Of a DNA stretch of 64,000 nucleotides, positions 1-64,000 are shown piece by piece. How positions within the stretch are numbered: the stretch's first letter is position 1; each line of letters starts with the position of its first letter. The stretch covers positions 64,001-128,000 of the forward strand of contig JBEKSS010000001.1 in the NCBI GenBank assembly GCA_049516875.1, in the 5' to 3' direction. The translations under genes were made by a program, and so were the position numbers. This stretch comes from Candidatus Bathyarchaeia archaeon. Its GTDB lineage: Archaea > Thermoproteota > Bathyarchaeia > Bathyarchaeales > Bathycorpusculaceae. The notes under the pieces were generated by a model, which worked only from the letters and a program-made list of their open reading frames with translations, ran no database searches and was not told where the DNA came from.

Positions 1-2
1 TG

Positions 3-1394
3 GGGATCGCCAATATCGATTCCGACTCCATTGTCGGCTATGTTGTTTTCAGAAATGTTGTTGTTTGAAGAGTAGGAGGCGATGATGCCGCTGTTTGTTA
101 TGTTGTTTCCAATGATGTTGTTGTGTGAAGAGTTTAACAGTTGAATGCCGAGCGGCGTTATGTTGTTTCCAACGATGTTGTTGTGTGAAGAGGAGTTCAC
201 GTAAAGGAAGCGAATGTCGTTTCGCGTGACGTTGTTGTTGCTCGACAGCGTCACGAGTTCTATCTTAGCGTTGCGGTTTCCAGTTACTTCGGTGTTGTTC
301 GTAGCGAGGAGCTCCAGCGTTGTGATTGCGGTTGTGTTGGTGGAACCGAGGTTTTTCAGGTGCATTTCGCTGCAGCTGACCAAGACCACTTCTGCTACGT
401 CGGCGTTTTGGACTGTTTGATCGGTAATCCCTTCCAAATAAACAACGGGTCTGCCATTCAAAGTGTTGTTGTTAACGATGTTTGCGTAAGAGTTATAGAC
501 GAACAAACCGTGGGCGACAAAGGTGTTCGCTGTTATGTTGTTGCCTGAAGAAGAATCAAGTGTGAGGCCATCGCAGTCATTTCCTGTCAGAGTGTTGTTT
601 GAAGAACCGTCGGATAGCTGGATCATATTTGTTAAATCGTTTCCTGTTATGGTGTTGTTCAGAGAATTCCGCAGCTGTACGCCATCTGTCATGTTGTTTC
701 CAGATATTACATTGCCTGAAGAAGAGTCAAGCATGACGTCACTGCAATCATTTCCTGCGACAGTGTTGTTTGAAGAGCCACCAGATAGCGTGACCACATT
801 TGTCAAAGTGTTTCCCGTTACTGCGTTGTTTAAGCAATTTTCTAGTTGTATGCCTTCCGTCATGTTGTTCCCAGAAATGATGTTGCCTGAGGACGAGCGG
901 ACCATGATGCCAAGCTGAGTGTTTTGTGTGATGTTGTTCCCAGAAATGATGTTGTTTGAACTAAGAAGCATAACACCCCATTGGCAGTTGGTGATTGTGT
1001 TCCCAGAAACGTTGCAGTATCTGCCGACAATCCAAATCCCAATATTACGTATGCGAAGAGCGCCTTCCACAGTGAACCCAGTCATAGTGACGTTGTCACT
1101 GCTTATCTGCACTGTCCAAATTCCAGGCTGGTTGCCATCGATAATTGTTGTTTCAGGGTTTTCTCCTACAAGCGACAACTTCTTGTTGGCATCCAGGTTC
1201 TCCGCGTACGTTCCGTTTCTCACGAATATTGTATCTCCAGCGCTTGCATTGTTTATGGCTTCTTGTATTGTTGCATAGTCGTCTGGGACGATTATCGTGG
1301 CGGAAACTGCCTTACCATTGCCTCGGACTAGAGATGAAGAAGTGGACAAAAACAAAAGAGGCAAGAGCAAGAAAAGAACACATCTCTTAAACAT
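3..1394 (-). CDS. Secreted right-handed parallel beta-helix (NosD/pectin-lyase-like) repeat protein, 3' end outside window
   Basis: Absent from ORF track (runs off the edge). Manual translation from ATG at 1394 (GGTGA SD at ~1401-1405): MFKRCVLFLLLPLLFLS signal peptide, then IIVPDDYATIQEAINNASAGDTIFVRNGTYAEN and many S/G-N-N-I/T coils. Confidence 0.85.
   Translation of the reverse strand, partial: MFKRCVLFLLLPLLFLSTSSSLVRGNGKAVSATIIVPDDYATIQEAINNASAGDTIFVRNGTYAENLDANKKLSLVGENPETTIIDGNQPGIWTVQISSDNVTMTGFTVEGALRIRNIGIWIVGRYCNVSGNTITNCQWGVMLLSSNNIISGNNITQNTQLGIMVRSSSGNIISGNNMTEGIQLENCLNNAVTGNTLTNVVTLSGGSSNNTVAGNDCSDVMLDSSSGNVISGNNMTDGVQLRNSLNNTITGNDLTNMIQLSDGSSNNTLTGNDCDGLTLDSSSGNNITANTFVAHGLFVYNSYANIVNNNTLNGRPVVYLEGITDQTVQNADVAEVVLVSCSEMHLKNLGSTNTTAITTLELLATNNTEVTGNRNAKIELVTLSSNNNVTRNDIRFLYVNSSSHNNIVGNNITPLGIQLLNSSHNNIIGNNITNSGIIASYSSNNNISENNIADNGVGIDIGDP
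541..882. repeat. Diverged intragenic tandem duplication, 171-bp (57-aa) unit
   Basis: TTGCCTGAAGAAGA at 541 and 712, with alignable downstream sequence (TCATTTCCTG...GTGTTGTTTGAAGA...GTCATGTTGTT). Confidence 0.7.
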
Positions 1395-1750
1395 GTTACT
1401 TCACCGTCCATTTTACTGTCCTGTTCACCCTATTTAACAATTTATGGACGAATAGGACGAATAAGGATTGAATCATAACATATCAAAACCAATGCAAGCG
1501 TGCGCGTAAAATCCTGGCATACAACTGCTGAATTTTGTTTCACGGCTTTGTCTTGAACTTTCCCTTGCCAGAAAAAACAGTGCGCGCACGTTCAAGTTGG
1601 TATTGAACAACGCTCGGTGTATGTCGAAAGACAGACTAAGACTTATCTTACAGGCAGAAGGAGTGGACAACAATACAGCGAAGAACATAACCCTTGAGGA
1701 CCAGGCCGTTCGAAAAAGGCATCTTGCAACCATATGGATGACAGAAAACC

Positions 1751-2998
1751 ATGAAGAAAACAGACTCAAACGAAAGCAACTCAAATTCGCGGCGAGCTAA
1801 GTTCTTTGGGAGTAACATCGCAGTAATCGCCAGCAGCAGTGCCGTCAATGGTTTTGGAACAGGAATGATCAGCTACTACGCTTCACTTTACTTCGTCAGC
1901 ATCGGCGGAGACCCTATCAGGTTAGGAATCTTGACATCAATATCAATCCTAATCCAATGTTTAGTACTGTTCTTAGGCGGCCGCATAGCAGACCACTATG
2001 GAAGAAGAAAAGTAATTGTGATAGCAGCATTCTACGCAATACTGTTCCCAACGCTATATGCATTGATTCCTGACTGGAGAATCTTCGTTGCAACAGCCGC
2101 AATAGGCGCGTTCGGAGCCGTATCAAGTCCAGCATCTCACGCGACAGTGGCTGACTCGATTCCTGCTGAGAAACGAACCACTGGAATCTCGACCCTTCAG
2201 GTTGTCTCCACCTTTCCTATGATATTTTCTCCTCTGATCGGAGGATTACTCATAGAAATCTACGGACTGCAAAGCGGTTTTAGATTGGCTTCCGCGTTTG
2301 TTGCAGGAACGACGTTAGTCTCGGCGGTAATCTTGCTGCTGTTCCTCAAAGAGACAATGCGACAAAGGCACGGACAAGAATCCCGAGTCTCTGCCAACTC
2401 GACTGTGAGTATCCGTGGTAGACTGTCAGCAAGGTCCCTGCACAGCCTAGTGGCACTGCTTTTTTCTTACGGACTCATCGCCTTTGCCAACGCACTGGTC
2501 AGTAGTTACTACATTCTGTACGCAACTCAAGTCATAGGTCTTGATGCACCACACTATGGAATCATCGTCAGCCTACAAATCCTTCTAACTATTCTCTTGA
2601 AGATTCCTGGAGGGTGGGCAAGTGACAGGTTTGGCAAGAAGAAGATGATGATAGTCTCAATATTGACGTGTACACCCTGCGTGGTAATGTTCACGTTTTC
2701 TCGATCATTCCTTCAAGCCGCGATCACCATAATCGTCTTGACAATCACGGGAATGTACTACGCACCGTCGTATGAAGCTCTTCAGGCTGACTTGACGCCT
2801 AGAGAAATCAGAGGACGAGTCACATCTTTTTGGGATATAAGTGGCGCCGTTGGAGGGGCTTTAGGCGCATCTTTGGGCGGCATCTTTTTCCAAACAATCA
2901 GTCCCGCAACCCCATTCTACGCTTTCGCCGTAGTTGAGGTGGTAGCCGCACTGTTGATACTTGTCGCTGTTAAAGAACCTCAACAAGCCGAAGATTAG
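1751..2998 (+). CDS. MFS transporter
   Basis: About 12 hydrophobic segments; motif A GRIADHYGRR and GWASDRFGKK. Confidence 0.9.
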   Translation: MKKTDSNESNSNSRRAKFFGSNIAVIASSSAVNGFGTGMISYYASLYFVSIGGDPIRLGILTSISILIQCLVLFLGGRIADHYGRRKVIVIAAFYAILFPTLYALIPDWRIFVATAAIGAFGAVSSPASHATVADSIPAEKRTTGISTLQVVSTFPMIFSPLIGGLLIEIYGLQSGFRLASAFVAGTTLVSAVILLLFLKETMRQRHGQESRVSANSTVSIRGRLSARSLHSLVALLFSYGLIAFANALVSSYYILYATQVIGLDAPHYGIIVSLQILLTILLKIPGGWASDRFGKKKMMIVSILTCTPCVVMFTFSRSFLQAAITIIVLTITGMYYAPSYEALQADLTPREIRGRVTSFWDISGAVGGALGASLGGIFFQTISPATPFYAFAVVEVVAALLILVAVKEPQQAED

Positions 2999-3159
2999 AC
3001 AAGTCAGGTCATGCATTTCAAGCCCTGTTTACCTCACTGTGCGCTTTGACTGTTATGTTGACGGGTTCAGAGTTTGATGGACTTGGATTTCATGTTTTCA
3101 TCCAGATAGCTAATGGCAAATGCACTTTTTTTGTAGGATTCAAACCTTACAGTGGTTGC

Positions 3160-3624
3160 TTATTTCTCTCTCCGCAGGAAGTCGCCTATATCCAGAATAT
3201 TCTCCACCGCTGGGCCTCCTCTTTTTCCGTCCAAGTTGCACAGTATTCTGCCAAAGCCTAGGCACTCACCATAGGAGTTTAGGACCAACGTGTATTCGTC
3301 TTTTTTCCTTGAGCCGATCACGTTCGCTATTCCTTGTTTGAATATGTCTCTGCCGCAGATGAACAGCCATTCGGTTTTCTTGTGGATGATTACTTTGTTT
3401 GATTTTTCCCTCGCGACAAAATTCAGCAAGTTGAAGCTTGGAAAGAATCTCCCATCCTTGACTTTTCCTATGTAGGCTCCTGCGTAGAAGAAGTCTTTTG
3501 ATGCTAACCGCTTCAGATTCTTGTTTAGTAGGAAGTATCGACCTTGCCTTTTCACGATGAGACTTTCGTCCAGCATGATCTTTGTTCCAAAGCGGCCTAC
3601 AAAATCGACTATGGGCTTGATCAT
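3160..3624 (-). CDS. NIP7-like ribosome biogenesis protein (PUA domain)
   Basis: Start trimmed to MIKPIV; AGAYIGK...FFPS...EWLFICGRD...DIGDFLRRE pattern; overlaps the stop of the Nop2 gene. Confidence 0.75.
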   Translation of the reverse strand: MIKPIVDFVGRFGTKIMLDESLIVKRQGRYFLLNKNLKRLASKDFFYAGAYIGKVKDGRFFPSFNLLNFVAREKSNKVIIHKKTEWLFICGRDIFKQGIANVIGSRKKDEYTLVLNSYGECLGFGRILCNLDGKRGGPAVENILDIGDFLRREK

Positions 3625-4511
3625 GCAGCGTTCCGCCGTTTCAGTTTGCACACGAAGAAACCTTGGGTTTGTCCAGGCCAGATTCGTCTGCATTTTTCTA
3701 TTGAACTATCTAGGTATTTGCCGAAAACGTTTGTCAGTGCCTCTTGTCCGTGACAGCTGATTTCTTCCACTTGAAGGCTAAGGTTTCTGACGGCCCAGTC
3801 AATGTTTAACTCGTTTTCTTCAGGTTCCAAGGAACAGGTTGAATAAACTATTTCGCCGTTGTCGTTCAGAACTTTGACTGTTTCGGTCATTATCTCTCTT
3901 TGAAGCGCCGCGTTTCTTTTTACGTCATTGATTGTTCTTCTTTTGAACCAGTTTTCGTCTGCCGCGAAGTTGCCGGAGCAGGGCATGTCCAGAAGTATGC
4001 GGTCGAAACTTGCTTTCAGTTCAGAGACTTGTCTTGCATCTAGAAAGTAGACGACTGTATTTTTGACGCGGCACCGTTCCAGTTGGTTTGCCAACGCTGT
4101 CAGCCTTTGTTTTCTGATGTCTAAGGCGATTATCGCGCCTGTGTTGTGCATTGAGTCGGCCAGTTGAACGGTTTTTCCTCCTGGAGCTGCGCAGGCATCT
4201 AGCACAGTTTTGTCTTCTGATTCTGTGAATAGGGTGACGGGTATTTGAGCCGCTGCCTCTTGGATTGAGTACAGACCCAAGAGGTATTCCGATGTTGCCC
4301 CGACCGAGAATTTTGATTCACAAACCCAGTAGCCATGATCTAGGAAGGAGATCCTTTCAAGCGTTATTCCAATCGACTGTAGTCTTTGCAGGATGGTCGC
4401 TGTTTTCTCTACGTTTATGGTGTTTATTCTTATTGCCTGTCTGGGTGTTACATCTTCGTGTTTCCAGCCTAGTTCCTTATAGCGAGTTATGAAGAAGTCT
4501 TTACTTGACAT
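3621..4511 (-). CDS. RsmB/NOP2-family RNA m5C methyltransferase
   Basis: VLDACAAPGGKT, ILLDMPCSG, VYSTCSLEPEENE motifs. Confidence 0.93.
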   Translation of the reverse strand: MSSKDFFITRYKELGWKHEDVTPRQAIRINTINVEKTATILQRLQSIGITLERISFLDHGYWVCESKFSVGATSEYLLGLYSIQEAAAQIPVTLFTESEDKTVLDACAAPGGKTVQLADSMHNTGAIIALDIRKQRLTALANQLERCRVKNTVVYFLDARQVSELKASFDRILLDMPCSGNFAADENWFKRRTINDVKRNAALQREIMTETVKVLNDNGEIVYSTCSLEPEENELNIDWAVRNLSLQVEEISCHGQEALTNVFGKYLDSSIEKCRRIWPGQTQGFFVCKLKRRNAA

Positions 4512-4570
4512 TGATGATAGTTTAGGGTGCTATTCATAAAAGCTTGGTGTTGACGCAGAGGTGTGAAGGT

Positions 4571-7324
4571 TCACTTCGTCAGTCTTCGGGTAAACCATTT
4601 CCTGATTTCTTCAACGAAAACTATAATGACTGCGAGGACCGCTAGGAACGCCCATTCAAACGGCCCTAAGGATGCCGTGCCGAAAAGCGCCTGCATCGGT
4701 GGAGCATATATCAGAAGAGATATTATCAATATTTGAGAGGCTATGCCGAGCCATATCCATTTGTTGCTTTTGAGACTTGTTTTGAAAATTGAGGCTTTGT
4801 TCGTCCTACTTGCTAAGACGTTGCCAACTTGGGCTATGACAATGCCGGCAAAGGTCATGGTTGTACCTTTGGCGTAGATAGTTGGGTCTTGAACCTTTGA
4901 CAACCCGAGATGCCAGCCGCCTGCTGACCACGCCATGAAGCAGCCTGCCATAGCGCCAACGGCGATGATTGTGCCCAGATATAGGGAGCGGAGAAAGACC
5001 TTAGCGTTGAACAATCGTTCCCTGATGCTCCGTGGATGTTCCTGCATGATGCCGACTTCTGGCGGTTCACGGCTCAGAGCCAAGGAGGGTATAACCTCGA
5101 TTCCCAAGTCTATGGCTAGAATCTGAGCGACAAGCAGGGGAAGAGGTAAGCCTAGTACTGCGTAAAGAACATAAGGAATTAGCTCGGCCCAGTTATGCGT
5201 GAAAACGTACACGATGAATTTTCTTAGGTTCTCGTAGATTGTACGCCCAGACTCAATTGCCTTGACTATTGAGGCGAAACTGTCGTCGAGGAGAACCATG
5301 TCTGCGGCTTCTCTCGCCACATCTGTCCCTGAAACGCCCATGGCTACTCCTATGTCTGCCTCTTTCAACGATGGAGCATCGTTAGCTCCGTCCCCGGTCA
5401 CGGCCACGATTTCACCATGCCGTTTGAGAGCTTTTACTATCCGAAGTTTTTGTTCGGGTGAGACCCTTGCAAAAATAACGTTTTCATTCTTGACTTCTTC
5501 TGAGATTTGTTCGTCCGTCATAGCTTCCATGTCGACGCCGCGGATTATACGACATTTCTCCGGGTTCACTATGCCGACTTCTTGGGCTATGGCCTGCGCA
5601 GTCGGACCGTAATCTCCGGTTATTATGACGATTTTTATGCCAGCTTTTTTTGCCACTGTTACCGCATTCTCTACTTCTGGACGGGGTGGATCTTTCATGG
5701 CCGCAAGCCCTACCAGAATCATGTCTTTTTCAACGTTTTTGGCCCTGAAAGCACCGTTCGCCGGTAGCTCCGAATAAGCCACGGCTATTACGCGGAGACC
5801 TTCATCTGCGAACTCACGGATTTTTGTCTCGGCGGCATCAAGATATTCTTTGGTCAGGTTTTCTACCCTGTCTTCAACCAGCACCCTGTTACATATGGAG
5901 AGGATGCTTCTCGGCGCACCCTTCGTGTAAGCGCAGATCTTGTGATCATACTTGTGAATTGTCGTCATCCTTTTTCTTCGGGAGTCAAAAGGTATGACGT
6001 TGTGGATAGGCTTCTGTGCCAGCATGCTTTGCGGGTTTAGCCCGTACTTTATAGCGGCTACAAGTAGTGCACCGTCTGTTGAGTCTCCTACGATGCTCCA
6101 TGATCTGTTCCTGTCTGAAGGCGGCTCAAGCTTGGCACTGTTGCAGAGGGCGGCGATTTCCAAGAGTTTTTCAATCGTGCCGGATTTTTCCTTTTCTAAA
6201 GCCTGGCCGCCGTTCGTAAAATCGCCGGCGGGATCGTAGCCGACCCCTGAAACTTCCACAACCCTGTCGGGAACCCACATTTTCGTGGCGGTCATTTCGC
6301 CCTTTGTAATCGTCCCTGTTTTGTCAGTGCATATGACGGTTACACTGCCGAGAGTCTGAACTGCAGACAAACGCTTCACTAGGACGTTTTCTCGCGCCAT
6401 CTTCAGAACGTTGATGGCTAGGGCGCTGGACACGGTGACCTGTAGTCCTTCTGGAACTAGTGCCACCATCACGCCTATCATGAACAGGATAGCTGTGACC
6501 AGCAGTACATGAAGTAATGTCAGGCTTACAAAGAAGAATGCGACACCCACTATTATGGCTAGAACGAAGTCGTATCTTGCTGTGTAGGCAATTTCTTTCT
6601 GTAGCGGACTTGCCTCTTCCTTTATTTCCTGTGTAAGACCGGCAATCTGTCCGAACTTTGTTTCCATACCTGTTTTGACTACTACAGCTTTGCCTTGACC
6701 TGTAGCAACACTTGTGCTCATGAAAACGAGATTTGGCATATCAAGGTAGGCTGAGTCTGCGATTTTGATAGCTTTGGTCGTTCGTGGCTGCGGTTCAGAT
6801 TCCCCAGTCAAAGGGACGTTGTTGGTCCATAAATCAAAAGCTTCTACTAGTCTTGCATCCGCAGGTACGCGGTCACCCTCTTCTAACTCTATTAGGTCGC
6901 CTAGAACCAGATCTTTTACCAATATCTTCTTCAGTTCCCCGTCTCGGATGACCTTGGCGTACTCGGGCATCCAGCTTTTCAGGGTTTCCATAGCTTTTTC
7001 TGCACGCCATTCCTGAAAAAGGCTGAACAAGGAGTTTACGAGGACTACTGCAAAGATTATTGCGCTTGTCTCCCACATGCTGAAGTTGTCTTCCCACACG
7101 GCATCTATCGCGGCAAGCAGACTTGCAAAAAGGAGCAGCACGCCGAACAGGTCTTTGAGTTGCCCTAGAAACTTGTAGGCTATTGAAACATGTTTCTTTT
7201 CGACTAGTATGTTGGGGCCGTGTTCGGCAAGTCGTCTGTTGGCTTCTTCACTGCTCAATCCTGCAGGTGAGGTTTTCAGAAGTTCGTAGACTTCTTTGAC
7301 ATGCAGAGTCGCAGCATCCTTCAA
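4571..7324 (-). CDS. Type II cation-transporting P-type ATPase
   Basis: TGES, PEGL, DKTGT, KGAP, GDGANDAP motifs. Confidence 0.95.
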   Translation of the reverse strand: MKDAATLHVKEVYELLKTSPAGLSSEEANRRLAEHGPNILVEKKHVSIAYKFLGQLKDLFGVLLLFASLLAAIDAVWEDNFSMWETSAIIFAVVLVNSLFSLFQEWRAEKAMETLKSWMPEYAKVIRDGELKKILVKDLVLGDLIELEEGDRVPADARLVEAFDLWTNNVPLTGESEPQPRTTKAIKIADSAYLDMPNLVFMSTSVATGQGKAVVVKTGMETKFGQIAGLTQEIKEEASPLQKEIAYTARYDFVLAIIVGVAFFFVSLTLLHVLLVTAILFMIGVMVALVPEGLQVTVSSALAINVLKMARENVLVKRLSAVQTLGSVTVICTDKTGTITKGEMTATKMWVPDRVVEVSGVGYDPAGDFTNGGQALEKEKSGTIEKLLEIAALCNSAKLEPPSDRNRSWSIVGDSTDGALLVAAIKYGLNPQSMLAQKPIHNVIPFDSRRKRMTTIHKYDHKICAYTKGAPRSILSICNRVLVEDRVENLTKEYLDAAETKIREFADEGLRVIAVAYSELPANGAFRAKNVEKDMILVGLAAMKDPPRPEVENAVTVAKKAGIKIVIITGDYGPTAQAIAQEVGIVNPEKCRIIRGVDMEAMTDEQISEEVKNENVIFARVSPEQKLRIVKALKRHGEIVAVTGDGANDAPSLKEADIGVAMGVSGTDVAREAADMVLLDDSFASIVKAIESGRTIYENLRKFIVYVFTHNWAELIPYVLYAVLGLPLPLLVAQILAIDLGIEVIPSLALSREPPEVGIMQEHPRSIRERLFNAKVFLRSLYLGTIIAVGAMAGCFMAWSAGGWHLGLSKVQDPTIYAKGTTMTFAGIVIAQVGNVLASRTNKASIFKTSLKSNKWIWLGIASQILIISLLIYAPPMQALFGTASLGPFEWAFLAVLAVIIVFVEEIRKWFTRRLTK

Positions 7325-7652
7325 AAAGACACCCTCTCCTTAAAATCGTCGGCAATCAGGAGGCGTTACGGTCCCCTAGAACAATTGTCTCTGCTCAGAC
7401 AGTCAGCTAAGAAAACGTGCGGCAACGAAAGGTTGCTTGTCTGCGTCAAAATTATTAGAACATACATCTGGATCAGCCTGTTGAGCCTTTAGCTTCTCTG
7501 CAAATCTGCGCAATTTTGTGTTGATCACCAATATTTTGCTGTCTACAATGACAAGCCCTTACATTTAAACCAATCGGGCAATCGCAGCTGTTTTGTTTTG
7601 ACAAGTCTTAAATGTTGAAGTAGCTTATGTTGGCTGTTGCACGGGTGGTACG

Positions 7653-8111
7653 ATGAGTGAAAAACAGGCTTTTGTAATTATGATTCAAACCAGATGGTGG
7701 AATGAATTTTGCCGTCGCAATCATGAGGGAAAAAAGACTCATTCCTTTGTATTGAGAGGAATTGCGCCGCCCAAGGATGCTTCGAGGGTTCTGTTCTACG
7801 TGACTAAGCCAGTTGGTGAGATTGCTGGGTACGCCGACTTCATCGAGCGAAAAGTTGGTGATGCTGAAAGATTGTGGAGAGAGCATGGCGAGGAGTCCGT
7901 GTTGGGTTCGAAAGAGAAGTATGATGGTTTCGTAAAGGATTCGCTGAAAGTGTCTTTCGTCAGGTTCAAGGACTTGCACGAAGGAGCTGCGGCTGTACCG
8001 CTCAACTATGTTCTCATGTCCCTTGGAGTCAGAAGGTTAGGCAGAAAAGGTTTTTACATTGATAAGGAAATTGAAGACAAGTTTGTGGCGTTGATGAAGG
8101 AAAGAACCTAG
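7653..8111 (+). CDS. ASCH/EVE (PUA-like) domain protein
   Basis: VLFYVTKPVGEIAG...LWREHG pattern typical of ASCH/DUF365-like folds. Confidence 0.55.
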   Translation: MSEKQAFVIMIQTRWWNEFCRRNHEGKKTHSFVLRGIAPPKDASRVLFYVTKPVGEIAGYADFIERKVGDAERLWREHGEESVLGSKEKYDGFVKDSLKVSFVRFKDLHEGAAAVPLNYVLMSLGVRRLGRKGFYIDKEIEDKFVALMKERT

Positions 8112-8292
8112 AAGTATAATGAAAACAGTTTCCAACAGTATTGAGGAAGTGAATGGCAAAGTTAATAGGTCGCTTCTTTTACATCCATGTAGCCCATATT
8201 TAGGCAGTGGAAACCTAGAATGTTCGATATGTCAAAGGCAACTCCTTCACAGATATTCATGAGTTTTTCGCTACCGCAGGGAAGGTCTGATT

Positions 8293-10509
8293 ATGGTACG
8301 CTACAGGCAAGTTGAAGAAATTCAAAAGTTGATGAATTATCCGGAAATGATTAGGAACACAAGCATCATTGCTCACGTTGACCATGGCAAAACGACGTTA
8401 TCAGACAGTCTCTTGGCTGCGGCTGGAATAATAAGCGAACAGAGAGCAGGGCAGCAGCTTGCGCTTGACTCTTGGGAGCTTGAACAGAAGAGGCAGATGA
8501 CCGTTTTCGCTTCAAACATTAGCTTGGCTCACACTTACCAAGGAAAGGAATACTTGATAAACCTCATCGACACGCCAGGACACATTGATTTCAGCGGTGC
8601 AGTCACGAGAAGCCTCCGGGCCGTGGACGGCGCCCTCGTAGTGGTTGACGCTGTGGAGGGGCCTATGACTCAGACGGAAACTGTTTTGATGCAGGCGTTG
8701 CGCGAAAGGGTTAAGCCGATTCTTTTCATAAACAAGGTTGACAGGCTCATAAAAGAAATAAAATTGACGCCAGAAGACATCCAGAAGAAGTTCGCAAAAA
8801 TCATCACGCGGGTGAACACTCTCATCGAAAAGTATGCGCCGCCAGAGCACAAGAAGGACTGGCAGGTTAAGGTTGAAGACGGCGGCGTTGCCTTCGGTTC
8901 AGCCCTTCACAAGTGGGGTTTGAACCTGCCGCACATGAAAGCAAAAGGCGTGACATTCGTTGACATTATTGACGCTTACACGGGGGAACATGAGGAGGTT
9001 AACCAAAAGGTTGACGCCCTAAGCAAGAAGGCACCAGTGCAGGATCCTATCTTGGACATGTTTGTTGAACACTTGCCCAACCCGATAGAAGCTCAACCCT
9101 ACAGGCAGAGCCAGATTTGGCCTGGCGACCAGAACAGTGCCGTGGGCAAAGGGATGGCCAAGGTTGACCCTAACGGGCCAGTTCTAATGTGCGTTTCAAC
9201 GATTGAAGTTGACACTCACAGTGGAGTTGTTGCCATCGGACGTGTTTTCAGCGGCACGGTGGAAAAGGGAAAGCTTGTTCAACTCATAACTAGCCGCCAG
9301 AAAGGCACGATTCAACAGGTTTACATGAGTATGGCCGCCGACCGAGTGATAATCGAGAGAGTTCCCGCCGGAAACATTGCTGCCCTTTCAGGTTTGCCCT
9401 CTATCCACGTGGGCGAAACCGTTGCAGAAGACGGTGTGGAGACGCAGGCGTTTGAAGGGTTGAAGTATGTTTCAGACCCTGTGGTAACGGTGGCTGTTGA
9501 ACCTGCCGACGTTAAGGATTTGCCGCTTTTCGACAAGGTCATGCACAAGCTGACGACTGAAGACCCGAACCTGCACTTTTCGATAAACAAGGAAAGCGGG
9601 GAATACCTGCTGAGTGGCATGGGTGAACTTCACCTGGAAATCACGGCGTATCGCATGCAGGAAGCCAAACTGAAGGTGAACGTTAGCAAGCCCATCGTGA
9701 TATACCGAGAAACCATCAGTCATGACTATAAAGGTCCTGCGATTATGGGTAAAAGCCCCAACAAGCACAACAAGCTTTGGGTGACGATGGAGAAGCTGCC
9801 GGACGATGTGGTTGAAGCAATCAAGATGGGAAAAATCAGTGAAATGCAGACACGTGAGGAGAGACAGAAGATCCTCAAAGGGTTTGGCTGGTTGACAGAT
9901 GACGCGCGCAACGTCGTAGCCATTGAAGGCAACAACGTTCTTGTCAACAGGATCAAGGGAAGACAGTACGTTGAAGAAATAATGGATCATATAAAGTCCG
10001 GTTTCAGAGAAGCAGTGTTCACGTCAGTCTTGGCGAAGGAACCTGCGTACGGGTTGAAGATAAACTTGGAAGATGTCACGGTTCACGAAGACCCAGTGCA
10101 CCGCGGACCAGCGCAGATACTGCCCATGACTTGGCGTCCAATATGGTGCGCTTTTCTACTCAGCGACCCGAGGCTTCTTGAGCCGCTGATAAGCTTTGAG
10201 TGCAAGGTTCCGAACACGTTTGTGAGCGGCGTCATAGCCATAGTTCAAAAACGCCGAGGCAAAATATTAGACATGACAAACGAGGAAGACATGATAATCG
10301 TCAAAGCAGAGATGCCGGTTTCTGAATCGTTCGGTATAGCTGATGAACTGCGATCCTCGACCGAGGGCAGAGCGTTCTGGGCTACACAGTTCAGCCGCTG
10401 GGCCCCGGTTCCAGAGCAAATGAAAGACGAAATAATAAAGCAGATACGCGAACGCAGAGGCCTACCACCGACACCGCCGAGACCTGAAGAATTCTTCGAA
10501 GACGCATAG
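8293..10509 (+). CDS. fusA: Archaeal translation elongation factor 2 (EF-2 or paralog)
   Basis: AHVDHGKT, DTPGH, NKVD, GMGELHL and diphthamide loop HEDPVHRG. Confidence 0.93.
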   Translation: MVRYRQVEEIQKLMNYPEMIRNTSIIAHVDHGKTTLSDSLLAAAGIISEQRAGQQLALDSWELEQKRQMTVFASNISLAHTYQGKEYLINLIDTPGHIDFSGAVTRSLRAVDGALVVVDAVEGPMTQTETVLMQALRERVKPILFINKVDRLIKEIKLTPEDIQKKFAKIITRVNTLIEKYAPPEHKKDWQVKVEDGGVAFGSALHKWGLNLPHMKAKGVTFVDIIDAYTGEHEEVNQKVDALSKKAPVQDPILDMFVEHLPNPIEAQPYRQSQIWPGDQNSAVGKGMAKVDPNGPVLMCVSTIEVDTHSGVVAIGRVFSGTVEKGKLVQLITSRQKGTIQQVYMSMAADRVIIERVPAGNIAALSGLPSIHVGETVAEDGVETQAFEGLKYVSDPVVTVAVEPADVKDLPLFDKVMHKLTTEDPNLHFSINKESGEYLLSGMGELHLEITAYRMQEAKLKVNVSKPIVIYRETISHDYKGPAIMGKSPNKHNKLWVTMEKLPDDVVEAIKMGKISEMQTREERQKILKGFGWLTDDARNVVAIEGNNVLVNRIKGRQYVEEIMDHIKSGFREAVFTSVLAKEPAYGLKINLEDVTVHEDPVHRGPAQILPMTWRPIWCAFLLSDPRLLEPLISFECKVPNTFVSGVIAIVQKRRGKILDMTNEEDMIIVKAEMPVSESFGIADELRSSTEGRAFWATQFSRWAPVPEQMKDEIIKQIRERRGLPPTPPRPEEFFEDA

Positions 10510-10528
10510 AACCAAAGCAGACCACGCC

Positions 10529-10564
10529 CTTCTTTTCGGCGCCTATTTTTCCCATTTTTCATTT
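10529..10564 (+). terminator. Oligo-T archaeal terminator after EF-2
   Basis: Several T-runs directly after the stop codon. Confidence 0.45.
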
Positions 10565-10618
10565 AATCTTCAGCAAGCTTTATTGATTTTCACAGTCATA
10601 GGACTCTGATGAATTATC

Positions 10619-11224
10619 ATGATACTTGGCATTTGCGGGAGTCCAAGAAAACAGGCGACTGAGCACGTTTTAGGAGAAGCCTTGAACATATTGGAAAAAA
10701 TGGGTTTTGAAACAGAACTCTTCACGGTCAGAGGCAAGAACATCGGGTTCTGTCAGCACTGTGACTACTGCTTGAGAAACAAGGAGTGCAAGCTGAAGGA
10801 CGACATGTACATCCTTTATCCATTGCTCAGAAAGACGGAGGCGCTGGTGATAGCGACGCCAGTTTACAACGGCGGAGTGAGCGCTCAGACAAAAACCGTA
10901 ATGGATAGGTGCAGGGCTCTGTTTGCCGATGACAGGAACGTGTTGAGGTATAAAGCTGGCATGGCCATCGCAGTCGGCGGGGACAGAGCTGGAGGACAGG
11001 AGTTGGCAATTCAGCAGATCATGACTTTCTACGTCTTGAACGGCGTCATTCCTGTCAGCGGCGGTCCATTCGGAGCAAACTTGGGAGCAACTTTTTGGTC
11101 CAAGGACACTTTGAAAGATGTGAAACAGGATGAAGAAGGATTCAAGACTTTGAAAAAGACTGTGAAGAGATTCTCTGACCTTGTGAAACATAATGAGAGT
11201 AAGAAAAGAGCTCAAAATGTGTGA
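10619..11224 (+). CDS. Iron-sulfur flavoprotein (Isf / flavodoxin family)
   Basis: GSPR, CxxCxxCx5C (CQHCDYCLRNKEC), ATPVY. Confidence 0.88.
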   Translation: MILGICGSPRKQATEHVLGEALNILEKMGFETELFTVRGKNIGFCQHCDYCLRNKECKLKDDMYILYPLLRKTEALVIATPVYNGGVSAQTKTVMDRCRALFADDRNVLRYKAGMAIAVGGDRAGGQELAIQQIMTFYVLNGVIPVSGGPFGANLGATFWSKDTLKDVKQDEEGFKTLKKTVKRFSDLVKHNESKKRAQNV

Positions 11225-11823
11225 TTATGACCGAAGAGTTGGCAAGAGCTGAGAAGAAGAGGAAAGTTGCGTGGGGAATCACGGGCAGCGGAGACAGATT
11301 GCCCGAAACAATCGGCACTATGAAAAAGATGAAAGAAGAGTATCATAATGAGGTCGATGTAAGAGTTTTTCTTTCGAAGGCAGGAGAACAGGTCGTCAAA
11401 TGGTATAGGCTTTATGACCAGTTGAAACAGCATTTTGAAAAGGTCTGTGTTGAACTTAACTCTAACTCGCCGTTTCTTGCTGGTGACCTGGAACTCGGGA
11501 AATTTGAATTCTTGTTGATTGCTCCCGCGACGTCGAACACCGTGGCAAAAATTGCGGCAGGAATAACTGACACATTGCTCTGCAACTCAGCAATCATGGC
11601 TTTGAAAGGCTTCCTTCCAGTCTACATCATGCCCAGCGATTACAAGGAAGGAACAGTGGTCACAAGGCTTCCCAACGGAAAGGATCTCAAGCTGAGAATA
11701 AGGAGAGAAGACGCAGAAAATACAAGAAAGCTCTCCCTTATGGAAAATATGTTCGTGCTTGAAAAACCCGAAGACATCTGTGAGGTTTTCAGGAAGCATT
11801 TCAACACGAAAAAGCAGAAATGA
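11221..11823 (+). CDS. afpA: Archaeoflavoprotein AfpA (HFCD flavoprotein family)
   Basis: KVAWGITGSG, IAPATSNTVAKIAAGITDTL. Confidence 0.75.
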   Translation: MIMTEELARAEKKRKVAWGITGSGDRLPETIGTMKKMKEEYHNEVDVRVFLSKAGEQVVKWYRLYDQLKQHFEKVCVELNSNSPFLAGDLELGKFEFLLIAPATSNTVAKIAAGITDTLLCNSAIMALKGFLPVYIMPSDYKEGTVVTRLPNGKDLKLRIRREDAENTRKLSLMENMFVLEKPEDICEVFRKHFNTKKQK

Positions 11824-11832
11824 GAGCTGAGC

Positions 11833-12111
11833 GTGAGACCAATGAACTTTGGACTGCTCATCGTTCCACTGGTTGCTGGGATGCTGTTTGGCTACTTCTT
11901 GCGTGAAAAGAGGAGGGTCAATCTTGGCAAACTCACGTTTGGAATAATCTTGGTATTGATATTTTCCCTTGGTTTTGGCATAGGCTCAAACAGTGAATTG
12001 CTGAATTCGCTGCCCGAGGTCGGCTTAAGCGCCGTCGTGATTGCTTCGCTCGCCATAGTGTTCAGCGTCATCCTTGTCAAAGCAGTTAAAAGAACGGCTG
12101 GTCTAGAATGA
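11833..12111 (+). CDS. LysO (DUF340) family exporter, small N-terminal part
   Basis: 3 TM helices, LIFSLGFGIGSN; overlaps next gene (ATGA). Confidence 0.7.
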   Translation: MRPMNFGLLIVPLVAGMLFGYFLREKRRVNLGKLTFGIILVLIFSLGFGIGSNSELLNSLPEVGLSAVVIASLAIVFSVILVKAVKRTAGLE

Positions 12112-12716
12112 TAAAATACATCTTAGCTACGTTACTGCTTGGAGGAGTCGCAGGCTATCTGGACGCGAATTGGGCGAGTGTCGTCAATAGTGCTTGGGTT
12201 TCCGATTATTTGCTGAATGCCTCACTCATGCTGCTGTTGTTTGTTATGGGAGTAGCCCTTGCTATGGACAAGGACTCCATTGCGAAGATAAGGCTGAGAG
12301 GACTCCGGATCTTGATTGTTCCCTTAGCAATTGCGTTGGGCACCATTCTTGGCGGTGTGGTCAGCGCGCTGATACTTGGCATTAACGTGGTTGCGACGAC
12401 CGCGGTAAGCGCAGGGTATGGCTGGTACACGTTGACAGGCCCGCTCGTGGGCCAGATTTTCGGAGCAAAGTGGGGAGCACTCGGCTTTGCCGCGAACTTC
12501 CTGAGAGAACTGTTGACCATAATCACCGTTTCTTTGATGGTTAAAGTTGACAAGTACGCGCCAACTGCATCAGGCGGCGCAACAGCCATGGACACAACAC
12601 TGCCAATCATCGTGCGTTACTGCGGCTCTGACACGCTGATCACAGCGTTTTCAAGCGGCTTTGTACTAACCATGATAGCTCCTTTCACAATAATGGCAAT
12701 AGCCTCGCTAGGCTGA
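12108..12716 (+). CDS. LysO (DUF340) family exporter
   Basis: GYGWYTL, ANFLRE, GGATAMDTTLP motifs. Confidence 0.88.
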   Translation: MIKYILATLLLGGVAGYLDANWASVVNSAWVSDYLLNASLMLLLFVMGVALAMDKDSIAKIRLRGLRILIVPLAIALGTILGGVVSALILGINVVATTAVSAGYGWYTLTGPLVGQIFGAKWGALGFAANFLRELLTIITVSLMVKVDKYAPTASGGATAMDTTLPIIVRYCGSDTLITAFSSGFVLTMIAPFTIMAIASLG

Positions 12717-13040
12717 GTTCCCTCCCAGACACCGTTAACTTATTCTTCATGATGTTATGATTCGCATCGAGGAAATTGGTCTAGTGACTCGGTGAATCTG
12801 GCAGGTGTTTTTGATTGTTGTGCTATCTTCTAGCGCGCATGCTTGTTCCTAAATTCGTTTGCGACATATCTCGTACTTCTCTCTTCATAGTACGTTCCAT
12901 TAGAGAGGCACACAACTCAACCCTGCCACACATTAAGAAAGGAATTTAGGAAATCCATTCCCATGAAGTCGAAGGAACAATTTCAGTCTTCTAGTGTCCC
13001 CGCTTATTATAAATACTAGTTATAGCAAGGAATACTAGGG

Positions 13041-13382
13041 ATGTTTTTGACCAGATTCTTGGCATTGTGGCATGAGAACCCGTTAGCACCATGGCCTAAG
13101 GATCCCGCTGAGCTTTCAAAATTGAGAGAAAAAATGTGGGACGGTATAGACAACCTCCTGAAGAAGGGCGAAATCAAAGAGTTCGGCTTCTTTCTGGACG
13201 GAACATCAGGATACGCAATTGGCGAAAAAGATTCAGAAACTACTTTCAGAAACATAAGCATGTTCTTGCCCTACTACGTTTCGAGCGTACATGAAATAAT
13301 ACCCTACGAGAAAGGCAAGGAAATCTTGGGGACTCTCTGGAAAGCTCAATCGAAGATGTTGCACGGGCAAAGTCAACGATAG
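13041..13382 (+). CDS. Hypothetical protein (DUF3303/muconolactone-isomerase-like fold possible)
   Basis: 113-aa ORF behind TATA-like TTATAAA at ~13008; GEIKEFGFF...GYAI pattern. Confidence 0.65.
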   Translation: MFLTRFLALWHENPLAPWPKDPAELSKLREKMWDGIDNLLKKGEIKEFGFFLDGTSGYAIGEKDSETTFRNISMFLPYYVSSVHEIIPYEKGKEILGTLWKAQSKMLHGQSQR

Positions 13383-13601
13383 CTGTCATCCGCAGACGTG
13401 ACTAGTCAAACAAATCTCATCTCTCTTTTTCTATAACCTGATCTTGTTGCTTTATTCCAGCATAGGAATAAGCCGAGCACTTCAAGATTCGATGAGAAAA
13501 GAAACCTTGAAACAGATGAGACTAGAGCGTGCGCTCTTCTGCGACCTTTTCTGAAGTTCATCTTTAACGCGTTGTGGCTTTGAGTTTTGCAATAGATTGA
13601 T

Positions 13602-13850
13602 TCAGAAGTTTCCGCGAGCGCGAGCAAGTTTGTACTTTCTATCTGATTCGTCGATTGAGTGATCGCGATCGATGGACGCTTGCTTGATATAGTTGTGTTC
13701 GCTTAGGTAGGCCATCACGATTGATCTGACTATTTCTGCGTCTTCTGTTCCAAAGCCTTTCAATGACCGGATAATATTCATCTGGTCTTCGTCGAAAGTC
13801 ACATTAACTGATTTGTGCGAGTTTGCGCTTTGATCAATCGCATTTGTCAT
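13602..13850 (-). CDS. Putative ribbon-helix-helix (CopG-like) DNA-binding protein
   Basis: SVNVTF beta strand followed by GTEDAEIVRSIVMAYL helix. Confidence 0.6.
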   Translation of the reverse strand: MTNAIDQSANSHKSVNVTFDEDQMNIIRSLKGFGTEDAEIVRSIVMAYLSEHNYIKQASIDRDHSIDESDRKYKLARARGNF

Positions 13851-14016
13851 CTATTCTTTCATCTCCATGCTTTTTCATGTATTCTTTGATAGCCCTGGTC
13901 GTTTCTTCGCTTACTCTCCGGCTTGATCCGTGCTTCTGAATGACAAAGAGCAACCATTGTTTCCAAGTGCCTTCGTCCATGTTTACGCTGGTCTTCTTTT
14001 TCGGCATGTCGGTCAT
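13834..14016 (-). CDS. Putative ribbon-helix-helix DNA-binding protein (60 aa)
   Basis: C-terminal part of the 228-aa ORF: KKKTSVNMDEGTWKQW...SEETTRAIKEYM; TATA (TTATAAA on minus) ~20 bp upstream of ATG 14016. Confidence 0.65.
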   Translation of the reverse strand: MTDMPKKKTSVNMDEGTWKQWLLFVIQKHGSSRRVSEETTRAIKEYMKKHGDERIDDKCD

Positions 14017-14145
14017 GTTTACCGTTATACCTTTATAAGTCTGCCCTTTTATGGCTTGATGAAGCATAAAATGTGAATGGGCTATTGCCAACAGGTTTAT
14101 TTTGGAAAAGACACTATTGACGATTGAAGGGTGAGGTGACAAAAC

Positions 14146-14259
14146 ATGGGTGGAGGAAGGAATACACGTAGAAAAGTCGTCGAGAGCGCTCGCCGTGACA
14201 AAGCGAAGGGTCATCAAACGAGAAGAGCTCGCGGGGGAAAGAAACAGAAGAGAAGGTAG
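14146..14259 (+). CDS. Small very basic protein (37 aa)
   Basis: SD GAGGTGA at 14133-14139; MGGGRNTRRKVVESARRDKAKGHQTRRARGGKKQKRR*. Confidence 0.55.
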   Translation: MGGGRNTRRKVVESARRDKAKGHQTRRARGGKKQKRR

Positions 14260-14410
14260 AGAAGCGATCTTGGGCAGCTCATCCTTGTAAGGTACGCTTA
14301 CGATGTATATATGAGGAAAGGCACGCCGATAAGTTATTGCAATATTCTGCTTTTGCTTAGAAATGGCATGTTTTGCCTCAGAGGTTACAAACACATAAAA
14401 AATAAGAAGG

Positions 14411-14806
14411 TTGTCTGGTAGAAACCATTCCACATTTAACATAGCAGCGGAAATTCTGAGAGAGTTGCGGGAACCAACTGGCGTTACGAATACCATATCC
14501 AATTGTAATATGAGCTTCAAACAGTCAGGGTATTACTTGAGTTTCATGAAGTCAAGCGATATTATCCAGACAGACGTAATAACGGGAAGAGTGAAGTATT
14601 GTAGAACAGAAGCTGGACAGAAGTTTCTAGAAACCTATGACAAGATGATTCTGTTACTAGATCCTGGTTTTTTTCCCGCGCTGCCCAATGTAACAACGAG
14701 CACGCGCTGCAACACGATGGTTGGTTGGGGTAAAGTTTTATCCCCAAACCCAAAAAAAGAAGTATATACCATTTTTAGCCATTTTAGGGACAAGCCAGCG
14801 CGCTAA
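14411..14806 (+). CDS. Winged helix-turn-helix regulator (archaeal HTH_45-like); tail reads through repeat site 1
   Basis: IAAEIL...TNTISNCNMS...YL...YCRTEAGQKFLETY pattern. Confidence 0.7.
   Translation: MSGRNHSTFNIAAEILRELREPTGVTNTISNCNMSFKQSGYYLSFMKSSDIIQTDVITGRVKYCRTEAGQKFLETYDKMILLLDPGFFPALPNVTTSTRCNTMVGWGKVLSPNPKKEVYTIFSHFRDKPAR
14727..14745 (+). repeat. Cassette-junction core site 1
   Basis: GGGGTAAAGTTTTATCCCC; arms GGTTGGTT / AAACCCA. Confidence 0.9.
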
Positions 14807-14868
14807 CATAAAAAGCCTATATGAAAGTTTTCGATAACATATGATAGGTCTACATGGGTGTGGTGTTC

Positions 14869-15279
14869 ATGGCTGAGTCCAAGATTAGACTCTATTTGAA
14901 AAGCGTCAAAACTGTGACGGGGACCGTCGAGATAGAACGCGAGTATATACCCCGACCCCGCCTTCCGCCCACGGTAAAAACAGAACCAAAACACGAGTAC
15001 ATACTTCCCGAGGACCAACAGAAAGCAACTCAAATGGTCAAGAGTATCGCTTCCAAGTATGGTTTAAAAGTTGAAGTTGTTGATGTGACGAGGGAAAATG
15101 TCTTTCGCAGAGAAATACAGAAAGAACGAGAAAAAATAAGGATTTTCCCAACTTTGATTGTGAGTTCTGAGGAGAGAATTGAAGGCAACATAACAGAGCA
15201 GCAAGTTGAAGAGCTTCTTTCTGGCACTCATTCTTCTGATACGCACCAACGTGACAAAAGAACTATGGGTTTGGGGTAA
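14869..15279 (+). CDS. Thioredoxin-like fold hypothetical protein (no CxxC)
   Basis: VEVVDV...FPTLIV...RIEG; stop TAA lies inside site 2. Confidence 0.7.
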   Translation: MAESKIRLYLKSVKTVTGTVEIEREYIPRPRLPPTVKTEPKHEYILPEDQQKATQMVKSIASKYGLKVEVVDVTRENVFRREIQKEREKIRIFPTLIVSSEERIEGNITEQQVEELLSGTHSSDTHQRDKRTMGLG

Positions 15280-15291
15280 AGTTTTGTCTCA
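15273..15291 (+). repeat. Cassette-junction core site 2 (right half degenerate)
   Basis: GGGGTAAAGTTTTGTCTCA; left arm TGGGTTT. Confidence 0.85.
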
Positions 15292-15350
15292 TTTTCGCTC
15301 TGATGGCTGAACTCCTCTTGTCTCGCTGCTTTGAACTCTTGTTTTCTCAT

Positions 15351-15749
15351 CTAGCGCTTGTCTTCATTGACCAGTTTCCGTCTTTCCCCGCGAAGCCAAT
15401 CATAACCAATCAACCAAGTTATAAGAGCGACAGCCAGTTGAATTCCGATAAGCAGGAACCCAAATGAGCCAGACGATGTCAATAGGCTATAATCTAGAAA
15501 CAGGAAGCTTGTCCTTTCGACAAGTTCGTAAAATATGCCGAAGTATATTGGAAAGAACAGTATCAAGGACCATGCAGCTAGGGTTGCTCTCCAACTTCTT
15601 CTCAGCCTGAGCAGCACATAGGAAGTTCCCAGACCAATTAGTGCGGGAAAAAAGAACAGTGCAACATTGAACCATACGAAAATCCAGATTGCGCCTGAGC
15701 CTATACCAGCCTGACGTTCAGATAGCAGCATCAATGTTGTTATGGGCAC
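15351..15749 (-). CDS. Hypothetical membrane protein
   Basis: 132-aa ORF with 3 TM segments, possibly N-terminally truncated. Confidence 0.6.
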   Translation of the reverse strand: MPITTLMLLSERQAGIGSGAIWIFVWFNVALFFFPALIGLGTSYVLLRLRRSWRATLAAWSLILFFPIYFGIFYELVERTSFLFLDYSLLTSSGSFGFLLIGIQLAVALITWLIGYDWLRGERRKLVNEDKR

Positions 15750-15832
15750 AATCGTTTCGAACCCTCTTTCTCTTCGTATGATTTCCTATTGCACCCCTTA
15801 TGACTTGTGGAAGAATCGGGATGGTGGTGGTT

Positions 15833-15851
15833 GGGGTAAAGTTTTATCCCC
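15833..15851 (+). repeat. Cassette-junction core site 3
   Basis: GGGGTAAAGTTTTATCCCC followed by AAACCAAAC and an (ACG)n tract at 15873-15893. Confidence 0.9.
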
Positions 15852-16108
15852 AAACCAAACATTTTTTGCAGTGACGACGGACGACGACGAACGCATAGCG
15901 ATTTACTGAGGAGTTCTAGCGCGCTCTAGTGAAACAAATAGAGATGCGCCGATATTATTCAGGTTCTTGATTAGAAGGCGTACCGTGCACAAGAATTCTT
16001 TTGCAAATTAAGGGGAAAGGAACCCTTTGTGCACGGCACATCCTAAAAGGATTAAATGATACAACCAATTTAAGCCTTGTTCACACAAAACCTTCATGAA
16101 ACCCTCAA

Positions 16109-16330
16109 ATGTGTGCTAGATAGCGAAAACTCGTTTCTTTTGAAAGATACGGATGTATAGCGCGCGCTAAAGACGGAAAGAAAGTTTCTGTTGTTGTTAA
16201 GAAGACTAGATACCTTGCAAATCTTGAAGAACTTCGAAAGGTTCTTGATGGTAGAAAAAGCTATACTTGCATTCTTGGACCTTCTGAAACAAAGAAAACT
16301 GAGGAAGTGAATGTAAAAAATGAGAGATAA
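16109..16330 (+). pseudogene. Small basic ORF with in-frame TAG at codon 5
   Basis: MCAR*RKLVSFERYGCIARAKDGKKVSVVVKKTRYLANLEELRKVLDGRKSY...; its stop overlaps the start of 16320..16520. Confidence 0.4.
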
Positions 16331-16520
16331 GAAACATAGAAGGAAACGTGTTAAGACTATTAATCTTGACACCTTCACAGGTCATAGGCTACTGTATTGG
16401 ATTGGAATGCAACGTAACAGTCTAGAGGTTAAGAGGTTTATCGCTGAGTATTTTAGAAGGAAATTTCCAGAGGATTCTTTCTGGATTCCAATTTTGAAGA
16501 GGAAAGGTTTAATCAGTTGA
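16320..16520 (+). CDS. Small basic hypothetical protein
   Basis: 66-aa ORF, GAGG upstream, coupled to the preceding ORF. Confidence 0.5.
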   Translation: MRDKKHRRKRVKTINLDTFTGHRLLYWIGMQRNSLEVKRFIAEYFRRKFPEDSFWIPILKRKGLIS

Positions 16521-16742
16521 GCAAAAACAGGAATAGTCAGCAGGAGAGAGACACATGAAAAACTGTGACACTTGTCGCCATTACAAAGAGCATAATTGGA
16601 GACTTTGCCGTAAAAGAGATTATCCGCTTCATTGTTGGGAAGCTGAATCAGTTGAGCAAAAACAGGAATAGTCAACAAAGGTATTACGACCGTACAGAAG
16701 GAAATTTCCAGAGGATTCTTTCTGGATTCCAATTTTGAAGAG
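16455..16742. repeat. Nested direct repeats A(47 bp)-B(29 bp)...B-A
   Basis: 16455-16501 = 16696-16742 and 16511-16539 = 16646-16674, both exact. Confidence 0.9.
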
Positions 16743-16810
16743 AAGAGGTTTGATCTGGTCGTTTCGTCGTCGTCAGTCGTTTTTGTTTCATTTGATTCGT
16801 TTGGGTTTTG

Positions 16811-16826
16811 GGGGTAAAGTTTTATC
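16811..16826 (+). repeat. Cassette-junction core site 4
   Basis: GGGGTAAAGTTTTATC; 16801-16825 is the exact reverse complement of 20543-20567. Confidence 0.9.
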
Positions 16827-17030
16827 AAACCCAACCCAAACCCATTTACGCTCTCAACTATCCTCACTCTCACTTACACTCACTCAGCGCGCGCTAGTAT
16901 TTGGTTGAGCGGATCAATTTTGGAATAATAATTGGTCGATGCAGCTAGTACCGTGAGTCAAATTTAAATCAACTCGAAATAAACACTGGTTGAGTAAGGA
17001 GCGTTCCATTTGACAATCAGGTGAGAAAAC

Positions 17031-17762
17031 ATGATCGACTCATTATTCCATCTCTCATTAGGTGAGGGAACATTAGTCGGCTTTTCGGCAGGTATCTTAT
17101 GCGTGCTTCTAAGCTATCTACTTATAATCTTCAGAAAGAAACGAATTGCTCGATTTTTCTTCCGCGATATGATAACCATTGTTGGTCTAGGTGTTATATT
17201 GCCGGTATTGTGGGTAAAGGCAAACGGTCTCTCTTTCAATGAATTCGGGTTGCCTGGAGAAAATTGGCTATGGGCTACATTTGCAAACATGATATTGGCG
17301 TTTTCATTGGCCACGATTTTCTATTTTGAAGCGAAGAAAAAGGGTCAGAGACCTGTTTTTTCTGGCAAATATGGAACGATTTTCTATTTGACGATAGGGG
17401 TGCTTTTTGAGACTTTGTTCTTCTATAGCTTCTTGAGACAGCTTTTTGAGCAGACCTTTGGCATAATCCCCGCGCTTTTGCTGACTTCGGTCTTTTACAG
17501 CTTGCATCACATTGGCTTAGAGGAACAAATGAAGGGCACAACGCCCGCTCAGGAGTTGAGAAAACTCTTTTTTGTAGGTCTTCTTTATTCCACCACATTC
17601 AGAATTTTCAACTCTGCTCTCGCAATTTTCCCATTTTTCATTGGTGTCGGAGTGATTTCTGATCTGATCGTTGAAAAGCAAAGTGAGCCTCTTTCGTGGA
17701 AAATCGCTCTTCTATCATTTTTCCTAATGATAGCAAGCGCGCTAATCATAATCAACCTTTGA
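17031..17762 (+). CDS. CPBP (CAAX/Abi) family intramembrane protease-like protein
   Basis: Multi-TM; FETLFF and FYSLHH resemble degenerate EExxFR / FxxxH motifs; SD AGGTGA. Confidence 0.75.
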   Translation: MIDSLFHLSLGEGTLVGFSAGILCVLLSYLLIIFRKKRIARFFFRDMITIVGLGVILPVLWVKANGLSFNEFGLPGENWLWATFANMILAFSLATIFYFEAKKKGQRPVFSGKYGTIFYLTIGVLFETLFFYSFLRQLFEQTFGIIPALLLTSVFYSLHHIGLEEQMKGTTPAQELRKLFFVGLLYSTTFRIFNSALAIFPFFIGVGVISDLIVEKQSEPLSWKIALLSFFLMIASALIIINL

Positions 17763-17953
17763 TCAAAAGAAAAGTGAACGTCTATTGGCGCGCGCTCTGT
17801 TATGAGGGGTACATTTTTGTGCTTTTCTGACCCCTCGTTGCATCAACTCACTATCCTATCCTTATTCTGTTCCAGTGGTATCCAGATGTGTCCTGAATCA
17901 GGTGTCCAGTCTTTAGCCTCCCATTGGAAGCATATGGATAGTTGTCCGTTAAC

Positions 17954-18019
17954 CGTCGTCCGTCGTGGTCGTCGTCGTGGTTCGTGGTCGTCGTCCGTCC
18001 GTCGTCCGTCGTCGTCCGT
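17954..18019. repeat. Imperfect (CGT)n/(CCGT)n tract next to site 5
   Basis: CGTCGTCCGTCGTGGTCGTCGTCGT... running directly into GGTTGGTTGG. Confidence 0.85.
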
Positions 18020-18027
18020 GGTTGGTT

Positions 18028-18042
18028 GGATAAAACTTTACC
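18028..18042 (-). repeat. Cassette-junction core site 5 (inverted)
   Basis: GGATAAAACTTTACC; right arm TCCTTCCTTCC. Confidence 0.88.
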
Positions 18043-18076
18043 TCCTTCCTTCCGTCAGTGCGCGCTTTCTTTGAAA

Positions 18077-18760
18077 TTATGGTTGAGAGCTTAGAATTTT
18101 TCGTATATGTTGAGCGATTCTGTCGTAGGCCTCGAAGGCTTCCCGGGTTGGAAACGCCTTTCTCCCCACAATCCCGTCGTACTTTACGGGAATCCCACCA
18201 ATCACGATGGTTGTGATTGGTGAAATTACAGGCATTATCCCCACATATTGATCCTTCTTGTAAGGAGTTACCATGAGGTTTGGCGATCCAAGTTCAAGCA
18301 GCATATTCTTCAGTTCCGAGTCTGCGTTCAAAAGCTGCGCCAGTTCTCCGCCCTCCCAATTGTAATCGACGATTTCGCCGGTGGGGAAGCCTTTCTTGAT
18401 CTGTTTGGCCTCCGCCTTAAGTTGGTTCTCCAGGTTTCCCACATTTGCCCTTACCACATAGTTATACCTGTAGACCAGGTGACCTGGGCCGCCTGAGACC
18501 CCACCACCTGCGCCGATCCTGGATACCTCTACTAAGTCGATGTTTCGGCCTTCGACCTTGACACAACCCAGCGGAGGAAGGTTTTCCATGGTATAATAGA
18601 TATGACTGGTTCGAGAGTGATGTATGGCTTCGGGGCTCTTGAAGTCCAACACTGTTGCTTCTACGCCGATCTGTCGAAGATGCTCACACAACTCGTTTAT
18701 CAGGCCAACTTCGCGGGTGCGCGCCTCGATCGCTCCCCTTATCTTCTTAAAAAAACTCAT
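18077..18760 (-). CDS. Hypothetical protein
   Basis: Long ORF; start trimmed to MSFFKK, GGAGGGG upstream. Confidence 0.75.
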   Translation of the reverse strand: MSFFKKIRGAIEARTREVGLINELCEHLRQIGVEATVLDFKSPEAIHHSRTSHIYYTMENLPPLGCVKVEGRNIDLVEVSRIGAGGGVSGGPGHLVYRYNYVVRANVGNLENQLKAEAKQIKKGFPTGEIVDYNWEGGELAQLLNADSELKNMLLELGSPNLMVTPYKKDQYVGIMPVISPITTIVIGGIPVKYDGIVGRKAFPTREAFEAYDRIAQHIRKILSSQP

Positions 18761-18862
18761 CTGCAACCCCTCCACTTCAATCAATAGTTAACCGTTCTTG
18801 TAAATTAGACTTTTTCTTACTCGTCTTTTTCTTTGAAGAATCTTCCATGTTCTCTCCACCTC

Positions 18863-19285
18863 CTAGTGAAGTGCTTTGATATCTCCTTTCCTCTGAGAAC
18901 CACAATTAAAGCAGGTCTTGTTCTCTAACTCGTTCAGACAATCACAGTATTCGCACTTCCAGAAAGTCTTATTTCCAAGGACGGTAGCTTTAGTAGTTTC
19001 TTGGTTTGCAGTCATCTTCCCTTTCAATTCATTTTCACAAGCAAAGCATATTCCTGTTCCCCATTCGGGATGTTTCTTCCACCATGCCTCAGGACCCGTC
19101 CATCCATTCGGAGAACTTTCTGGCACATAGCTTCCAAATGCTCTTTGGTTGGGAAGTTTTATTCCACAGACCAAACAATGAGAGCAACAAGTTTGACAGT
19201 AGTTCTTTCCTCTATTTCCTGAACCGCTAAATCTGTAAAGTTTCTTACATCTCTCACAAGTCTTCTTTTCAAACATCTCATTCAC
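18863..19285 (-). CDS. Cys-rich multi-zinc-finger protein with C-terminal RanBP2-like finger
   Basis: Six CxxC pairs; WKCEYCDCLNELENKTCFNCG. Confidence 0.7.
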   Translation of the reverse strand: MNEMFEKKTCERCKKLYRFSGSGNRGKNYCQTCCSHCLVCGIKLPNQRAFGSYVPESSPNGWTGPEAWWKKHPEWGTGICFACENELKGKMTANQETTKATVLGNKTFWKCEYCDCLNELENKTCFNCGSQRKGDIKALH

Positions 19286-19294
19286 CTCTTAATG

Positions 19295-19471
19295 TTAGGT
19301 ATGGCTCTCGGCACATGCCGATATTATTCCAGCAAGTGCAAGAAACAATGCACCACACAGGAGACCGAGAGAAACATTAGTGTCTCCCATGAGATAGGAA
19401 ATAGCTCTCGCGCGCGCGCCGTAACCACCGCCATTCTTTTCATGCAGTAACACGTTTTCACAAGTGGACAT
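19295..19471 (-). CDS. Small single-TM hypothetical protein (58 aa)
   Basis: MSTCENV...LGLLCGALFLALAGIISAC...; GTGAGG SD and CTTATAAG TATA-like box upstream. Confidence 0.4.
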   Translation of the reverse strand: MSTCENVLLHEKNGGGYGARARAISYLMGDTNVSLGLLCGALFLALAGIISACAESHT

Positions 19472-19626
19472 AGATAGTTCCTCACTTGCTACAATTTCTG
19501 ATTGAAGCTTAGCACTTATAAGACTTCAGAAGCCTGAATCAATTCAATTACTTCAACCAAGTTATTGGTTCATGGTAGTGGGCTAAACTTAACGCGCGCT
19601 CAGTGCAATTCAAACCGCACATTTAT

Positions 19627-19946
19627 CTAATTTCTTTGCCAGAAATGCTTCTTCTTGGCTTGTTCCTGCTGTTTGGACGCGATGGGTTCTTCGCGCTGTG
19701 TCGGTTCGTTTGCCTTTTCTTTCTTAACCTCGATTTCTTCACTGACCTCTTTGACGGCTTCTCTCACAGCCCTCAGCTTTATCTCTTTTATTAGGCTCAC
19801 ACCTTTACCCATGATTACGCCACCCGCATATATGGAATAGCAGAAGCGCCTCTGAAAAGAATGGAGATGCCAAAATAGGGGGGAATAATCACAACTATAA
19901 GTCCAATTGCCAGCAATGCATATCCGACAATTTTGTGAGACTCCAT
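19627..19946 (-). pseudogene. Frameshifted or internally deleted membrane protein
   Basis: MESHKIVGYALLAIGLIVVII... continues in another frame as YAGGVIMGKGVSLIKEIKL...; the 320-bp span is not a multiple of 3. Confidence 0.55.
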
Positions 19947-20542
19947 ATTAAAATCCCTCGCTTGATATGCACTAATTAGTTCACTTGTATTGATTAGTTT
20001 TATGGACTATTAATATACATTATGAATGCAACGCGCGTTATCTATGGCGAAGAGTTCGCATTGGTTTGAGGACTGCTCTTCGCAGCCAAGTCGCGACTGT
20101 CTGTCTTGTGAGCTTCATGTGTTCCTTTAAGTCGCCTACACTCAGCACAGTAGCCCAGCTTGTCTATGCTCTCGTTGTGAGCTCTGAGTTGGGCGTGGAT
20201 GGTTGCAGCGGAGCGGTCGAGTGCGCGCGCGGTGTAGTACGGTTTTCTGTATGTGTATGATTTTGTTTAGCTGTTTCTATTTCTAGTTTCTCTGTATGCT
20301 GGGGTTTAAGTGTACGTATAGCGTACTGTACGATTTTTCTGGGTGTTTTGTGTTAGTGTTGTAGCGTGTTCTTGGGTGTTTCTGTTGTTTGTTCCTAATG
20401 TTTTCTGTTCTGGCAATAATACATACAATAATAGCGAAAGACGTGAAACACACAATGGCAGACATACCAAAACCAGATAAGATACAAACCAAGCGCGTGG
20501 AGCTTAGCGTCGTCGTTCGTCGTCGTGCGTGGAAGGAAGGAA

Positions 20543-20558
20543 ATAAAACTTTACCCCC
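20543..20558 (-). repeat. Cassette-junction core site 6 (inverted)
   Basis: ATAAAACTTTACCCCC; left arm GGAAGGAAGGA preceded by (CGT)n at 20508-20530. Confidence 0.9.
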
Positions 20559-20632
20559 AAAACCCAAGTCTTAAATATGCCCGAATTGGACTGATGACAA
20601 GTTGCGATACGTGGAATAGGCAGTGTTGCTTC

Positions 20633-21385
20633 TTGCCAAAGAAAGACTCTGTGATGAGACAGTGGGACGACGCGGCAGAATCCTGGGTTGATTTTGTGAG
20701 GCAGGGTAAGGACTATTACAGGGATGAGCTTAACAACCCTGCAGCTTTCAGACTGATAGGAAACGTGAAAGGTCAACTTGTGCTGGACTTGGCCTGCGGC
20801 GAAGGATACAACACCCGAATACTGGCCCGAAAAGGTGCCAGAGTAACAGGGGCAGACTTTTCGGCGAGACTGATAGGACTTGCGAGAATCGAGGAGGCCA
20901 AAGAGAGGCTGGGCATAGACTACCGTGTTTCAGATGCTGCTGACCTGTCTGAGTTTTCAGGTAATTGCTTTGACCTTGTGACTTGTTTCATGGCGTTGCA
21001 GGATATCAAGAACTACGAGAGAGCGGTATCTGAAGTGGCAAGAGTGCTGAAGAACAGAGGCCGGTTCGTGTTTTCAATTCCTCATCCGTGTTTCGAAATG
21101 ATAGTTGACAAAGGAAACAGAATAAGCACAACTACGAGATATTTTGGAGCTGCAGAGGACCATATTCGTTGGAAAATGGAGAGACTCCTGAAACCATTCG
21201 AGACTACAAGTTTTCACAGGACATTAACCGACTATTTCAGTGTGCTCTATAAGAACAGGCTTCTCATAAGAAGGCTCGTGGAGCCACAGCCGACAAAGCA
21301 AGGGATCAAGAAACATCCACCTCTCAAAGAAGTTCTTCTCAGACCACAATCAGTAGTAATAGAAGCAGTAAAAGAGCCAATCTGA
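20633..21385 (+). CDS. Class I SAM-dependent methyltransferase
   Basis: VLDLACGEG, FDLV, RVLKNRG; start trimmed to a TTG downstream of site 6. Confidence 0.9.
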   Translation: MPKKDSVMRQWDDAAESWVDFVRQGKDYYRDELNNPAAFRLIGNVKGQLVLDLACGEGYNTRILARKGARVTGADFSARLIGLARIEEAKERLGIDYRVSDAADLSEFSGNCFDLVTCFMALQDIKNYERAVSEVARVLKNRGRFVFSIPHPCFEMIVDKGNRISTTTRYFGAAEDHIRWKMERLLKPFETTSFHRTLTDYFSVLYKNRLLIRRLVEPQPTKQGIKKHPPLKEVLLRPQSVVIEAVKEPI

Positions 21386-21404
21386 GCAGACCTCTAAGGA
21401 GATT

Positions 21405-21423
21405 GGGGCAAAGTTCTATCCCC
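21405..21423 (+). repeat. Cassette-junction core site 7 (2 substitutions)
   Basis: GGGGCAAAGTTCTATCCCC, 17/19 match to consensus, 20 bp after the methyltransferase stop. Confidence 0.75.
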
Positions 21424-21590
21424 TCTTCCTCCTGACTACCACGGCGTGGGGAAGAGAACCCGCCCTGCCTGCTGTGCACCCTGCTGGGTGTCCCGTATAT
21501 GCCGCGGCATACGCAGGGAAGAAAGGCAGTATGCAAGGGGCGCGTGCGATGAAATATGCAATTCCGACAAGCAAGTTGACAGTGCCCCCC
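21421..21590. ncRNA. Candidate structured non-coding element
   Basis: GC-rich intergenic stretch with stems CTCTTCC/GGAAGAG, CTGCC/GGCAG, CCCTGC/GCAGGG and palindrome TATGCCGCGGCATA. Confidence 0.3.
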
Positions 21591-21632
21591 ACCCGCTACT
21601 CTTATAAATTCACGGTATTTTAGTAGATTTCC

Positions 21633-22418
21633 ATGCAAGCAGAAATCGGAATCATCGGAGGAACAGGCTTTTACGATCCGCAGCTTATCAACAACGGTAA
21701 GGAAACAAAGCTTGACACACCCTATGGGCCGCCTTCAGACTCGATTATTGTTGGCGAATTGAAAGGCAGAAAGGTAGCGTTTCTGCCGCGACATGGGAAG
21801 AAGCACACGATAAGGCCGACGGACGTAAATTCGAGAGCCAACATATACGCGTTGAAGGAACTGGGTGTTCAACGTATTCTGGCCCCGTCAACAGTAGGTT
21901 CTTTGAGGGAAGAGTACAAGCCTAGAGACCTTGTGTTCGTTGATCAGTTCATAGATAGGACGACAAGGCGGGAACAGTCTTTCTACACGGGCCCGAAGGT
22001 GTGCCACATTTCGGTGGCAGAGCCGATGTGTCCCGACTTGAGGAAGATTCTGACAGAAGTGGCTGAGGAAATGAAGATAAGTTATCATAAGACTGGCACC
22101 TACGTTTGTATAGAAGGCCCGAGGTTTTCAACGAAGGCCGAGTCCAAGATGTTCAGGAGGTGGGGCTCCGACGTGGTTGGTATGACAGTCGTTCCCGAGT
22201 GCGTTTTGGCTCGTGAAGCTGAGATATGTTATGCCTCGATAGCGACTGTGACTGACTATGATGTGTGGAAAGATCATCCCGTAAGTGCTGGTGAAGTTGC
22301 TAGGACTATGAAACAGAACATCGAGAAAGTTAAGAGCGTCATCATGGAAACAATTGCAAGAATGCCCAAAGAAAGGACGTGCGAGTGCAAAGACGCATTA
22401 AAAAGCGCATCGGTTTGA
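21633..22418 (+). CDS. mtnP: S-methyl-5'-thioadenosine phosphorylase
   Basis: IGIIGGTG, LPRHG, EGPRFSTKAES, VGMT, VTDYD. Confidence 0.93.
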   Translation: MQAEIGIIGGTGFYDPQLINNGKETKLDTPYGPPSDSIIVGELKGRKVAFLPRHGKKHTIRPTDVNSRANIYALKELGVQRILAPSTVGSLREEYKPRDLVFVDQFIDRTTRREQSFYTGPKVCHISVAEPMCPDLRKILTEVAEEMKISYHKTGTYVCIEGPRFSTKAESKMFRRWGSDVVGMTVVPECVLAREAEICYASIATVTDYDVWKDHPVSAGEVARTMKQNIEKVKSVIMETIARMPKERTCECKDALKSASV

Positions 22419-22442
22419 AAACGCACCATCAGTTGAAGTGAG

Positions 22443-22976
22443 GTGTCGAGTTTGGATCTGAAGTCGAAAATAAGGAGAATACCAGAGTTCAAAGGCGTCG
22501 TTTTCTGGGACATAACACCCCTTCTGAAAGACAAGGACGCCTTCAGAGAGTGCATTGAACGGATGGCAAACCACTTCAGAGGCAAGAAAATAGACTTGGT
22601 AGTTTCAAACGAAGCCAGAGGCTTCATAATAGGAGGCGCATTAGCCTACGAACTTGGAGTTGGCTTTGTTCCAATCAGAAAGAAAGGCAAACTGCCCTCA
22701 AAAGTAGTGAACCTAACGTATAACAAGGAATACGAATCAGACACGATTGAGATTCACGAGGATTCCATTGAACCCGGCCAAAATGTTTTGCTCGTCGATG
22801 ATCTGCTGGCAACAGGAGGGACGATAAAAGCCAACGCAGAACTGGTTGAAAAGCTCGGGGGAAGAATTGTGGGCATGGGCTTTCTGATAGAACTTGAGTA
22901 TCTGCGTGGAAGAGAATTTCTGGGAGACAATTACGACATCTTCTCGATAATAAATTATGAAACGACCGCAGGATAG
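22443..22976 (+). CDS. apt: Adenine phosphoribosyltransferase
   Basis: FWDITPLL, EARGF, RKKGKLP, VDDLLATGGT. Confidence 0.95.
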   Translation: MSSLDLKSKIRRIPEFKGVVFWDITPLLKDKDAFRECIERMANHFRGKKIDLVVSNEARGFIIGGALAYELGVGFVPIRKKGKLPSKVVNLTYNKEYESDTIEIHEDSIEPGQNVLLVDDLLATGGTIKANAELVEKLGGRIVGMGFLIELEYLRGREFLGDNYDIFSIINYETTAG

Positions 22977-23378
22977 ACTTCAAGGCTACTTATCTAGCGC
23001 GAGATGCATTCCTGTCTTTTCACAGCTACTACGTGAAGGTGGCTTCCTGTACCCGCAACATAAGGCTCATCGTAGATTCTATGCAATATTTTGGCCAACT
23101 TTTTCTTTTCCGCGCGCTAGCGTGTTGCTAAATTCGGTGAATTGGCATGAACTTGTTCGATCACGCTTGGGCTTGGACAGACACCCATGATATGGTATGT
23201 AGAAGTTTGATGAAAACGCAACCATGCTTGGAAGGCAAGCAGAAATTAACACAAACAATAGGATTTAGCAACGCCCTAGTGCGCGTCAGTAGCCTGTTGT
23301 TTGCGGCTCCTCTCACGTAAGCACGCACCGACATTCTTATCTGAAAGTCCCGTTGTAACAATCAAGCGGAAAGGCCAA

Positions 23379-23783
23379 ATGAAGAAGAAAAGACTGGTCA
23401 CCCTTTCACTATCAATACTTATCATCGGCGCCGTAGTTGCAGCCTTCATCGCCATGAAGAATGCTCCTGCGCAGACTGGCGTATGGCAACAATCTGCCCA
23501 GATTTCAGGCACAGGACGGCAAGACACCACAGAATTCGTAATGAACAATCAGTGGCGCATAATCTGGACAATTCAGAACCAAACTACGAGCCTGTTCCTT
23601 GTCGCTGTCTACGCCAAGAATGGCACTGGATACTCCCCCATTGCAGACGCTGACGAATCAGACACAAACGCGACACAAGGCATCCTCCCAGTGGTTTACA
23701 CGGGCGGATTTGTTATCCGAGTGGTTGCATCAGACGACACTGAATGGACTCTGCACATCCAAGAATTCGTCAAACCAACCTAA
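23379..23783 (+). CDS. Membrane-anchored/secreted hypothetical protein
   Basis: MKKKR + hydrophobic anchor, beta-rich domain. Confidence 0.7.
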   Translation: MKKKRLVTLSLSILIIGAVVAAFIAMKNAPAQTGVWQQSAQISGTGRQDTTEFVMNNQWRIIWTIQNQTTSLFLVAVYAKNGTGYSPIADADESDTNATQGILPVVYTGGFVIRVVASDDTEWTLHIQEFVKPT

Positions 23784-23851
23784 TGCGCATGTGTCGAAAG
23801 CCGAATATGAGCCCCGGCGCGCGTCGGTTCGCAAAGTGTGTGTGCGTTTCT

Positions 23852-23951
23852 TGGTGCGGTCGCCGGGATTTGAACCCGGGATCACAAGCTTGGAAGGCTT
23901 ACACTCGCCTTTGAAGGCTTTGTGTCCTAAACCAGTCTAGACGACGACCGC
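23852..23951 (-). tRNA. tRNA-Gly(TCC) with ~21-nt non-canonical intron and encoded CCA
   Basis: Reverse complement GCGGTCG...CA[intron]AGC CT TCC AA GCTTG...GGTTCAAATCC CGGCGACCGC ACCA. Confidence 0.92.
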
Positions 23952-24006
23952 CCTTTTTTCTGCAGTAAAATAGCATAGGGGGTATAGATAAGATTTCTTT
24001 CTCGGC

Positions 24007-24666
24007 CTACCGCGGTTTCTCGTCCGGCTTGAAGAGTTTCTTCTCATGTTTGGATCTCGGTTTGAAACTGCCGCGATATTTCGGCATTGAAGTCTTCTGT
24101 CGTTCCAAATTCCTTATTCTGGCATAAAGTCTTGACACCTTAGTTTTTGAAGGCGTTTTGGGTTTAGGAATGCGCACATGGACAGGCGTGAATGGTTTCT
24201 TGATCTCGCTGCTAAGGCCCCTTTTTTTCCTCGGCATTTCTTTCACTTTTTTGAAGACGACGCAGCCTTCTTTCAGGTTCACTTCTCGCACCTCCCAGCC
24301 TGCGTCCAGCCAGCCTTTAGCATGCGGGCTTCCAGGCAGGTTGTCCCACCATTCTTCGCTACGATAAGCGCTCATAGGCAAGTTCTCACCGATTATTCCA
24401 TCCATGCGAGCGAAGCTAAGCTTAACCGTACTCGTAAAAGCACCTCGGAACCTCAGATAGCTTGTCAGTCCACCGTATCTGGACACGCTTTTCGGCGCAA
24501 CTATCCTCCGCGCACAATTCAGGCAAAGCAACTTCGTCGGGTCGCCTGTAGAGACATCGGGAACCATACAGTCCCTGCAGTAGAGTCGCCCACACCTCTG
24601 ACAACGTCTAAGATAACTGTACGAGAGAACCCTGCCGCACAATCCGCACTCGTCCTTGAAAGGCAT
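24007..24666 (-). CDS. Zinc-finger hypothetical protein with basic tail
   Basis: Four CxxC pairs, then LSFARMDGIIG...WW.N...WLDAGW domain. Confidence 0.8.
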   Translation of the reverse strand: MPFKDECGLCGRVLSYSYLRRCQRCGRLYCRDCMVPDVSTGDPTKLLCLNCARRIVAPKSVSRYGGLTSYLRFRGAFTSTVKLSFARMDGIIGENLPMSAYRSEEWWDNLPGSPHAKGWLDAGWEVREVNLKEGCVVFKKVKEMPRKKRGLSSEIKKPFTPVHVRIPKPKTPSKTKVSRLYARIRNLERQKTSMPKYRGSFKPRSKHEKKLFKPDEKPR

Positions 24667-24806
24667 TCCAATCACTAGTGACTCTCAAACGCTACGTATC
24701 AGTTAGGCGGAAGCTTTTGATATAGACTTCGCCAATTCTGTAAGAACATCGAGGCTTATCGCAAGACTTATAGACACCAAGCCATGAAAACAAATCGAGG
24801 GCTTTA

Positions 24807-25166
24807 TTGCTTTTCAGTGAGTATCTGCATGAGAAAGCGGAAGAGTCACGACACAATGAAACCATCGGCTACCTAATAATCATCACTGGCTCAGTGTTCT
24901 TCGTGGGCGGCCTGCTTGAAACAATAATAACAGCCATATTAGGTGGTGCAAATCCAGACTGGTTCCTGATATTCCCTTATCACTTCACGCCCAATCCGGA
25001 CAGCCTCCTCGGCACATCTCTGACCTCCGTGGGCATTGTCCTAATCTTTCTCGGAATAGCCTTGGCAATACACTATGCGAGAGAGAGATCATGGTACATG
25101 AGGGAGCTTCACAGGGCACATTCTGTGGAAGAACAGAAACTGAGAACAGAAAAGAAAAACGAGTGA
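24807..25166 (+). CDS. Hypothetical membrane protein (2 TM)
   Basis: 119-aa ORF, TTG start. Confidence 0.75.
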   Translation: MLFSEYLHEKAEESRHNETIGYLIIITGSVFFVGGLLETIITAILGGANPDWFLIFPYHFTPNPDSLLGTSLTSVGIVLIFLGIALAIHYARERSWYMRELHRAHSVEEQKLRTEKKNE

Positions 25167-25220
25167 AGGCAGACTAGCTGAAGCAAGAGAAGGGGAAGTC
25201 TAGACTCTTCGATAAGAGTG

Positions 25221-26699
25221 CTAGCCTTTCATAACAGCCAAGGGAACTAATCTGGCAACTTTTGTGGCTATCCCGACTTTGTCGCTTACCTCCACAACGA
25301 CGTCAACATTTTTGTAGGCTGGATCTGCTTCCTCAGCCAAGACAACCGGGCTTGCAGCTCGAACGTAAATCCCTCGTCTCTCCAGAGACTTCTTGACGTC
25401 TCCGCCATAGAAGTTTCTTTTTGCCGCACTTCGACTTAGCATGCGACCAGCCCCGTGGGCAGTGGAGCCAAAGCTCACCTGCATAGCCTGCTCTGTCCCG
25501 ACCAAAAGCCAGGAGCTTGTGCCCATGCTTCCTGGGATGAGCACAGGCTGACCTACAGAACGATATTCTGACGGTATTTCCGGGTGGCCGGGCGGAAATG
25601 CTCTTGTGGCACCTTTTCTGTGAACCCAAACTTTCTTCTGGTCCCCGTTAACTCTGTGATTTTCTATTTTGGCAATGTTGTGGGCGACATCATATACGAG
25701 TCTCAGTCCGAACTTTTCGGGGTTTTCTCTGAAAACCTGCTGGAAGCTCTGTCGAACCCAATGAAGGATTGTCTGTCGGTTGACGAATGCGTAGTTGACG
25801 GCGCACGCCATCGCTTGATAGTAATCTTCTGCTTCTTGGCTTTTTCCAGGCGCACACGCAAGCTCCCTGTCGGGCAGGACTATCTTGTACTTTTGAACCG
25901 CTCTCTCCATGACTCTCAGGTAGTCTGAGCATACTTGATGGCCGAAACCTCTTGAGCCGCAGTGAATCATTACAGTGACCTGGCCTTCGTGTTCTATTCC
26001 GAACACTTTGGCTGTCCGCGAATCAGTTATTTTGTCCACCTTCTGGATTTCCAGGAAGTGGTTTCCTGAGCCCAGAGTGCCAATCTGCGTTAACCCCCTG
26101 TTTTTTGCGTTTGATGAAACTTTGTCAGGGTCGGCGTTTTTCATGCAACCATTTTCCTCGCAGTGCTCAGCATCTTCAGGCCAGCCCAGCCCCTTCTCGA
26201 TCGCCCAAGGAACACCTCTCGCGGTAAGCGTGTCCAAGTCGTGTTGCGACACTTTGAAGTCTTTTCGGCGGCTTCCAAGTCCGCAGGGAACGTTGTTGAA
26301 AATGGCGTCCACAAGCTGACCGAGCTTTGGCCTTATGTCCTGTTCAGAAAGGTTCGTCGTCACGAGGCGAACACCGCAGTTGATGTCGTAGCCCACGCCG
26401 CCTGGACTGATCACACCTTCTTCATAGTCTGTCGCGGCTACACCGCCTATCGGGAAACCGTAGCCTTCATGCCCATCCGGCAGGGTAATTGAATATTTGT
26501 ATATGCCAGGCAAGTGTGCAACGTTTACGCACTGCTGAAGGGTTCTGTCTGTCTGCATCTTGTCCAGTAACTCTTTGTTAGCGAAGACCATGCCGGTGAC
26601 CTTCATGTCCGGCTTGTACTTCGGAATGCGCCAAGAGCAGTCGTTTATCTTTTCAAGCGGAATTCTCCCCGAAGGAAGATGACCTTCTCCCTCTTCCAT
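25221..26699 (-). CDS. rtcB: RNA-splicing ligase RtcB
   Basis: PDGHEGYGFPIG, VGYDINCG, GSGNHF, HRKGAT, HGAGR, YKNV. Confidence 0.97.
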   Translation of the reverse strand: MEEGEGHLPSGRIPLEKINDCSWRIPKYKPDMKVTGMVFANKELLDKMQTDRTLQQCVNVAHLPGIYKYSITLPDGHEGYGFPIGGVAATDYEEGVISPGGVGYDINCGVRLVTTNLSEQDIRPKLGQLVDAIFNNVPCGLGSRRKDFKVSQHDLDTLTARGVPWAIEKGLGWPEDAEHCEENGCMKNADPDKVSSNAKNRGLTQIGTLGSGNHFLEIQKVDKITDSRTAKVFGIEHEGQVTVMIHCGSRGFGHQVCSDYLRVMERAVQKYKIVLPDRELACAPGKSQEAEDYYQAMACAVNYAFVNRQTILHWVRQSFQQVFRENPEKFGLRLVYDVAHNIAKIENHRVNGDQKKVWVHRKGATRAFPPGHPEIPSEYRSVGQPVLIPGSMGTSSWLLVGTEQAMQVSFGSTAHGAGRMLSRSAAKRNFYGGDVKKSLERRGIYVRAASPVVLAEEADPAYKNVDVVVEVSDKVGIATKVARLVPLAVMKG

Positions 26700-26768
26700 T
26701 TTTTCACCTGTTACTACACGAAAAGTAAAGAAGCGCAAATATAAACCATCTTGACGTTTTACAACAAG

Positions 26769-27689
26769 CTACGGCTGACCACTACTGTACTTCTCAGCGA
26801 ACTGCATAAACCCCTGCACACTGTTGTTAAGAACGGTTTCATTCAACACGGAGTGAGCTTCAATGAATTTCACAGCCTTTCGAATCTGATCATCACTTTC
26901 AATAATCTTTTGGCGCACCTCTTCAAAGCTTCGCTTTTCTTCTATTCCTTGTCTTGCAATCTTACTCCATAGTCGCAGTTGCTCAGCGTATGCCTGAAGT
27001 CTTCCAACAGGATTGGATGCCTCTCCAAAATGACTGTAGTACAGAGCCCTCGGTTTCAGGCTGATCAGCTTGTCCAAAGATGCTAACGCGGTGTCAAGCC
27101 GAAAAGGTGCGGGTGTCGTTGGCACAATAGTATCAAATTCCCTCAGATAAATGCCAGCCGCATCTCCTGGAAACAGTCCGCGGCCCAAAGTTTCATAGTA
27201 GCTCTGATGATGTGAAGCATGGCCGAGAGTTTCTACAACTCTTAACTTGACGTTTTTTCCAAGGTCAAAGGTCATGCCATCCTCTGCCGCGATGATTCTT
27301 TCAAGCGGAACAGGTTCAGGCTCACCGTATAACTCCGTTATCTTGCCAAGAACCTCCCTCGACTGCTGCCAAAGCTTCTCAGGATTGGCCAAGTGAGGCG
27401 CGCCCTTCTGATGTACGATGACCTTTGCGTTAGGTAGACTTTTCAACAGGGTTCCAGCACCTCCCCCATGGTCAAGGTGAATGTGCGAAACAGCAACATA
27501 GGCAACGTCTTCCAGTTTGACGCCGAGTTTCTTGAGACCAGAAAGGAGGTTAGGCACCGAAGAAGTCGGACCTGTCTCAACGATTGCAGTGCTTTTCCCC
27601 TTCAAAACATAGCTTGCAATGAAGTTTTCGAAGCCAGCCGTTTCAACATCAATCAAATCGACGTGGTCTTCAAGTTTTGTCATGCGCAT
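26769..27689 (-). CDS. MBL-fold metallo-hydrolase
   Basis: SHIHLDHGGG, GHASHH, GDAAG, SHFG. Confidence 0.9.
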   Translation of the reverse strand: MRMTKLEDHVDLIDVETAGFENFIASYVLKGKSTAIVETGPTSSVPNLLSGLKKLGVKLEDVAYVAVSHIHLDHGGGAGTLLKSLPNAKVIVHQKGAPHLANPEKLWQQSREVLGKITELYGEPEPVPLERIIAAEDGMTFDLGKNVKLRVVETLGHASHHQSYYETLGRGLFPGDAAGIYLREFDTIVPTTPAPFRLDTALASLDKLISLKPRALYYSHFGEASNPVGRLQAYAEQLRLWSKIARQGIEEKRSFEEVRQKIIESDDQIRKAVKFIEAHSVLNETVLNNSVQGFMQFAEKYSSGQP

Positions 27690-27783
27690 CTGCTTATCAT
27701 CCGCTTCATTTCTGGGAACCCTAGCGGCAACTGACTGCTTAAACGTTTTCATCACAAGAATACAGCATTTACAGTGGATCTGA

Positions 27784-28014
27784 TTATTTGCGGGGCTTCT
27801 TTTTCTGCTGTTGCTCCTCTTCAACTGCAGGTTCTTCGGCGCCAAGAAGCACTCTCAACGACTTCACTTCCTCTCTCAGCATGCCGACCTCGCTTTCCAG
27901 AGCTTTCGCCTTTGAGTCCGCCATCTTCTTGAGTTCCTCAATCTCCAGCAGAAGATTCTTGCGTTCATTTTCCAAGTTTCTAAGCCGTTCTACTACGTTT
28001 TTAAAATTGCTCAT
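27784..28014 (-). CDS. Small coiled-coil protein
   Basis: Continuous heptad pattern over ~55 aa plus basic tail. Confidence 0.7.
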   Translation of the reverse strand: MSNFKNVVERLRNLENERKNLLLEIEELKKMADSKAKALESEVGMLREEVKSLRVLLGAEEPAVEEEQQQKKKPRK

Positions 28015-28105
28015 GAACTCGACGCGTCCAACATTCCCTTCTCTGCTTCATACTAGCCGTTCAGGCAGATTTAAGATTTTTGCAAACAAGCCTTTGAGCG
28101 ATTTC

Positions 28106-28543
28106 TCATATGTCCAGAATGAATTTCAGTGTTACTCTTCCGGGTTCTTTGACGATCTCCATGCGGTGATAGGTGACGGCTTTGACGCCTACCTTCTGCA
28201 GATGTCTTTTTGGGTTGAACTTTTCTCCCCAAATCCTTGCTTCAAGCCTGAAACCATTTGCAGACTTTCCGATGTGTAGGATTCTGAATTTGGAGTAGAG
28301 CATCCGGTTCGTTTCAGACTTTATAAGCAAGGCTTCAAGCCAACTGTAGAGCAGGCTATACTCATCCTCGCCTTCAACCTCGACCGAGTCCTCAACCTTT
28401 GAACGTACGTTTTCAACCTCGGTCATCACGTCAAACATTGCAACCGCAGCATTCTCGAAAGCCTCAGCCAAATCCTTACCGTAGGCAGCGATGTACGCGT
28501 CTGCAGTGTGCTCCAGAAATTCATAGCCCTTTTTGTCGTCCAA
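28106..28543 (-). CDS. Archease
   Basis: YEFLEHTAD, VKAVTYH, C-terminal LDI. Confidence 0.95.
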   Translation of the reverse strand: MDDKKGYEFLEHTADAYIAAYGKDLAEAFENAAVAMFDVMTEVENVRSKVEDSVEVEGEDEYSLLYSWLEALLIKSETNRMLYSKFRILHIGKSANGFRLEARIWGEKFNPKRHLQKVGVKAVTYHRMEIVKEPGRVTLKFILDI

Positions 28544-28666
28544 CCGTCTGACCGTGAGAATAATGAAGTGTTTGGTTTTAAAACGATTTTGCATCTCGCT
28601 CAAAGTGAAAAACCTTAATTCAAGCACCAGCCAAGTTGACTCACAGTCTTGGAGGCTCAACGGGCA

Positions 28667-29638
28667 TTGAAAAAAGAAACCCCCGTTCCGCAAATCGTTC
28701 TAGCCTACTTTGCCATTGCCTTTGCCGTTCTTTTGATCGCTTATCTTTTTCCTGGACAAGACGAATCTCTCGCTTCAGTTCCAGTCCTCATGTCGCTTCT
28801 TTTGTTGATTCCACTCTACATGTGGTACAGAGATTACAGGCGGAAGAGAGAGCTTTCGAAAGAGATATGTGCAAGAAACAACAATGAAGCCATTTTCTGG
28901 GTTTTCGCACTTTTCCTTTTGGCAATGTTTGTTCGACTCCCGTCGGTTGTGGTTCTCGGTGTGCCGTTTGAAAAGATTCCTGTGATTTTTCTCACAATTT
29001 CAATGATAGTCGTCATCGAGAGAACGAACCCTTCCGCTTTTGGTTTCACCGTTAAAAAACCTGGAAGATCACTCCTTTACGGAGTATCGTTCTTCCTCAC
29101 GATGAACATACTTGCGACGGTCATCAATTATCTGCTCATCTACGGCCTCACCAACCAAATGCCGTTCGAAACGTTCACCCCTACTCCTTCCCTGCTGGTG
29201 CTGCCCTTCATGACCTTGTGCGTGGGCATTTGCGAGGAAGGACTCTTTAGAGGATACATGCAGACTCATCTTGAAAAAATCTTCAGAGTGACAGATGCCA
29301 TACTTGTCCAGGCAATTCTGTTCGGAGCCTGGCACTTGGTCTGGGATCTTTCTCCGTTCAACCCGTTTGACATGGCACAGCGAGTTTTGACTACATTCAT
29401 CATAGGACTGCTCTTCGGCTACTTCTACAGCAAAACAAGAAGTCTGACGCCGCTAATTCTTGCTCACGGCCTTTGGGACAGCGTTGCGTTGGGAATAGTT
29501 GAAAGTCAATCGGCCTTCGGGGTCCTTGGAGCGTCGCCGTTGGGTAGAGCGCTGGTTTTCCTCCTGTCATATGCAATTGCAGCACTGGTGACTTTCTTCT
29601 TCATAAGGTACTTCGTGAAAAGGATCAACGGCGCCTAA
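28667..29638 (+). CDS. CPBP (CAAX) intramembrane metalloprotease
   Basis: EEGLFRG, FGAWH, AHGLWD. Confidence 0.9.
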   Translation: MKKETPVPQIVLAYFAIAFAVLLIAYLFPGQDESLASVPVLMSLLLLIPLYMWYRDYRRKRELSKEICARNNNEAIFWVFALFLLAMFVRLPSVVVLGVPFEKIPVIFLTISMIVVIERTNPSAFGFTVKKPGRSLLYGVSFFLTMNILATVINYLLIYGLTNQMPFETFTPTPSLLVLPFMTLCVGICEEGLFRGYMQTHLEKIFRVTDAILVQAILFGAWHLVWDLSPFNPFDMAQRVLTTFIIGLLFGYFYSKTRSLTPLILAHGLWDSVALGIVESQSAFGVLGASPLGRALVFLLSYAIAALVTFFFIRYFVKRINGA

Positions 29639-30093
29639 ACTGCGCCTCGACCGAGGGCAGCAAGAATTTCAACAGCCTTCTTCACTAGAACGGTGCATTT
29701 CTCTTCAAACACGTCCTCTTCATGAGCCTTTCTAAGCTGCTTTGCATCAGAAAGATCGAACCCGATGAGCTCTCGACACATGACGTTTCCATTCTGTTTC
29801 TCAAATTGCCTATAGAACCTTTTCGCAAGCTTGTAGGCGTTAGAACGCTTTTCCGCTGAGGGTTCGTTGGTTCCATACTTTATTCCGATAGCCATCAAGC
29901 CTCCAGTCAGAGCCCCGCAAACGGAACCACACCTTCCCATTCCTCCACCAAAAGCAGTGGCAACCTTGGGGACCAGTTCACTCTTGCTGTTCCAATGTTC
30001 AAACATCGTCAACAGAACACTCTGGGAACAGTTATACCCGTCATCTCTGAAGTGCTTCACAGCCTTTACACCAATCGAGTCTTCATGATTCAT
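29635..30093 (-). CDS. C-GCAxxG-C-C family redox protein
   Basis: YNCSQS, FGGG, CGALTG, MCREL, KC. Confidence 0.9.
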   Translation of the reverse strand: MNHEDSIGVKAVKHFRDDGYNCSQSVLLTMFEHWNSKSELVPKVATAFGGGMGRCGSVCGALTGGLMAIGIKYGTNEPSAEKRSNAYKLAKRFYRQFEKQNGNVMCRELIGFDLSDAKQLRKAHEEDVFEEKCTVLVKKAVEILAALGRGAV

Positions 30094-30290
30094 CAGCTTC
30101 ACACCATCTTCCACGGCACTAGCACTCGAGACATACGTTGAGATATGTTTTGTGGGAACCATTTTATGTTTGACACATCATGCTTTGTCGGAGATGGAGA
30201 TACAAGCCAAGGCAACACTTCTTGATATCGGAGCACGCGAACGAGAGAAGTGGCACGCCGTATCTTGTTGGTTATGCGTCAAAGACGGAG

Positions 30291-31337
30291 CTAGAAGTGT
30301 TTCGGGATTTTTCTGATTGCGGCAACGGTCAGTTTCACGGTGTTTTCCACGTCGGTTAGGCTGAGGAGCGATGTTGGGCTGTGAATGTAACGTGTTGGTA
30401 TGCAGATGCTGCAGCTGGGCACTCCCTCTCTTACCAATGAGATGCGTCCGGCGTCTGTTCCTCCTGGCAAGCCTGCCTCAAGTTGGTAAGGAATTTTGTT
30501 CTCCTCCGCCACTTCTGTCAACAGTCTCAGCACCTTTGGATGTGATATGTGCAGGGAATCAGCAATCAACAACGACGGGCCTTTCTTGAGTTTGGTCGGG
30601 GCCTCAACTTCCTTGACTCCCGGGATGTCGCCGGCCACCGTCACGTCAAGCGCAAGTCCAACATCAGGATAGATTCCGAAGGCAGAGGTTGTTGCCCCGC
30701 GCGCGCCCACTTCCTCCTGCACCGTTCCCACAGCGTAAACCGTGCACTCCGTCTTCTGCAAACGCTTCAAAACCTCAATCATCGCGGTGCATCCGACCCT
30801 GTCGTCGAAAGCCTTGCCAATCACTATGTCCTTGTTGATCGCGACAAATTTCACGTCGAACCCCATCGGGTCACCGATTTTCACGCCCATTCTCTTGGCC
30901 TCCTCTTGACTGCCAGCTCCAATGTCGATGAACAACTCATCATAAGGGATGACCCTCTTGCGTTCATCTTCCTTTTGTATGTGGGGAGGCTTCGAACCTA
31001 TGATCCCGTGCAAAGGCCCTTTCTCAGTGTACACCATCACTTTCTGCGCCAGCAAAACCCGATCGTCTATTCCGCCTATTTTCGCGAACTGCAGATAACC
31101 CTCTTTCGAAACCGTCTTCACCAACAAACCGATTTCGTCCATGTGACCAGCAAGCATCACTTTAGGGGCGTTCTTCCCCCCCTCCTTAATCCCAATCACG
31201 TTACCCAGCTTATCCTCCTTGACCTCATCCACGTACGGCTTCAACAGTTTAAGCATCAAACTTCGAACTTCCTCTTCCCTGCCTGCAACTCCACAAGCAT
31301 TACAGAGCTTTTCCAAAATGTCAACTGATACCAACAT
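30291..31337 (-). CDS. M42 (TET-like) aminopeptidase
   Basis: GHMDEIG, AFDDR, QEEVG, GGTDAG, RYIHS. Confidence 0.95.
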   Translation of the reverse strand: MLVSVDILEKLCNACGVAGREEEVRSLMLKLLKPYVDEVKEDKLGNVIGIKEGGKNAPKVMLAGHMDEIGLLVKTVSKEGYLQFAKIGGIDDRVLLAQKVMVYTEKGPLHGIIGSKPPHIQKEDERKRVIPYDELFIDIGAGSQEEAKRMGVKIGDPMGFDVKFVAINKDIVIGKAFDDRVGCTAMIEVLKRLQKTECTVYAVGTVQEEVGARGATTSAFGIYPDVGLALDVTVAGDIPGVKEVEAPTKLKKGPSLLIADSLHISHPKVLRLLTEVAEENKIPYQLEAGLPGGTDAGRISLVREGVPSCSICIPTRYIHSPTSLLSLTDVENTVKLTVAAIRKIPKHF

Positions 31338-31492
31338 AAGCCCTCTTAATGAGTACCTAGAACTAATGTGTTTCATATTAAACAATTGCGGTTTTCTGCG
31401 ACAAGAGAGAACCCAACTCTGGGCCAAACTGGCCCCAAAAAACGCATACGCCATAAATAGCAGTTAAGATGACTAAAAGAGGGCAATAGAGC

Positions 31493-32176
31493 ATGATTCT
31501 GAAGGCCGTGCTTTTTGACCTGCATGACACATTAGTCCACCTCGAAAACCCGTTAAGTTCAGAGGAGGTCTCAGAATTCCTGTTGGAGCACGGCTATGAA
31601 GTTTATCCCCAGTCTTGGGACGCCGCATCCCATTATGTAGGCATGGTAGACTACCCAAAACGGGGATACCGCAACAGACAAGCTTTTCTTAAGCAGGTTT
31701 TGCATCGACTTGACACTAAAATTGACAGTGAAAGCTTACAGGGTCTTGCGCTACTCCACAATCGCCGCAACGCTTACACCCTGTTTCCAGACGCTGTTCC
31801 CGCCGTCCTTAGAGCCAAACAGCTCGGTATGAAAACTGCCATCATCACTACCATCCCAGACTTCGTCTTCGACGCTGCAATAAAGCCCATCAAAGACCAC
31901 TTTGACGTGATTATGACAGGCTACAAAGCAGGCTGCGAAAAATCCAACCCGCTAATGCACAGGAAAACCCTCAAGGAACTTGACGTCATCCCAGACCAAG
32001 CAGTCATGATAGGCGATGAACCGCTCGTAGACGTGAAAATCCCAAAGAAACTCGGCATGCACATAATCCTGCTTGACAGAAAAAACACGCGTCAAAGCAA
32101 GCCAGACGAAGCCGACAACAAAGCCTCAACACTAACAGAAGCAATGACCACAGTGGAGAAATGGCATAAGACGTGA
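31493..32176 (+). CDS. HAD-family hydrolase
   Basis: FDLHDTL, EKSNP, IGDEPLVD. Confidence 0.88.
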   Translation: MILKAVLFDLHDTLVHLENPLSSEEVSEFLLEHGYEVYPQSWDAASHYVGMVDYPKRGYRNRQAFLKQVLHRLDTKIDSESLQGLALLHNRRNAYTLFPDAVPAVLRAKQLGMKTAIITTIPDFVFDAAIKPIKDHFDVIMTGYKAGCEKSNPLMHRKTLKELDVIPDQAVMIGDEPLVDVKIPKKLGMHIILLDRKNTRQSKPDEADNKASTLTEAMTTVEKWHKT

Positions 32177-32314
32177 CCCTTCCAACATTTCCGCAGAAAC
32201 GCACGTGTTTGTTCCTTACACTTTGCTTCAAGCCCAAGTGAATTGCCCCACAAGCCAAGGGCACGCGCTGCTCAAACCTTTTTTACAGCGTGACGTATTC
32301 TGAGTAGTGGTCTG

Positions 32315-33007
32315 TTGCGCAAAACTCGGGCAGTGAGCCTAATTGCAACCTTTGGAGCCTTGCATGCAGTGCTCGCCTTCATCTCGCTAGGAATCGGGCC
32401 TTGGCGCAACTGGGCAGTCTATCTGGAGCCTTTCGAAGGAATAATTCTCGGTCCACAAATCGGCTTCTTCGCCGCCCTTATCGGCAGTTCAATCGCCAGA
32501 ATGGCTTGGCAAAGCAGCGACTGGATGTTCGGCGTGATTGCGGAGCCACTGAGCGTTTTGATAGCTGGATTTCTGGCCAAAGCCAAATGGAAACCCGTTC
32601 TAGCAATCTACTCAATAATGCTGTCAGCCTATTTCATACATCCATTCGGAAGAGAGCTTCCACTCTGGACAATCTTGGACATCCTGCTCACCATATTCCT
32701 CATCTATCCTGCCGCGAAGCTCAGCAGCAACCTGTTCGGAACTGACGTTAGACGCTTGTCGATTGCCCTTGCTTTGATATCCTTCACAGTCATAGTCACT
32801 GACTCGCTTGTCAGAGTGTTTCTACTCGTCCCAGTCGGCCTTTACAACCTTTTCACGCTTGACTTTGGTTATCTTCAAGGCATGTTCATCACAGCGGCGG
32901 GCTTCTCCTATCTTGAAGATGCCGTCGCCGTCGCCATATCATTCCTTGTTGGCGTCCCTTTGCTCACCAGAATTCTCAAGCTGGGACACAATAACAAGCA
33001 AGAATAG
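32315..33007 (+). CDS. Membrane protein, ECF S-component-like
   Basis: GIILGPQIGFFAALIG motif, ~6-7 TM. Confidence 0.65.
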   Translation: MRKTRAVSLIATFGALHAVLAFISLGIGPWRNWAVYLEPFEGIILGPQIGFFAALIGSSIARMAWQSSDWMFGVIAEPLSVLIAGFLAKAKWKPVLAIYSIMLSAYFIHPFGRELPLWTILDILLTIFLIYPAAKLSSNLFGTDVRRLSIALALISFTVIVTDSLVRVFLLVPVGLYNLFTLDFGYLQGMFITAAGFSYLEDAVAVAISFLVGVPLLTRILKLGHNNKQE

Positions 33008-33096
33008 ACCACAAGGCAACTTCTTTCTTGGTTAGCAGGAAAATGTTACGGCAATTCTTAAATGTTCAAGGTTTCAACTTTAGCGCAGGTGCAATC

Positions 33097-34059
33097 TTGT
33101 CGCAACCGCAGTTCAAAAAAGTGTTCATCTTCCTGGACACAGACAAGCACGCAAGCCCCTTTGACATGCTGACAACCATAGACGCTTTTCCAGATGCTAC
33201 TATCATGAAGTTCGAAAACGTGACCGCTGAGGATGCGGACCGAATCCTGTACGACGCAATGTTCCCCAGAGGGCCTGAGGGAGCAAAACACACGAAGGTC
33301 TTCATCAACGGACGCGACTTTGACCTCGCAAACGAAATTCTGGGACGAGCCAAGAAATGCATGTTTCCACCCTTCGAGCTCTCAGTGATAATCGACCCCC
33401 GAGGAGCTTACACAACCGCGTCGGCCGCAGTTGCCAAAACCCTGAAGGTCTCGCTTGAAAAAAACCTTGGAACCTTAGAGAACAAGGATGTCGCCGTGCT
33501 GGCAGGAACCGGACCGGTCGGCCAAACCGCGGCGAGGCTGTACGCATCTGAAAAGGCCAAGGTAATCGTGACTTCGCGCACGCTGCAAAGGGCCTCATCC
33601 GTAGCAGCGAAGATAAACGAAGAGTTCGAAACTGAAACAGTCAGCGGTTTTCAAGCTCAGACCTCTGAAGACGTTGGAAAGGCCATAGCAAACGCGGAAA
33701 TCATTCTCTCAGCCGGAGCAGCCGGAACCGAACTACTCCCATTAGGCGTGCTCAAGGAAAGCGGGAAAAAATGCAAAATCGTAGCCGATATCAACGCGAT
33801 TCCACCGCTCGGAGTTGCAGGCTTGGACTCTAACACGGATGGCAAGGAGATGCTGCCCGGCGTTTTCGGCATCGGCGCACTTGCTATCGGAAAACTCAAG
33901 AACAAAATCGAGGTGGCACTAATCAAAAGGGCTGCAGAAGAGCCTAAAGGCATATTCGACTACAGAATGGCCTATGAACTAGCCAAGAAATCGGTGACTG
34001 AAAAGCGGGAAGACAAGAAAACCCCCAAGACTGAACCTCCGAAAAGCTGGCTCCCCTAA
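33097..34059 (+). CDS. NAD(P)-dependent methylene-H4MPT dehydrogenase (MtdA/MtdB family)
   Basis: DTDKHASPFD, FPRG, DPRGAYTTASAAV, AGTGPVG, DINAIPPLG, GALAIG. Confidence 0.85.
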   Translation: MSQPQFKKVFIFLDTDKHASPFDMLTTIDAFPDATIMKFENVTAEDADRILYDAMFPRGPEGAKHTKVFINGRDFDLANEILGRAKKCMFPPFELSVIIDPRGAYTTASAAVAKTLKVSLEKNLGTLENKDVAVLAGTGPVGQTAARLYASEKAKVIVTSRTLQRASSVAAKINEEFETETVSGFQAQTSEDVGKAIANAEIILSAGAAGTELLPLGVLKESGKKCKIVADINAIPPLGVAGLDSNTDGKEMLPGVFGIGALAIGKLKNKIEVALIKRAAEEPKGIFDYRMAYELAKKSVTEKREDKKTPKTEPPKSWLP

Positions 34060-34493
34060 GGCATAGCCTGCTTGATGTGCAACGCGTTCAGGTCCAATTC
34101 CTTTCTATTCGGTCTAAAACCATAATTGCTGCCGAATCTGATTCCGAAACCGTCCCCGTTGAACCTGGGAATAACGTGCAAATGAACGTGAAGCACCTCC
34201 TGACCAGCAGCCTCACCATCCGCCAAGTGCAAGTTTACCCCCTCACACTTCAAACCTGAAAACCTGAGACCTGCGGCAACCCGCATCGCAACCCTGAACA
34301 GATGCCCTCCCGTTTCTTCATCAAGCTCCTCCAAGCGTGGAACATGACGCTTCGGAACCACAAGCATGTGACCCGGATTGACAGGCTGAATATCCATGAA
34401 CGCCAAAACTCTCTCATCAGAATAAACCATGCTTGCCTGAGTGACGTCTCCAACGATCCGACAGAAGACACAGCCTTCCAACACCAACACCAT
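34056..34493 (-). CDS. HIT-family hydrolase
   Basis: CVFC, PGH, GQEVLHVHLHVIPR. Confidence 0.92.
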   Translation of the reverse strand: MVLVLEGCVFCRIVGDVTQASMVYSDERVLAFMDIQPVNPGHMLVVPKRHVPRLEELDEETGGHLFRVAMRVAAGLRFSGLKCEGVNLHLADGEAAGQEVLHVHLHVIPRFNGDGFGIRFGSNYGFRPNRKELDLNALHIKQAMP

Positions 34494-34646
34494 GGAAAAA
34501 AGATTTCCCTCCGATTTATATGCATGTTCATTGCAGGCGAGAGCAGAATACTGTTTGCAACGCTGTGTACGCATTGAAAGGCAAGCTTTAAAGAAAAGTG
34601 CGGTATTATCTGTTTGGTCCAATGGAATTTCCAGACTTGAACCCTC

Positions 34647-35648
34647 ATGAGTGAACTTGGCTCGCGCGATGCATCTGCTTCAGGGAAGGCTATAGTAGCG
34701 GAGCACCTGTGCAAGATTTTTGAGGTTACGAAGGGGATGGTGCGAAGAAGAAAGAGCCAGGTGGTTGCCTTGAAGGACGTTTCCTTCGAGGTGGACTATG
34801 GTGAACTTTTCGGACTGGTAGGCCCGAACGGTGCCGGAAAGACAACCACGATAAAGATTCTGACCACCATGCTCATTCCCACCTCGGGCAGAGCCACGGT
34901 GCTGGGCTATGACAGCGAGAAAGAAGTTACAAGAATCAGAGAAAAAATCGGCATAGTCCTGGGGGGAGAAAGGGGGCTGTACACAAGAGTCAGCGCCGTA
35001 GACAATCTCCGATACTTCGCCGACCTCTACGGAGTGCCCAAAAACGTCCGAGATAAGAGAATAAAAGAACTACTGGAGTTCATGGGACTCTCAGACAAGG
35101 CCAACAACCGCGTAGAAACATACTCCAAAGGCATGAAACAACGGCTACACTTGGCAAGAGGATTGATCAATGATCCTGAAATCATCTTCCTGGACGAGCC
35201 GACAGTCGGGCTGGACCCTGAAATCGCCATAGAAACAAGAAAAATGATCAGAGAACTGGTTGAGAAAGGCAAGACCATCCTGTTAACGACGCACTACATG
35301 TTTGAAGCCGACGAGCTCTGCAGGAGAGTGGCGATAATAAGAAACGGCGACATCGTGGCCCTCGACACGCCGTCAGGACTTAAGAAATACGTCATGGAAA
35401 CGAGCGTCGTGGAGGTTGAAGGATTCGGAATCACAGAAAAGGAAGTCGCCAGGTTCAAAGAAATGAAAGACGTCCTGTCAGTCAGCGCCGACCTGGGCGA
35501 GAACAAGCAGATACTGAAGATTCAAACTCCAAAAGGCTCCGAAATAATCTCAGAAGTGCAGGAGATACTCAGGAACAGCCGCATCTACGACATCAAAATC
35601 AAAGAGCCAACACTAGAAGACGCCTACTTGAAACTCGTAACAAGCTAG
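34647..35648 (+). CDS. ABC-2 exporter ATP-binding protein
   Basis: GPNGAGKT, YSKGM, LDEPT, TTH. Confidence 0.95.
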   Translation: MSELGSRDASASGKAIVAEHLCKIFEVTKGMVRRRKSQVVALKDVSFEVDYGELFGLVGPNGAGKTTTIKILTTMLIPTSGRATVLGYDSEKEVTRIREKIGIVLGGERGLYTRVSAVDNLRYFADLYGVPKNVRDKRIKELLEFMGLSDKANNRVETYSKGMKQRLHLARGLINDPEIIFLDEPTVGLDPEIAIETRKMIRELVEKGKTILLTTHYMFEADELCRRVAIIRNGDIVALDTPSGLKKYVMETSVVEVEGFGITEKEVARFKEMKDVLSVSADLGENKQILKIQTPKGSEIISEVQEILRNSRIYDIKIKEPTLEDAYLKLVTS

Positions 35649-35664
35649 CAACAGAGGTGCAAAA

Positions 35665-36477
35665 GTGTCAAAACCGCTGACAGTTATCTACAGCGCCTTC
35701 AGAATGGCCATGCTTCACTGGATGGCCGATCCCCAGTGGATCATCCCCAACATCATCGCACCCTTCGTGTTCACCACTGTGGCGCTGACGCTCTTCAAAG
35801 GCTCCAGCGCACCGTTCGGCCTCTACGCCGTTTTAGGCGGCGGGATGATGGGCATGTGGGGCAACACCATCTACTCGTCAGGGTTCGCCATCGAATTCGA
35901 AAAGTGGCAAGGAACACTGGAAGAAGTGATAGCGGCCCCCTCCAAACTCATCCACGTGATCGCCGGAAGATCAATCTCAAACGCTCTGTTCGGCCTAACC
36001 AACATGGTGGCGGTACTCATCGTGGGAACACTCGTCTTCAACATCTCCCTCGGAATAGCTAATCCCATCCTGTTCACCATCTCGCTATTACTCACGCTCC
36101 TTTCAGTCTCTGCTTTGGGCTTGATATTCGCTTCCGCCTTTGTACTCTCCAGATCAGCACAGACTCTGACGAACGGGCTGGAGACTCCGCTGTACATAAT
36201 CTCGGGTTCAATGTTTCCAATAGCCCTCCTTCCCTTCTGGATTCATCCCGCAGCCTACATCCTGGGACCAACTTGGGGAATAGACGCCATCAGACTGACA
36301 ACAAGTCAAGACTACGCTTCTCAAACGTTCTGGAAAGGCATGGGAACAAACACGGCACTGTTCCTGGACTTGACGGTTATGATTCTAATAACGTTAGCAT
36401 ACGCTGTGATAGCCACTGTCTTGTTCAAGCTGGTTGAGAAGAGAGCAAGGACAAAGGGGACGCTGATTGAAGCATGA
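35665..36477 (+). CDS. ABC-2 exporter permease
   Basis: EKWQGTLE, SGSMFPI, 6 TM. Confidence 0.9.
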   Translation: MSKPLTVIYSAFRMAMLHWMADPQWIIPNIIAPFVFTTVALTLFKGSSAPFGLYAVLGGGMMGMWGNTIYSSGFAIEFEKWQGTLEEVIAAPSKLIHVIAGRSISNALFGLTNMVAVLIVGTLVFNISLGIANPILFTISLLLTLLSVSALGLIFASAFVLSRSAQTLTNGLETPLYIISGSMFPIALLPFWIHPAAYILGPTWGIDAIRLTTSQDYASQTFWKGMGTNTALFLDLTVMILITLAYAVIATVLFKLVEKRARTKGTLIEA

Positions 36478-37265
36478 ACAGCCTGAGAGTTTTCGTAAGC
36501 AGTGCCGTGTTCTCTTTCCGAGCGCAGTTCGACTGGCTGAACCCCTCCATGTGGCTGACGATGAAGCTTGTTCTTTCCTTCTCTCAAATGGCCTTCTTCG
36601 TGTTCGTCGGCCTTTTCTCCGGGGGAGGCGCAGACGTGATATCCTTCATAGCCATCGGCAACGCTCTGCAAGCTCTCTCTTGGAACACCGTGTTTTCCGT
36701 AATCCAGATCACGGGCCACGACAAATGGGACGGAACACTGCCACTGGTGCTGGCTACTCCTGCCAGCCGACTGCCCCTCTTCGTCGGCAGAGCCATGATA
36801 CACGTGCTCGATGGACTAGTCAGTGTAGCCATATCATTCTTCTTCGCCGCGTTCATATTCGGAGTAGACTTCGCACAAGCAAATGCCTTAGCCCTGGCCA
36901 TAACCGTCCTGCTGACGGCCTTCACTATGGCAGGATTCGGCCTGTTAATAGGCGGATTCAGCTTTCACTTCAGAAACCCAATAGTGTTCGCAAACATATT
37001 CACGTTCATACTTCTCATATTCTGCGGAGTCAACTTCCCAGTTGAAGCCCTGCCCCCACTAGCCCAACCAGTCTCCTACGCTTTTCCCCTGACCTACGGA
37101 ATAAACGCGGCCCGACAGGCCATAAAAGGAGCCTCACTGCTTGCAATATCTCCAATCCTTGCTGAGCAAATGGCAGTCGGCACAGTGTCAATAGCCGTTG
37201 GATACCTTCTATTCGAAGCATTCGAACGCACAGCAAGAAAAACAGGAAAAATGGAAGCACTATAG
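36474..37265 (+). CDS. ABC-2 exporter permease
   Basis: DKWDGTL, GVNFPVEALP, PLTYG. Confidence 0.9.
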   Translation: MNSLRVFVSSAVFSFRAQFDWLNPSMWLTMKLVLSFSQMAFFVFVGLFSGGGADVISFIAIGNALQALSWNTVFSVIQITGHDKWDGTLPLVLATPASRLPLFVGRAMIHVLDGLVSVAISFFFAAFIFGVDFAQANALALAITVLLTAFTMAGFGLLIGGFSFHFRNPIVFANIFTFILLIFCGVNFPVEALPPLAQPVSYAFPLTYGINAARQAIKGASLLAISPILAEQMAVGTVSIAVGYLLFEAFERTARKTGKMEAL

Positions 37266-37358
37266 CAGTAGACCTTCACCGCGACGCCGAAGAGCACAGG
37301 CTCAGGTGAAAGCGAAAGAAGTTTAAAGTTCAGCTGCGAAAAGAATGATTGTCTGCTC

Positions 37359-38708
37359 ATGATTCGTTTGTGGTTTGACAAGGGCACTATTCTGTTGCGC
37401 GGGGAGGTTGGGACTCCGTACGGCAAGTGGGATCCCAGAGTTGAGTGTTACAGAATCAAAGCCCTGCATTACTGGGACGTGCTAGCCTACCTGAAGGAAA
37501 GCAAGCTTGCGTTTCAAGATGACGTTCCAAACCTTCCCCCTGTTCAGCAGCTGAACTCAACCGTGGAACTGCGTCCTTACCAGAAAGAAGCCCTGGACAG
37601 GTGGCGCCACGCCAACATGCGCGGAATCCTAGTCCTGCCCACAGCCGCAGGCAAAACTTACGTGGCGTTGAAGGCAATAAGCCTCTTGAAAACGCAGACC
37701 TTCATCGTTGTCCCAACATTAGACCTCATAGACCAATGGCGAAAACGAGTTGCAGAGCATCTGAACACGGAAGCCGGAGCCGTTGGCGGAGGCGAAAACA
37801 CCGTGAAGATGATAACCGTCTCAACCTACGACTCGGCATACCTCCAAGCAGAAACACTCGGCAACAAGTTCATGCTAATAGTCTTCGATGAGGTTCACCA
37901 TTTGGCCTCGCCGAGCTACATGCAAATCGCCGAGATGTACATCGCACCGTACCGCATGGGCCTGACCGCAACGTACGAGAGAAGCGACGAAAGACACTCA
38001 CTCCTGCCGCCGCTGGTCGGAGACCCAGTCTACACCGTGGGCGTTGAAGAGTTGGCCGGAGAACACCTTTCACCGTACACGTACGAGAAAATATTCGTTG
38101 AATTGACCCCGGAAGAACAACGAGCCTACGAAGATGAGATGGCAACCTTCAGACTTTATCTGAGAGAAAAAGGAATCACCCTCAGGAGCGCTGAAGACTT
38201 CCAAAAGTTCATCATGGCCACCGGCAGAGACCACCGCGCGCGAGAAGCCCTCCTTGCCAGAAACCGTGCGTTAAAAATCGCACTCAACTCAGACGCAAAA
38301 CTGCGTCTCTTGGCACGACAACTTGAAGCCAACAGTAACGAAAAAACACTGATATTCACACTGCACAACGACCTCGTCTACACCATCAGCCGCAAGTTTC
38401 TGATACCAGCCATTACCTACCAAACGCCGAAAGAGGAAAGACGAGAAATTCTGGACGACTTTCGGAAAGGCGAATACAAAGCCATAGTCACCTCTCAAGT
38501 CCTCGACGAAGGCATAGACGTCCCAGACGCTTCAGCAGGCTACATAATGAGCGGAACAGGAAGCACAAGAGAATACATACAGAGACTTGGAAGAATCCTG
38601 AGAAAAGTGGAAGGCAAAAAAGCCAAGCTTGTAGAAATCGTGTCCAAAGAAACCGTGGAAGTCGAAATAAGCCGCAGACGACGACACAAAAAGACCAAGG
38701 AGGAATGA
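37359..38708 (+). CDS. xpb: XPB/Rad25-like DNA helicase
   Basis: LRPYQ, PTAAGKT, DEVHH, LTAT, QRLGRILR. Confidence 0.9.
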   Translation: MIRLWFDKGTILLRGEVGTPYGKWDPRVECYRIKALHYWDVLAYLKESKLAFQDDVPNLPPVQQLNSTVELRPYQKEALDRWRHANMRGILVLPTAAGKTYVALKAISLLKTQTFIVVPTLDLIDQWRKRVAEHLNTEAGAVGGGENTVKMITVSTYDSAYLQAETLGNKFMLIVFDEVHHLASPSYMQIAEMYIAPYRMGLTATYERSDERHSLLPPLVGDPVYTVGVEELAGEHLSPYTYEKIFVELTPEEQRAYEDEMATFRLYLREKGITLRSAEDFQKFIMATGRDHRAREALLARNRALKIALNSDAKLRLLARQLEANSNEKTLIFTLHNDLVYTISRKFLIPAITYQTPKEERREILDDFRKGEYKAIVTSQVLDEGIDVPDASAGYIMSGTGSTREYIQRLGRILRKVEGKKAKLVEIVSKETVEVEISRRRRHKKTKEE

Positions 38709-38711
38709 ACC

Positions 38712-40265
38712 CTGCTTCCAAGCGAACTCCTTGCGGTGTGGAAAAGGAAAGGCAACATCTGGCCCAGATACGCAAGAGCGACCGAAGACACCTTGCAAAT
38801 CGCAAACAGCCTGATTGAAGCCTACAAGAACCAAGTAGGCGAAAAGAAAAGCGTTCTAAAAGCGTTTGCCGGCGAACTTGAGGACGAAGGATACGAATAC
38901 CGCTTTGTCAGAGGCCTCGCCTGTCTCCTGGACAGAAAAGGCACGTTCAAGTGCAACGACAAAATCAACCCGGTAGAGCTGAGAAGAAGAGTTTTTCAGG
39001 CAACAGAAAAGTTTGGCCTTGCGACTACCACGGAACGAAGGAACAGAATAGTCGAAACCGTATCCTCAGAATTGAAGATAACGCCTCAGGCTGTTGACGA
39101 ATTTCTCTACGCTGACCTTGACAGTGAACTAGTCCTTGAAAAATTCGAGCCGCCAACGACTGATGAACTGCTGAAAGAGTACAACCTCAGCCTGACACAA
39201 ACACTCCTCTTCGATTCGACAGAACTGAACTTCACTGCGTCAGGCAACTGGCAGAAGATATTCTACGCCGTGAAAAGGCTGGGACTAATCTACGAGGTCT
39301 ACAAGGACGGCGGGTTCTGGGTGAAGATAGACGGGCCCGCCAGCCTGTTCAAACTCACCAGAAGGTACGGGACAGCAACGGCCAAGCTTCTCCCCATAAT
39401 CATCGCAAGCCCAGAGTGGACTGTTGAAGCGAAGATTCTGTGGAGATACACAAACGAGATATGCAGCTTCAAAATTGAAAGCTGGAAACACCGCTCAATG
39501 CTCAAGAGCCCTCAGCAGCCAACAGTATCCTACGACAGCATCGTCGAACAGGACTTCGCCGGGCAGTTTGAAGGTCTAAGAACAGGATGGCAGCTGAAAA
39601 GAGAACCTGAACCTGTTCCCGTGGGAAAACAGGTGATAATACCCGACTTTTCCCTCGAAAAGGAAGGCGTCAAAGTGTACATGGAAATCGTGGGGTTCTG
39701 GACACTCGAATACTTGCTCCACAAGATGGAGAAACTGAAAAAGATCGATGCAAACACGCTCGTAGCCGTCAACGAAAATCTAGCCTGCGAAAAACTCGCA
39801 GACCTACAGAAAAACGCACAAATAAACATAATATACTACCGCGACAAAATCCCGTTAGCCCCTGTTCTCCGCTACCTAGAAGGAGCATTCCAGAGCGTTC
39901 AAGCAACACAAACAGGATTCCTGAAAAACCTGCCTGTGATATTCACCGAACCCGTTGTCAACTACGAAGAGTTTGCCGCCAGAATCGGCGTATCCACCGA
40001 GGCCGTAAAAGTGGCACTGACAGAGAAGCCGCCGGAAGGCTACACGGTGATGCCCAGCGGCTTAGTTAGAAAAGACAAGCTTGAACAGATCAGAAAGGAA
40101 ATCGAAGAACAACTAAGCCGAACAGGCAGACTGCCTCTGCCCGACGCTATAAGAATCATTGAAACAGAAGGAGTATCAGACGCAACTAAGTCGCTCGAAA
40201 CCCTCGGGTACAAAATAGTCTGGCGCGGAATCAACGCTGAAAAAGCAGAGGTCACTAAGCCCTAG
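38712..40265 (+). CDS. bax1: Bax1 endonuclease (DUF790), probable CTG start
   Basis: CTG-LPSELL N-terminus, YNLSLTQTLL, IDGPASL, IPDF...EIVGFWT; follows xpb. Confidence 0.88.
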   Translation: MLPSELLAVWKRKGNIWPRYARATEDTLQIANSLIEAYKNQVGEKKSVLKAFAGELEDEGYEYRFVRGLACLLDRKGTFKCNDKINPVELRRRVFQATEKFGLATTTERRNRIVETVSSELKITPQAVDEFLYADLDSELVLEKFEPPTTDELLKEYNLSLTQTLLFDSTELNFTASGNWQKIFYAVKRLGLIYEVYKDGGFWVKIDGPASLFKLTRRYGTATAKLLPIIIASPEWTVEAKILWRYTNEICSFKIESWKHRSMLKSPQQPTVSYDSIVEQDFAGQFEGLRTGWQLKREPEPVPVGKQVIIPDFSLEKEGVKVYMEIVGFWTLEYLLHKMEKLKKIDANTLVAVNENLACEKLADLQKNAQINIIYYRDKIPLAPVLRYLEGAFQSVQATQTGFLKNLPVIFTEPVVNYEEFAARIGVSTEAVKVALTEKPPEGYTVMPSGLVRKDKLEQIRKEIEEQLSRTGRLPLPDAIRIIETEGVSDATKSLETLGYKIVWRGINAEKAEVTKP

Positions 40266-40353
40266 AACAACACCATCATCAGCATGAACGAATTTATAAG
40301 TCAAAACGTCAGCATAATGAAATTCAAGGGTTTTCCTTAAAGGATGTGAACAG

Positions 40354-41133
40354 ATGAAAAGAACAAAAGCCAAATCTGCAGAAAGCACCTTGAAGAAGAA
40401 AGAACGATTGTGGTTTGACGAGCTGAGCATGAAGGAAGCGGAAAGCAGGGCAAAGGCGAGAAGCGTTGTTATTATTCCTATTGGAAGCGTTGAAGAACAC
40501 GGAGATCATCTGCCGCTCTGTACGGACAGTGTGCAACCTGAGTACGTGGCTTTGAAAGTAGCCAAGAAAACAGGGTGCTTTGTCGCGCCTCCACTGCGGT
40601 ACGGTGTCTGCAACTCTGCACGGGGTTTTCCAGGCACCATCTCAATAACATTCGGTGCGCTGTACAAGATGACGCGAGACATCCTTGAAGAATTCCTCCG
40701 CAACCGTTTCACAAGGATTCTGGTGTTGAGCGGTCACGCGGGTCAAGCGCACATGGCCGCCCTCAGACTTGCGGCTCAGGAAGTTGTCTGGCAACATGAA
40801 AAGGAAAGCCCTGAAAAAAGACCGAGGATAATGGTTTGTTCAGACTACGACTTCGCCTATGAGTTGAAAGGGAAATACTTCAGCGAGAAGGACGGTCACG
40901 CAGGGACGATTGAAACTTCACGGGTAATGGCTATAAGACCTGAACTGATAAAGGCCATAGGCACGAAAAGTTTTCCACGATTCCCAAGGTTCGAAATAGT
41001 GGCCGACCCAGAGCGTTACTTCCCAAGCGGAGTGATAGGCGATCCAACAGCGGCGTCACCTGAAAAAGGCAGAATGATAAACAGGTATGTCGTAAAAGAG
41101 GTCGTGAAATTAGTAGAAGAACTCAAGCGCTGA
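40354..41133 (+). CDS. Creatininase family protein
   Basis: GSVEEHGDHLP..TD, GHAG, HAGTIETS. Confidence 0.9.
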   Translation: MKRTKAKSAESTLKKKERLWFDELSMKEAESRAKARSVVIIPIGSVEEHGDHLPLCTDSVQPEYVALKVAKKTGCFVAPPLRYGVCNSARGFPGTISITFGALYKMTRDILEEFLRNRFTRILVLSGHAGQAHMAALRLAAQEVVWQHEKESPEKRPRIMVCSDYDFAYELKGKYFSEKDGHAGTIETSRVMAIRPELIKAIGTKSFPRFPRFEIVADPERYFPSGVIGDPTAASPEKGRMINRYVVKEVVKLVEELKR

Positions 41134-41261
41134 CGAACCGTCAAAAGGCATGTTATTACCTATTTTCCGCAGAAACAATTTTCACAAACAATCGTAATCG
41201 ACAACCAAAGCCATGAAAACTCTTAAAGAGGATGAAGATGTACTGAAGGCAGGGTTCAAGC

Positions 41262-42263
41262 ATGTCACTTGAGGAGAACAAGCCAGAATTCATGCAAGTC
41301 ACAGGCAATCTTGAGCTGACCGGCAAAGCCGACGATGGCAGTTTATTGGTAAAACATCGCCAGACAGGTAACGTTTGCGCCATAGCGGACACGTTTGCTG
41401 AAATGTTTCCTATGTGGGCTGGAAGAGTTCTGATTACTGCGGACATGGAGAAATGGGCTTTGACAGCTGCCGAGGTTGCAACTGGATTGGCGACGAGCGT
41501 GATAATGTCCCCAGCTGAGGCGGGAATCGAAAGTGTCGTGCTGGCGGAAAAGACCCCAGACAATCGAATCGGCGTTCTGATACAAATGTACAATCGCAGC
41601 AGGTTCGAGCTGAACGGACAGATGATACTGCGCATTGGACAGTGTGTAATGACGTGTCCAACGACGTCGGCTTTTGACGCCATACCGAACGCTAAGAGAA
41701 CGCTGAAAGTTGGAAGAAGCATATGCCTGTTCGGCGACGGGTTCCAGAGAAAGGGCTTGGTGGGATCACGCAAGGTTTGGAAAATCCCCGTGATGGAAGG
41801 CGACTTCATCGTTGAAGACCGATTCGGCATTGCGGAGGCCATAGCTGGAGGTAACTTCATCATCTTTGCTCAGGATAGAGCTTCAGGCCTCGCGGCGGCG
41901 GAGGAAGCGGTGAGAGCCATAAAAGCCAAGAAAAGCGAGGTTATCCTGCCTTTTCCAGGCGGAATTTGCCGTTCGGGCTCAAAAGTCGGTTCTCTGAAGT
42001 ACAAGTTGAAAGCTTCAACGAATCATCCTTTCTGTCCGAGGTTGAGAGAGCTCGTGCCCGATTCGCAGGTGCCCGAAGGCGTGAAGTGCGTCTACGAAAT
42101 CGTCATCAACGGCTTAAGCCTTGAAGCAGTTAAGAGGGCTATAGGCGATGGGGTGAAGGCTGCGGCAGGCGTGCCCGGCGTCGTCAAGATTTCGGCAGGC
42201 AACTACGGAGGAAAGATAGGTCCGTACAAAGCGTTTCTAAAAGAGGCTTTGGAGACAACTTAG
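41262..42263 (+). CDS. ftr: Formylmethanofuran:H4MPT formyltransferase
   Basis: DTFAEMF, ATSVI, TPD, RIGQCVMTCPT, GGICRSGSK, AGNYGG. Confidence 0.93.
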   Translation: MSLEENKPEFMQVTGNLELTGKADDGSLLVKHRQTGNVCAIADTFAEMFPMWAGRVLITADMEKWALTAAEVATGLATSVIMSPAEAGIESVVLAEKTPDNRIGVLIQMYNRSRFELNGQMILRIGQCVMTCPTTSAFDAIPNAKRTLKVGRSICLFGDGFQRKGLVGSRKVWKIPVMEGDFIVEDRFGIAEAIAGGNFIIFAQDRASGLAAAEEAVRAIKAKKSEVILPFPGGICRSGSKVGSLKYKLKASTNHPFCPRLRELVPDSQVPEGVKCVYEIVINGLSLEAVKRAIGDGVKAAAGVPGVVKISAGNYGGKIGPYKAFLKEALETT

Positions 42264-42330
42264 CCGCGCTCCCAAAATCTTATTTGAAGCCTCAATGTAG
42301 CTTTATCAATGAAACGTCCCGTGAAGGCAA

Positions 42331-43596
42331 TTGAGCACATCAAAGAAGACTTCCTTGGAACTGTTCAGACTGAAAAAGACACTGATGACACTGGCCAGAA
42401 AAGAGGGGCGTGGAACCGAACTCGTTTCGGTCTACGTTCCGCCTGGAAAACAGATAAGCGACGTTTTAAACACGCTCCGAGACGAGTACGGCACCGCGTC
42501 TAACATTAAGTCTACGACAACCCGAAAAAACGTCATGGAGGCAATCGTGAAAGTTCAGCAACGCCTCAAACTTTTCAAAGAGCCCCCTGAAAACGGGCTA
42601 GTGATATTCTGCGGAGCCATCCCCCAGAACGGTGCTGGAAGCGAGAGAATCGAAACCTACGTGATTGTGCCGCCTGAGCCGATACACATCTACCTTTACA
42701 GGTGTGACGCGAGATTCCACACCGAGTACCTGCAAGAGATGCTGAGAGAAAAGGAAACGTACGGCATACTTCTCATAGACTCTTCAGGCGCAACGCTTGC
42801 AACGCTTCAGGGCAGAAGACTTGAAATAGTCAGGGAAATGACGTCGGGCGTGCCGGGGAAAACCCGCGCCGGCGGACAATCTGCGAGAAGGTACGAGAGG
42901 CTCAGGGAAATGAGGCTTCAAGAATACTTCACGCGAGTGGGCGAACACGCTAACGAGATTTTTCTGCCCATTGAAAACTTTAAGGGCTTAATAATCGCCG
43001 GGCCCGGACCCACGAAGTACGATTTTGAAAAGGGCGAGTACCTAAATTACATGCTGAAAAACAAGATCATCGACACCGTGGACACGGCTTACGTGGAAGA
43101 GCAGGGCGTCAAAGAAGTTGTTGAGAAAGCTCCAGAAGTTATGCGGAAGGTGCGTTACATAGAAGAGAGGAGGATGGTGCAGCAATTCCTCTACGAAGTC
43201 GGACATGACACTGGAAAAATCACGTACGGCGAAGAAGAGGTCAGAAGAGCACTGGAAGCGGGAGCTGTTAGGACGTTGCTGCTTTCTGAAGGGCTGGAAA
43301 TGACGAGAGTCACGGTGAAGTGCAATGCCTGCGGCTACCAAGAACAAAACACGATAAAAAGCCAGACGCTGGTCAGCTTTGAGCAGGGCCTCTCTGGAAG
43401 ACCGTGCCCAAAGTGCAACGCTGCAGCGCTGGGCATGGCGGACACAGAGGATCTGATAGATGATTTTGCCAAACTTGCGGAATACACGAAAACCGAGGTG
43501 GAGATAATATCAACCGAAACAGAAGAAGGGCAGATGCTTAAAAACTCGTTCGGTGGAATAGCCGCAATACTGCGCTTCCAACTTCACGACCAGTGA
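42331..43596 (+). CDS. prf1: Peptide chain release factor aRF1
   Basis: NIKS, YRCD, GGQS motifs; CxxC...CxxC mini-domain. Confidence 0.96.
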   Translation: MSTSKKTSLELFRLKKTLMTLARKEGRGTELVSVYVPPGKQISDVLNTLRDEYGTASNIKSTTTRKNVMEAIVKVQQRLKLFKEPPENGLVIFCGAIPQNGAGSERIETYVIVPPEPIHIYLYRCDARFHTEYLQEMLREKETYGILLIDSSGATLATLQGRRLEIVREMTSGVPGKTRAGGQSARRYERLREMRLQEYFTRVGEHANEIFLPIENFKGLIIAGPGPTKYDFEKGEYLNYMLKNKIIDTVDTAYVEEQGVKEVVEKAPEVMRKVRYIEERRMVQQFLYEVGHDTGKITYGEEEVRRALEAGAVRTLLLSEGLEMTRVTVKCNACGYQEQNTIKSQTLVSFEQGLSGRPCPKCNAAALGMADTEDLIDDFAKLAEYTKTEVEIISTETEEGQMLKNSFGGIAAILRFQLHDQ

Positions 43597-43602
43597 ATAT
43601 GG

Positions 43603-43878
43603 CTATGCGCGCGTTAGTGCACGTTCGATGTCGCTTTTTTCAGCGTCTTTCACGAGCAACCTTTTCTGTTTAGAAGAAGAACCGGAAACAAGCTCCACCC
43701 TCTTGCCGAAAAACCTTGAAAGCTTCTTAACCAATTCCTTGTTGACCCTTCCTTCAACGGGCTCTTCCGAGCAGTGAATCACGATATCATCCCCTTCAAC
43801 CACGATTTTAAACTCCTTTGACCGCGGCTTTACATAAACATCCAAGATTAGACCTTTCTCGGTTTCCTTGATTTTCAC
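43603..43878 (-). CDS. DUF167 (YggU) protein
   Basis: VYVKPRS...PVEGRVNKEL...SGSSSKQK. Confidence 0.88.
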   Translation of the reverse strand: MKIKETEKGLILDVYVKPRSKEFKIVVEGDDIVIHCSEEPVEGRVNKELVKKLSRFFGKRVELVSGSSSKQKRLLVKDAEKSDIERALTRA

Positions 43879-43997
43879 TAAACTTTCACGTCAAAGCTAA
43901 CTTTAGAATCTCATTGGATAAAAACATGTTCAGACAAGAGGGCTCTAACGGAAAAAGCTAAGCGGCAAACAGGTTCTACAGTGTCTAGGCGTCAGAG

Positions 43998-45128
43998 TTG
44001 AAGCATCCGTCAATGTATCTAGACTGGTATGTCCATGTGCCCAAGGTAAGATACGATTTTAGGTCCAGCGGCACGGCCTACTTCACTCATGACCTGAGGC
44101 TGAACCGTCTGGATTTGAGCGTCAACTACGATCATGGGAATCCTGAAACAACGGCGCAGCTGGCCAAGTGGTACGATGTGAAGCCTGAAAACGTTTTCGT
44201 CTCTAGCGAGGGAGCTTCAGGCCAGAACGCCCGCATCATCAGATGCTTGGCAGAGAAAAGCCCTAGGAAAAACGAGGCAGTGGTGGAGTATCCTACTTAC
44301 GAACCTTTGCTGAGGCAGGTTCAGGAACATTTCAAGCATGTGAAAAGGCTGGAAAGAAGAGAGGAAGATGCGTACAGGCTTGACGCGGATGAACTTCTGA
44401 AGGTCGTTTCAGAAAAAACTGGCTTACTCGTGTTGACTAATCCTCACGCGCCGAGCGGAGCAACGTCCAATGCGAACGAACTGAGGGAGATGATGACTGT
44501 TGCGCGCGAGCACGGCTTCTATGTGTTGTGCGACGAAATATACGCTGAGTTTGACCGCAAAACGGTGCCGTCGCTCTTCTCCGTGGATCCAGAGGGGGGC
44601 ATAGTTACGACGAGCTTCACAAAGGCCTACGGTCTGGGAGGGTTAAAACTGGGCATCGCGTTGGTTGAGAAGGAACTTGTCGACGAACTGTACGCGGACG
44701 TGCTGAACACTGTTGGCAACAGTCCCAATGTTGTGCAGCTTATCGCGGCAGAATTGCTGTCTGAAGGCAGGGAAAAGCTTGAAGAACACAAGCATAAATG
44801 GGCGCATCTGATGAGCCAAACTCGAGAGTGGCTGAACGAAGAAGGCCTACAGTTCTTCCCAAGCAAGGTGGGGGTGACCTATTGGGTGAAACTGCCGATA
44901 AAAGACACGTACAGATGGACAAACGAGTGCACAATCCCTGTCTACAGCTTGGCTGCAGTGCCTGGAACGTTCTTCCTCTTCAAAAACGACTACAAACTAG
45001 CAAAGACTGACACGATAAGGCTGAGTCTTGGCAACTTGAACCCTGAAAAACCAACGCTGACAGGAGCCCTGGACACGCTGGAAACAGCACTGAACGGTCA
45101 CCAACGCTGGCAAGAAACAAAGCAGTAA
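43998..45128 (+). CDS. PLP-dependent aminotransferase class I/II
   Basis: TNPHAPSG, DEIY, SFTKAYGLGG. Confidence 0.88.
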   Translation: MKHPSMYLDWYVHVPKVRYDFRSSGTAYFTHDLRLNRLDLSVNYDHGNPETTAQLAKWYDVKPENVFVSSEGASGQNARIIRCLAEKSPRKNEAVVEYPTYEPLLRQVQEHFKHVKRLERREEDAYRLDADELLKVVSEKTGLLVLTNPHAPSGATSNANELREMMTVAREHGFYVLCDEIYAEFDRKTVPSLFSVDPEGGIVTTSFTKAYGLGGLKLGIALVEKELVDELYADVLNTVGNSPNVVQLIAAELLSEGREKLEEHKHKWAHLMSQTREWLNEEGLQFFPSKVGVTYWVKLPIKDTYRWTNECTIPVYSLAAVPGTFFLFKNDYKLAKTDTIRLSLGNLNPEKPTLTGALDTLETALNGHQRWQETKQ

Positions 45129-45362
45129 ACTGAACCGTGGGTGCTCATGTCGGGTTTCGAGCCCTTGTGTTTGAGTACTCAATCCGTGATTTCTTTGAGA
45201 CTCAAACAGTTGAGGATTCTTTGTTGATTGGTTTGCCTGGGCTTGTGATGTGTGTTTTTTGGGTTGTTTGCGGCTGGAAGGGGTGTGATCTGGCTGATTT
45301 TGGTGGTTGCAATGGAAAATGTTTTATGCTCATCCCATGTAAATGTTGGAAAGGGATGATAT

Positions 45363-45527
45363 ATGGCTAAATGTCCTTTATGTGGAAAAGAAGTCAGCAC
45401 TCCTAAGAAAACTTGGAAGATGGCGGGCAAACCAGACAAGAGCGGCAAGAGAACAGAATTAACAATCGGACTCTTTGAGCACTGCGGGAAGACTTTCAGA
45501 TCTACGCTGGGAAAAAGAAAAATCTAG
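45363..45527 (+). CDS. Cren7-like chromatin protein (54 aa)
   Basis: Below ORF cutoff: MAKCPLCGKEVSTPKKTWKMAGKPDKSGKRTELTIGLFEHCGKTFRSTLGKRKI; P-K-W...IGLF...GK-FR pattern; T-run terminator after. Confidence 0.8.
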   Translation: MAKCPLCGKEVSTPKKTWKMAGKPDKSGKRTELTIGLFEHCGKTFRSTLGKRKI

Positions 45528-45750
45528 ACTCACACAAGAACACTTCAACCCTATCTTTTTTTCTATTTTCAATGAGAAATCAGTGGAATTCAGCAAGAAG
45601 AAGAATCGACAATCCAGAATGGACCGCGCATGTATCCACTAGTTCAAGCGCGTGTTTCCTTCATTCCAAGTTCTTGTCCGGAGCACGCGTAGGCGGGGCG
45701 TTTGTGGAAGAATTATAAGACCAGCCGCTGGACTAGTACATTGATGCCGG

Positions 45751-46344
45751 ATGTCAATAGTCGGCTTAGATTTGGCAGGAGTTGAAAGCAGACCCACGGG
45801 TCTTTGCGTCCTCAAGTATATGAAAGCAGAGACTTCTCTAGTCTACAAAGATGAAGAAGTGTTGAAGAGAATAGAGGAAAGCAAACCCAAGATAGTTGCT
45901 ATCGATGCGCCTTTGAGTCTTCCGGCAGGGAGAGAGTCCATAGAGCAGAGGACAAACGTTCACTTGAGGGAATGTGACAAGGAACTCCTGCGGAGAGGGA
46001 TAAGATTCTTCCCAATCACCCTCGGTCCCATGAGAAAACTCACTAACCGGGGCATAAATCTGAGAAGAATCCTTGAAGACAAGCATTCTAGAGTGATAGA
46101 GGTCTATCCGGGAGGCGCCCAAGACGTTCTGGGAATTCCTAGAAAGCAACAAGGACTGGAGAGATTGAGAGCGGGTTTGGAGAAGGTGGGAGTAAGAGGG
46201 CTGAACAGTCGAATGAGCGATCATGAGCTGGACGCTGTTACATGCGCTCTAGTAGGTAAACTCTTGTTAGAAGGAAAAAGCGTTACTTACGGAACCTCCG
46301 AGCAGGCGATAGTAATGCCCAAAGGTGAACCAGGTGGGAATTAA
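45751..46344 (+). CDS. DUF429 (RNase H-like nuclease fold) protein
   Basis: VGLDLAG, AIDAPL, IEVYP, HELDA. Confidence 0.88.
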   Translation: MSIVGLDLAGVESRPTGLCVLKYMKAETSLVYKDEEVLKRIEESKPKIVAIDAPLSLPAGRESIEQRTNVHLRECDKELLRRGIRFFPITLGPMRKLTNRGINLRRILEDKHSRVIEVYPGGAQDVLGIPRKQQGLERLRAGLEKVGVRGLNSRMSDHELDAVTCALVGKLLLEGKSVTYGTSEQAIVMPKGEPGGN

Positions 46345-47437
46345 GCGAATCGAGATTCACGCCGTCACTTTAAGATATGAGGAACCTTTCAGAATTGCCT
46401 CTGGAGCAAGCACGGAAAGCTACAATGTCAACGTTAAGATAATCACAGACTACGATGTCACTGGCTGGGGTGAATCTTCACCGTCCAAGAGAGTGACCGG
46501 CGAAACCTCGGAAACCGTCATCGCGGCTCTTGACAAGATTGCTCCCAAGCTTATTGGTAGGTGTCCTTTGCGAATTGAAGAAACCGTCGAATTCATGGAC
46601 TCCGTTATTGAGGGAAATCCGGCAGCAAAAGCAGCCGTTGACATAGCCCTGCACGACGTTCTGGGAAAAACAGCCCGCAGGCCCCTCTTCATGGTGATGG
46701 GCGGCTACCGAACTGAAGTCTTAACAGACTTGACTTTGAGCGTAAAATCTCCAAAAGAGATGGCCAGAGACGCTGTCAAAGCCGTTAAGAAAGGGTTCAA
46801 AGCCTTGAAAGTGAAGGTTGGAGTTGACCCAGTTGAAGACGCTGAACGCGTAAGAAAAATCCGTGAAGCGGTAGGCTCGGACACACAGATCAGGATTGAT
46901 GCGAATCAAGGTTGGACACCTCGGCAAGCGATACAGGTCCTTAACAAGATAGAGAAGTTCAAAATCCAGTTTGCTGAGCAACCCGTACCGTCAGAAGACA
47001 TCAAAGGTTTGGCAAAAGTCAGGAAAGACTCGCCTATACCGATAATGGCCGATGAAAGTGTACACTCACCCAAAGATGCCATGCGTCTGATACAGGCAGA
47101 AGCCGTTGATTTCATAAACATCAAACTGATGAAAAGCGGCGGGATACTGAGAGGAAGGAAAATCGCCGACGTTGCCGAAGCCGCCGGAATACAATGCATG
47201 ATTGGATGCATGGGCGAGTCCGGGATAGGCATCACCGCAGCAGCCCACCTAGCCGCGGCCGTGAAAAACATTCAATACGCAGACCTGGACTCCGACATTA
47301 TGCTCCAAGACAAACTGGTCAAGAAGGGCGGAACTAAAGTCAAGAATTCTATGCGAACATTTCCAAAGTACGACGGATTGGGCATAGTGGAAGTAGACAA
47401 AGGTTTGTTGGGAAAGCCGCTGAAAATCTACAAGTAA
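46325..47437 (+). CDS. Dipeptide epimerase (enolase superfamily)
   Basis: KVKVG, DANQG, EQP, ADES, NIKLMK, DLD. Confidence 0.9.
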   Translation: MNQVGIKRIEIHAVTLRYEEPFRIASGASTESYNVNVKIITDYDVTGWGESSPSKRVTGETSETVIAALDKIAPKLIGRCPLRIEETVEFMDSVIEGNPAAKAAVDIALHDVLGKTARRPLFMVMGGYRTEVLTDLTLSVKSPKEMARDAVKAVKKGFKALKVKVGVDPVEDAERVRKIREAVGSDTQIRIDANQGWTPRQAIQVLNKIEKFKIQFAEQPVPSEDIKGLAKVRKDSPIPIMADESVHSPKDAMRLIQAEAVDFINIKLMKSGGILRGRKIADVAEAAGIQCMIGCMGESGIGITAAAHLAAAVKNIQYADLDSDIMLQDKLVKKGGTKVKNSMRTFPKYDGLGIVEVDKGLLGKPLKIYK

Positions 47438-47608
47438 TTCGATAAGCGTTATGTTCTGTCACCTCCAGAGCCTCAGCTCCTTCGTTGACTCGTATTACTG
47501 CGGCGGCAGCAGTCGACGCTGCTTAATAGCTAGCACTCAGGGAAAGTTTCTTAAGAGTAGAATACGAAATCGTTACGAATCCGAATCAGAAGCCTATTGA
47601 GGATTCTA

Positions 47609-48778
47609 ATGAAAAAAACTGGAAAATATCTGTTCACTTCGGAATCCGTGGCAGAAGGACATCCAGACAAAGTCGCTGACCAAGTGTCAGACGCTGTGCT
47701 CGATGCTGTCTTGTGTAAAGATCCTAAAGGAAGAGTTGACTGCGAAACACTTGTAATGCAAGGAAACGTCATAGTCACTGGTCAAATCACAACCTCCTGC
47801 TACGTGGACATTCCTAGCGTCGTTAGAAAAACATTGAAAGAAATAGGGTTGGATAATGCCAAAGATGGCATGGATTGGGAAACTTGTGGCGTGCTGGTTT
47901 CGATAACAGAGCAGTCCCCAGACATTGCGATGGGAGTTGATGAGACCGAAACTCATGAACAGGGAGCTGGAGATCAAGGAATGGTGTTCGGCTATGCAAC
48001 AAATGAGACAAAAGAATTAATGCCTCTACCAATAATGCTAGCACACAATCTCGTGAGAAGACTCTCCGAGTGCAGAAAGAACAGAATTTTACCTTATCTA
48101 AGGCCTGATGGCAAGTCGCAGGCCACAGTTGAATACGTCAAAGGAAAACCAAGAAGAGTGACGGCTGTTGTGATAGCTGCCCAACATGTTGAGAGGGTTG
48201 GCAGAGAAAAGATACGGGAAGACATAATAAATCAGGTTATAAAAAAGGTCATACCCAAGACTATGCTTGGCAAAGAAACAAAATACTACGTCAATGAGAC
48301 AGGAAGGTTCGTCGTCGGAGGGACTCTGGCAGACTCAGGCTTGACAGGAAGAAAAATCATTGTTGACACTTATGGAGGCGTTGGAAGTCACGGTGGAGGA
48401 TGTTTCTCTGGAAAAGACCCATCAAAAGTGGACAGGTCCGGATGCTACATGGCAAGGTACATCGCAAAGAATGTCGTCGCTGCGGGTCTGGCGGATCAAT
48501 GCGAAATCCAAATATCATATGCAATTGGCGTAGCACAACCAGTCTCCGTAATGATAAATACGTTCGACACGGGAAAACTGCCCGATGAAAAAATTCTTGA
48601 ACTAGTGAAAAAGCACTTCGACATGAGACCTGGAGCAATCGTAAAACATCTGGATTTGCTTAGACCAATATACAGAAAAACGGCTGTGTTTGGCCATTTT
48701 GGAAGAGATGATCCAGACTTCACATGGGAAAGGACTGACAAAGCAGACATTCTAAGAAGAGATGCTGGAATAAGGTAG
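47609..48778 (+). CDS. metK: S-adenosylmethionine synthetase, bacterial/eukaryotic type
   Basis: [42 protein letters not shown]. Confidence 0.96.
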
Positions 48779-48837
48779 CTCAGTATAGCACGCGCTTAAG
48801 TGACTCGAGATACTATGAATCGTAAGGAGGGAGGTCT

Positions 48838-49278
48838 ATGAGGGTGGCTGAAGCTATGAGAACGAATTTAGTTATCACTGATGAGAGCGCATCAGTAGCT
48901 GAAGCATCTGCGAACATGCTCAAAAAAGGAGAAGGATGCGCTATTGTTCTAATGGAAGGCAGAGCCTTCGGCATAGTGACTGAACGTGATGTTACTTGGA
49001 AGGTTGCTGGAAAAGGGCTTGACCCGAAGAATGTGAAAGTCGCCGAAATAATGTCGACACCATTGATAACGATTGATCCGGATGCAGATTTAACAGAAGC
49101 AGCCAAGATCATGAAGCAACATAAAATTCGGAGACTAGCAGTCGTTAGGGAAGGAACCCTTCGTGGTGTCGTAACAGCCGCGGATATTGCTCGCAACCTT
49201 GAAAGCTACTTGGACAGAGAGATACGAGACACCCTGAGATACCTATGGAGTCCACGGTATTCTCCCGAAGAGGGTTAA
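48838..49278 (+). CDS. CBS-domain pair protein
   Basis: GIVTERD, IMSTPLITI, IRRLAV. Confidence 0.92.
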   Translation: MRVAEAMRTNLVITDESASVAEASANMLKKGEGCAIVLMEGRAFGIVTERDVTWKVAGKGLDPKNVKVAEIMSTPLITIDPDADLTEAAKIMKQHKIRRLAVVREGTLRGVVTAADIARNLESYLDREIRDTLRYLWSPRYSPEEG

Positions 49279-49437
49279 CTTGAACTCCTGGCCTGCGCCG
49301 CTTGGATATAGGAATTTAGGTTTTCTTCGCTTGTTCATACTCCGTGTTTAGTTCTGCAGGTGCCGCCTGGATTCACACTGATGAAAAGTGATAAGTTCTG
49401 TCAGAAGACTACATTAGCTCGTGCGGAGGAAGGGTTG

Positions 49438-50127
49438 ATGATTTGCAGGTTGTTTGTCTTTAGGCACGCTGAGACAACTGATAACAGCCGTGGAATATTC
49501 TCGGGCTGGCGAGACCCAGAACTCACTTTAAAGGGACTTTCACAAGCACAAGAGATTGCACAGCAGCTAAAGCGAGACAAGATTGACTATGCATTTTCCT
49601 CACATCTCAAAAGAGCCCGCAAAACTCTTGAAATAGTCCTCGAGAAACATTCTGCCATTCGTGTTTTCACGGACGACCGGCTCATCGAACGTTGCTATGG
49701 CCTGCTTCAGGGCAAAAGCAAGAGAAAGATTGCCAACGAAAGGCCTGAATGGTTTGCCAAAATTCATCGGGGTTACGATTTTCCACCACCTGAGGGAGAA
49801 AGCCTAAGGATGGTCGAAAATCGAACTTTGCCCTTTCTGGTCCAGCTTGAAGAGTGGCTCCGACGAAACCCAGGTAACATAGCTATCTCCTGCCATGGCA
49901 ACTCTTTGCGCCCAATACGTCGAGTCTTTGAGCACCTTAGCCTTAGACAAATGCTTCAGATAGAGAATCCCCAAAACCGTGCAATGTCTTACGCCCTTCA
50001 TGTCCACAGTGTTAATATTGGAAGCCGTAGAAAGAGCATCATTGAAGCGGATTGGCGAGGAATACTGGTTCCTCGCCAAGTGAAATTGGCAACAGATCAG
50101 CGGAACGCGCTGAAGAGATATTACTAG
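49438..50127 (+). CDS. Histidine phosphatase / 2,3-BPG-dependent phosphoglycerate mutase-like
   Basis: RHAET, FSGWRD, ERCYG.LQG, GESL, HGNSLR. Confidence 0.85.
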   Translation: MICRLFVFRHAETTDNSRGIFSGWRDPELTLKGLSQAQEIAQQLKRDKIDYAFSSHLKRARKTLEIVLEKHSAIRVFTDDRLIERCYGLLQGKSKRKIANERPEWFAKIHRGYDFPPPEGESLRMVENRTLPFLVQLEEWLRRNPGNIAISCHGNSLRPIRRVFEHLSLRQMLQIENPQNRAMSYALHVHSVNIGSRRKSIIEADWRGILVPRQVKLATDQRNALKRYY

Positions 50128-50288
50128 TTCCCAATAGCGCGCTCAGGACTTTGACGCAAATATCAAAACGACGTACTAAGCTGGCAGAATCAAGAAAGAC
50201 AGCAAACGAAACTATCGAAAATAACGAAGGATGAAGCTTTGAGAAAAGAGAGGAAGCACGCGCTCCTATGCTACTCCCTTTTCAAATG

Positions 50289-50867
50289 TTAGTAGTTCTC
50301 GCACCAGATTTCGAAGTAGCTTCTCGGATGGCTGCAGACAGGGCATTTTTCTGGAGCTTCTGAGCTTTCAAACACGAAGCCACAGTTTCTGCACTTCCAC
50401 TTTGTCGGAGCGTCTCTTTTGAATACTTTGTTCGTTTCCACATTTGCTAGCAGTTTTCTATATCGCCGTTCATGATATGCCTCAACCTTTGCAACCGACC
50501 TAAATGTTTTCGCAACATCTATGAAACCCTCTTGTTCAGCTGTTTCTGCAAAGCCAGGATATAGTGTACCCCATTCCAGCTTTTCACCTTCTGCTGCAGC
50601 TCTCAGATTCTCGGCTGTAGATCCGATTATGCCTGCTGGATAGGAAGCGGTGATCTCGGCTGTTCCGCCTTTCAGGTGTGTGAAGAACAGTTTGGCGTGT
50701 TCTTTCTCGTTGTCAGAGGTTTCCTCGAAAATGCCTGCTATCTGCTCGTATCCTTCCTTTCTGGCTGCGCTGGCGAAGAAAGTGTACCTAGTTCTTGCCT
50801 GTGATTCACCGGCAAATGCTGCTAACACGTTTTTCTCGGTTCGGCTTCCTTTAAATTCCATATCCAT
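50289..50867 (-). CDS. rbr: Rubrerythrin
   Basis: [21 protein letters not shown]...CPVC. Confidence 0.95.
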
Positions 50868-51008
50868 TCCATTTTCACCTCCCTATATTCATATGTCAAT
50901 CGCGCGCTGTGTGTTCCAAATCGTCAAAAAATGGGTACACTTTGTTGCCTGCATGGAGACTGGGTTTCATCATTTCTTTCCTCGAACCTGGTGACATCAA
51001 CGTATTAA

Positions 51009-51428
51009 CTAGACCAGTAGAGTTACGTCTGCATCTTTTGCTATATTGAGGAACGTTGTCGCACCTGCCATTTCATCTACTTCTGGAATCAGGTCTTCTC
51101 TTTTGATACCGAACATTTCCATGCTCGGAGTGCAGGCGTATATCTTCAAGAGCCCAGAAGTCTTCATCCTTTTCAGTAGCTCGTAGGGCGTCGGGTACTT
51201 CATCTGCTTTAGTTTTTCTCTCATTTGTTTCTCCATGTTCTTGTAGTCACTTGGCAAGCCCACTTTCTCCATTGCTCCTTTGACAAGCGCGCTAAGACCC
51301 CAAAAAGTGAAGTAAAGGTGTGCTTCCCATCCCATTGTAGTTGCGGTCGACCCCAGTATGAAGGCACAATAGAGTTTGTCCAGCGTTCCACTATGAACGA
51401 TCAATGCCAGTTTCTTCTTTTCAGACAT
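51009..51428 (-). CDS. DsrE/DsrF/DrsH-like protein
   Basis: LYFTFWG, IYAC..SM. Confidence 0.88.
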   Translation of the reverse strand: MSEKKKLALIVHSGTLDKLYCAFILGSTATTMGWEAHLYFTFWGLSALVKGAMEKVGLPSDYKNMEKQMREKLKQMKYPTPYELLKRMKTSGLLKIYACTPSMEMFGIKREDLIPEVDEMAGATTFLNIAKDADVTLLV

Positions 51429-51574
51429 AAGGTTACCTCCAATATTCTTTGGGTTAGAGGGCAATATGACATATGTCATATTTATGCTTTCTGCAAGAAG
51501 TGAATGCAATTTTTCCACGAATGTGGTGCGCTAATCGAATTCGTTCCGTACAATGCGGTTTTCATCGTTTAAGT

Positions 51575-51724
51575 ATGGAGGTGAGAATTGACAAAATCAA
51601 TGCGATCGCGATGGCTATTGCACTTATCTCAGTTGTTGTGACAGTGCTCTGGCTACGCGTGCTCCATTTCATCCTGACAGAACAAACGTGCTATCCAAGA
51701 CTTAATGAGGAAGACAGTTCGTAA
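51575..51724 (+). CDS. Possible small single-TM protein
   Basis: One hydrophobic helix; GGAGGTGA near start. Confidence 0.3.
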   Translation: MEVRIDKINAIAMAIALISVVVTVLWLRVLHFILTEQTCYPRLNEEDSS

Positions 51725-51954
51725 GAGTATTGAGAGAGTCCGTTTGTGAGCAGGCGTAGACGGTTTGACAGGCTCGAATGCCAGGGTTGTATTTACAAGG
51801 CGAGCACGTATTGTTGGAGACAGTGTCCGTACAACATTTGGAAGAGAGAAGAATACTGAAGCGCACGGTAAACGATTGCAGCGACTTCATACCCCCCTTG
51901 TACGGTTTTGTATTGCCTGGAAGGGGTGGCTGGGGACGGCGGTTTTCGGACTAG

Positions 51955-53352
51955 TTAGAGGTTGTATTCTTCCATGTATGCTGGTGCGCTCACTTGCCAT
52001 CCGCCCTTAGAACGAAGATAGTTCTCTAAGCTTAGAATCGATTCCTCTTCGCCATGGGTCAGGAAAACGTGCTTCGGCGGGGATTTGAAGTTGCTGAGCC
52101 AGCGTTGCAGGTCGTTCATGCCGGCGTGAGCGGAAAAGCCATCGATTCTCTCGATCTTCATCTGCACCGGATAAAACTGGCCGAGGATTCTGACGGGAGA
52201 AACACCGTCTAAGATTTGCCGTCCCAACGTCCCAGCTGCTTGGTACCCCACAAAAAGAAGCGTGGATTCTGGACGAGTTATCTCTCTGACCAAGTGATGT
52301 TTGATTCGTCCTCCTGTAATCATCCCCGAACCGGCCATGATGATGGTTGATCCTTTGATGAGGTTGATAGCCTTGGATGCTTCAACAGATTCAGCGAGCC
52401 TCAACCCCGGAAAGTCAAAGGGGGATTGACCATCCTTGAAGAGTTCCTGCGTCTCTTTGTCGAAATACTCCTTGAATTGTTCAAAGACCTTCGTGATTTC
52501 AACAGCCATGGGGCTGTCGAGAAATGTCACAACGTAAGGGATCCTTTGTGCACGCGCCAAGCGGTTGAAGTGGTACAACAGATCTTGGGCACGCTCAATG
52601 GCGAAGGTGGGGATGAGGACGTTCCCGCGTGCCTTTACTGTGTCATTGACGACCTTGCTGAGCTTATCATCAATGTCTTGGGGATTGTCGTGGTTGCGAT
52701 CTCCGTAGGTGGACTCCATGACCACGTAATCCGCTCGATCAAAGACAGATGGATTGCCCAGAAGAGGCTTATCCCACTGGCCAATATCCCCAGAGAAGAT
52801 GATGTTCCGCGACCCGTTCTCATCTTGCACAATTATCTCAATCATGGCCGAGCCGAGGATGTGGCCGGCATCGTGGAAACATACCTTGACTCGGTCGTTC
52901 AGCGGCAGAAATTCTTCATAGGGAACCTCCTTCAGAAGAGGAAAACACTTTTGGGCATCTTGGACTGTGTACAGGGGGATTTCCGGGTATGGTCCGGCCC
53001 GGCCTTCCTTGTCATGGCGTTTTTTCTTGAAGGCAGCATCTTCTTCCTGCATTCTAGCAGAATCCAAAATCACGATGGGAAAAAGCGCTTTGGATGCGGG
53101 GGTCAGCAGGATGTCTCCGGAAAATCCTTCCTTGACAAACTTGGGAACAAGTCCGGAGTGGTCCAAGTGAACATGAGTGAGCAGGAGAAAATGAATCTGG
53201 TCTGGAGGAACGGGGAAGGCCTCCCAGTTTCTGTAGGAATAGTCCCTCTCCTGAAACAATCCGCAATCGACAAGGATCTTCACTCCGTCAGCATCCAGAA
53301 AGTAGCTTGATCCCGTCACTTGACGCGTTGCGCCCAAGAATTTTATCTTCAT
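51955..53352 (-). CDS. MBL/beta-CASP ribonuclease
   Basis: THVHLDH, AGHILGS, SGD, MESTYG, FSAHA, HGE. Confidence 0.92.
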   Translation of the reverse strand: MKIKFLGATRQVTGSSYFLDADGVKILVDCGLFQERDYSYRNWEAFPVPPDQIHFLLLTHVHLDHSGLVPKFVKEGFSGDILLTPASKALFPIVILDSARMQEEDAAFKKKRHDKEGRAGPYPEIPLYTVQDAQKCFPLLKEVPYEEFLPLNDRVKVCFHDAGHILGSAMIEIIVQDENGSRNIIFSGDIGQWDKPLLGNPSVFDRADYVVMESTYGDRNHDNPQDIDDKLSKVVNDTVKARGNVLIPTFAIERAQDLLYHFNRLARAQRIPYVVTFLDSPMAVEITKVFEQFKEYFDKETQELFKDGQSPFDFPGLRLAESVEASKAINLIKGSTIIMAGSGMITGGRIKHHLVREITRPESTLLFVGYQAAGTLGRQILDGVSPVRILGQFYPVQMKIERIDGFSAHAGMNDLQRWLSNFKSPPKHVFLTHGEEESILSLENYLRSKGGWQVSAPAYMEEYNL

Positions 53353-53562
53353 TAACCTTCCCCTCAGGTTCACATTTCTTGTTTCCGCCCTATCAGTTCT
53401 TCGTCTCACTATTCAATAGGTGCACGTTGGATTTCTTAAACTCTGACCAATCGATGCTGGAGGAAGTTGGGCTAGAGTTGCAGGAATTCATGACGCCGTT
53501 ACGGCATCCTATAACGCTCGGAAAAGCTTGATTGGAGCAATTCGAAAGAGAAGAATGCGGAG

Positions 53563-53636
53563 TGGACCGGTGGGGACTTGAACCCCAGACCTCCTGAGTG
53601 CAAGTCAGGCATTCATACCAACTGAACTACCGGCCC
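53563..53636 (-). tRNA. tRNA-Ala(TGC)
   Basis: Reverse complement GGGCCGG...CCTGA CT TGC AC TCAGG...GGTTCAAGTCC CCACCGGTCCA; G3:U70 pair. Confidence 0.95.
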
Positions 53637-53879
53637 ATTCTTTGCATGCTCTACAAGAGACGAGCACCAAGAAATTTAGAGCTTTCGGTCTCACTTTTCC
53701 GCGTCTTGTGCACGAACATCAACCCAAAACTTTCGCATGCGAAGCCATCCAAAACATGCCACGCAAAGGCAGTATGGAACATTGCCCTGCAATTAAGAAC
53801 AGAATCATAGCCTAAAGCGTTCACACTGTAAAAAGAAAAGAGGATAGAAGGGCAGATTCGATAAAGCAATTAGCTTGAC

Positions 53880-54020
53880 TTAGAATCTTCTTCTTGAATT
53901 TCTTCTCTTGGACCAACACTCTCGGCAGTAAACCGGTCTGCTTGTGTCAGGCTTGAAGGGAACTTCGCATTCCTTTCCACAATCAGCGCAAACTGCCTTG
54001 TGCATCTCTTTCTCTGCCAT
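53880..54020 (-). CDS. CxxC-x17-CxxC zinc-ribbon protein (46 aa)
   Basis: Below ORF cutoff: MAEKEMHKAVCADCGKECEVPFKPDTSRPVYCRECWSKRR; GGAG SD. Confidence 0.88.
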   Translation of the reverse strand: MAEKEMHKAVCADCGKECEVPFKPDTSRPVYCRECWSKRRNSRRRF

Positions 54021-54305
54021 TTTACGATTTCAACTCCTTTACTTGTTTTGTGCAAAAATCGCTTCTTGCACGACGCAATTACCACATGCCTTAGAGACTT
54101 ATAAAACTTGTCGTAGGAATGGCAACTGAGCGCATTCGAGTTGCTATTAACTCTTAACCAATTTTTTCGACGACAACGGACAAAATGCCCCCGCTACAGC
54201 GAGATAATCTGAAACCAAGAATTCGCCAATCCTATTTCCCTTCATTAGCGGCAAGCCTTTAAATACAATCCCACATTCTTAGGATTCTTCCAAACGGTGT
54301 AGCAG

Positions 54306-55403
54306 ATGGTTGATCAAAGAATCGAAAAACTCGCGCAACTCTCCGTCCACTACAGCGTCAACGTGAAACCACACGAAAAAGTCCTTATACAAGGCACTGA
54401 ACAAGCTTTTCCACTAATCAACGAACTTTACAAAGAATGCCTGCTGAGCGACGCCTACCCGACTGTCATTCCAAACCTTAACGTTCAATACACGTTCTAC
54501 AAGTACGCAAAAGAACATCAACTGAAATTCGTCTCACCCCTTGAAAAATTCGTATTAGAGAACTTTGACGTCAGCATAGGCATATTCTGCGAACCAAACC
54601 CGAAAGGGCTCTCAAACATAGACCCAGATAGAATAAGGATGCGGTCAGCTTCAAGAAAAGAACTAGCAGAAATCTTCTTCAAGCGAGTGGCAGAGGGCAA
54701 GCTCAGATGGACAGGCCTGCCCTACCCGATAGACGCTCAAGCACAAGAAGCCGCCATGTCGATTGAAGAATACGAAGACTTCGTTTACAGCGGCTGCCTC
54801 GTCGACAAAGAAGACCCGGCTGCAGAATGGAAGAAAGTGCACGAGCAACAACAGAGAATCTGCGATTTCCTAAACCAAGCAAGAGAGATTCACATGATCG
54901 GAGAAGACACGGATTTAACCTTCAACGTCAAAGGCAGAAAATGGATAAACTGCAGCGGAAAAGAGAACATGCCAGACGGAGAAGTCTTCACGGCACCTGT
55001 CGAAAACTCTGTGAACGGGACAATAAGGTTCACGTTCCCAGGGATAGTCTCTGGCAGAGAGGTTGAAGACATAAGGCTCACCTTCAAAGACGGCAAAGTA
55101 GTAAAGGCTTCAGCAGCAAAGGGTGACGAGCTGCTTCAACAACTCCTAAAGGTCGAAGGCACAGACCATGTTGGAGAAGCCGCAATCGGAACCAACTACA
55201 GAATAACCAAATTTACGAAAAGCATGCTTTTCGACGAAAAAATTGGCGGCACAGTACACATGGCCCTGGGCAACTCATACCCAGAATCAGGCGGCAAGAA
55301 CCACTCAGCAATCCACTGGGACATACTCAAAGACATGAAAAAAGACGGAGAGATACACGCAGACGACAAACCGTTCTACAAAAACGGCAAATTCCTCATA
55401 TAG
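54306..55403 (+). CDS. M29 aminopeptidase
   Basis: NMPDGEVFTAP, GEAAIG, FDEK, HMALG, SAIHWD. Confidence 0.93.
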   Translation: MVDQRIEKLAQLSVHYSVNVKPHEKVLIQGTEQAFPLINELYKECLLSDAYPTVIPNLNVQYTFYKYAKEHQLKFVSPLEKFVLENFDVSIGIFCEPNPKGLSNIDPDRIRMRSASRKELAEIFFKRVAEGKLRWTGLPYPIDAQAQEAAMSIEEYEDFVYSGCLVDKEDPAAEWKKVHEQQQRICDFLNQAREIHMIGEDTDLTFNVKGRKWINCSGKENMPDGEVFTAPVENSVNGTIRFTFPGIVSGREVEDIRLTFKDGKVVKASAAKGDELLQQLLKVEGTDHVGEAAIGTNYRITKFTKSMLFDEKIGGTVHMALGNSYPESGGKNHSAIHWDILKDMKKDGEIHADDKPFYKNGKFLI

Positions 55404-55472
55404 TACACCATTTCTTTAACTTCAAAACATCATCTTGGTAGAACACAACGTGCCAACGTAGTGATTCTTACG

Positions 55473-56774
55473 ATGAAGAATGCCGAAACCGAGAATGCTG
55501 AACAAGCATCCTCCAGAGGAACGTTCTTCAACCTGAGCCTTTTCGAGTTCCTAACATTCCTCCGAAGAGGAGTCTTCTACACTTTCATGATAAACTACCT
55601 GTACCTGCTAATGGGGACAGTCACATCAACGGCAACGCTTGGAACTCTGAACATGATAGCTTCCTCAATAGGCCAAAACCTGCTGTGGGGAAGAATATGC
55701 GATCGCTACAAACTGAGGGCAAAACTGATAGTGGCAGGGGAAACAATCGCAGCGTTCTCGTATATGATTGTGTTCTGGGCACATAGGTCGCTAATTGCAG
55801 CTGGAAACAACTTTGAAGCAGGCTTGACGATCATAATCGGACTGTCAATCCTAGAGTTTTTCTGGTCAATGTCAGATGTAGGGTGGGCCGCGTTGCTCAC
55901 AGATATTACAACTCCTCAAACACGAGGCAGAATAATAGGCATGATGAACTTCATCGCTTCTTCAGGCCGAATGGTCGGCATACTCTTCGCAGGCTTCCTC
56001 TACAATGACGGTGGAGGGTTTAGAAGTGGAACAATCTTCTACATCGTAACAATTCTTCTGTTCATAGGCGCGGCATTGATGACTTTGATCTCCAGAGGCA
56101 TAAAGGCAAAGAGCACCCGTGAAGAACAAGCAACGACAAACAACGGAGAAGTTACAAACGGCAAACGCAACGAACAAGACGCGAGAACATACCGTTGGTT
56201 TCTAGTCGCTCTCGTAGTAATAATCCTGGGCGCCGCCTCGATAAACCAGATATTCCTTCTTTTCTTACCACTCAAAGGAGGCTTGAACGCCACAGACCCT
56301 GAAATGAGCCTAATATTGACTGCATGGACCATAGGCGGGATGATTGCCAGTCTTGCTGCAGGAAGACTTTCGGACAAGATTGGAAGAGCCCAAGTCCTGT
56401 TGCTAGGGCTAGTCTTAGCAATTCTCACGCCTTTGTTTTTCAACCTTGCTCACAGTGTTCCCTCGATGGCTTTGGTCTACGGAATAAACGGCGTGTCATT
56501 CTGGACCATACAAACAGTAGGCTTCGTGTTCAGCAGCGACCTCATTCCAGAGCATCGAAGAGGACGATTGCTCAGCCGGTATAACGCGGTCATGGCTTTA
56601 AGCTGGGGACCAGCTGGAGTCCTAATAGGAGGCCCACTTGCAGACATTCAAGTCAAAAGCCTCGGCCTATCGGCATATGCAGCTTACGTGAACACGTTCT
56701 ACGCATCGTCAATAATCCTAGCGTTCGGCACAATTCTCTTCGCCGTGAAGGTTGCAAGGTTCAAACGTAAATAA
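55473..56774 (+). CDS. MFS transporter
   Basis: GRICDRY, GRLSDKIGR, ~12 TM. Confidence 0.9.
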   Translation: MKNAETENAEQASSRGTFFNLSLFEFLTFLRRGVFYTFMINYLYLLMGTVTSTATLGTLNMIASSIGQNLLWGRICDRYKLRAKLIVAGETIAAFSYMIVFWAHRSLIAAGNNFEAGLTIIIGLSILEFFWSMSDVGWAALLTDITTPQTRGRIIGMMNFIASSGRMVGILFAGFLYNDGGGFRSGTIFYIVTILLFIGAALMTLISRGIKAKSTREEQATTNNGEVTNGKRNEQDARTYRWFLVALVVIILGAASINQIFLLFLPLKGGLNATDPEMSLILTAWTIGGMIASLAAGRLSDKIGRAQVLLLGLVLAILTPLFFNLAHSVPSMALVYGINGVSFWTIQTVGFVFSSDLIPEHRRGRLLSRYNAVMALSWGPAGVLIGGPLADIQVKSLGLSAYAAYVNTFYASSIILAFGTILFAVKVARFKRK

Positions 56775-56822
56775 GATTAAGTCCAAAGGCCGTATACTAG
56801 CAAAGTAAGCAGGAAAATCATC

Positions 56823-57311
56823 ATGTTGGAGTTCAAAACTGTCAGGATTGAAGCACGTGAAGGTTGCAACGTGATTCTGGGCATGGCGCACTTCATCAAA
56901 ACTGTTGAAGACCTGTACGAAGCATTGGTTAACGCTGTTCCAAACATAAAGTTTGGTATAGGTTTCTGCGAAAGCTCAGGTCCATGCCTAGTGAGACATG
57001 AGGGAACCGATGAGGAGTTGAGGCAACTGGCAGCAAAGACTGCACTTGAAATTGGATGCGGCCACAGCTTCATTATCTTTCTGAAAAACGCCTACCCCAT
57101 AAACGTCCTGGACAAGGTTAAAGAAGTTCCAGAAGTCTGTACAGTATATGCCGCAACAGCAAACCCCTTAGAAATCATCATTGTAGAGACACAGCAAGGT
57201 AGGGGAATAATCGGCGTAGTTGACGGATCAAAGAGCAAAGACATAGAAACTGAGCGAGACATCAAAGAAAGGAAAGAGTTTCTGCGGAAAATAGGTTACA
57301 AGCTAAACTAG
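56823..57311 (+). CDS. Adenosine-specific kinase family (DUF355)
   Basis: [30 protein letters not shown]. Confidence 0.9.
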
Positions 57312-57476
57312 GCTCCCAGCATGCAATTCGTTTCAAGCCAGGTCTGTAAGAAAAACTGTTGTGGAAAAGGACAAAGCAGGGCGAAGATGCCCTTGGATAC
57401 AGCCTTAGCGAAGGTTGAAACGCGTGAATCGATGCTAAGATGCTAAGACGATTAATGTACGAAGCTATACTATGCC

Positions 57477-57743
57477 CTACTTGTTCATAGCTAGTTCCTG
57501 CTGAAATTCAAAAGACACTCTCTCTTTCATTCTTTCTGACGTGTACGCAACCAATTGTTTGAACTGACGCTCTGTCAAAACGTGACTCGCTCTTGATAGA
57601 ATTTCGAGACAGACCTCTTTAAAGACCAAATCAGCGCAACCCTGCTTTGCGTCGTCAATCAATTCTTTGCAAGCTTGAAAGATTTGTTCGTTCAAAGGCA
57701 ACTCACCCTGCAGACACAACTGACTTCTTGAAACATTAAACAT
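57477..57743 (-). CDS. Hypothetical protein
   Basis: 88-aa helical ORF in an otherwise empty gap. Confidence 0.55.
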   Translation of the reverse strand: MFNVSRSQLCLQGELPLNEQIFQACKELIDDAKQGCADLVFKEVCLEILSRASHVLTERQFKQLVAYTSERMKERVSFEFQQELAMNK

Positions 57744-57939
57744 TTATGAATTCAGAAGCAGAATCGGAAATTCATCCAACACTGCCAGAAAATCATGTCC
57801 AAACCCTCCTTTTCACACAGTAGAATCAACCTCTGCTCCGCAGACCTTCGTCACAGATAGGCGGTCAAAAGTGCTAAAGCGCGCGCTAAGCTTATAAAAT
57901 ACTATTTTTAATTAGATACTAAAAAGGAAGAATGAACCC

Positions 57940-58479
57940 ATGGACAACCCAGTTTTGGATGCCATCAAGAAAAGGCGAACAGTTGTCAGATTCGAAAGCA
58001 CCGACGTAGAGCAGGACAAGATTGAAGACATCCTGGAGGCCGGACGGTGGGCACCTTCCTGGCTTAACAAGCAGCCTTGGAACTTCATAGTCATACGAGA
58101 TCCGAAAACGAGAGAACAACTAAGCGAGGTAGTTCCTACAACCTTTGTTCAAGGACTGAAAGAAGCGCCAGTTTGCATCGCAGTCACTGTCGATACTGAT
58201 GAAGACCCGTATCACTTTGTGGAAGACGGAGCCATAGCCACACAGAACATGGCCCTCGCCGTTCACAGTCTGAGACTGCAGTCCTCTTGGATTGGCATCT
58301 TTGACGTGAAGAACCAGAGAAACTCAGCCGAAGCCAAAGTGAAAAAGATTCTGGACATCCCGAAAAACCACCGTATGATAACACTTCTACCAATCGGTCA
58401 CGTTAAGAACGATATTCCGAAAAAGGACAGAAAGGAACTGCGCCACATAGTCTATAAAGAGAAATTTGGAAAACGCTGA
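57940..58479 (+). CDS. Nitroreductase family protein
   Basis: RRTV, APSWLNKQPW, QNMALA. Confidence 0.92.
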   Translation: MDNPVLDAIKKRRTVVRFESTDVEQDKIEDILEAGRWAPSWLNKQPWNFIVIRDPKTREQLSEVVPTTFVQGLKEAPVCIAVTVDTDEDPYHFVEDGAIATQNMALAVHSLRLQSSWIGIFDVKNQRNSAEAKVKKILDIPKNHRMITLLPIGHVKNDIPKKDRKELRHIVYKEKFGKR

Positions 58480-58601
58480 ACCATCCAAGTCTGTTTTGGC
58501 TTCTGAACATTTTCCCAAATTTTTCATTTGGTCCACTCAATCATGACAATTCCTAAATAACTACAATTGCCTAAAATAATACTGGAACAAGGAAGGAGTG
58601 C

Positions 58602-59126
58602 ATGGGATATCTCGCAGTCTGGAAAGTACTGGAGGAAATGGTTACCGATTTCAAGAAAAAGGGAATAACCGTTCCAGCAGACATAATTGGCGACTTGAAA
58701 AACGCAAAGACAATAATCAGCATTTCGAAAGCTGACCCAAGCCGCGGAGAAAACATTCTGAAAATTGAGGAATACCTAGGAAACGTAGAATCCTACCTAG
58801 TTTCTGAAGGGCTGAAAAGGGTCGGCCAAGCATACGTTGATGAATGGCTTGAACGGACAGACCAAGCTGGCCGAAAAATCGTTGACGAAGAAGAAGAGGA
58901 AACGAGGTTTATTTCCAGCCTGCCCAGAGAACAGAAGTGGATCCGTCTCACACCGTCAAGAGAACTGCCCCTCCAAAAACTGAAAACTCTTGCAAATGAA
59001 TCGAATCTCTCTCACCATGTTCAAACCGATGGATGCCTGCTTGTCTTTGGCCCAGACACGGTCATAAAGGATTTTGTCAAGAAGATTGCTGCAAAGTACA
59101 AGTCGAAAGCTGGAAAAGAACACTGA
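58602..59126 (+). CDS. DUF2096-like protein
   Basis: WKVLEEM..D...DLKNAK..I pattern. Confidence 0.65.
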   Translation: MGYLAVWKVLEEMVTDFKKKGITVPADIIGDLKNAKTIISISKADPSRGENILKIEEYLGNVESYLVSEGLKRVGQAYVDEWLERTDQAGRKIVDEEEEETRFISSLPREQKWIRLTPSRELPLQKLKTLANESNLSHHVQTDGCLLVFGPDTVIKDFVKKIAAKYKSKAGKEH

Positions 59127-59240
59127 AAAGTACGTAACTGTTAAAGCTTGGAGACACAGTAAATGTTTTTATAAAAACGCGAAACAGATGTCTATGATGA
59201 GATAGGGGCATGTTCCGGAGAAAGCGAGGGTGCAAACTGA

Positions 59241-62200
59241 ATGCCCTACATTAAAAGAATAGAGCTTAAGGGCTTCAAATCATTCGGGCCGCAAGGGGTT
59301 AAGATAGCTCTAGATAAAGGTTTCACAGTTATCACAGGTCCAAACGGAAGCGGAAAAACAAACATCTTGGACGCATTCTTGTTCTCGCTAGGTGAATTAA
59401 GCACTAGAAGGCTCCGCGCAGAAACTGCTGCTAAACTCATATTTCACGGATCTGAAAAAGCCGACCCAGAAAGGGCAAAAATGGCAAAGGTCGTGATACA
59501 ATTTGACAACTCAGATGGACGCATGCCTGTTGACACCGCCACAGTCACAATTTCACGTGAAGTCTACAGAAACGGACAGAGCGTCTACAGACTCAATGGA
59601 AGGAGAATCTCAAGAGCGCACAACATAGAGATTCTTTCCATGGCCGGAATCAGCTCCACGAGCCAGAACATAATTCTCCAAGGCGCTATAACCCGTCTGA
59701 CAGACATCTCACCCATGGAACGCCGAAAAATAATCGAAGATTTAGTGGGAATAGGTCAATATGACAGCGAAAAAGCCCAAGCAGAAGAAAAGCTGCGAGC
59801 AGCAGACATCTCCATCCGCACGGCCATGGGAAGAATAGATGAAGTGCAGAATAGGCTAGATGATCTCGAAAGAGAGCGCAACGAACTGTTGAAAGCCAAC
59901 TCCATTCACGGCGAGATAAGAAAGTTCGAAACAGTCAAGATTTCGTGCGAAATGGCACAGACGCAGAAGAAGGTGGAGAAGACTTCCCTGGAAGCCCAAA
60001 AAATCGGCGGCAAACTTGAAAAACTGAGACAGCTGCGCGATGACCGAAGATCCAAAAGGAGAGCAGTTGAAGGCGAATGGCGAAAACTAAGCTCAGAAAT
60101 AGTCGAAGAAGGCGGCTCACAAGTACTGAAAGTTCAGGTAAGAATCGGAGAACTCAAATCGAAACTAACAGAGTTGGCCACGAAAATAAGTTCTGGAAAA
60201 ACAAGTCTCGAAGGCCTAAGGCGCATAAAAGAAAACAATCTTGAACAGTACCAAACAATTCAAAAAGAGATACATGAAAACCGTTTAAGAATCAGACAGT
60301 CAAGAAACGAATATAACAGAATCTCCGACCAGACAAATCAAAAACAAGCTGAACACGATGCTCTCGCACAAGAAACTGTTCAGCTATGGGAAAACCTCGG
60401 CGAAAACAGCAAGAGAATCCGCGAAATCGAGCTTAAACTCGAAGATGACTACAAGAGACTTGCATTCCTAAGATCGGAATATCTGAAAAACCAGACGGCA
60501 ATCAGTGTGCGTAGTAGAAGACTTAAAGATCTAAACGACCGAAAAGCAAGATTCTCGGGAACAATGTGTGAACTGGAAAAGTCATTCCTCGAGCTGGAAA
60601 AAGTTCAGAAAGAACAGAGAACACAGCTGAAAAACCTAGAAAGAACACGCGAACGACGATTCGCACAGAAAGAGGCTGCTGAGAGGGAAATAACAGAAGC
60701 AGGAAAGATTGCTAATTCAGCACGCGAGGCAGTCGTAGAGTTTGTGACACAAAGAGAACTCGCGGAAACCGTCGCAGCAGAAGAAAAAGCATTGAGAAGC
60801 ATAGAAGAACTGGGCGAACTCGGCGTAATTCAAGGCGTGTATGGCAGACTACGCAACCTAATAAAGATAGACAAGAGCTTCCAGCGAGCAATAGAAGCTG
60901 CCGCAACCGGATGGCTAGACGCACTTATTGTAAAAGACCTTGATTCGGCCTTCACCTGCACAGAGATGCTGAGAAGGATGAAACTCGGGCGAATAAAGAT
61001 AATCCCGCTTCAAGAAGCGACAAACGTCAAGCCCGTGAAGGTTCCAGAAAAAGAGGGAATAAACGGGGCAGCTCAACTCTTCATGAAATGCGAGAGAAAC
61101 TACCAGCCAGCAATCAACTTTGTTTTCGGAGACACATTGATAGTTTCAGACGACAAGACCGCATCCGCCTTGTCCGCCCAAGGCCACCGAGCAGTCACTG
61201 TTAACGGAGACCTTTACGAGGTAGGCGGCGCGTTCGAAGGCGGATACTACCGCGCTCCCATAGACTTCTCCACGATAATCCCAAGCGAAGTAGCCATAAA
61301 AAGTCTAGACGAGGCAGTCAACGCGCTGCAACAACACCTCTCAAGAAGAGGAAGCGACATTACAGGTTTCGAAGAGGAAATCGCAAAGACCCGCGTTGAA
61401 ATCGCCCGTCTGTCAGAAGCCATTACAACACTGGAAAGGGAAATAACCAGAGTCAAGAGAAACATCAGGAGAACAAAATCCAACGTAAAACGAATTGATC
61501 ACCTCGTCACGCGGACAGACAAAGAAATAGAAAATGAAAAGGCACAGATGTGGATACACAGGGCCGAGAGAAGCACAATCCAGAAGGAAATGCGGAAACT
61601 CCAAACTGAGTTGACATCCTTAAGAAAGAAGGCAGATCCCGGACACATCCAGGAAATGGAAGTTGACAGAGAAAAACTCGCCGAAGAAATGATCACCCTA
61701 AGACAGAAGCTCGGCGCCACCCAGACTGAAACATCTACACTTCAGTCGCAATTCGACAACGTCTTAAGGGTTGGATATCAAAACTCAAAGATCCAAGTTT
61801 CAAAAGTCAACCAGCAACTGGGAAGAGTGGAGAAAGAAGTCGAAGAAGCATTGAAAGATAGAGAATCACTGAAGCAAGAATTGGGAGAACTCGAGAAAAG
61901 CAGAGTCCAACTTTCGAAGAGTGTTTTCTCAGCAAGAGAAGAATCCAAAAAATTCACGGCTCAAATTGACGACATAGACAAAGAACTCAAGAAACTTGAC
62001 CCTGAATATGAACAAGTTGACAGACTTCTGAACCAACTTCAACTGAACGTTCAAACATCCCTGCTGCAACTCGAACAGCACCGAAACCGGCTCAGACTTC
62101 TCGGCTACGAACAACCACTAACCGTGACGCCCAAGCAGGTTGAAGAGGCCGAAACTTCCATAAAAATGATGCAACTCGAACTTGAAAGAATAGGCGCTGT

Positions 62201-62792
62201 CAACCAACTTGCCCTGTCTCACTACGCAGATCAGATTTCGCGCTACAAGGAACTATCAATGAGAATGAACGAACTTGAAAAAGAAAAACAGGCAATACTA
62301 CAGTTCATGGATGAAATTGAACGCAAAAAACGCAGAGTCTTCACAGAAGCCTTCGACAAGATAAACCAAAACTTGCGAAAGTACTTTTCAAAGCTCACCG
62401 GAGGAGGCGAAACTACGCTGACGCTTGAAAACGCCGAAGACCCATTCCAAGGCGGTATAGACATGATCGTAACATTTCCGAATAAACCCTCAATAGTGGT
62501 GAGTGGAGCCAGCGGCGGCGAACGCTCAGTTGCGGCTGTCGCATTCATATTTGCCCTGAAAGAGTTCACCCCCGCATCGTTTTACGTTCTCGACGAAGTA
62601 GATGCGCACCTAGACGCACTGCATGTTTCAAAACTAGCGGATCTACTTCTAGAAGAGTCGGACAAGACCCAGTTCATAGTTATCACACTAAAGCCCGAAA
62701 TGGTGAACAAGGCACAGAAAGTCTACGGAGTCTACATGCGCGATGGAAACTCAAACGTCGTTTCGGCAAAATTCCTAGAGGTGCCAAGCTGA
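59241..62792 (+). CDS. smc: Chromosome segregation protein SMC
   Basis: GFKSF, GPNGSGKT, coiled coils, hinge, SGGE, LDEVDAHLD. Confidence 0.96.
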   Translation: MPYIKRIELKGFKSFGPQGVKIALDKGFTVITGPNGSGKTNILDAFLFSLGELSTRRLRAETAAKLIFHGSEKADPERAKMAKVVIQFDNSDGRMPVDTATVTISREVYRNGQSVYRLNGRRISRAHNIEILSMAGISSTSQNIILQGAITRLTDISPMERRKIIEDLVGIGQYDSEKAQAEEKLRAADISIRTAMGRIDEVQNRLDDLERERNELLKANSIHGEIRKFETVKISCEMAQTQKKVEKTSLEAQKIGGKLEKLRQLRDDRRSKRRAVEGEWRKLSSEIVEEGGSQVLKVQVRIGELKSKLTELATKISSGKTSLEGLRRIKENNLEQYQTIQKEIHENRLRIRQSRNEYNRISDQTNQKQAEHDALAQETVQLWENLGENSKRIREIELKLEDDYKRLAFLRSEYLKNQTAISVRSRRLKDLNDRKARFSGTMCELEKSFLELEKVQKEQRTQLKNLERTRERRFAQKEAAEREITEAGKIANSAREAVVEFVTQRELAETVAAEEKALRSIEELGELGVIQGVYGRLRNLIKIDKSFQRAIEAAATGWLDALIVKDLDSAFTCTEMLRRMKLGRIKIIPLQEATNVKPVKVPEKEGINGAAQLFMKCERNYQPAINFVFGDTLIVSDDKTASALSAQGHRAVTVNGDLYEVGGAFEGGYYRAPIDFSTIIPSEVAIKSLDEAVNALQQHLSRRGSDITGFEEEIAKTRVEIARLSEAITTLEREITRVKRNIRRTKSNVKRIDHLVTRTDKEIENEKAQMWIHRAERSTIQKEMRKLQTELTSLRKKADPGHIQEMEVDREKLAEEMITLRQKLGATQTETSTLQSQFDNVLRVGYQNSKIQVSKVNQQLGRVEKEVEEALKDRESLKQELGELEKSRVQLSKSVFSAREESKKFTAQIDDIDKELKKLDPEYEQVDRLLNQLQLNVQTSLLQLEQHRNRLRLLGYEQPLTVTPKQVEEAETSIKMMQLELERIGAVNQLALSHYADQISRYKELSMRMNELEKEKQAILQFMDEIERKKRRVFTEAFDKINQNLRKYFSKLTGGGETTLTLENAEDPFQGGIDMIVTFPNKPSIVVSGASGGERSVAAVAFIFALKEFTPASFYVLDEVDAHLDALHVSKLADLLLEESDKTQFIVITLKPEMVNKAQKVYGVYMRDGNSNVVSAKFLEVPS

Positions 62793-63478
62793 TGTCATCT
62801 ACAACCACCAGAAAGCCGTTCTACCTGCTTCCACCATGGAACATCCTCTTCGAGTTCCACAAACTTGAGAAGCTTGTCCCCTGGAACGTCAACATTGCCT
62901 ATTTGCTCACATCATTCCTTGAGCATATGGAAAAAACAGGACAAGTCGATTTCAGAGCCTCTGGCGTTGCCCTCGATTCTTCAGCCCTAATATACCTAAT
63001 GAAGTCAAAGCTTCTGCTGAAGCTGGAAGAACCCCCGCCACCCCCCAAGGCACCACAGGATTTCTTGCCTCCACCATTGTTTCTGCCCCTCAGACACGAA
63101 CTGACTTCAACAACAATAAGAAACCTGCTGGAAGTCCTAGACGATGTCTTGAAGGGCGAAAAACTAATCCGCCTTGAGAAAACGGTTGCACAAAACGTTC
63201 TGCCAACGCCCTCAGAGATTCTTCCAGAGTTAGACCTGTACTTGATGGAAATTGGACTCCAGATGGAAAAGCTCTACACCACTCTTTCGGACAGAGTGAA
63301 AGGTGCGGGTTTGATAGAGTTCTCAACCCTAGTAAGTGGTTCTGGACGACTGGAGGCTATCCGCACGTTTATTCTGTTGCTTTTCTTGGCCCAAGAGGGG
63401 AAGATAAACTTGTGGCAGAATGAAGAGACAGAGGAGATTTACATCACAGTTGGAGAGTTAAGACTTGCAGAAAGCTGA
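62792..63478 (+). CDS. scpA: Kleisin ScpA
   Basis: PWNVNI...MKSKLL; C-terminal FILLLFL...INLWQ; follows smc. Confidence 0.85.
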   Translation: MSSTTTRKPFYLLPPWNILFEFHKLEKLVPWNVNIAYLLTSFLEHMEKTGQVDFRASGVALDSSALIYLMKSKLLLKLEEPPPPPKAPQDFLPPPLFLPLRHELTSTTIRNLLEVLDDVLKGEKLIRLEKTVAQNVLPTPSEILPELDLYLMEIGLQMEKLYTTLSDRVKGAGLIEFSTLVSGSGRLEAIRTFILLLFLAQEGKINLWQNEETEEIYITVGELRLAES

Positions 63479-63998
63479 GAAACAGGCAATTAGTTCTGAT
63501 GTAGGTGTTAGGCAAGAAGAAAGCAGAGACAAAACACAGGATGACCTAGTGCTTGTGGAAGCCGCATTGTATGTTGCTGGACACCCGCTAGACATGAACG
63601 AGTTGTGCTCGGTTCTGAAGACACGGTCAAAAACCAAGACCAGAAAAGTTGTGGAAAAGCTAGTTCAAGACTACCTAAACAGAAACACGGCCCTCGAAAT
63701 CTTGAAACTGAAAGATGAAAGATTTGTCATGCAGTTAAAGAGTGATTTCACGCCTCATGTCAAGAGATTCGTTAACAGACCGCTTCTCTCTGTTGGCCCA
63801 TTGAAGACGCTCTCTTACATAGCTTACAGACAACCAGTAGCCCAGAAAAGGGTCGTTGACGTACGAGGCCACCATGCTTATGGACACATCAAAGAGCTGA
63901 AGGACATGGGCCTGATTGCCAGCGAAAGAAACGGACGCTCTATGATTATCAGGACGACCGAATACTTTTCAGATTACTTTGGCCTAAGCCAAGACACG
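63465..63998 (+). CDS. scpB: ScpB, 3' end outside window
   Basis: Manual translation from TTG 63465: VEAALYVAGHPL, LKTLSYIAYRQPV, RG, TTEYFSDYFGL. Confidence 0.9.
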   Translation, partial: MQKAEKQAISSDVGVRQEESRDKTQDDLVLVEAALYVAGHPLDMNELCSVLKTRSKTKTRKVVEKLVQDYLNRNTALEILKLKDERFVMQLKSDFTPHVKRFVNRPLLSVGPLKTLSYIAYRQPVAQKRVVDVRGHHAYGHIKELKDMGLIASERNGRSMIIRTTEYFSDYFGLSQDT

Positions 63999-64000
63999 GC

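Follow-up and report, generated by a model that had tools for sequence, protein, structure and literature searches.

The island and its modules

The 64-kb stretch of DNA analyzed here (the window), from a peat archaeon, contains a strain-specific island that encloses seven copies of a short near-palindromic site (Table 1) and is flanked by a conserved 202-aa gene (12108-12716) and a purine-nucleoside-phosphorylase gene (21633-22418). In a same-genus comparison, these flanks abut in two genomes (G003 and G004) and are separated by other spacers or inserts in three (G001, G002, and G021), and a contig of metagenome run X16 carries the empty-site joint 12711/12719->21587. The GC content of the island is 0.41 to 0.45 versus 0.47 for the genome, and the island's own ends do not lie at cores. 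The genome harbors a second island with sites at C1:353250-361257.

Among the module genes named in the first-pass annotation, the SAM-dependent methyltransferase is borne out by Pfam, the thioredoxin-like and CPBP-like assignments fall below the Pfam cut-offs, and the others lack a family hit. The travelling block that ends at core 1 comprises a 113-aa gene, two small minus-strand genes, a 46-aa basic ORF, and the winged-helix gene, and matches G004:C4 at 93% and G002:C1 at 90% identity, with other genomic contexts in both; the G004:C4 homology stops 7 nt beyond core 1, and the G002 copy is missing the winged-helix gene and has the adjacent core in the opposite orientation. Four of six matches to the module 1 protein (query gene included) adjoin a core. 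The CPBP-like gene unit (16997-17791) is 89% identical in core-less metagenome contigs (L171-L173) and 78% identical in L174. An alignment of 12 core-side copies of the conserved non-coding block from other Bathyarchaeia loci contains frame-breaking indels, has the core flipped in two of the 12, and yields no conserved RNA fold (-3.3 kcal/mol). Finally, contig 21 of run X17 contains the methyltransferase module (20563 to 21420), beyond which its sequence is different.

Table 1. Features of the island in window coordinates
Feature	Position	Strand	Remarks
Island, strain-specific, 8.9 kb	12723..21586		contains all seven sites
Travelling block, 1.76 kb	12995..14751		right end is core 1
Winged-helix (HTH_45) gene	14411..14806	+	Pfam 4.2e-10, residues 7-80; frame open through core 1
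Core copy 1	14727..14743	+	exact 17-mer; arms ggttggtt / ccaaacccaaa
Module 1 gene, thioredoxin/glutaredoxin-like	14854..15279	+	Pfam 19.1 bits, below cut-off 22.9
Core copy 2	15273..15289	+	2 mismatches; overlaps stop of the thioredoxin-like gene, between convergent genes
Module 2 gene, 132-aa hydrophobic protein	15351..15749	-	no family hit
Core copy 3	15833..15849	+	exact; followed by (GACGAC)n tract, then GCGCGC
Core copy 4	16811..16827	+	1 mismatch
Module 4 gene, weak Rce1/CPBP-like membrane protein	17031..17762	+	Pfam E 0.014; 16.1 bits, cut-off 22.4
Non-coding block, conserved	17800..17990		repeated TATCC words; joined to core 5 via variable (CGT)n tract
Core copy 5	18028..18044	-	1 mismatch; inverted
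Module 5 genes, 235-aa protein and 140-aa Cys-rich protein	18077..19285	-	no hit above Pfam cut-off
Sub-module within module 5	19608..20036		bounded by (CG)3 tracts; 97% identical copy at C7:19000-19433
Core copy 6	20541..20557	-	2 mismatches; inverted
Module 6 gene, SAM-dependent methyltransferase	20654..21385	+	Pfam Methyltransf_11 6e-23; PADLOC mad2-like 1.2e-20
Core copy 7	21405..21421	+	2 mismatches within core, without arms

A directional 17-bp core and its distribution

A 19-mer scan recovers the seven copies claimed in the first-pass annotation, all between 14727 and 21421 and on the strands claimed (five plus and two minus), with none in the rest of the 64-kb window; the chance expectation is zero, as no match occurs in any of 100 dinucleotide shuffles. 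The 19-mer is exact at 14727 and 15833 and carries two to three mismatches at 15273, 16811, 18026 (minus), 20539 (minus), and 21405, with spacings of 546, 560, 978, 1215, 2513, and 866 bp. The unit under conservation is the directional 17-mer GGGGTAAAGTTTTATCC, the last two C's of the 19-mer being conserved in only 54 to 59%; conservation within the 17-mer is partly built in, since sites were gathered by similarity to it. Arms of ≈12 nt (G/T-rich, upstream) and ≈10 nt (C/A-rich, downstream) complete a near-palindrome of ≈40 bp. Core copy 7 is probably decayed, given two changes inside the core and the absence of arms.

Two G/T asymmetries in the core are conserved. Offsets 2 to 5 and 7 to 9 from the center are complementary in 48 to 94% of copies; past offset 9 the arms are symmetric in composition and, position by position, just 24 to 43% complementary. 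The first-pass annotation held that the core does not have the 11-6-11 geometry of dif (as given in extracts of PMC2958812 and PMC13141974). This is correct for the 19-mer alone and does not hold once the arms are included, where the element can be read as GGTTTGGGGTA-AAGTTT-TATCCCAAACC, a reading made permissive by the low complementarity of the arms.

This genome contains 54 copies of the 17-mer within two mismatches. Allowing one mismatch, 12 of the family's 24 other genomes carry the core, compared with 0 of 16 genomes from the order's other families; the reversed pattern, used as a control in the same genome scan, was hit once, in a single genome. In a scan of species representatives, 68 of the 80 matches listed are titled Bathyarchaeota or Bathyarchaeia, and the other 12 are single hits. 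The element is thus specific to Bathyarchaeia, and arrays are present in several genera.

Adjacent cores are spaced within 3 kb in 24 pairs in this genome, against ≈3 pairs by our own Poisson estimate if 54 sites were scattered at random over 2.43 Mb, and other genomes harbor runs of three to six sites. Neighboring sites share the same orientation in ≈70% of pairs (17 of 24 here and 59 of 85 in other loci). Most inter-site intervals hold one gene, in either orientation: one ORF covers at least 45% of the interval in 77 of 105 cases, with gene calls from our own crude ORF scorer, and genes are oriented as the sites in 29 cases and opposite in 27. Sites are always intergenic, between flanking genes that are convergent (18), divergent (12), or tandem (22), and in many cases a gene ends 0 to 90 nt away. 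Gaps on the start-codon side range from 10 to >1000 nt, and site-adjacent genes have their own TATA-like boxes, e.g., at 14762 before the gene at 14854. The fixed distance from promoters that the first-pass annotation associated with an operator is therefore not seen, as neither distance nor orientation of site to gene is fixed.

Homology breakpoints at the cores

Of 396 ends of homology between genomes, 41 fall no more than 15 nt from a core versus 5.0 for random positions; considering only non-ORF homology ends, 28 of 183 lie near cores versus 9.1 at random non-ORF positions (maximum of 18 in 300 simulations), an approximately threefold excess. Among 225 cores, 127 have a flank that is homologous elsewhere and 30 have both, and in 0 of these 30 are the two flanks adjacent elsewhere. 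Individual modules illustrate this pattern. The cassette L102:4380-5061 corresponds to L057:1405-2078 with 94 to 96% identity and is core-bounded in both, with unrelated outer flanks, and the module C9:116502-117444 corresponds to G002:C4:4725-5740 with 96 to 99% identity and different neighbors. In a strain variant (L169/L170) that is 98 to 99.8% identical to the window, 1.4 kb (14755-16159) is replaced; the left breakpoint lies directly past the downstream arm of core 1, with divergence at 14754, cores 2 and 3 are absent, and core 4 is retained in L169. The excess of breakpoints, the flanks that are never co-adjacent, and the L169/L170 swap bear out the expectation of the first-pass annotation that gene content changes between relatives at the sites, and these sequence comparisons support a shuffling of modules there.

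A second and commoner class of junction is formed by (GC)3-5 tracts, where one L169/L170 breakpoint, the 3' end of homology of the CPBP-like unit (within a (GC)4 tract, 17788-17795), and one end of the C9:116502 module are located. Furthermore, 45 of 158 comparisons (28%) show the core in opposite orientations beside the same flank, and no core stands beside 116 of 274 homologous flanks (42%), the counts in both sets not being independent; simple conservative site-specific recombination predicts neither. Symmetric sites, expected from central crossover of antiparallel sites, are absent among the copies, so the core flips need another process. Site-specific capture and shuffling, as the first-pass annotation had it, finds partial support: gene content shifts at the sites, whereas the commoner (GC)n junctions, the flips, and the core-less flanks count against a simple system of this kind. 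An empty-site junction, of the kind that the annotation proposed to look for, is found for the whole island in run X16. No product of recombination was observed; core-to-core joints in metagenome contigs have matching sides of just 20 to 39 nt, made up of repeat, and could be artefacts of it or derive from other organisms.

Recombinase candidates and competing explanations

The window contains no recombinase gene, so any enzyme would act in trans, in line with the first-pass proposal. The candidates are a family of Xer-like tyrosine recombinases, which ranks third among protein clusters in the neighborhood of cores, with 16 ORFs spread over 12 of 136 loci; no other recombinases are seen among the protein families common near sites, but this family also occurs in genomes without the site. 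Among solved structures, XerA and IntI4 are closest to it, and in a seven-member alignment the Arg, Lys, Arg-His, His, and Tyr columns that we take to be catalytic are invariant. In four loci, the stop of the Xer-like gene lies 0 to 147 nt away from a core, and its orientation relative to that core is the same each time. In this genome, four of nine recombinase loci are within 5 kb of a core, and the orthologue of a core-adjacent integrase (77% identical) has no core alongside. Among 31 genus representatives, the family is present in 29 and cores in 13, and their copy numbers do not vary together. All proteins here score below the XerA family cut-off, IntI is not present, and neither a serine recombinase nor a RAYT/Y1-type transposase was found in the genome.

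The explanation that we tentatively place first, at a little under even chances, is that the seven sites are ≈40-bp quasi-palindromic exchange points of Bathyarchaeia on which an Xer-like recombinase acts in trans. Sites of tyrosine recombinases have a conserved asymmetric center and looser arms. Here, a near-invariant 17-bp core between degenerate G/T-rich and C/A-rich arms would mark intergenic exchange points between small, mostly single-gene modules with their own promoters, and island modules would be gained, lost, and replaced via recombination at or beside the sites. The agent would most likely be a tyrosine recombinase of the Xer-like kind whose gene lies elsewhere in the genome, and its substrate a 28-bp site in which inverted arms of 11 bp each enclose the asymmetric 6-bp center AAGTTT. 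Exchange would proceed either through two crossovers, one at each of two sites, or through integration and excision where sites are direct repeats. We infer the site itself to be the substrate, along with the acting enzyme and the position of crossover.

The closest parallel is with the pdif modules of Acinetobacter Rep_3 plasmids, which are moved by XerC/XerD. As described in extracts of PMC13141974, PMC12907356, and PMC7399989, these are likewise small modules of accessory function, in many cases a single gene or a toxin–antitoxin pair, with their own promoters; a short, conserved site of recombination delimits each module, the modules occur in many combinations and in either orientation, the enzyme is encoded elsewhere (here putative), and two crossovers at flanking sites explain the exchange of a single module. 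The site described here, with its arms, can also be read as 11-6-11. Unlike pdif, ≈70% of adjacent sites are direct repeats, the host is an archaeal chromosome rather than a plasmid, XerA family membership is not reached, and the core flips relative to its flank; in addition, pdif recombination is experimentally demonstrated, whereas ours is proposed from sequence comparison. Integron arrays, including those reported from Archaea, share tandem single-gene units, an imperfect palindromic site, a predominant orientation, and location in strain-variable DNA, and arrays without an adjacent integrase are common, according to extracts of PMC9668308. The first-pass annotation rightly set the site apart from attC: direct reading finds no R/L boxes (RYYYAAC / GTTRRRY) in or around the core, there is no IntI, and nearby recombinases score 51 to 71 bits on the integron-integrase model (cut-off 265). 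Moreover, the site is 40 bp and invariant in sequence, whereas attC is conserved in structure and variable in sequence, and the genes here lie in either orientation with their own promoters.

A selfish or structural palindromic repeat (REP-like or a fragile palindrome), copied with neighboring DNA and without a dedicated recombinase, is a rather unlikely alternative, though one with several points in its favor. Extrusion of the hairpin and slippage-prone low-complexity tracts would stall replication, leading to template switching, short-homology recombination, and local inversion, with module shuffling as a by-product. Bacterial REP/BIME are short, imperfect, intergenic palindromes in tens of clustered copies, frequently next to the 3' end of a gene or where two genes converge, and the element here resembles them in each respect; in contrast to REP/BIME, it has no RAYT/Y1 transposase, its copies concentrate in flexible islands, and its two flanks are never conserved together, contrary to what insertion of a repeat into stable spacers would give. 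In 41 of 54 copies the top strand forms the better fold of the two, since wobble pairing is possible at both asymmetric positions (G/T), although folding is only modestly better than that of shuffled sequence (mean z of -1.34). The lengths of the arms and of adjoining (CGT)n, (CT)n, and (CA)n tracts vary between otherwise homologous copies, the core flips in place between inverted arms as quasi-palindrome template switching would give, homologous flanks are often core-less, the site is not tracked by any enzyme, and the simpler (GC)n repeat is likewise a breakpoint. However, an exact 17-mer with two asymmetric positions would be hard to keep across genera without selection by a protein that reads it, and the prevailing co-orientation of adjacent pairs also argues against a mere repeat.

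It is improbable that the site serves as the operator of a DNA-binding protein that acts as a dimer, such as a winged-helix regulator, a protein that silences acquired genes, or one that marks domain boundaries. The core is also a 7-2-7 inverted repeat (GGGTAAA GT TTTATCC), the usual site shape for a dimeric helix-turn-helix protein, is always intergenic, and has winged-helix genes among its commonest neighbors (eight ORFs, median of 137 nt from the core), one of which overlaps core 1; the site would then be inherited with accessory transcription units, and breakpoints would coincide with it merely because it sits at unit ends. The variable distance and orientation to start codons do not fit an operator, a homodimer site gives no reason for two invariant asymmetric positions, and regulation explains neither the 30 pairs of flanks that are never co-adjacent nor the excess of homology ends within 15 nt. 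Finally, it is highly improbable that the site is a promoter (BRE plus TATA box) or transcription terminator common to accessory genes: GTAAAG followed by TTTTAT resembles what we take to be an archaeal BRE/TATA pair, TTTTAT is 3.2-fold enriched upstream of this genome's genes with a peak near -45, and many genes end close to a site, but the usual TATA words of this genome are TAAATA, TTAAAT, and TTATAT, site-adjacent genes carry TATA-like boxes of their own, gene orientation relative to the site is mixed, and the hairpin is not followed by a U-run on either strand.

Seen in comparisons with relatives, the swapping of genes at these sites hints at a non-integron gene-shuffling system in archaea.

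The site and its distribution

The seven near-palindromic 19-nt sites reported by the first-pass annotation are all present in the window, at the places and on the strands claimed (matches within three mismatches); two of the seven are exact, and neither the rest of the 64 kb nor 100 dinucleotide shuffles contain a further match. Alignment of all genomic copies defines the conserved unit as a directional 17-mer, GGGGTAAAGTTTTATCC (hereafter the core; cores 1 to 7 of the window lie within 14727-21421). It is preceded by an arm of ~12 nt that is G/T-rich (GGTTTGG or GGTTGG type) and followed by an arm of ~10 nt that is C/A-rich (CCAAACC type), beyond which the flanks are unrelated. Low-complexity tracts lie outside the arms, G-rich upstream and C-rich downstream (GT/AC, GA/CT, GACGAC), and a GCGCGC tract is often found 15-100 nt from the core. 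The core has the geometry of a 7-2-7 inverted repeat, with a left G and a right T at offsets 1 and 6 from the centre in essentially all copies, and the consensus of core plus arms can be read as an 11-6-11 arrangement, GGTTTGGGGTA-AAGTTT-TATCCCAAACC. Position-by-position complementarity is limited to offsets 2-5 and 7-9, the outer arm positions being complementary in 24-43% of copies, and no symmetric site, with both halves of one kind, occurs among the copies.

The genome (2.43 Mb in 20 contigs, the window being C1:64001-128000) holds 54 cores within two mismatches. These are strongly clustered: on contig C1 at 44-48 kb, in the window array and at 186-188 kb, on C9 at 86-117 kb, on C14 at 1-25 kb, on C8 at 0.6-3.3 kb and in other places, with several copies at contig ends. 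Adjacent sites within 3 kb of each other form 24 pairs, versus ~3 expected for 54 random sites (Poisson estimate), and runs of 3-6 sites occur in other Bathyarchaeia. Neighboring sites share one orientation in 17 of the 24 genomic pairs and in 59 of 85 pairs from other loci; some cassettes are flanked by inverted sites.

Allowing one mismatch, the 17-mer is found in 4/4 other genomes of the genus, 12/24 other genomes of the family and 0/16 genomes from other families of the order; a control with the reversed pattern gave one hit in one genome and zero in the rest. Thirteen of 31 genus representatives (one genome per genus) carry the core. Across all prokaryotes, a scan of one representative per species matched at least 114 stretches; among the matches listed, 68 of 80 are titled Bathyarchaeota or Bathyarchaeia, and the remaining 12 are single hits, as expected by chance. 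In IMG/VR, the exact core is present in 11 contigs, three of which harbor 2-3 copies, and the single hits may be chance. The genome belongs to a peat archaeon of the Bathyarchaeia; the metagenome runs concerned are from peat and wetland. The observation first made on the window is confirmed, and its occurrence is widened to a whole archaeal class. The literature searched, supplementary data aside, yielded no published description of the core motif or of such arrays, and a paper on Bathyarchaeia viruses does not mention the motif.

Homology breakpoints and islands

Several tests agree that gene order and content do shift at the sites, and the claim that the sites delimit captured and shuffled modules stood up to the refutation tests applied to it, which covered homology ends, flank pairing and distances to genes. 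Among internal ends of homology in 114 core-bearing loci (≥250 bp, ≥75% identity), 41 of 396 fall within 15 nt of a core versus 5.0 at random positions; for ends outside ORFs, the count is 28 of 183 versus 9.1, the highest value in 300 simulations being 18. Both flanks are in hand for 225 cores, of which 127 have a homologue elsewhere for at least one flank and 30 for both, and for none of these 30 are the two flank homologues adjacent elsewhere. Identity between species is 92-97% for many of these flanks, and modules found in different contexts are 93-97% identical. Cores inserted into otherwise conserved spacers were sought, and none was found besides self-copies; joints between cores in Logan contigs have sides of only 20-39 nt and are discounted.

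Individual loci illustrate these breakpoints. The relative G004 has, on another of its contigs, a block that matches window positions 12995-14751 at 93% identity, with homology stopping 7 nt past core 1; in a second relative, G002, the copy of this block stops sooner, and the core that comes next has the opposite orientation. A 0.64-kb cassette common to loci L102 and L057 (94-96% identity) is enclosed by a pair of cores in each of the two genomes, with unrelated outer flanks. Finally, two metagenome contigs, L169 and L170, match the window at 98.4-99.8% on either side of a replaced stretch and carry a different 1.2 kb in place of 14755-16159, which removes modules 1 and 2 (the intervals between cores 1, 2 and 3), cores 2 and 3 and part of module 3. 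On the left, identity spans core 1 and its arm and ends at 14754; on the right, it is back at the GCGCGCGC tract at 16160.

The array lies in a strain-specific island. The gene that ends at 12716 and the phosphorylase gene that begins at 21633 have ~50 nt between them in relatives G003 and G004; in the genome studied here, 8.9 kb (12723-21586) separates the same two genes, and a metagenome contig of run X16 retains the empty site, with a joint of 12711/12719 to 21587. The ends of this island are not at cores. The same spacer is filled by other sequences in G001 and G021 and by an unrelated 3.7-kb insert in G002 (L003, G002:C2:151600-155900), at both ends of which the promoter sequence TTATAAATT is duplicated; the latter is a mobile element that inserted independently at this hotspot. 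A second island of ~8 kb (C1:353250-361257) contains two cores and has its right end at a GCGCGCGC tract.

As to mechanism, module exchange at the sites would be driven by Xer-like tyrosine recombinases encoded in trans, with the sites serving as the substrate of a dedicated enzyme. Such a dif-module-like system is the reading toward which we tentatively lean, at somewhat less than even confidence.

Flipped cores, (GC)n tracts and gene arrangement

In comparisons of homologous flanks, the core has the same orientation in 113 cases, is flipped in 45 and is absent beside the homologous flank in 116, these counts being nonindependent. The core is flipped in two of 12 copies beside the conserved block next to core 5, and in module C9:116502-117444 relative to a 96-99% identical copy in G002. 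Since there are no symmetric sites, the flips do not stem from crossovers at the center of antiparallel sites, and exchange or template switching in the arms is therefore needed. The main rival explanation, possible in our view but rather doubtful, is that the core is a recombinogenic palindrome acting without any enzyme.

Homology also ends where there is no core. The CPBP-like unit of module 4 is found on four core-free metagenome contigs (89% identity in three and 78% in one), and its 3' homology stops within a (GC)4 tract. Such (GC)n tracts are a second punctuation mark, commoner than the core: the genome has 1412 GCGCGC, 3.4 times the expectation, with 75% of them in the 20% that is non-coding and the highest frequency 0-60 nt past stop codons. 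Enrichment is seen at homology ends, where 29 of 396 have such a tract versus 8.8 expected, and at island and module ends as well. The (GC)5 count is 18-99 in the five genomes of the genus, 78 in G021, 75 in G018, 9 in G030 and 0-2 in the other 33 relatives, and the feature is lineage-specific. Furthermore, it is separable from the core, being frequent in the core-free G018 and rare in the core-bearing G023 and G024.

In 77 of the 105 intervals between sites, one ORF takes up at least 45% of the length. Where two neighboring sites point the same way, the gene between them runs in their direction in 29 cases and against it in 27, and the median gap from gene to site is ~93 nt on the start side, where TATA-like boxes are found, and 70 nt on the stop side. 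Around the 54 genomic sites, gene pairs are convergent in 18 cases, divergent in 12 and tandem in 22, as called by a crude ORF scorer; two sites are at contig ends and lack a gene on one side. Thus, the site lies between genes and stands in no fixed relation to promoters or terminators. That the cores are operators is an unlikely explanation, given this variability in their placement. Very improbable is a role as promoter or terminator: the core resembles a BRE plus TATA, but it lies at varying distances from genes and in either orientation to them (the usual TATA words of this genome are TAAATA, TTAAAT and TTATAT, at about -35 to -60), and the hairpin is not followed by a U-run.

Other elements in and near the window, with (GC)n tracts and Cas1 genes. 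Plain coordinates are window positions; G000 is the genome studied here, C its contigs, other G numbers relatives, and L stretches of Bathyarchaeia genomes or metagenome contigs.
Feature	Position	Remarks
Repeat, 123 bp	12830-12952	Begins at GCGCGC; about seven partial copies; last 110 bp 100% identical at C1:54007-54116 and C4:42329-42438; 33 nt in its place on a 3-kb contig of run X17; behaves like a MITE
Conserved element, 55 nt	14751-14805	Consensus roughly AAGAATAAAWACC, a 30-nt conserved stretch and GCGCGC; at least seven other genome copies and many in relatives, most away from cores; ATG 8-50 nt downstream of several copies; looks like a portable promoter/leader
Non-coding stretch, 235 bp	15930-16164	GCGCGC on either side; long stem CCGTGCACAA...TTGTGCACGG; 80-86% conserved in G001, G003 and G021, 71% at a second place in G021, at places with no listed core nearby; no Rfam match; may be an RNA gene
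Local tandem duplication	16455-16542 and 16646-16755	95-97% identity; two small ORFs, one Cys-rich
Inverted-repeat element, 174 bp	23112-23285	Between GCGCGC-containing inverted repeats; many copies (68-90% identity) across genus genomes, more than 15 in G001; no second copy in the window's genome
tRNA-clan match	23852-23951 (-)	Weak (tmRNA model, 25 bits, E 8e-7), not called by ARAGORN; may be an intron-containing tRNA gene; adjoins the small variable stretch 22986-23850
(GC)3-5 tracts at gene boundaries	Whole genome; in the window, for example, 14797, 15919, 16160, 16888, 17788, 18059, 19593, 20032	
Cas1 genes/fragments	G000:C9:118082-119107; C1:353171-353659; L029; L127; L169:5650-6060	Recur a few kb from cores and at island edges; a Cas1-like fragment lies within the segment replacing modules 1-2 in the strain variant

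Candidate enzymes and possible significance

With regard to the dif-module-like reading, the tyrosine-recombinase domain has ten matches in the genome, grouped into about nine loci, and none of the genes lies within the window. Clustered ORFs of 136 core-bearing stretches place tyrosine recombinases (16 in 12 loci) among the commonest neighbor families, together with Ig-like surface proteins (28), GNAT acetyltransferases (17), ABC ATPases (10), CBS/KaiC-like proteins (9), winged-helix regulators (8) and Cas1 (6); no transposase was found among the ten common neighbor clusters scanned. Eight tyrosine recombinases were scored, three core-adjacent from other loci and five from the genome. The best family model is archaeal XerA (88-103 bits for six and ~45 for two, cut-off 220), and the nearest solved structures to the family are XerA (5hxy, E 5e-12) and IntI4. 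In an alignment of seven members, columns of Arg, Lys, Arg-His, His and Tyr are invariant, which we read as the catalytic residues, and the members share a C-terminal tail that ends in FRKRK or FRKRQ. Four loci have the recombinase gene at the margin of a run of sites, with its stop 0-147 nt away from a core and its orientation relative to that core always the same. Of the 31 genus representatives, 29 encode the family, whether or not they carry cores, and the phyletic co-occurrence of recombinase and site shows no correlation; the genome's own orthologue of a core-adjacent recombinase, 77% identical to it, has no adjoining core. Separately, many genomes (G008, G009, G019, G021-G024, G041, G044 and G045, and also G000:C1:230906-231181) contain the Xer-like recombinase as isolated C-terminal fragments (~residues 185-297) and as copies interrupted by stops, with 22 matches in G021, which suggests that these genes often decay or split.

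The element is not an integron. Read directly, with 60-80 nt of flank, the seven sites show candidate heptamers (GTTGGTT, GTTGGGG, GTTTGGG, GTTTTAT) that all violate the attC consensus RYYYAAC/GTTRRRY. The recombinases fall far below the cut-off of the integron-integrase model TIGR02249 (51-71 bits for six of eight, cut-off 265; no match at E ≤ 1e-5 for those on C10 and C5), and none is recognized as an IntI. Integron cassettes are promoterless and in one orientation, whereas here gene directions are nearly balanced and TATA-like boxes stand on the start side. Acinetobacter dif modules have inversely oriented sites with alternating C and D modules, whereas here the sites are mostly direct repeats and that rule does not hold.

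Other known systems were rejected. The genome, 97.5% complete, has no match to Y1 (HUH, IS200/IS605-type) transposases (PF01797), on which grounds REP/RAYT and a hairpin served by a Y1 enzyme are rejected; nor does it match serine recombinases (PF00239), so that no resolvase is at hand for a 12-2-12 site, a geometry with which the 7-2-7 core would be compatible. Archaeal ORBs, as described in PMC1904270, have conserved TTCC and GAA motifs; the block beside core 5 keeps TTCCA and not GAA across 12 copies, and orc1/cdc6 genes are not adjacent, the two Cdc6_C matches (C3 98981-99259 and C2 7592-7864) lying ~80 kb and 7 kb from the nearest core on the same contig. The end of a MITE or other cut-and-paste element is rejected in view of the flank pairing (0/30) and of the junctions examined, which show no target-site duplication. 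An Rfam search at E ≤ 1 over 9000-27000 gave no RNA gene at the sites, and no consensus fold emerged for the conserved block next to core 5. Finally, a defense island is rejected, PADLOC giving a methyltransferase-type hit only.

A bolder and, on present evidence, speculative reading, which we rate as unlikely though plausible, is that Bathyarchaeia possess a gene-capture platform of their own, unrelated to integrons, in which an Xer-like clade recombines a 28-bp site with spacer AAGTTT and spreads cassettes between genera. The recombinase clade would bear a conserved C-terminal extension ending in ...FRKRK, an accessory block of TATCC repeats would back some sites, and single-gene cassettes with their own promoters would be stacked, swapped and spread between genera. 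Canonical integrons are the only cassette systems reported in archaea so far (PMC9668308). If the reading is true, archaeal chromosomes would have in this platform a counterpart of dif modules, through which genes would be transferred horizontally in one of the most abundant groups of sediment archaea. Bathyarchaeia are uncultured and are among the most abundant archaea of peat and sediments, and to our knowledge their acquisition of accessory genes is largely unexplained. A conserved site for the exchange of single genes between species would give a testable mechanism of genome plasticity and would serve as a sequence tag for the flexible gene pool in metagenomes; together with its enzyme, it would be a candidate recombinase/site pair for archaeal genetic tools. 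On the enzyme-free reading, too, the core would be a clear example of a palindromic repeat that structures archaeal genomic islands.

Follow-up and report, generated by a model that had tools for sequence, protein, structure and literature searches.

A 64,000-nt stretch of DNA from a Candidatus Bathyarchaeia archaeon of peat, hereafter called the window, contains a 13-nt sequence that recurs at the borders of small gene-carrying modules, and the question is by which process this sequence was copied and the modules came to lie between its copies. When up to two mismatches were allowed on both strands, the core GGTAAAGTTTTAT was found seven times; shuffled windows contained 1.49 ± 1.28 copies, and none out of 100 shuffles reached seven. 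Sites S1 (14729-14741, no mismatch), S2 (15275-15287, GGTAAAGTTTTGT, one mismatch), S3 (15835-15847, no mismatch) and S4 (16813-16825) are on the plus strand, S5 (18030-18042) and S6 (20543-20555) are on the minus strand and thus inverted with respect to S1 to S4, and the degenerate S7 (21407-21419, plus strand, GGCAAAGTTCTAT, two mismatches), with arms GGAGATTGGGG and CCCCTCTTCCTCC, is situated close to the right end of an island. This island of about 8.9 kb (12723-21587) holds the whole array and is absent from four congeners, in which its flanking genes abut directly. Its borders do not coincide with cores. S4 together with its left arm (16801-16825) is a perfect inverted copy of 20543-20567 over 25 nt. 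Among 36 adjacent core pairs lying up to 8 kb apart in the source genome, 15 are inverted. This counts against simple tandem insertion and would call for later inversions or for target copies that were carried along. Over 213 sites, the arms next to the core mostly fall into a single type, G/T-rich (140) or C/A-rich (110); several unrelated arm types are also present, and the sites could not be tied to any Xer candidate.

The initial annotation had drawn attention to three modules in the window, each lying between directly oriented cores, and the arms proved to be located where it had placed them. Module 1-2 (14742-15274, plus strand, 533 bp) begins with CCCCAAACCCA (14742-14752) and ends with TGGGTTTGGGG (15266-15276). 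The match over 11 of 11 nt reported for these ends is correct if the two G residues of the core are counted, while with a 13-nt core that includes GG the repeat is 9 nt long (TGGGTTTGG, 15266-15274, without core letters). Its start resembles the left ends of the Cas1-bearing elements described below in that the repeat is followed by a run of A. The module contains one ORF only (14854-15279, 141 aa), the TAA stop codon of which sits inside core S2; its glutaredoxin/thioredoxin matches are weak and below the Pfam cut-offs. Module 3-4 (15848-16812, plus strand, 965 bp) has a MITE-like build from two like ends, with a long imperfect terminal inverted repeat of about 44-50 nt (15848-15891 with ACGACGGACGACGACGAA versus 16763-16812 with TTCGTCGTCGTCAGTCGT; 43 nt aligned, 72%), which consists of a C/A-rich arm and an (ACG)n block pairing at 17 of 18 positions. 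A direct repeat with 241-bp spacing lies inside this module. Module 5-6 (18043-20542, minus strand, 2500 bp) is delimited by an 11-nt terminal inverted repeat of non-canonical sequence (TCCTTCCTTCC, 18043-18053, and GGAAGGAAGGA, 20531-20541) and carries ORFs at 18077-18784 and 18863-19285 on the minus strand plus smaller ones, none of which has a Pfam match. At S5 and at S6 the two arms fail to pair with each other, as the initial annotation had stated. L178, a Cas1 element of 13.5 kb in a congener, has a right end with which the subterminal ~310 bp of module 5-6 (20230-20541, plus strand) share 80% mean column identity; the similarity extends across a (CGT)n block and across the repeat GGAAGG. 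The core that follows this common end is oriented oppositely in the two genomes. Arm length differs between populations, with TCCT added after 18042 and GGAAGGAA after 20530 (runs X9 and X15).

Two further segments separate these modules. Segment 2-3 (15288-15834, plus strand, 547 bp) has unmatched ends with an arm-pairing score of 3 and encodes a 132-aa ORF on the minus strand (15351-15749) without Pfam match. By eye, its first 19 nt look similar to the 3'-terminal part of a tyrosine integrase gene that lies by a core at C1:186298 of the source genome. Segment 4-5 (16826-18029) is flanked by inverted cores and has C-rich arms of the start type at both ends (CAAACCCAACCC... and, on the other strand, CCAACCAACCACGGACGACG...). 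Its ORF (17031-17762, plus strand, 243 aa) has no Pfam match, and the predicted product looked like a CPBP membrane protease by eye, tools lending no support. Many modules consist of a single gene, and the median spacing is 1028 bp.

Do the two ends of a module belong together? Modules from this genome and from related Bathyarchaeia were compared, with permutation of partners as the null. For 54 modules between direct cores, mean arm pairing was 6.35 compared with 5.56 ± 0.25 after permutation (p=0.002), and for 79 non-redundant modules it was 6.58 compared with 5.87 ± 0.20 (p=0.001). Scores of at least 10 were reached by 21.5% of the latter (17/79) versus 11.2% upon permutation (p=0.0015). 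Module ends thus pair beyond chance, though modestly and clearly in only about one fifth of the modules. In the window, three of the four direct modules score at least 10 (11, 3, 10 and 11); with a null rate of 0.112, the binomial probability of this is about 0.005 when calculated by hand. Folding of in-silico junctions pointed in the same direction (-5.97 versus -5.37 ± 0.26 kcal/mol for shuffled arm pairings, p=0.014); the three window junctions fold at -12.8, -12.1 and -11.4 kcal/mol, around the 5th percentile of random pairings. Both comparisons bear out the proposal that the ends of a module are mutually complementary. Arms of the same site, on the other hand, pair no better than random (5.23 versus 5.52 ± 0.12). 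In well-matched modules, C/T-rich arms stand at the start in eight cases, at the end in three and at both ends of two modules, and arms of the CACA type at the start in seven, at the end in four and matched in one module.

A stand-alone Cas1 gene is present in larger modules that are built in the same way. Matches to PF01867 have E-values of 1e-49 to 3e-50 in elements L019, L032 and L178. Ten stand-alone Cas1 proteins, which share 44-61% identity with the first of them, retain the Glu/His/Asp motifs when the alignment is read by eye; these ten make up the stand-alone family among 11 Cas1 genes clustered across the examined Cas1 loci, the eleventh (G004:C37) being only 24% identical. All six elements that could be delimited in relatives are bounded by perfect 13-14 bp terminal inverted repeats adjoining a direct repeat of 13-14 bp (CCCAACCCAACCC in L019, CCCAAACCCAAAC in L032, CCAACCAACCAAC in L184 and TCCTTCCTTCCTTC in L178; L187 and L188 have (CCCAAA)n repeats and the variant targets GTTAAAATTTTTAT and TATTAAACTTTGGT). 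Metagenome contigs contained 38 Cas1 loci that extend for 1.5 kb or more on each side; 17 of them are bracketed by both a direct repeat of at least 11 nt and an inverted repeat matching in at least 12 of 14 positions, and none of 38 decoys, i.e., the same loci reversed and not complemented. (CCCAA)n, (CCAA)n, (CA)n, (CCT)n and (TCCT)n are among the types of repeat. The sequence of the end repeat varies from element to element and always matches across each single one. The delimited elements yielded no Cas2 in tblastn, and Pfam and PHROGs scans gave no match to a family B polymerase or to a tyrosine recombinase; these scans covered all ORFs of at least 140 aa in L184 and L188 and most larger ORFs in the other four elements. 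Apart from Cas1, the 3.85 kb element contains no ORF longer than 181 aa.

This 3.85 kb element, found in genome G012, is missing from the congeners G041 and G042. At the empty site the matches to the two flanks have 13 and 12 nt, respectively, in common, and in G041 precisely one target copy is present (TTAAAATTTTTAT). An empty site was not found for the window's own modules. Modules with 93-99% identity adjoin cores in differing contexts in three species, and one module end, from a module with 95.5% identity over 853 bp, is joined to the core both ways round, in G002 and on contig C9 of G000. Among ten clearly orientable metagenome loci, oriented by Cas1, the core is on the plus strand in four and on the minus strand in six, and the longest ORFs of at least 60 aa in modules of up to 2.5 kb are split evenly with respect to the core (28 plus, 28 minus). 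The core being asymmetric, the occurrence of both orientations agrees with a transposon that inserts and duplicates its target, and not with circular recombination at a fixed site. Given these orientation data and the presence of Cas1 in complete members, the arms are best understood as terminal inverted repeats, with the core, exemplified by S1, as a target-site duplication. We therefore consider it probable that the core is the target duplicated at each insertion by casposon-like, Cas1-encoding elements of Bathyarchaeia that lack a PolB, and that the variable arms are their terminal inverted repeats.

In the proposed mechanism, Cas1 would act as the integrase, joining a piece bounded by repeats through its 3' ends to the target (G)GTAAAGTTTTAT with a stagger of 13-14 bp, upon which gap repair would duplicate the target. 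Each insertion would leave two usable target copies, such that later pieces could land beside earlier ones and core-module-core arrays would arise. The sequence of the repeat may be of little importance to the enzyme. No Cas1 was found in the window, so that only non-autonomous membership is possible for its modules; modules 1-2, 3-4 and 5-6 look like non-autonomous relatives of the Cas1 elements, stacked in the island. They would presumably move by the Cas1 route and depend on enzyme supplied in trans. The source genome encodes one full-length stand-alone Cas1 (C9:118082-119107). Note that the lack of Cas1 in the window counts against a Cas1-element origin, as does genome G002, which has 13 exact cores and no Cas1 match, and as does the fact that well-matched ends are confined to 17 of 79 modules. 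We put forward, quite tentatively, that a polymerase-less Cas1 transposon family exists in addition to the known ones, which accepts almost any short inverted ends and hits one 13-nt target repeatedly, so that single genes pile up as core-insert-core arrays. If true, this would be a natural store of gene cassettes built by Cas1, with a structure halfway from a casposon to a CRISPR array.

The initial annotation had arrived at a different explanation: each module was once a circle with one stem-loop site that opened at the core on integration, as for attC cassettes. What has held of this view is that the modules are discrete units, that their ends belong together, that the core is duplicated at the junctions and that arms are free to vary if matched. 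Integron-like cassettes or Xer/dif-like modules, i.e., circles with a palindromic site on which a tyrosine recombinase acts at the core, perhaps by recognising a folded single strand, would indeed have complementary ends that rebuild a stem around the core, as the window junctions do when folded in silico, and modules with one gene in about 1 kb look like cassettes. Moreover, the genome contains ten PF00589 matches, comprising tyrosine recombinase genes and fragments. One integrase fragment ends 1 nt from the core at C1:186298, which also counts against the Cas1 reading, and the letters following S2 are similar to it by eye. However, none of the ten matches is located in C1:64001-128000, and the window array has no recombinase either within it or next to it; genome G003 has arrays and only three PF00589 matches genome-wide, none at array coordinates. 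Element ends and Cas1 genes occur both ways round to the asymmetric core, which a fixed circular site does not allow, and neither the equal split of ORF directions nor the random pairing of same-site arms agrees with such a system. At single insertions in unique DNA, the arms are on the element only. The enzyme carried by complete members is Cas1. All in all, an attC-like or Xer/dif-like origin has to be regarded as very improbable.

A circle may nevertheless be formed by another enzyme: staggered cuts in both target copies, dependent on Cas1, would release a circle of repeat, core and repeat that could reinsert. In an in vivo study on M. mazei, a single empty target remained after excision and a circular intermediate was proposed (PMC10359463), and the empty sites described here also contain exactly one target copy. 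The circular form went undetected in that study, however (PMC10359463), nor do the assembled contigs analysed here show one, and the occurrence of both core orientations is not simply explained by a circle that carries its own oriented copy of the core. We hold this route to be rather unlikely. Finally, dedicated mobility may be lacking altogether, with cores and microsatellite arms being dispersed repeats left by a few Cas1 insertions, among which homologous recombination shuffles and inverts ordinary genes, the matches in the window being partly due to chance. This would account for the roughly four fifths of modules without matched ends, the 15 inverted core pairs, the 25-nt inverted copy linking S4 and S6, the 11% of random pairings that score at least 10, and the arm lengths that vary between populations. 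It is at odds with the permutation tests, which reject random pairing, with non-canonical pairs such as TCCTTCC/GGAAGGA, CTTCTTCTCTCTCT/AGAGAGAGAGAAAAAG and CAAACACACACA on both ends, with the ~310 bp common to module 5-6 and a Cas1 element end, and with the nearly identical modules beside cores in three species. We thus regard it as distinctly improbable.

The proposed insertion by Cas1 with target duplication relates these elements to casposons such as those of Methanosarcina mazei family 2, which likewise have Cas1 inside the element, terminal inverted repeats and target duplications of about 14 bp (14 bp in the published cases), reuse one target in tandem copies sharing a duplication, and show solo repeats as well as cohabitation with tyrosine-integrase elements (PMC4779613). 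In M. mazei, excision left a single target and a reverse-complement target copy was present at a new site (PMC10359463). Repeats and targets are specific to each element in both cases. In contrast, casposons are defined as cas1-polB islands (PMC9939771), and a family B polymerase is absent from the scanned ORFs of all six delimited elements, so that one defining feature of casposons is missing. The elements described here also differ in their size, down to 2.9-3.9 kb, in their short microsatellite repeats of 13-22 bp, in forming arrays in which many modules with one gene each (median 1 kb) follow one another instead of two large copies, and in their bathyarchaeal host. By sequence, Cas1 reached 73.8 bits with the CRISPR Cas1 4n06 and a lower score, 52.7 bits, with 6opm, the casposase of M. 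mazei; likeness alone therefore does not place the protein among the clades.

CRISPR arrays resemble the core-module arrays in that a Cas1-family enzyme is implicated and a short fixed sequence is duplicated, resulting in repeat-insert-repeat. The inserts here, however, measure 0.1-13 kb, carry genes and have inverted ends of their own, compared with spacers of 26-72 bp (PMC4779613); furthermore, the elements lack Cas2 and the cores occur both ways round. The median spacing and the position of the only Cas2 in the source genome (C1:358789-359001) speak against the window array itself being a CRISPR array. A crude repeat scan of this genome yielded one CRISPR-like array, on C11.

Integron cassettes share mostly single-gene units, a recurring site and a variable, self-complementary part of the unit with the modules studied here. 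The attC hairpin has R''/L''-L'/R' boxes, and in Xer/dif-type modules a short spacer lies between two conserved arms that bind the recombinase. Differences lie in the enzyme, which would be Cas1 here and is the tyrosine recombinase IntI there, in the lack of an integrase-attI platform beside the array, in the occurrence of ORFs and units in both orientations to the core and in the position of the complementary parts, which here lie on either side of the core and in the cassette form a single hairpin at its 3' end. Last, MITEs and other non-autonomous inverted-repeat elements are comparable as short DNAs that have inverted ends, are flanked by a duplicated target and lack a transposase of their own, but most modules of the present arrays carry a gene, and their target is one specific 13-mer and not a short loose motif.

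The source genome comprises 2.43 Mb on 20 contigs, and the public sequencing runs containing the stretch are peat and wetland metagenomes. Allowing up to two mismatches, the window contains seven copies of the 13-mer core GGTAAAGTTTTAT, compared with 1.49 ± 1.28 copies in shuffled sequences. Four copies (S1 to S4) reside on the plus strand at 14729, 15275, 15835 and 16813, two (S5 and S6) on the minus strand at 18030 and 20543, and a degenerate copy is located at 21407. The flanking arms reported in the initial annotation were found in place, and each of its three modules (1-2, 3-4 and 5-6, named after the bordering cores) indeed lies between directly oriented cores. Most window modules carry one small gene each. 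One ORF is weakly glutaredoxin-like, several others gave no match in a Pfam scan of the window ORFs, and a Cas1 search of the genome detected no Cas1 in the window. Module 3-4 contains internal direct repeats with 95-97% identity (16455-16514/16696-16755 and 16511-16542/16646-16677), which duplicate portions of small ORFs. Adjacent cores are inverted relative to each other in 15 of 36 pairs in the genome, and in the window S5 and S6 are opposed to S1 to S4. S4 and S6 are connected by a perfect inverted copy of 25 nt, which makes inversion through recombination between repeats a plausible source of inverted cores. A reverse-complement target copy has also been reported from M. mazei experiments (PMC10359463).

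The ends of each module had been proposed to be complementary to each other, such that a circularized module would rebuild a stem-loop around the core. The 14-mer GGTAAAGTTTTATC was searched for with a tolerance of two mismatches, and filtering of the hits left 60 arm-bearing sites in the genome, which are clustered and often situated at contig ends. Left arms mostly consist of (GGTTT/GGTTG)n and right arms mostly of (CAAAC/CAACC)n, so that random arm pairs already pair fairly well. The start arm of each module was paired with that module's own end arm, and permuted partners served as the comparison. For 54 modules, the pairing score was 6.35 versus 5.56 ± 0.25 for permuted pairs (p=0.002). 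For 79 non-redundant modules, i.e., those of the genome together with loci of five relatives and 46 Bathyarchaeia contigs, it was 6.58 versus 5.87 ± 0.20 (p=0.001), with scores of at least 10 reached by 21.5% of the modules and 11.2% of the permuted pairs. Folding energies of in-silico junctions were likewise better than those of permuted pairings (p=0.014). Complementarity within modules thus exceeds random pairing, and this part of the initial annotation holds. Pairing between the two arms of one and the same site was no better than random. Clearly matched ends are present in only about one fifth of the modules, and most non-canonical arms have no adjacent partner.

When ORFs near the sites were clustered across genomes, a family of about 340 amino acids from six sources proved to be Cas1 (PF01867, E 1e-49). 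GNAT acetyltransferases, MFS and ABC proteins also recur near the sites and were taken as cargo; Cas1 surfaced only in the cross-genome clustering. Complete modules that carry Cas1 and lie between direct cores were identified in four related genomes, G003, G023, G021 and G004 (6.1, 7.5, 7.6 and 13.5 kb, respectively). All of them possess a perfect inverted repeat of 13-14 bp that begins directly after one core and ends directly before the next, and the sequence of this repeat differs in each of the four. Two more distant genomes share this arrangement, here in unique DNA and with direct repeats of 14 bp that are variant in sequence. The element of one of these is absent from two congeners, where the matches to its two flanks overlap (by 13 and 12 nt), and the empty site in the congener G041 carries a single target copy. 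The direct repeat of this element is thus a true target-site duplication. In metagenome contigs, a direct and an inverted repeat bracket Cas1 in 17 of 38 loci with enough flank, while a decoy scan yielded 0 of 38; at least six repeat types occur, each matched within its own element. Co-variation of the arms over many sites, suggested as a check in the initial annotation, is therefore evident for the Cas1 elements.

The Cas1 family appears abundant, with at least 543 related coding stretches in the scanned metagenome contigs. Among the 120 homologues listed (62-100% identity), the name is plain 'CRISPR-associated Cas1' wherever the source gives one. The stand-alone proteins score 128-181 bits on PF01867, as opposed to 245-261 bits for a second class, which we take as CRISPR-linked. 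By a hand count in which kin are not independent, stand-alone Cas1 is present in five of seven genomes with at least five exact cores and in three of 34 others. The source genome encodes one full-length stand-alone Cas1 with intact motifs (contig C9:118082-119107), plus fragments. A further partial Cas1 match, covering the C-terminal part, adjoins the only Cas2 match of this genome (both within C1:358265-359001), and a crude repeat scan flagged one CRISPR-like array at about 28-30 kb on contig C11. Arm-bearing sites were also seen in 11 of 30 viral contigs, and one contig contains a Cas1 fragment.

The ends of the window modules are thus most likely Cas1 transposon ends and not attC hairpins. 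The original picture of mobile units whose paired ends surround a duplicated core stands up to the data, whereas the attC-like part of that interpretation does not, given that elements occur in both orientations to the core and that Cas1 is found inside them. Over its final ~310 bp, module 5-6 aligns with the right end of the 13.5 kb Cas1 element from G004 at a mean column identity of 80%. The alignment runs through a (CGT)n block and the GGAAGG repeat, and the next core is oppositely oriented in the two genomes. The same flip is seen for a second module, in which G002 and the source genome share 95.5% identity over 853 bp. Where the core is clearly orientable in metagenome loci oriented by Cas1, it is plus in four and minus in six, and module ORFs are unbiased (28 versus 28). 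A symmetric-ended element can enter an asymmetric target either way, which is not possible for a circle that recombines at the oriented core it carries.

A tyrosine recombinase as the responsible enzyme was considered by mapping PF00589 in the genome and five relatives and inspecting gene ends, and no consistent link to the sites emerged, so that this enzyme was set aside as the leading explanation. Fragments of integrase genes lie next to tRNA-like sequence in two places (C1:231184 and C3:15888) and next to a core in one. In the latter case, a broken tyrosine integrase gene outside the window (C1:185702-186311, ending FRKRK stop) terminates 1 nt from the core, and similar letters follow core S2 (window 15288-15306). 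Targets of integrase elements and Cas1 elements may overlap, as described for M. mazei casposons. In the window, 23855-23918 on the minus strand is also tRNA-like (26.5 versus a Rfam cut-off of 29 bits, E 0.0056), with no call by ARAGORN. Matches of the site in bacteria were single hits, as chance predicts for a 16-mer in that collection by our own estimate, and were set aside.

Among the element ORFs scanned, neither a family B polymerase nor a tyrosine recombinase was matched, and no Cas2 was found in the Cas1 elements. Common to the elements are a Walker-A protein of about 300 amino acids, with a poor predicted fold (pLDDT 41.9), and a protein of 142-229 amino acids. For the latter, the AlphaFold model (mean pLDDT 62.8) was matched only weakly in Foldseek, by domains of LigD polymerase and Prim-PolC (E 0.06-0.4, all above 0.001); a primase-polymerase fold is our guess from its motifs. 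PHROGs returned nothing useful for these core proteins. In three elements, cas1 is directly followed by a gene for a small HExxH protein (107-121 amino acids, motif HELYHH), located at C9:119080-119445 in the source genome and at L186:9206-9547 and L184:4641-4964 in the two others. The source genome also encodes eight paralogues of a ~178 amino acid protein, a predicted GNAT-type acetyltransferase (C1:48022, C4:14435, C4:168928, C4:170144, C14:9672, C15:34320, C15:36508 and C10:84740). This protein looks like common cargo, because seven of the eight lie within 4 kb of a core.

Casposons are rare, few of their enzymes have been studied, and the CRISPR adaptation machinery is proposed to descend from them. 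In published descriptions, casposons are cas1-polB islands that have inverted repeats and duplicate their target (14 bp in M. mazei); tandem copies with one common duplication and solo repeats also occur, and a circular intermediate was proposed yet not detected (PMC4779613, PMC10359463, PMC9939771). The Bathyarchaeia Cas1 family has every feature tested except the polymerase and differs in size, microsatellite repeats, host and long arrays of single-gene inserts. In the literature searched, which did not extend to subscription papers or to supplementary material that may bear on novelty (e.g., the casposon tables of PMC4779613), we found no description of a casposon or of a stand-alone Cas1 element from Bathyarchaeia. 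If the Cas1 reading is true, Cas1-driven mobility would be possible without an on-board polymerase, and many repeat sequences at one target would provide natural substrates for learning what a Cas1 integrase reads in ends versus target. Short inserts arrayed between identical copies of a duplicated target would represent the type of intermediate demanded by the casposon-to-CRISPR scenario. The reading would also account for a hypervariable, assembly-breaking part of Bathyarchaeia genomes.

The entire array lies within an island (12723-21587) that four congeners lack. The borders of this 8.9 kb island do not coincide with cores and lack a clear repeat. Its left part (12995-14751) has a second copy elsewhere in G004 (93% identity) that ends at a core. 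Modules beside cores in the source genome have counterparts of 93-99% identity in G002 and G004, likewise next to cores but in different surroundings, while flanking core genes are 79-87% identical, which indicates that these modules moved recently. Read comparisons rest on assembled contigs. In contigs from two metagenome runs (X9 and X15), the repeats of module 5-6 are longer at both ends, by TCCT at 18042/18043 and by GGAAGGAA at 20530/20531. Here the inverted repeats vary by unit slippage; the arms thus behave as microsatellites. Many contig joints connect core regions (e.g., 14744 to 15265, 14741 to 16799 and 15858 to 16807) and were not counted as excision, as their sides of 20-28 nt may stem from other repeat copies. 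Likewise, 14936-15669 is without cover in contigs of both runs, and this was not counted as absence. One 3.4 kb X9 contig matches 12953-14754 and 16160-16484 with about 1.2 kb in between.

Other repeats occur nearby. A 430-bp segment that carries two tiny ORFs is present twice, with 97% identity between the copies (window 19609-20037 and C7:19001-19430); neither copy has a core, and GCGCGC motifs lie at or close to the ends of both. Genome-wide, GCGCGC is present in 1412 copies, about 3.4 times the expectation from base composition, compared with 313-441 copies for each of four other 6-nt palindromes rich in G+C. The motif is enriched about tenfold in the array and 25-125 nt downstream of cores, and 17 of the 34 sites in the window fall in 14798-20230. 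A second repeat family with GCGCGC-led ends (window 23108-23292, 12825-12960 and 14751-14806) is without a Rfam match and possibly represents a MITE or a structured RNA. Its 185-nt copy folds with about 24 pairs in a long terminal stem (z -4.37), and copies with 68-90% identity to it are numerous in congeners. A 110-nt unit of this family is present in three identical copies in the source genome, and the ~55 nt following the right arm of S1 recur about eight times.
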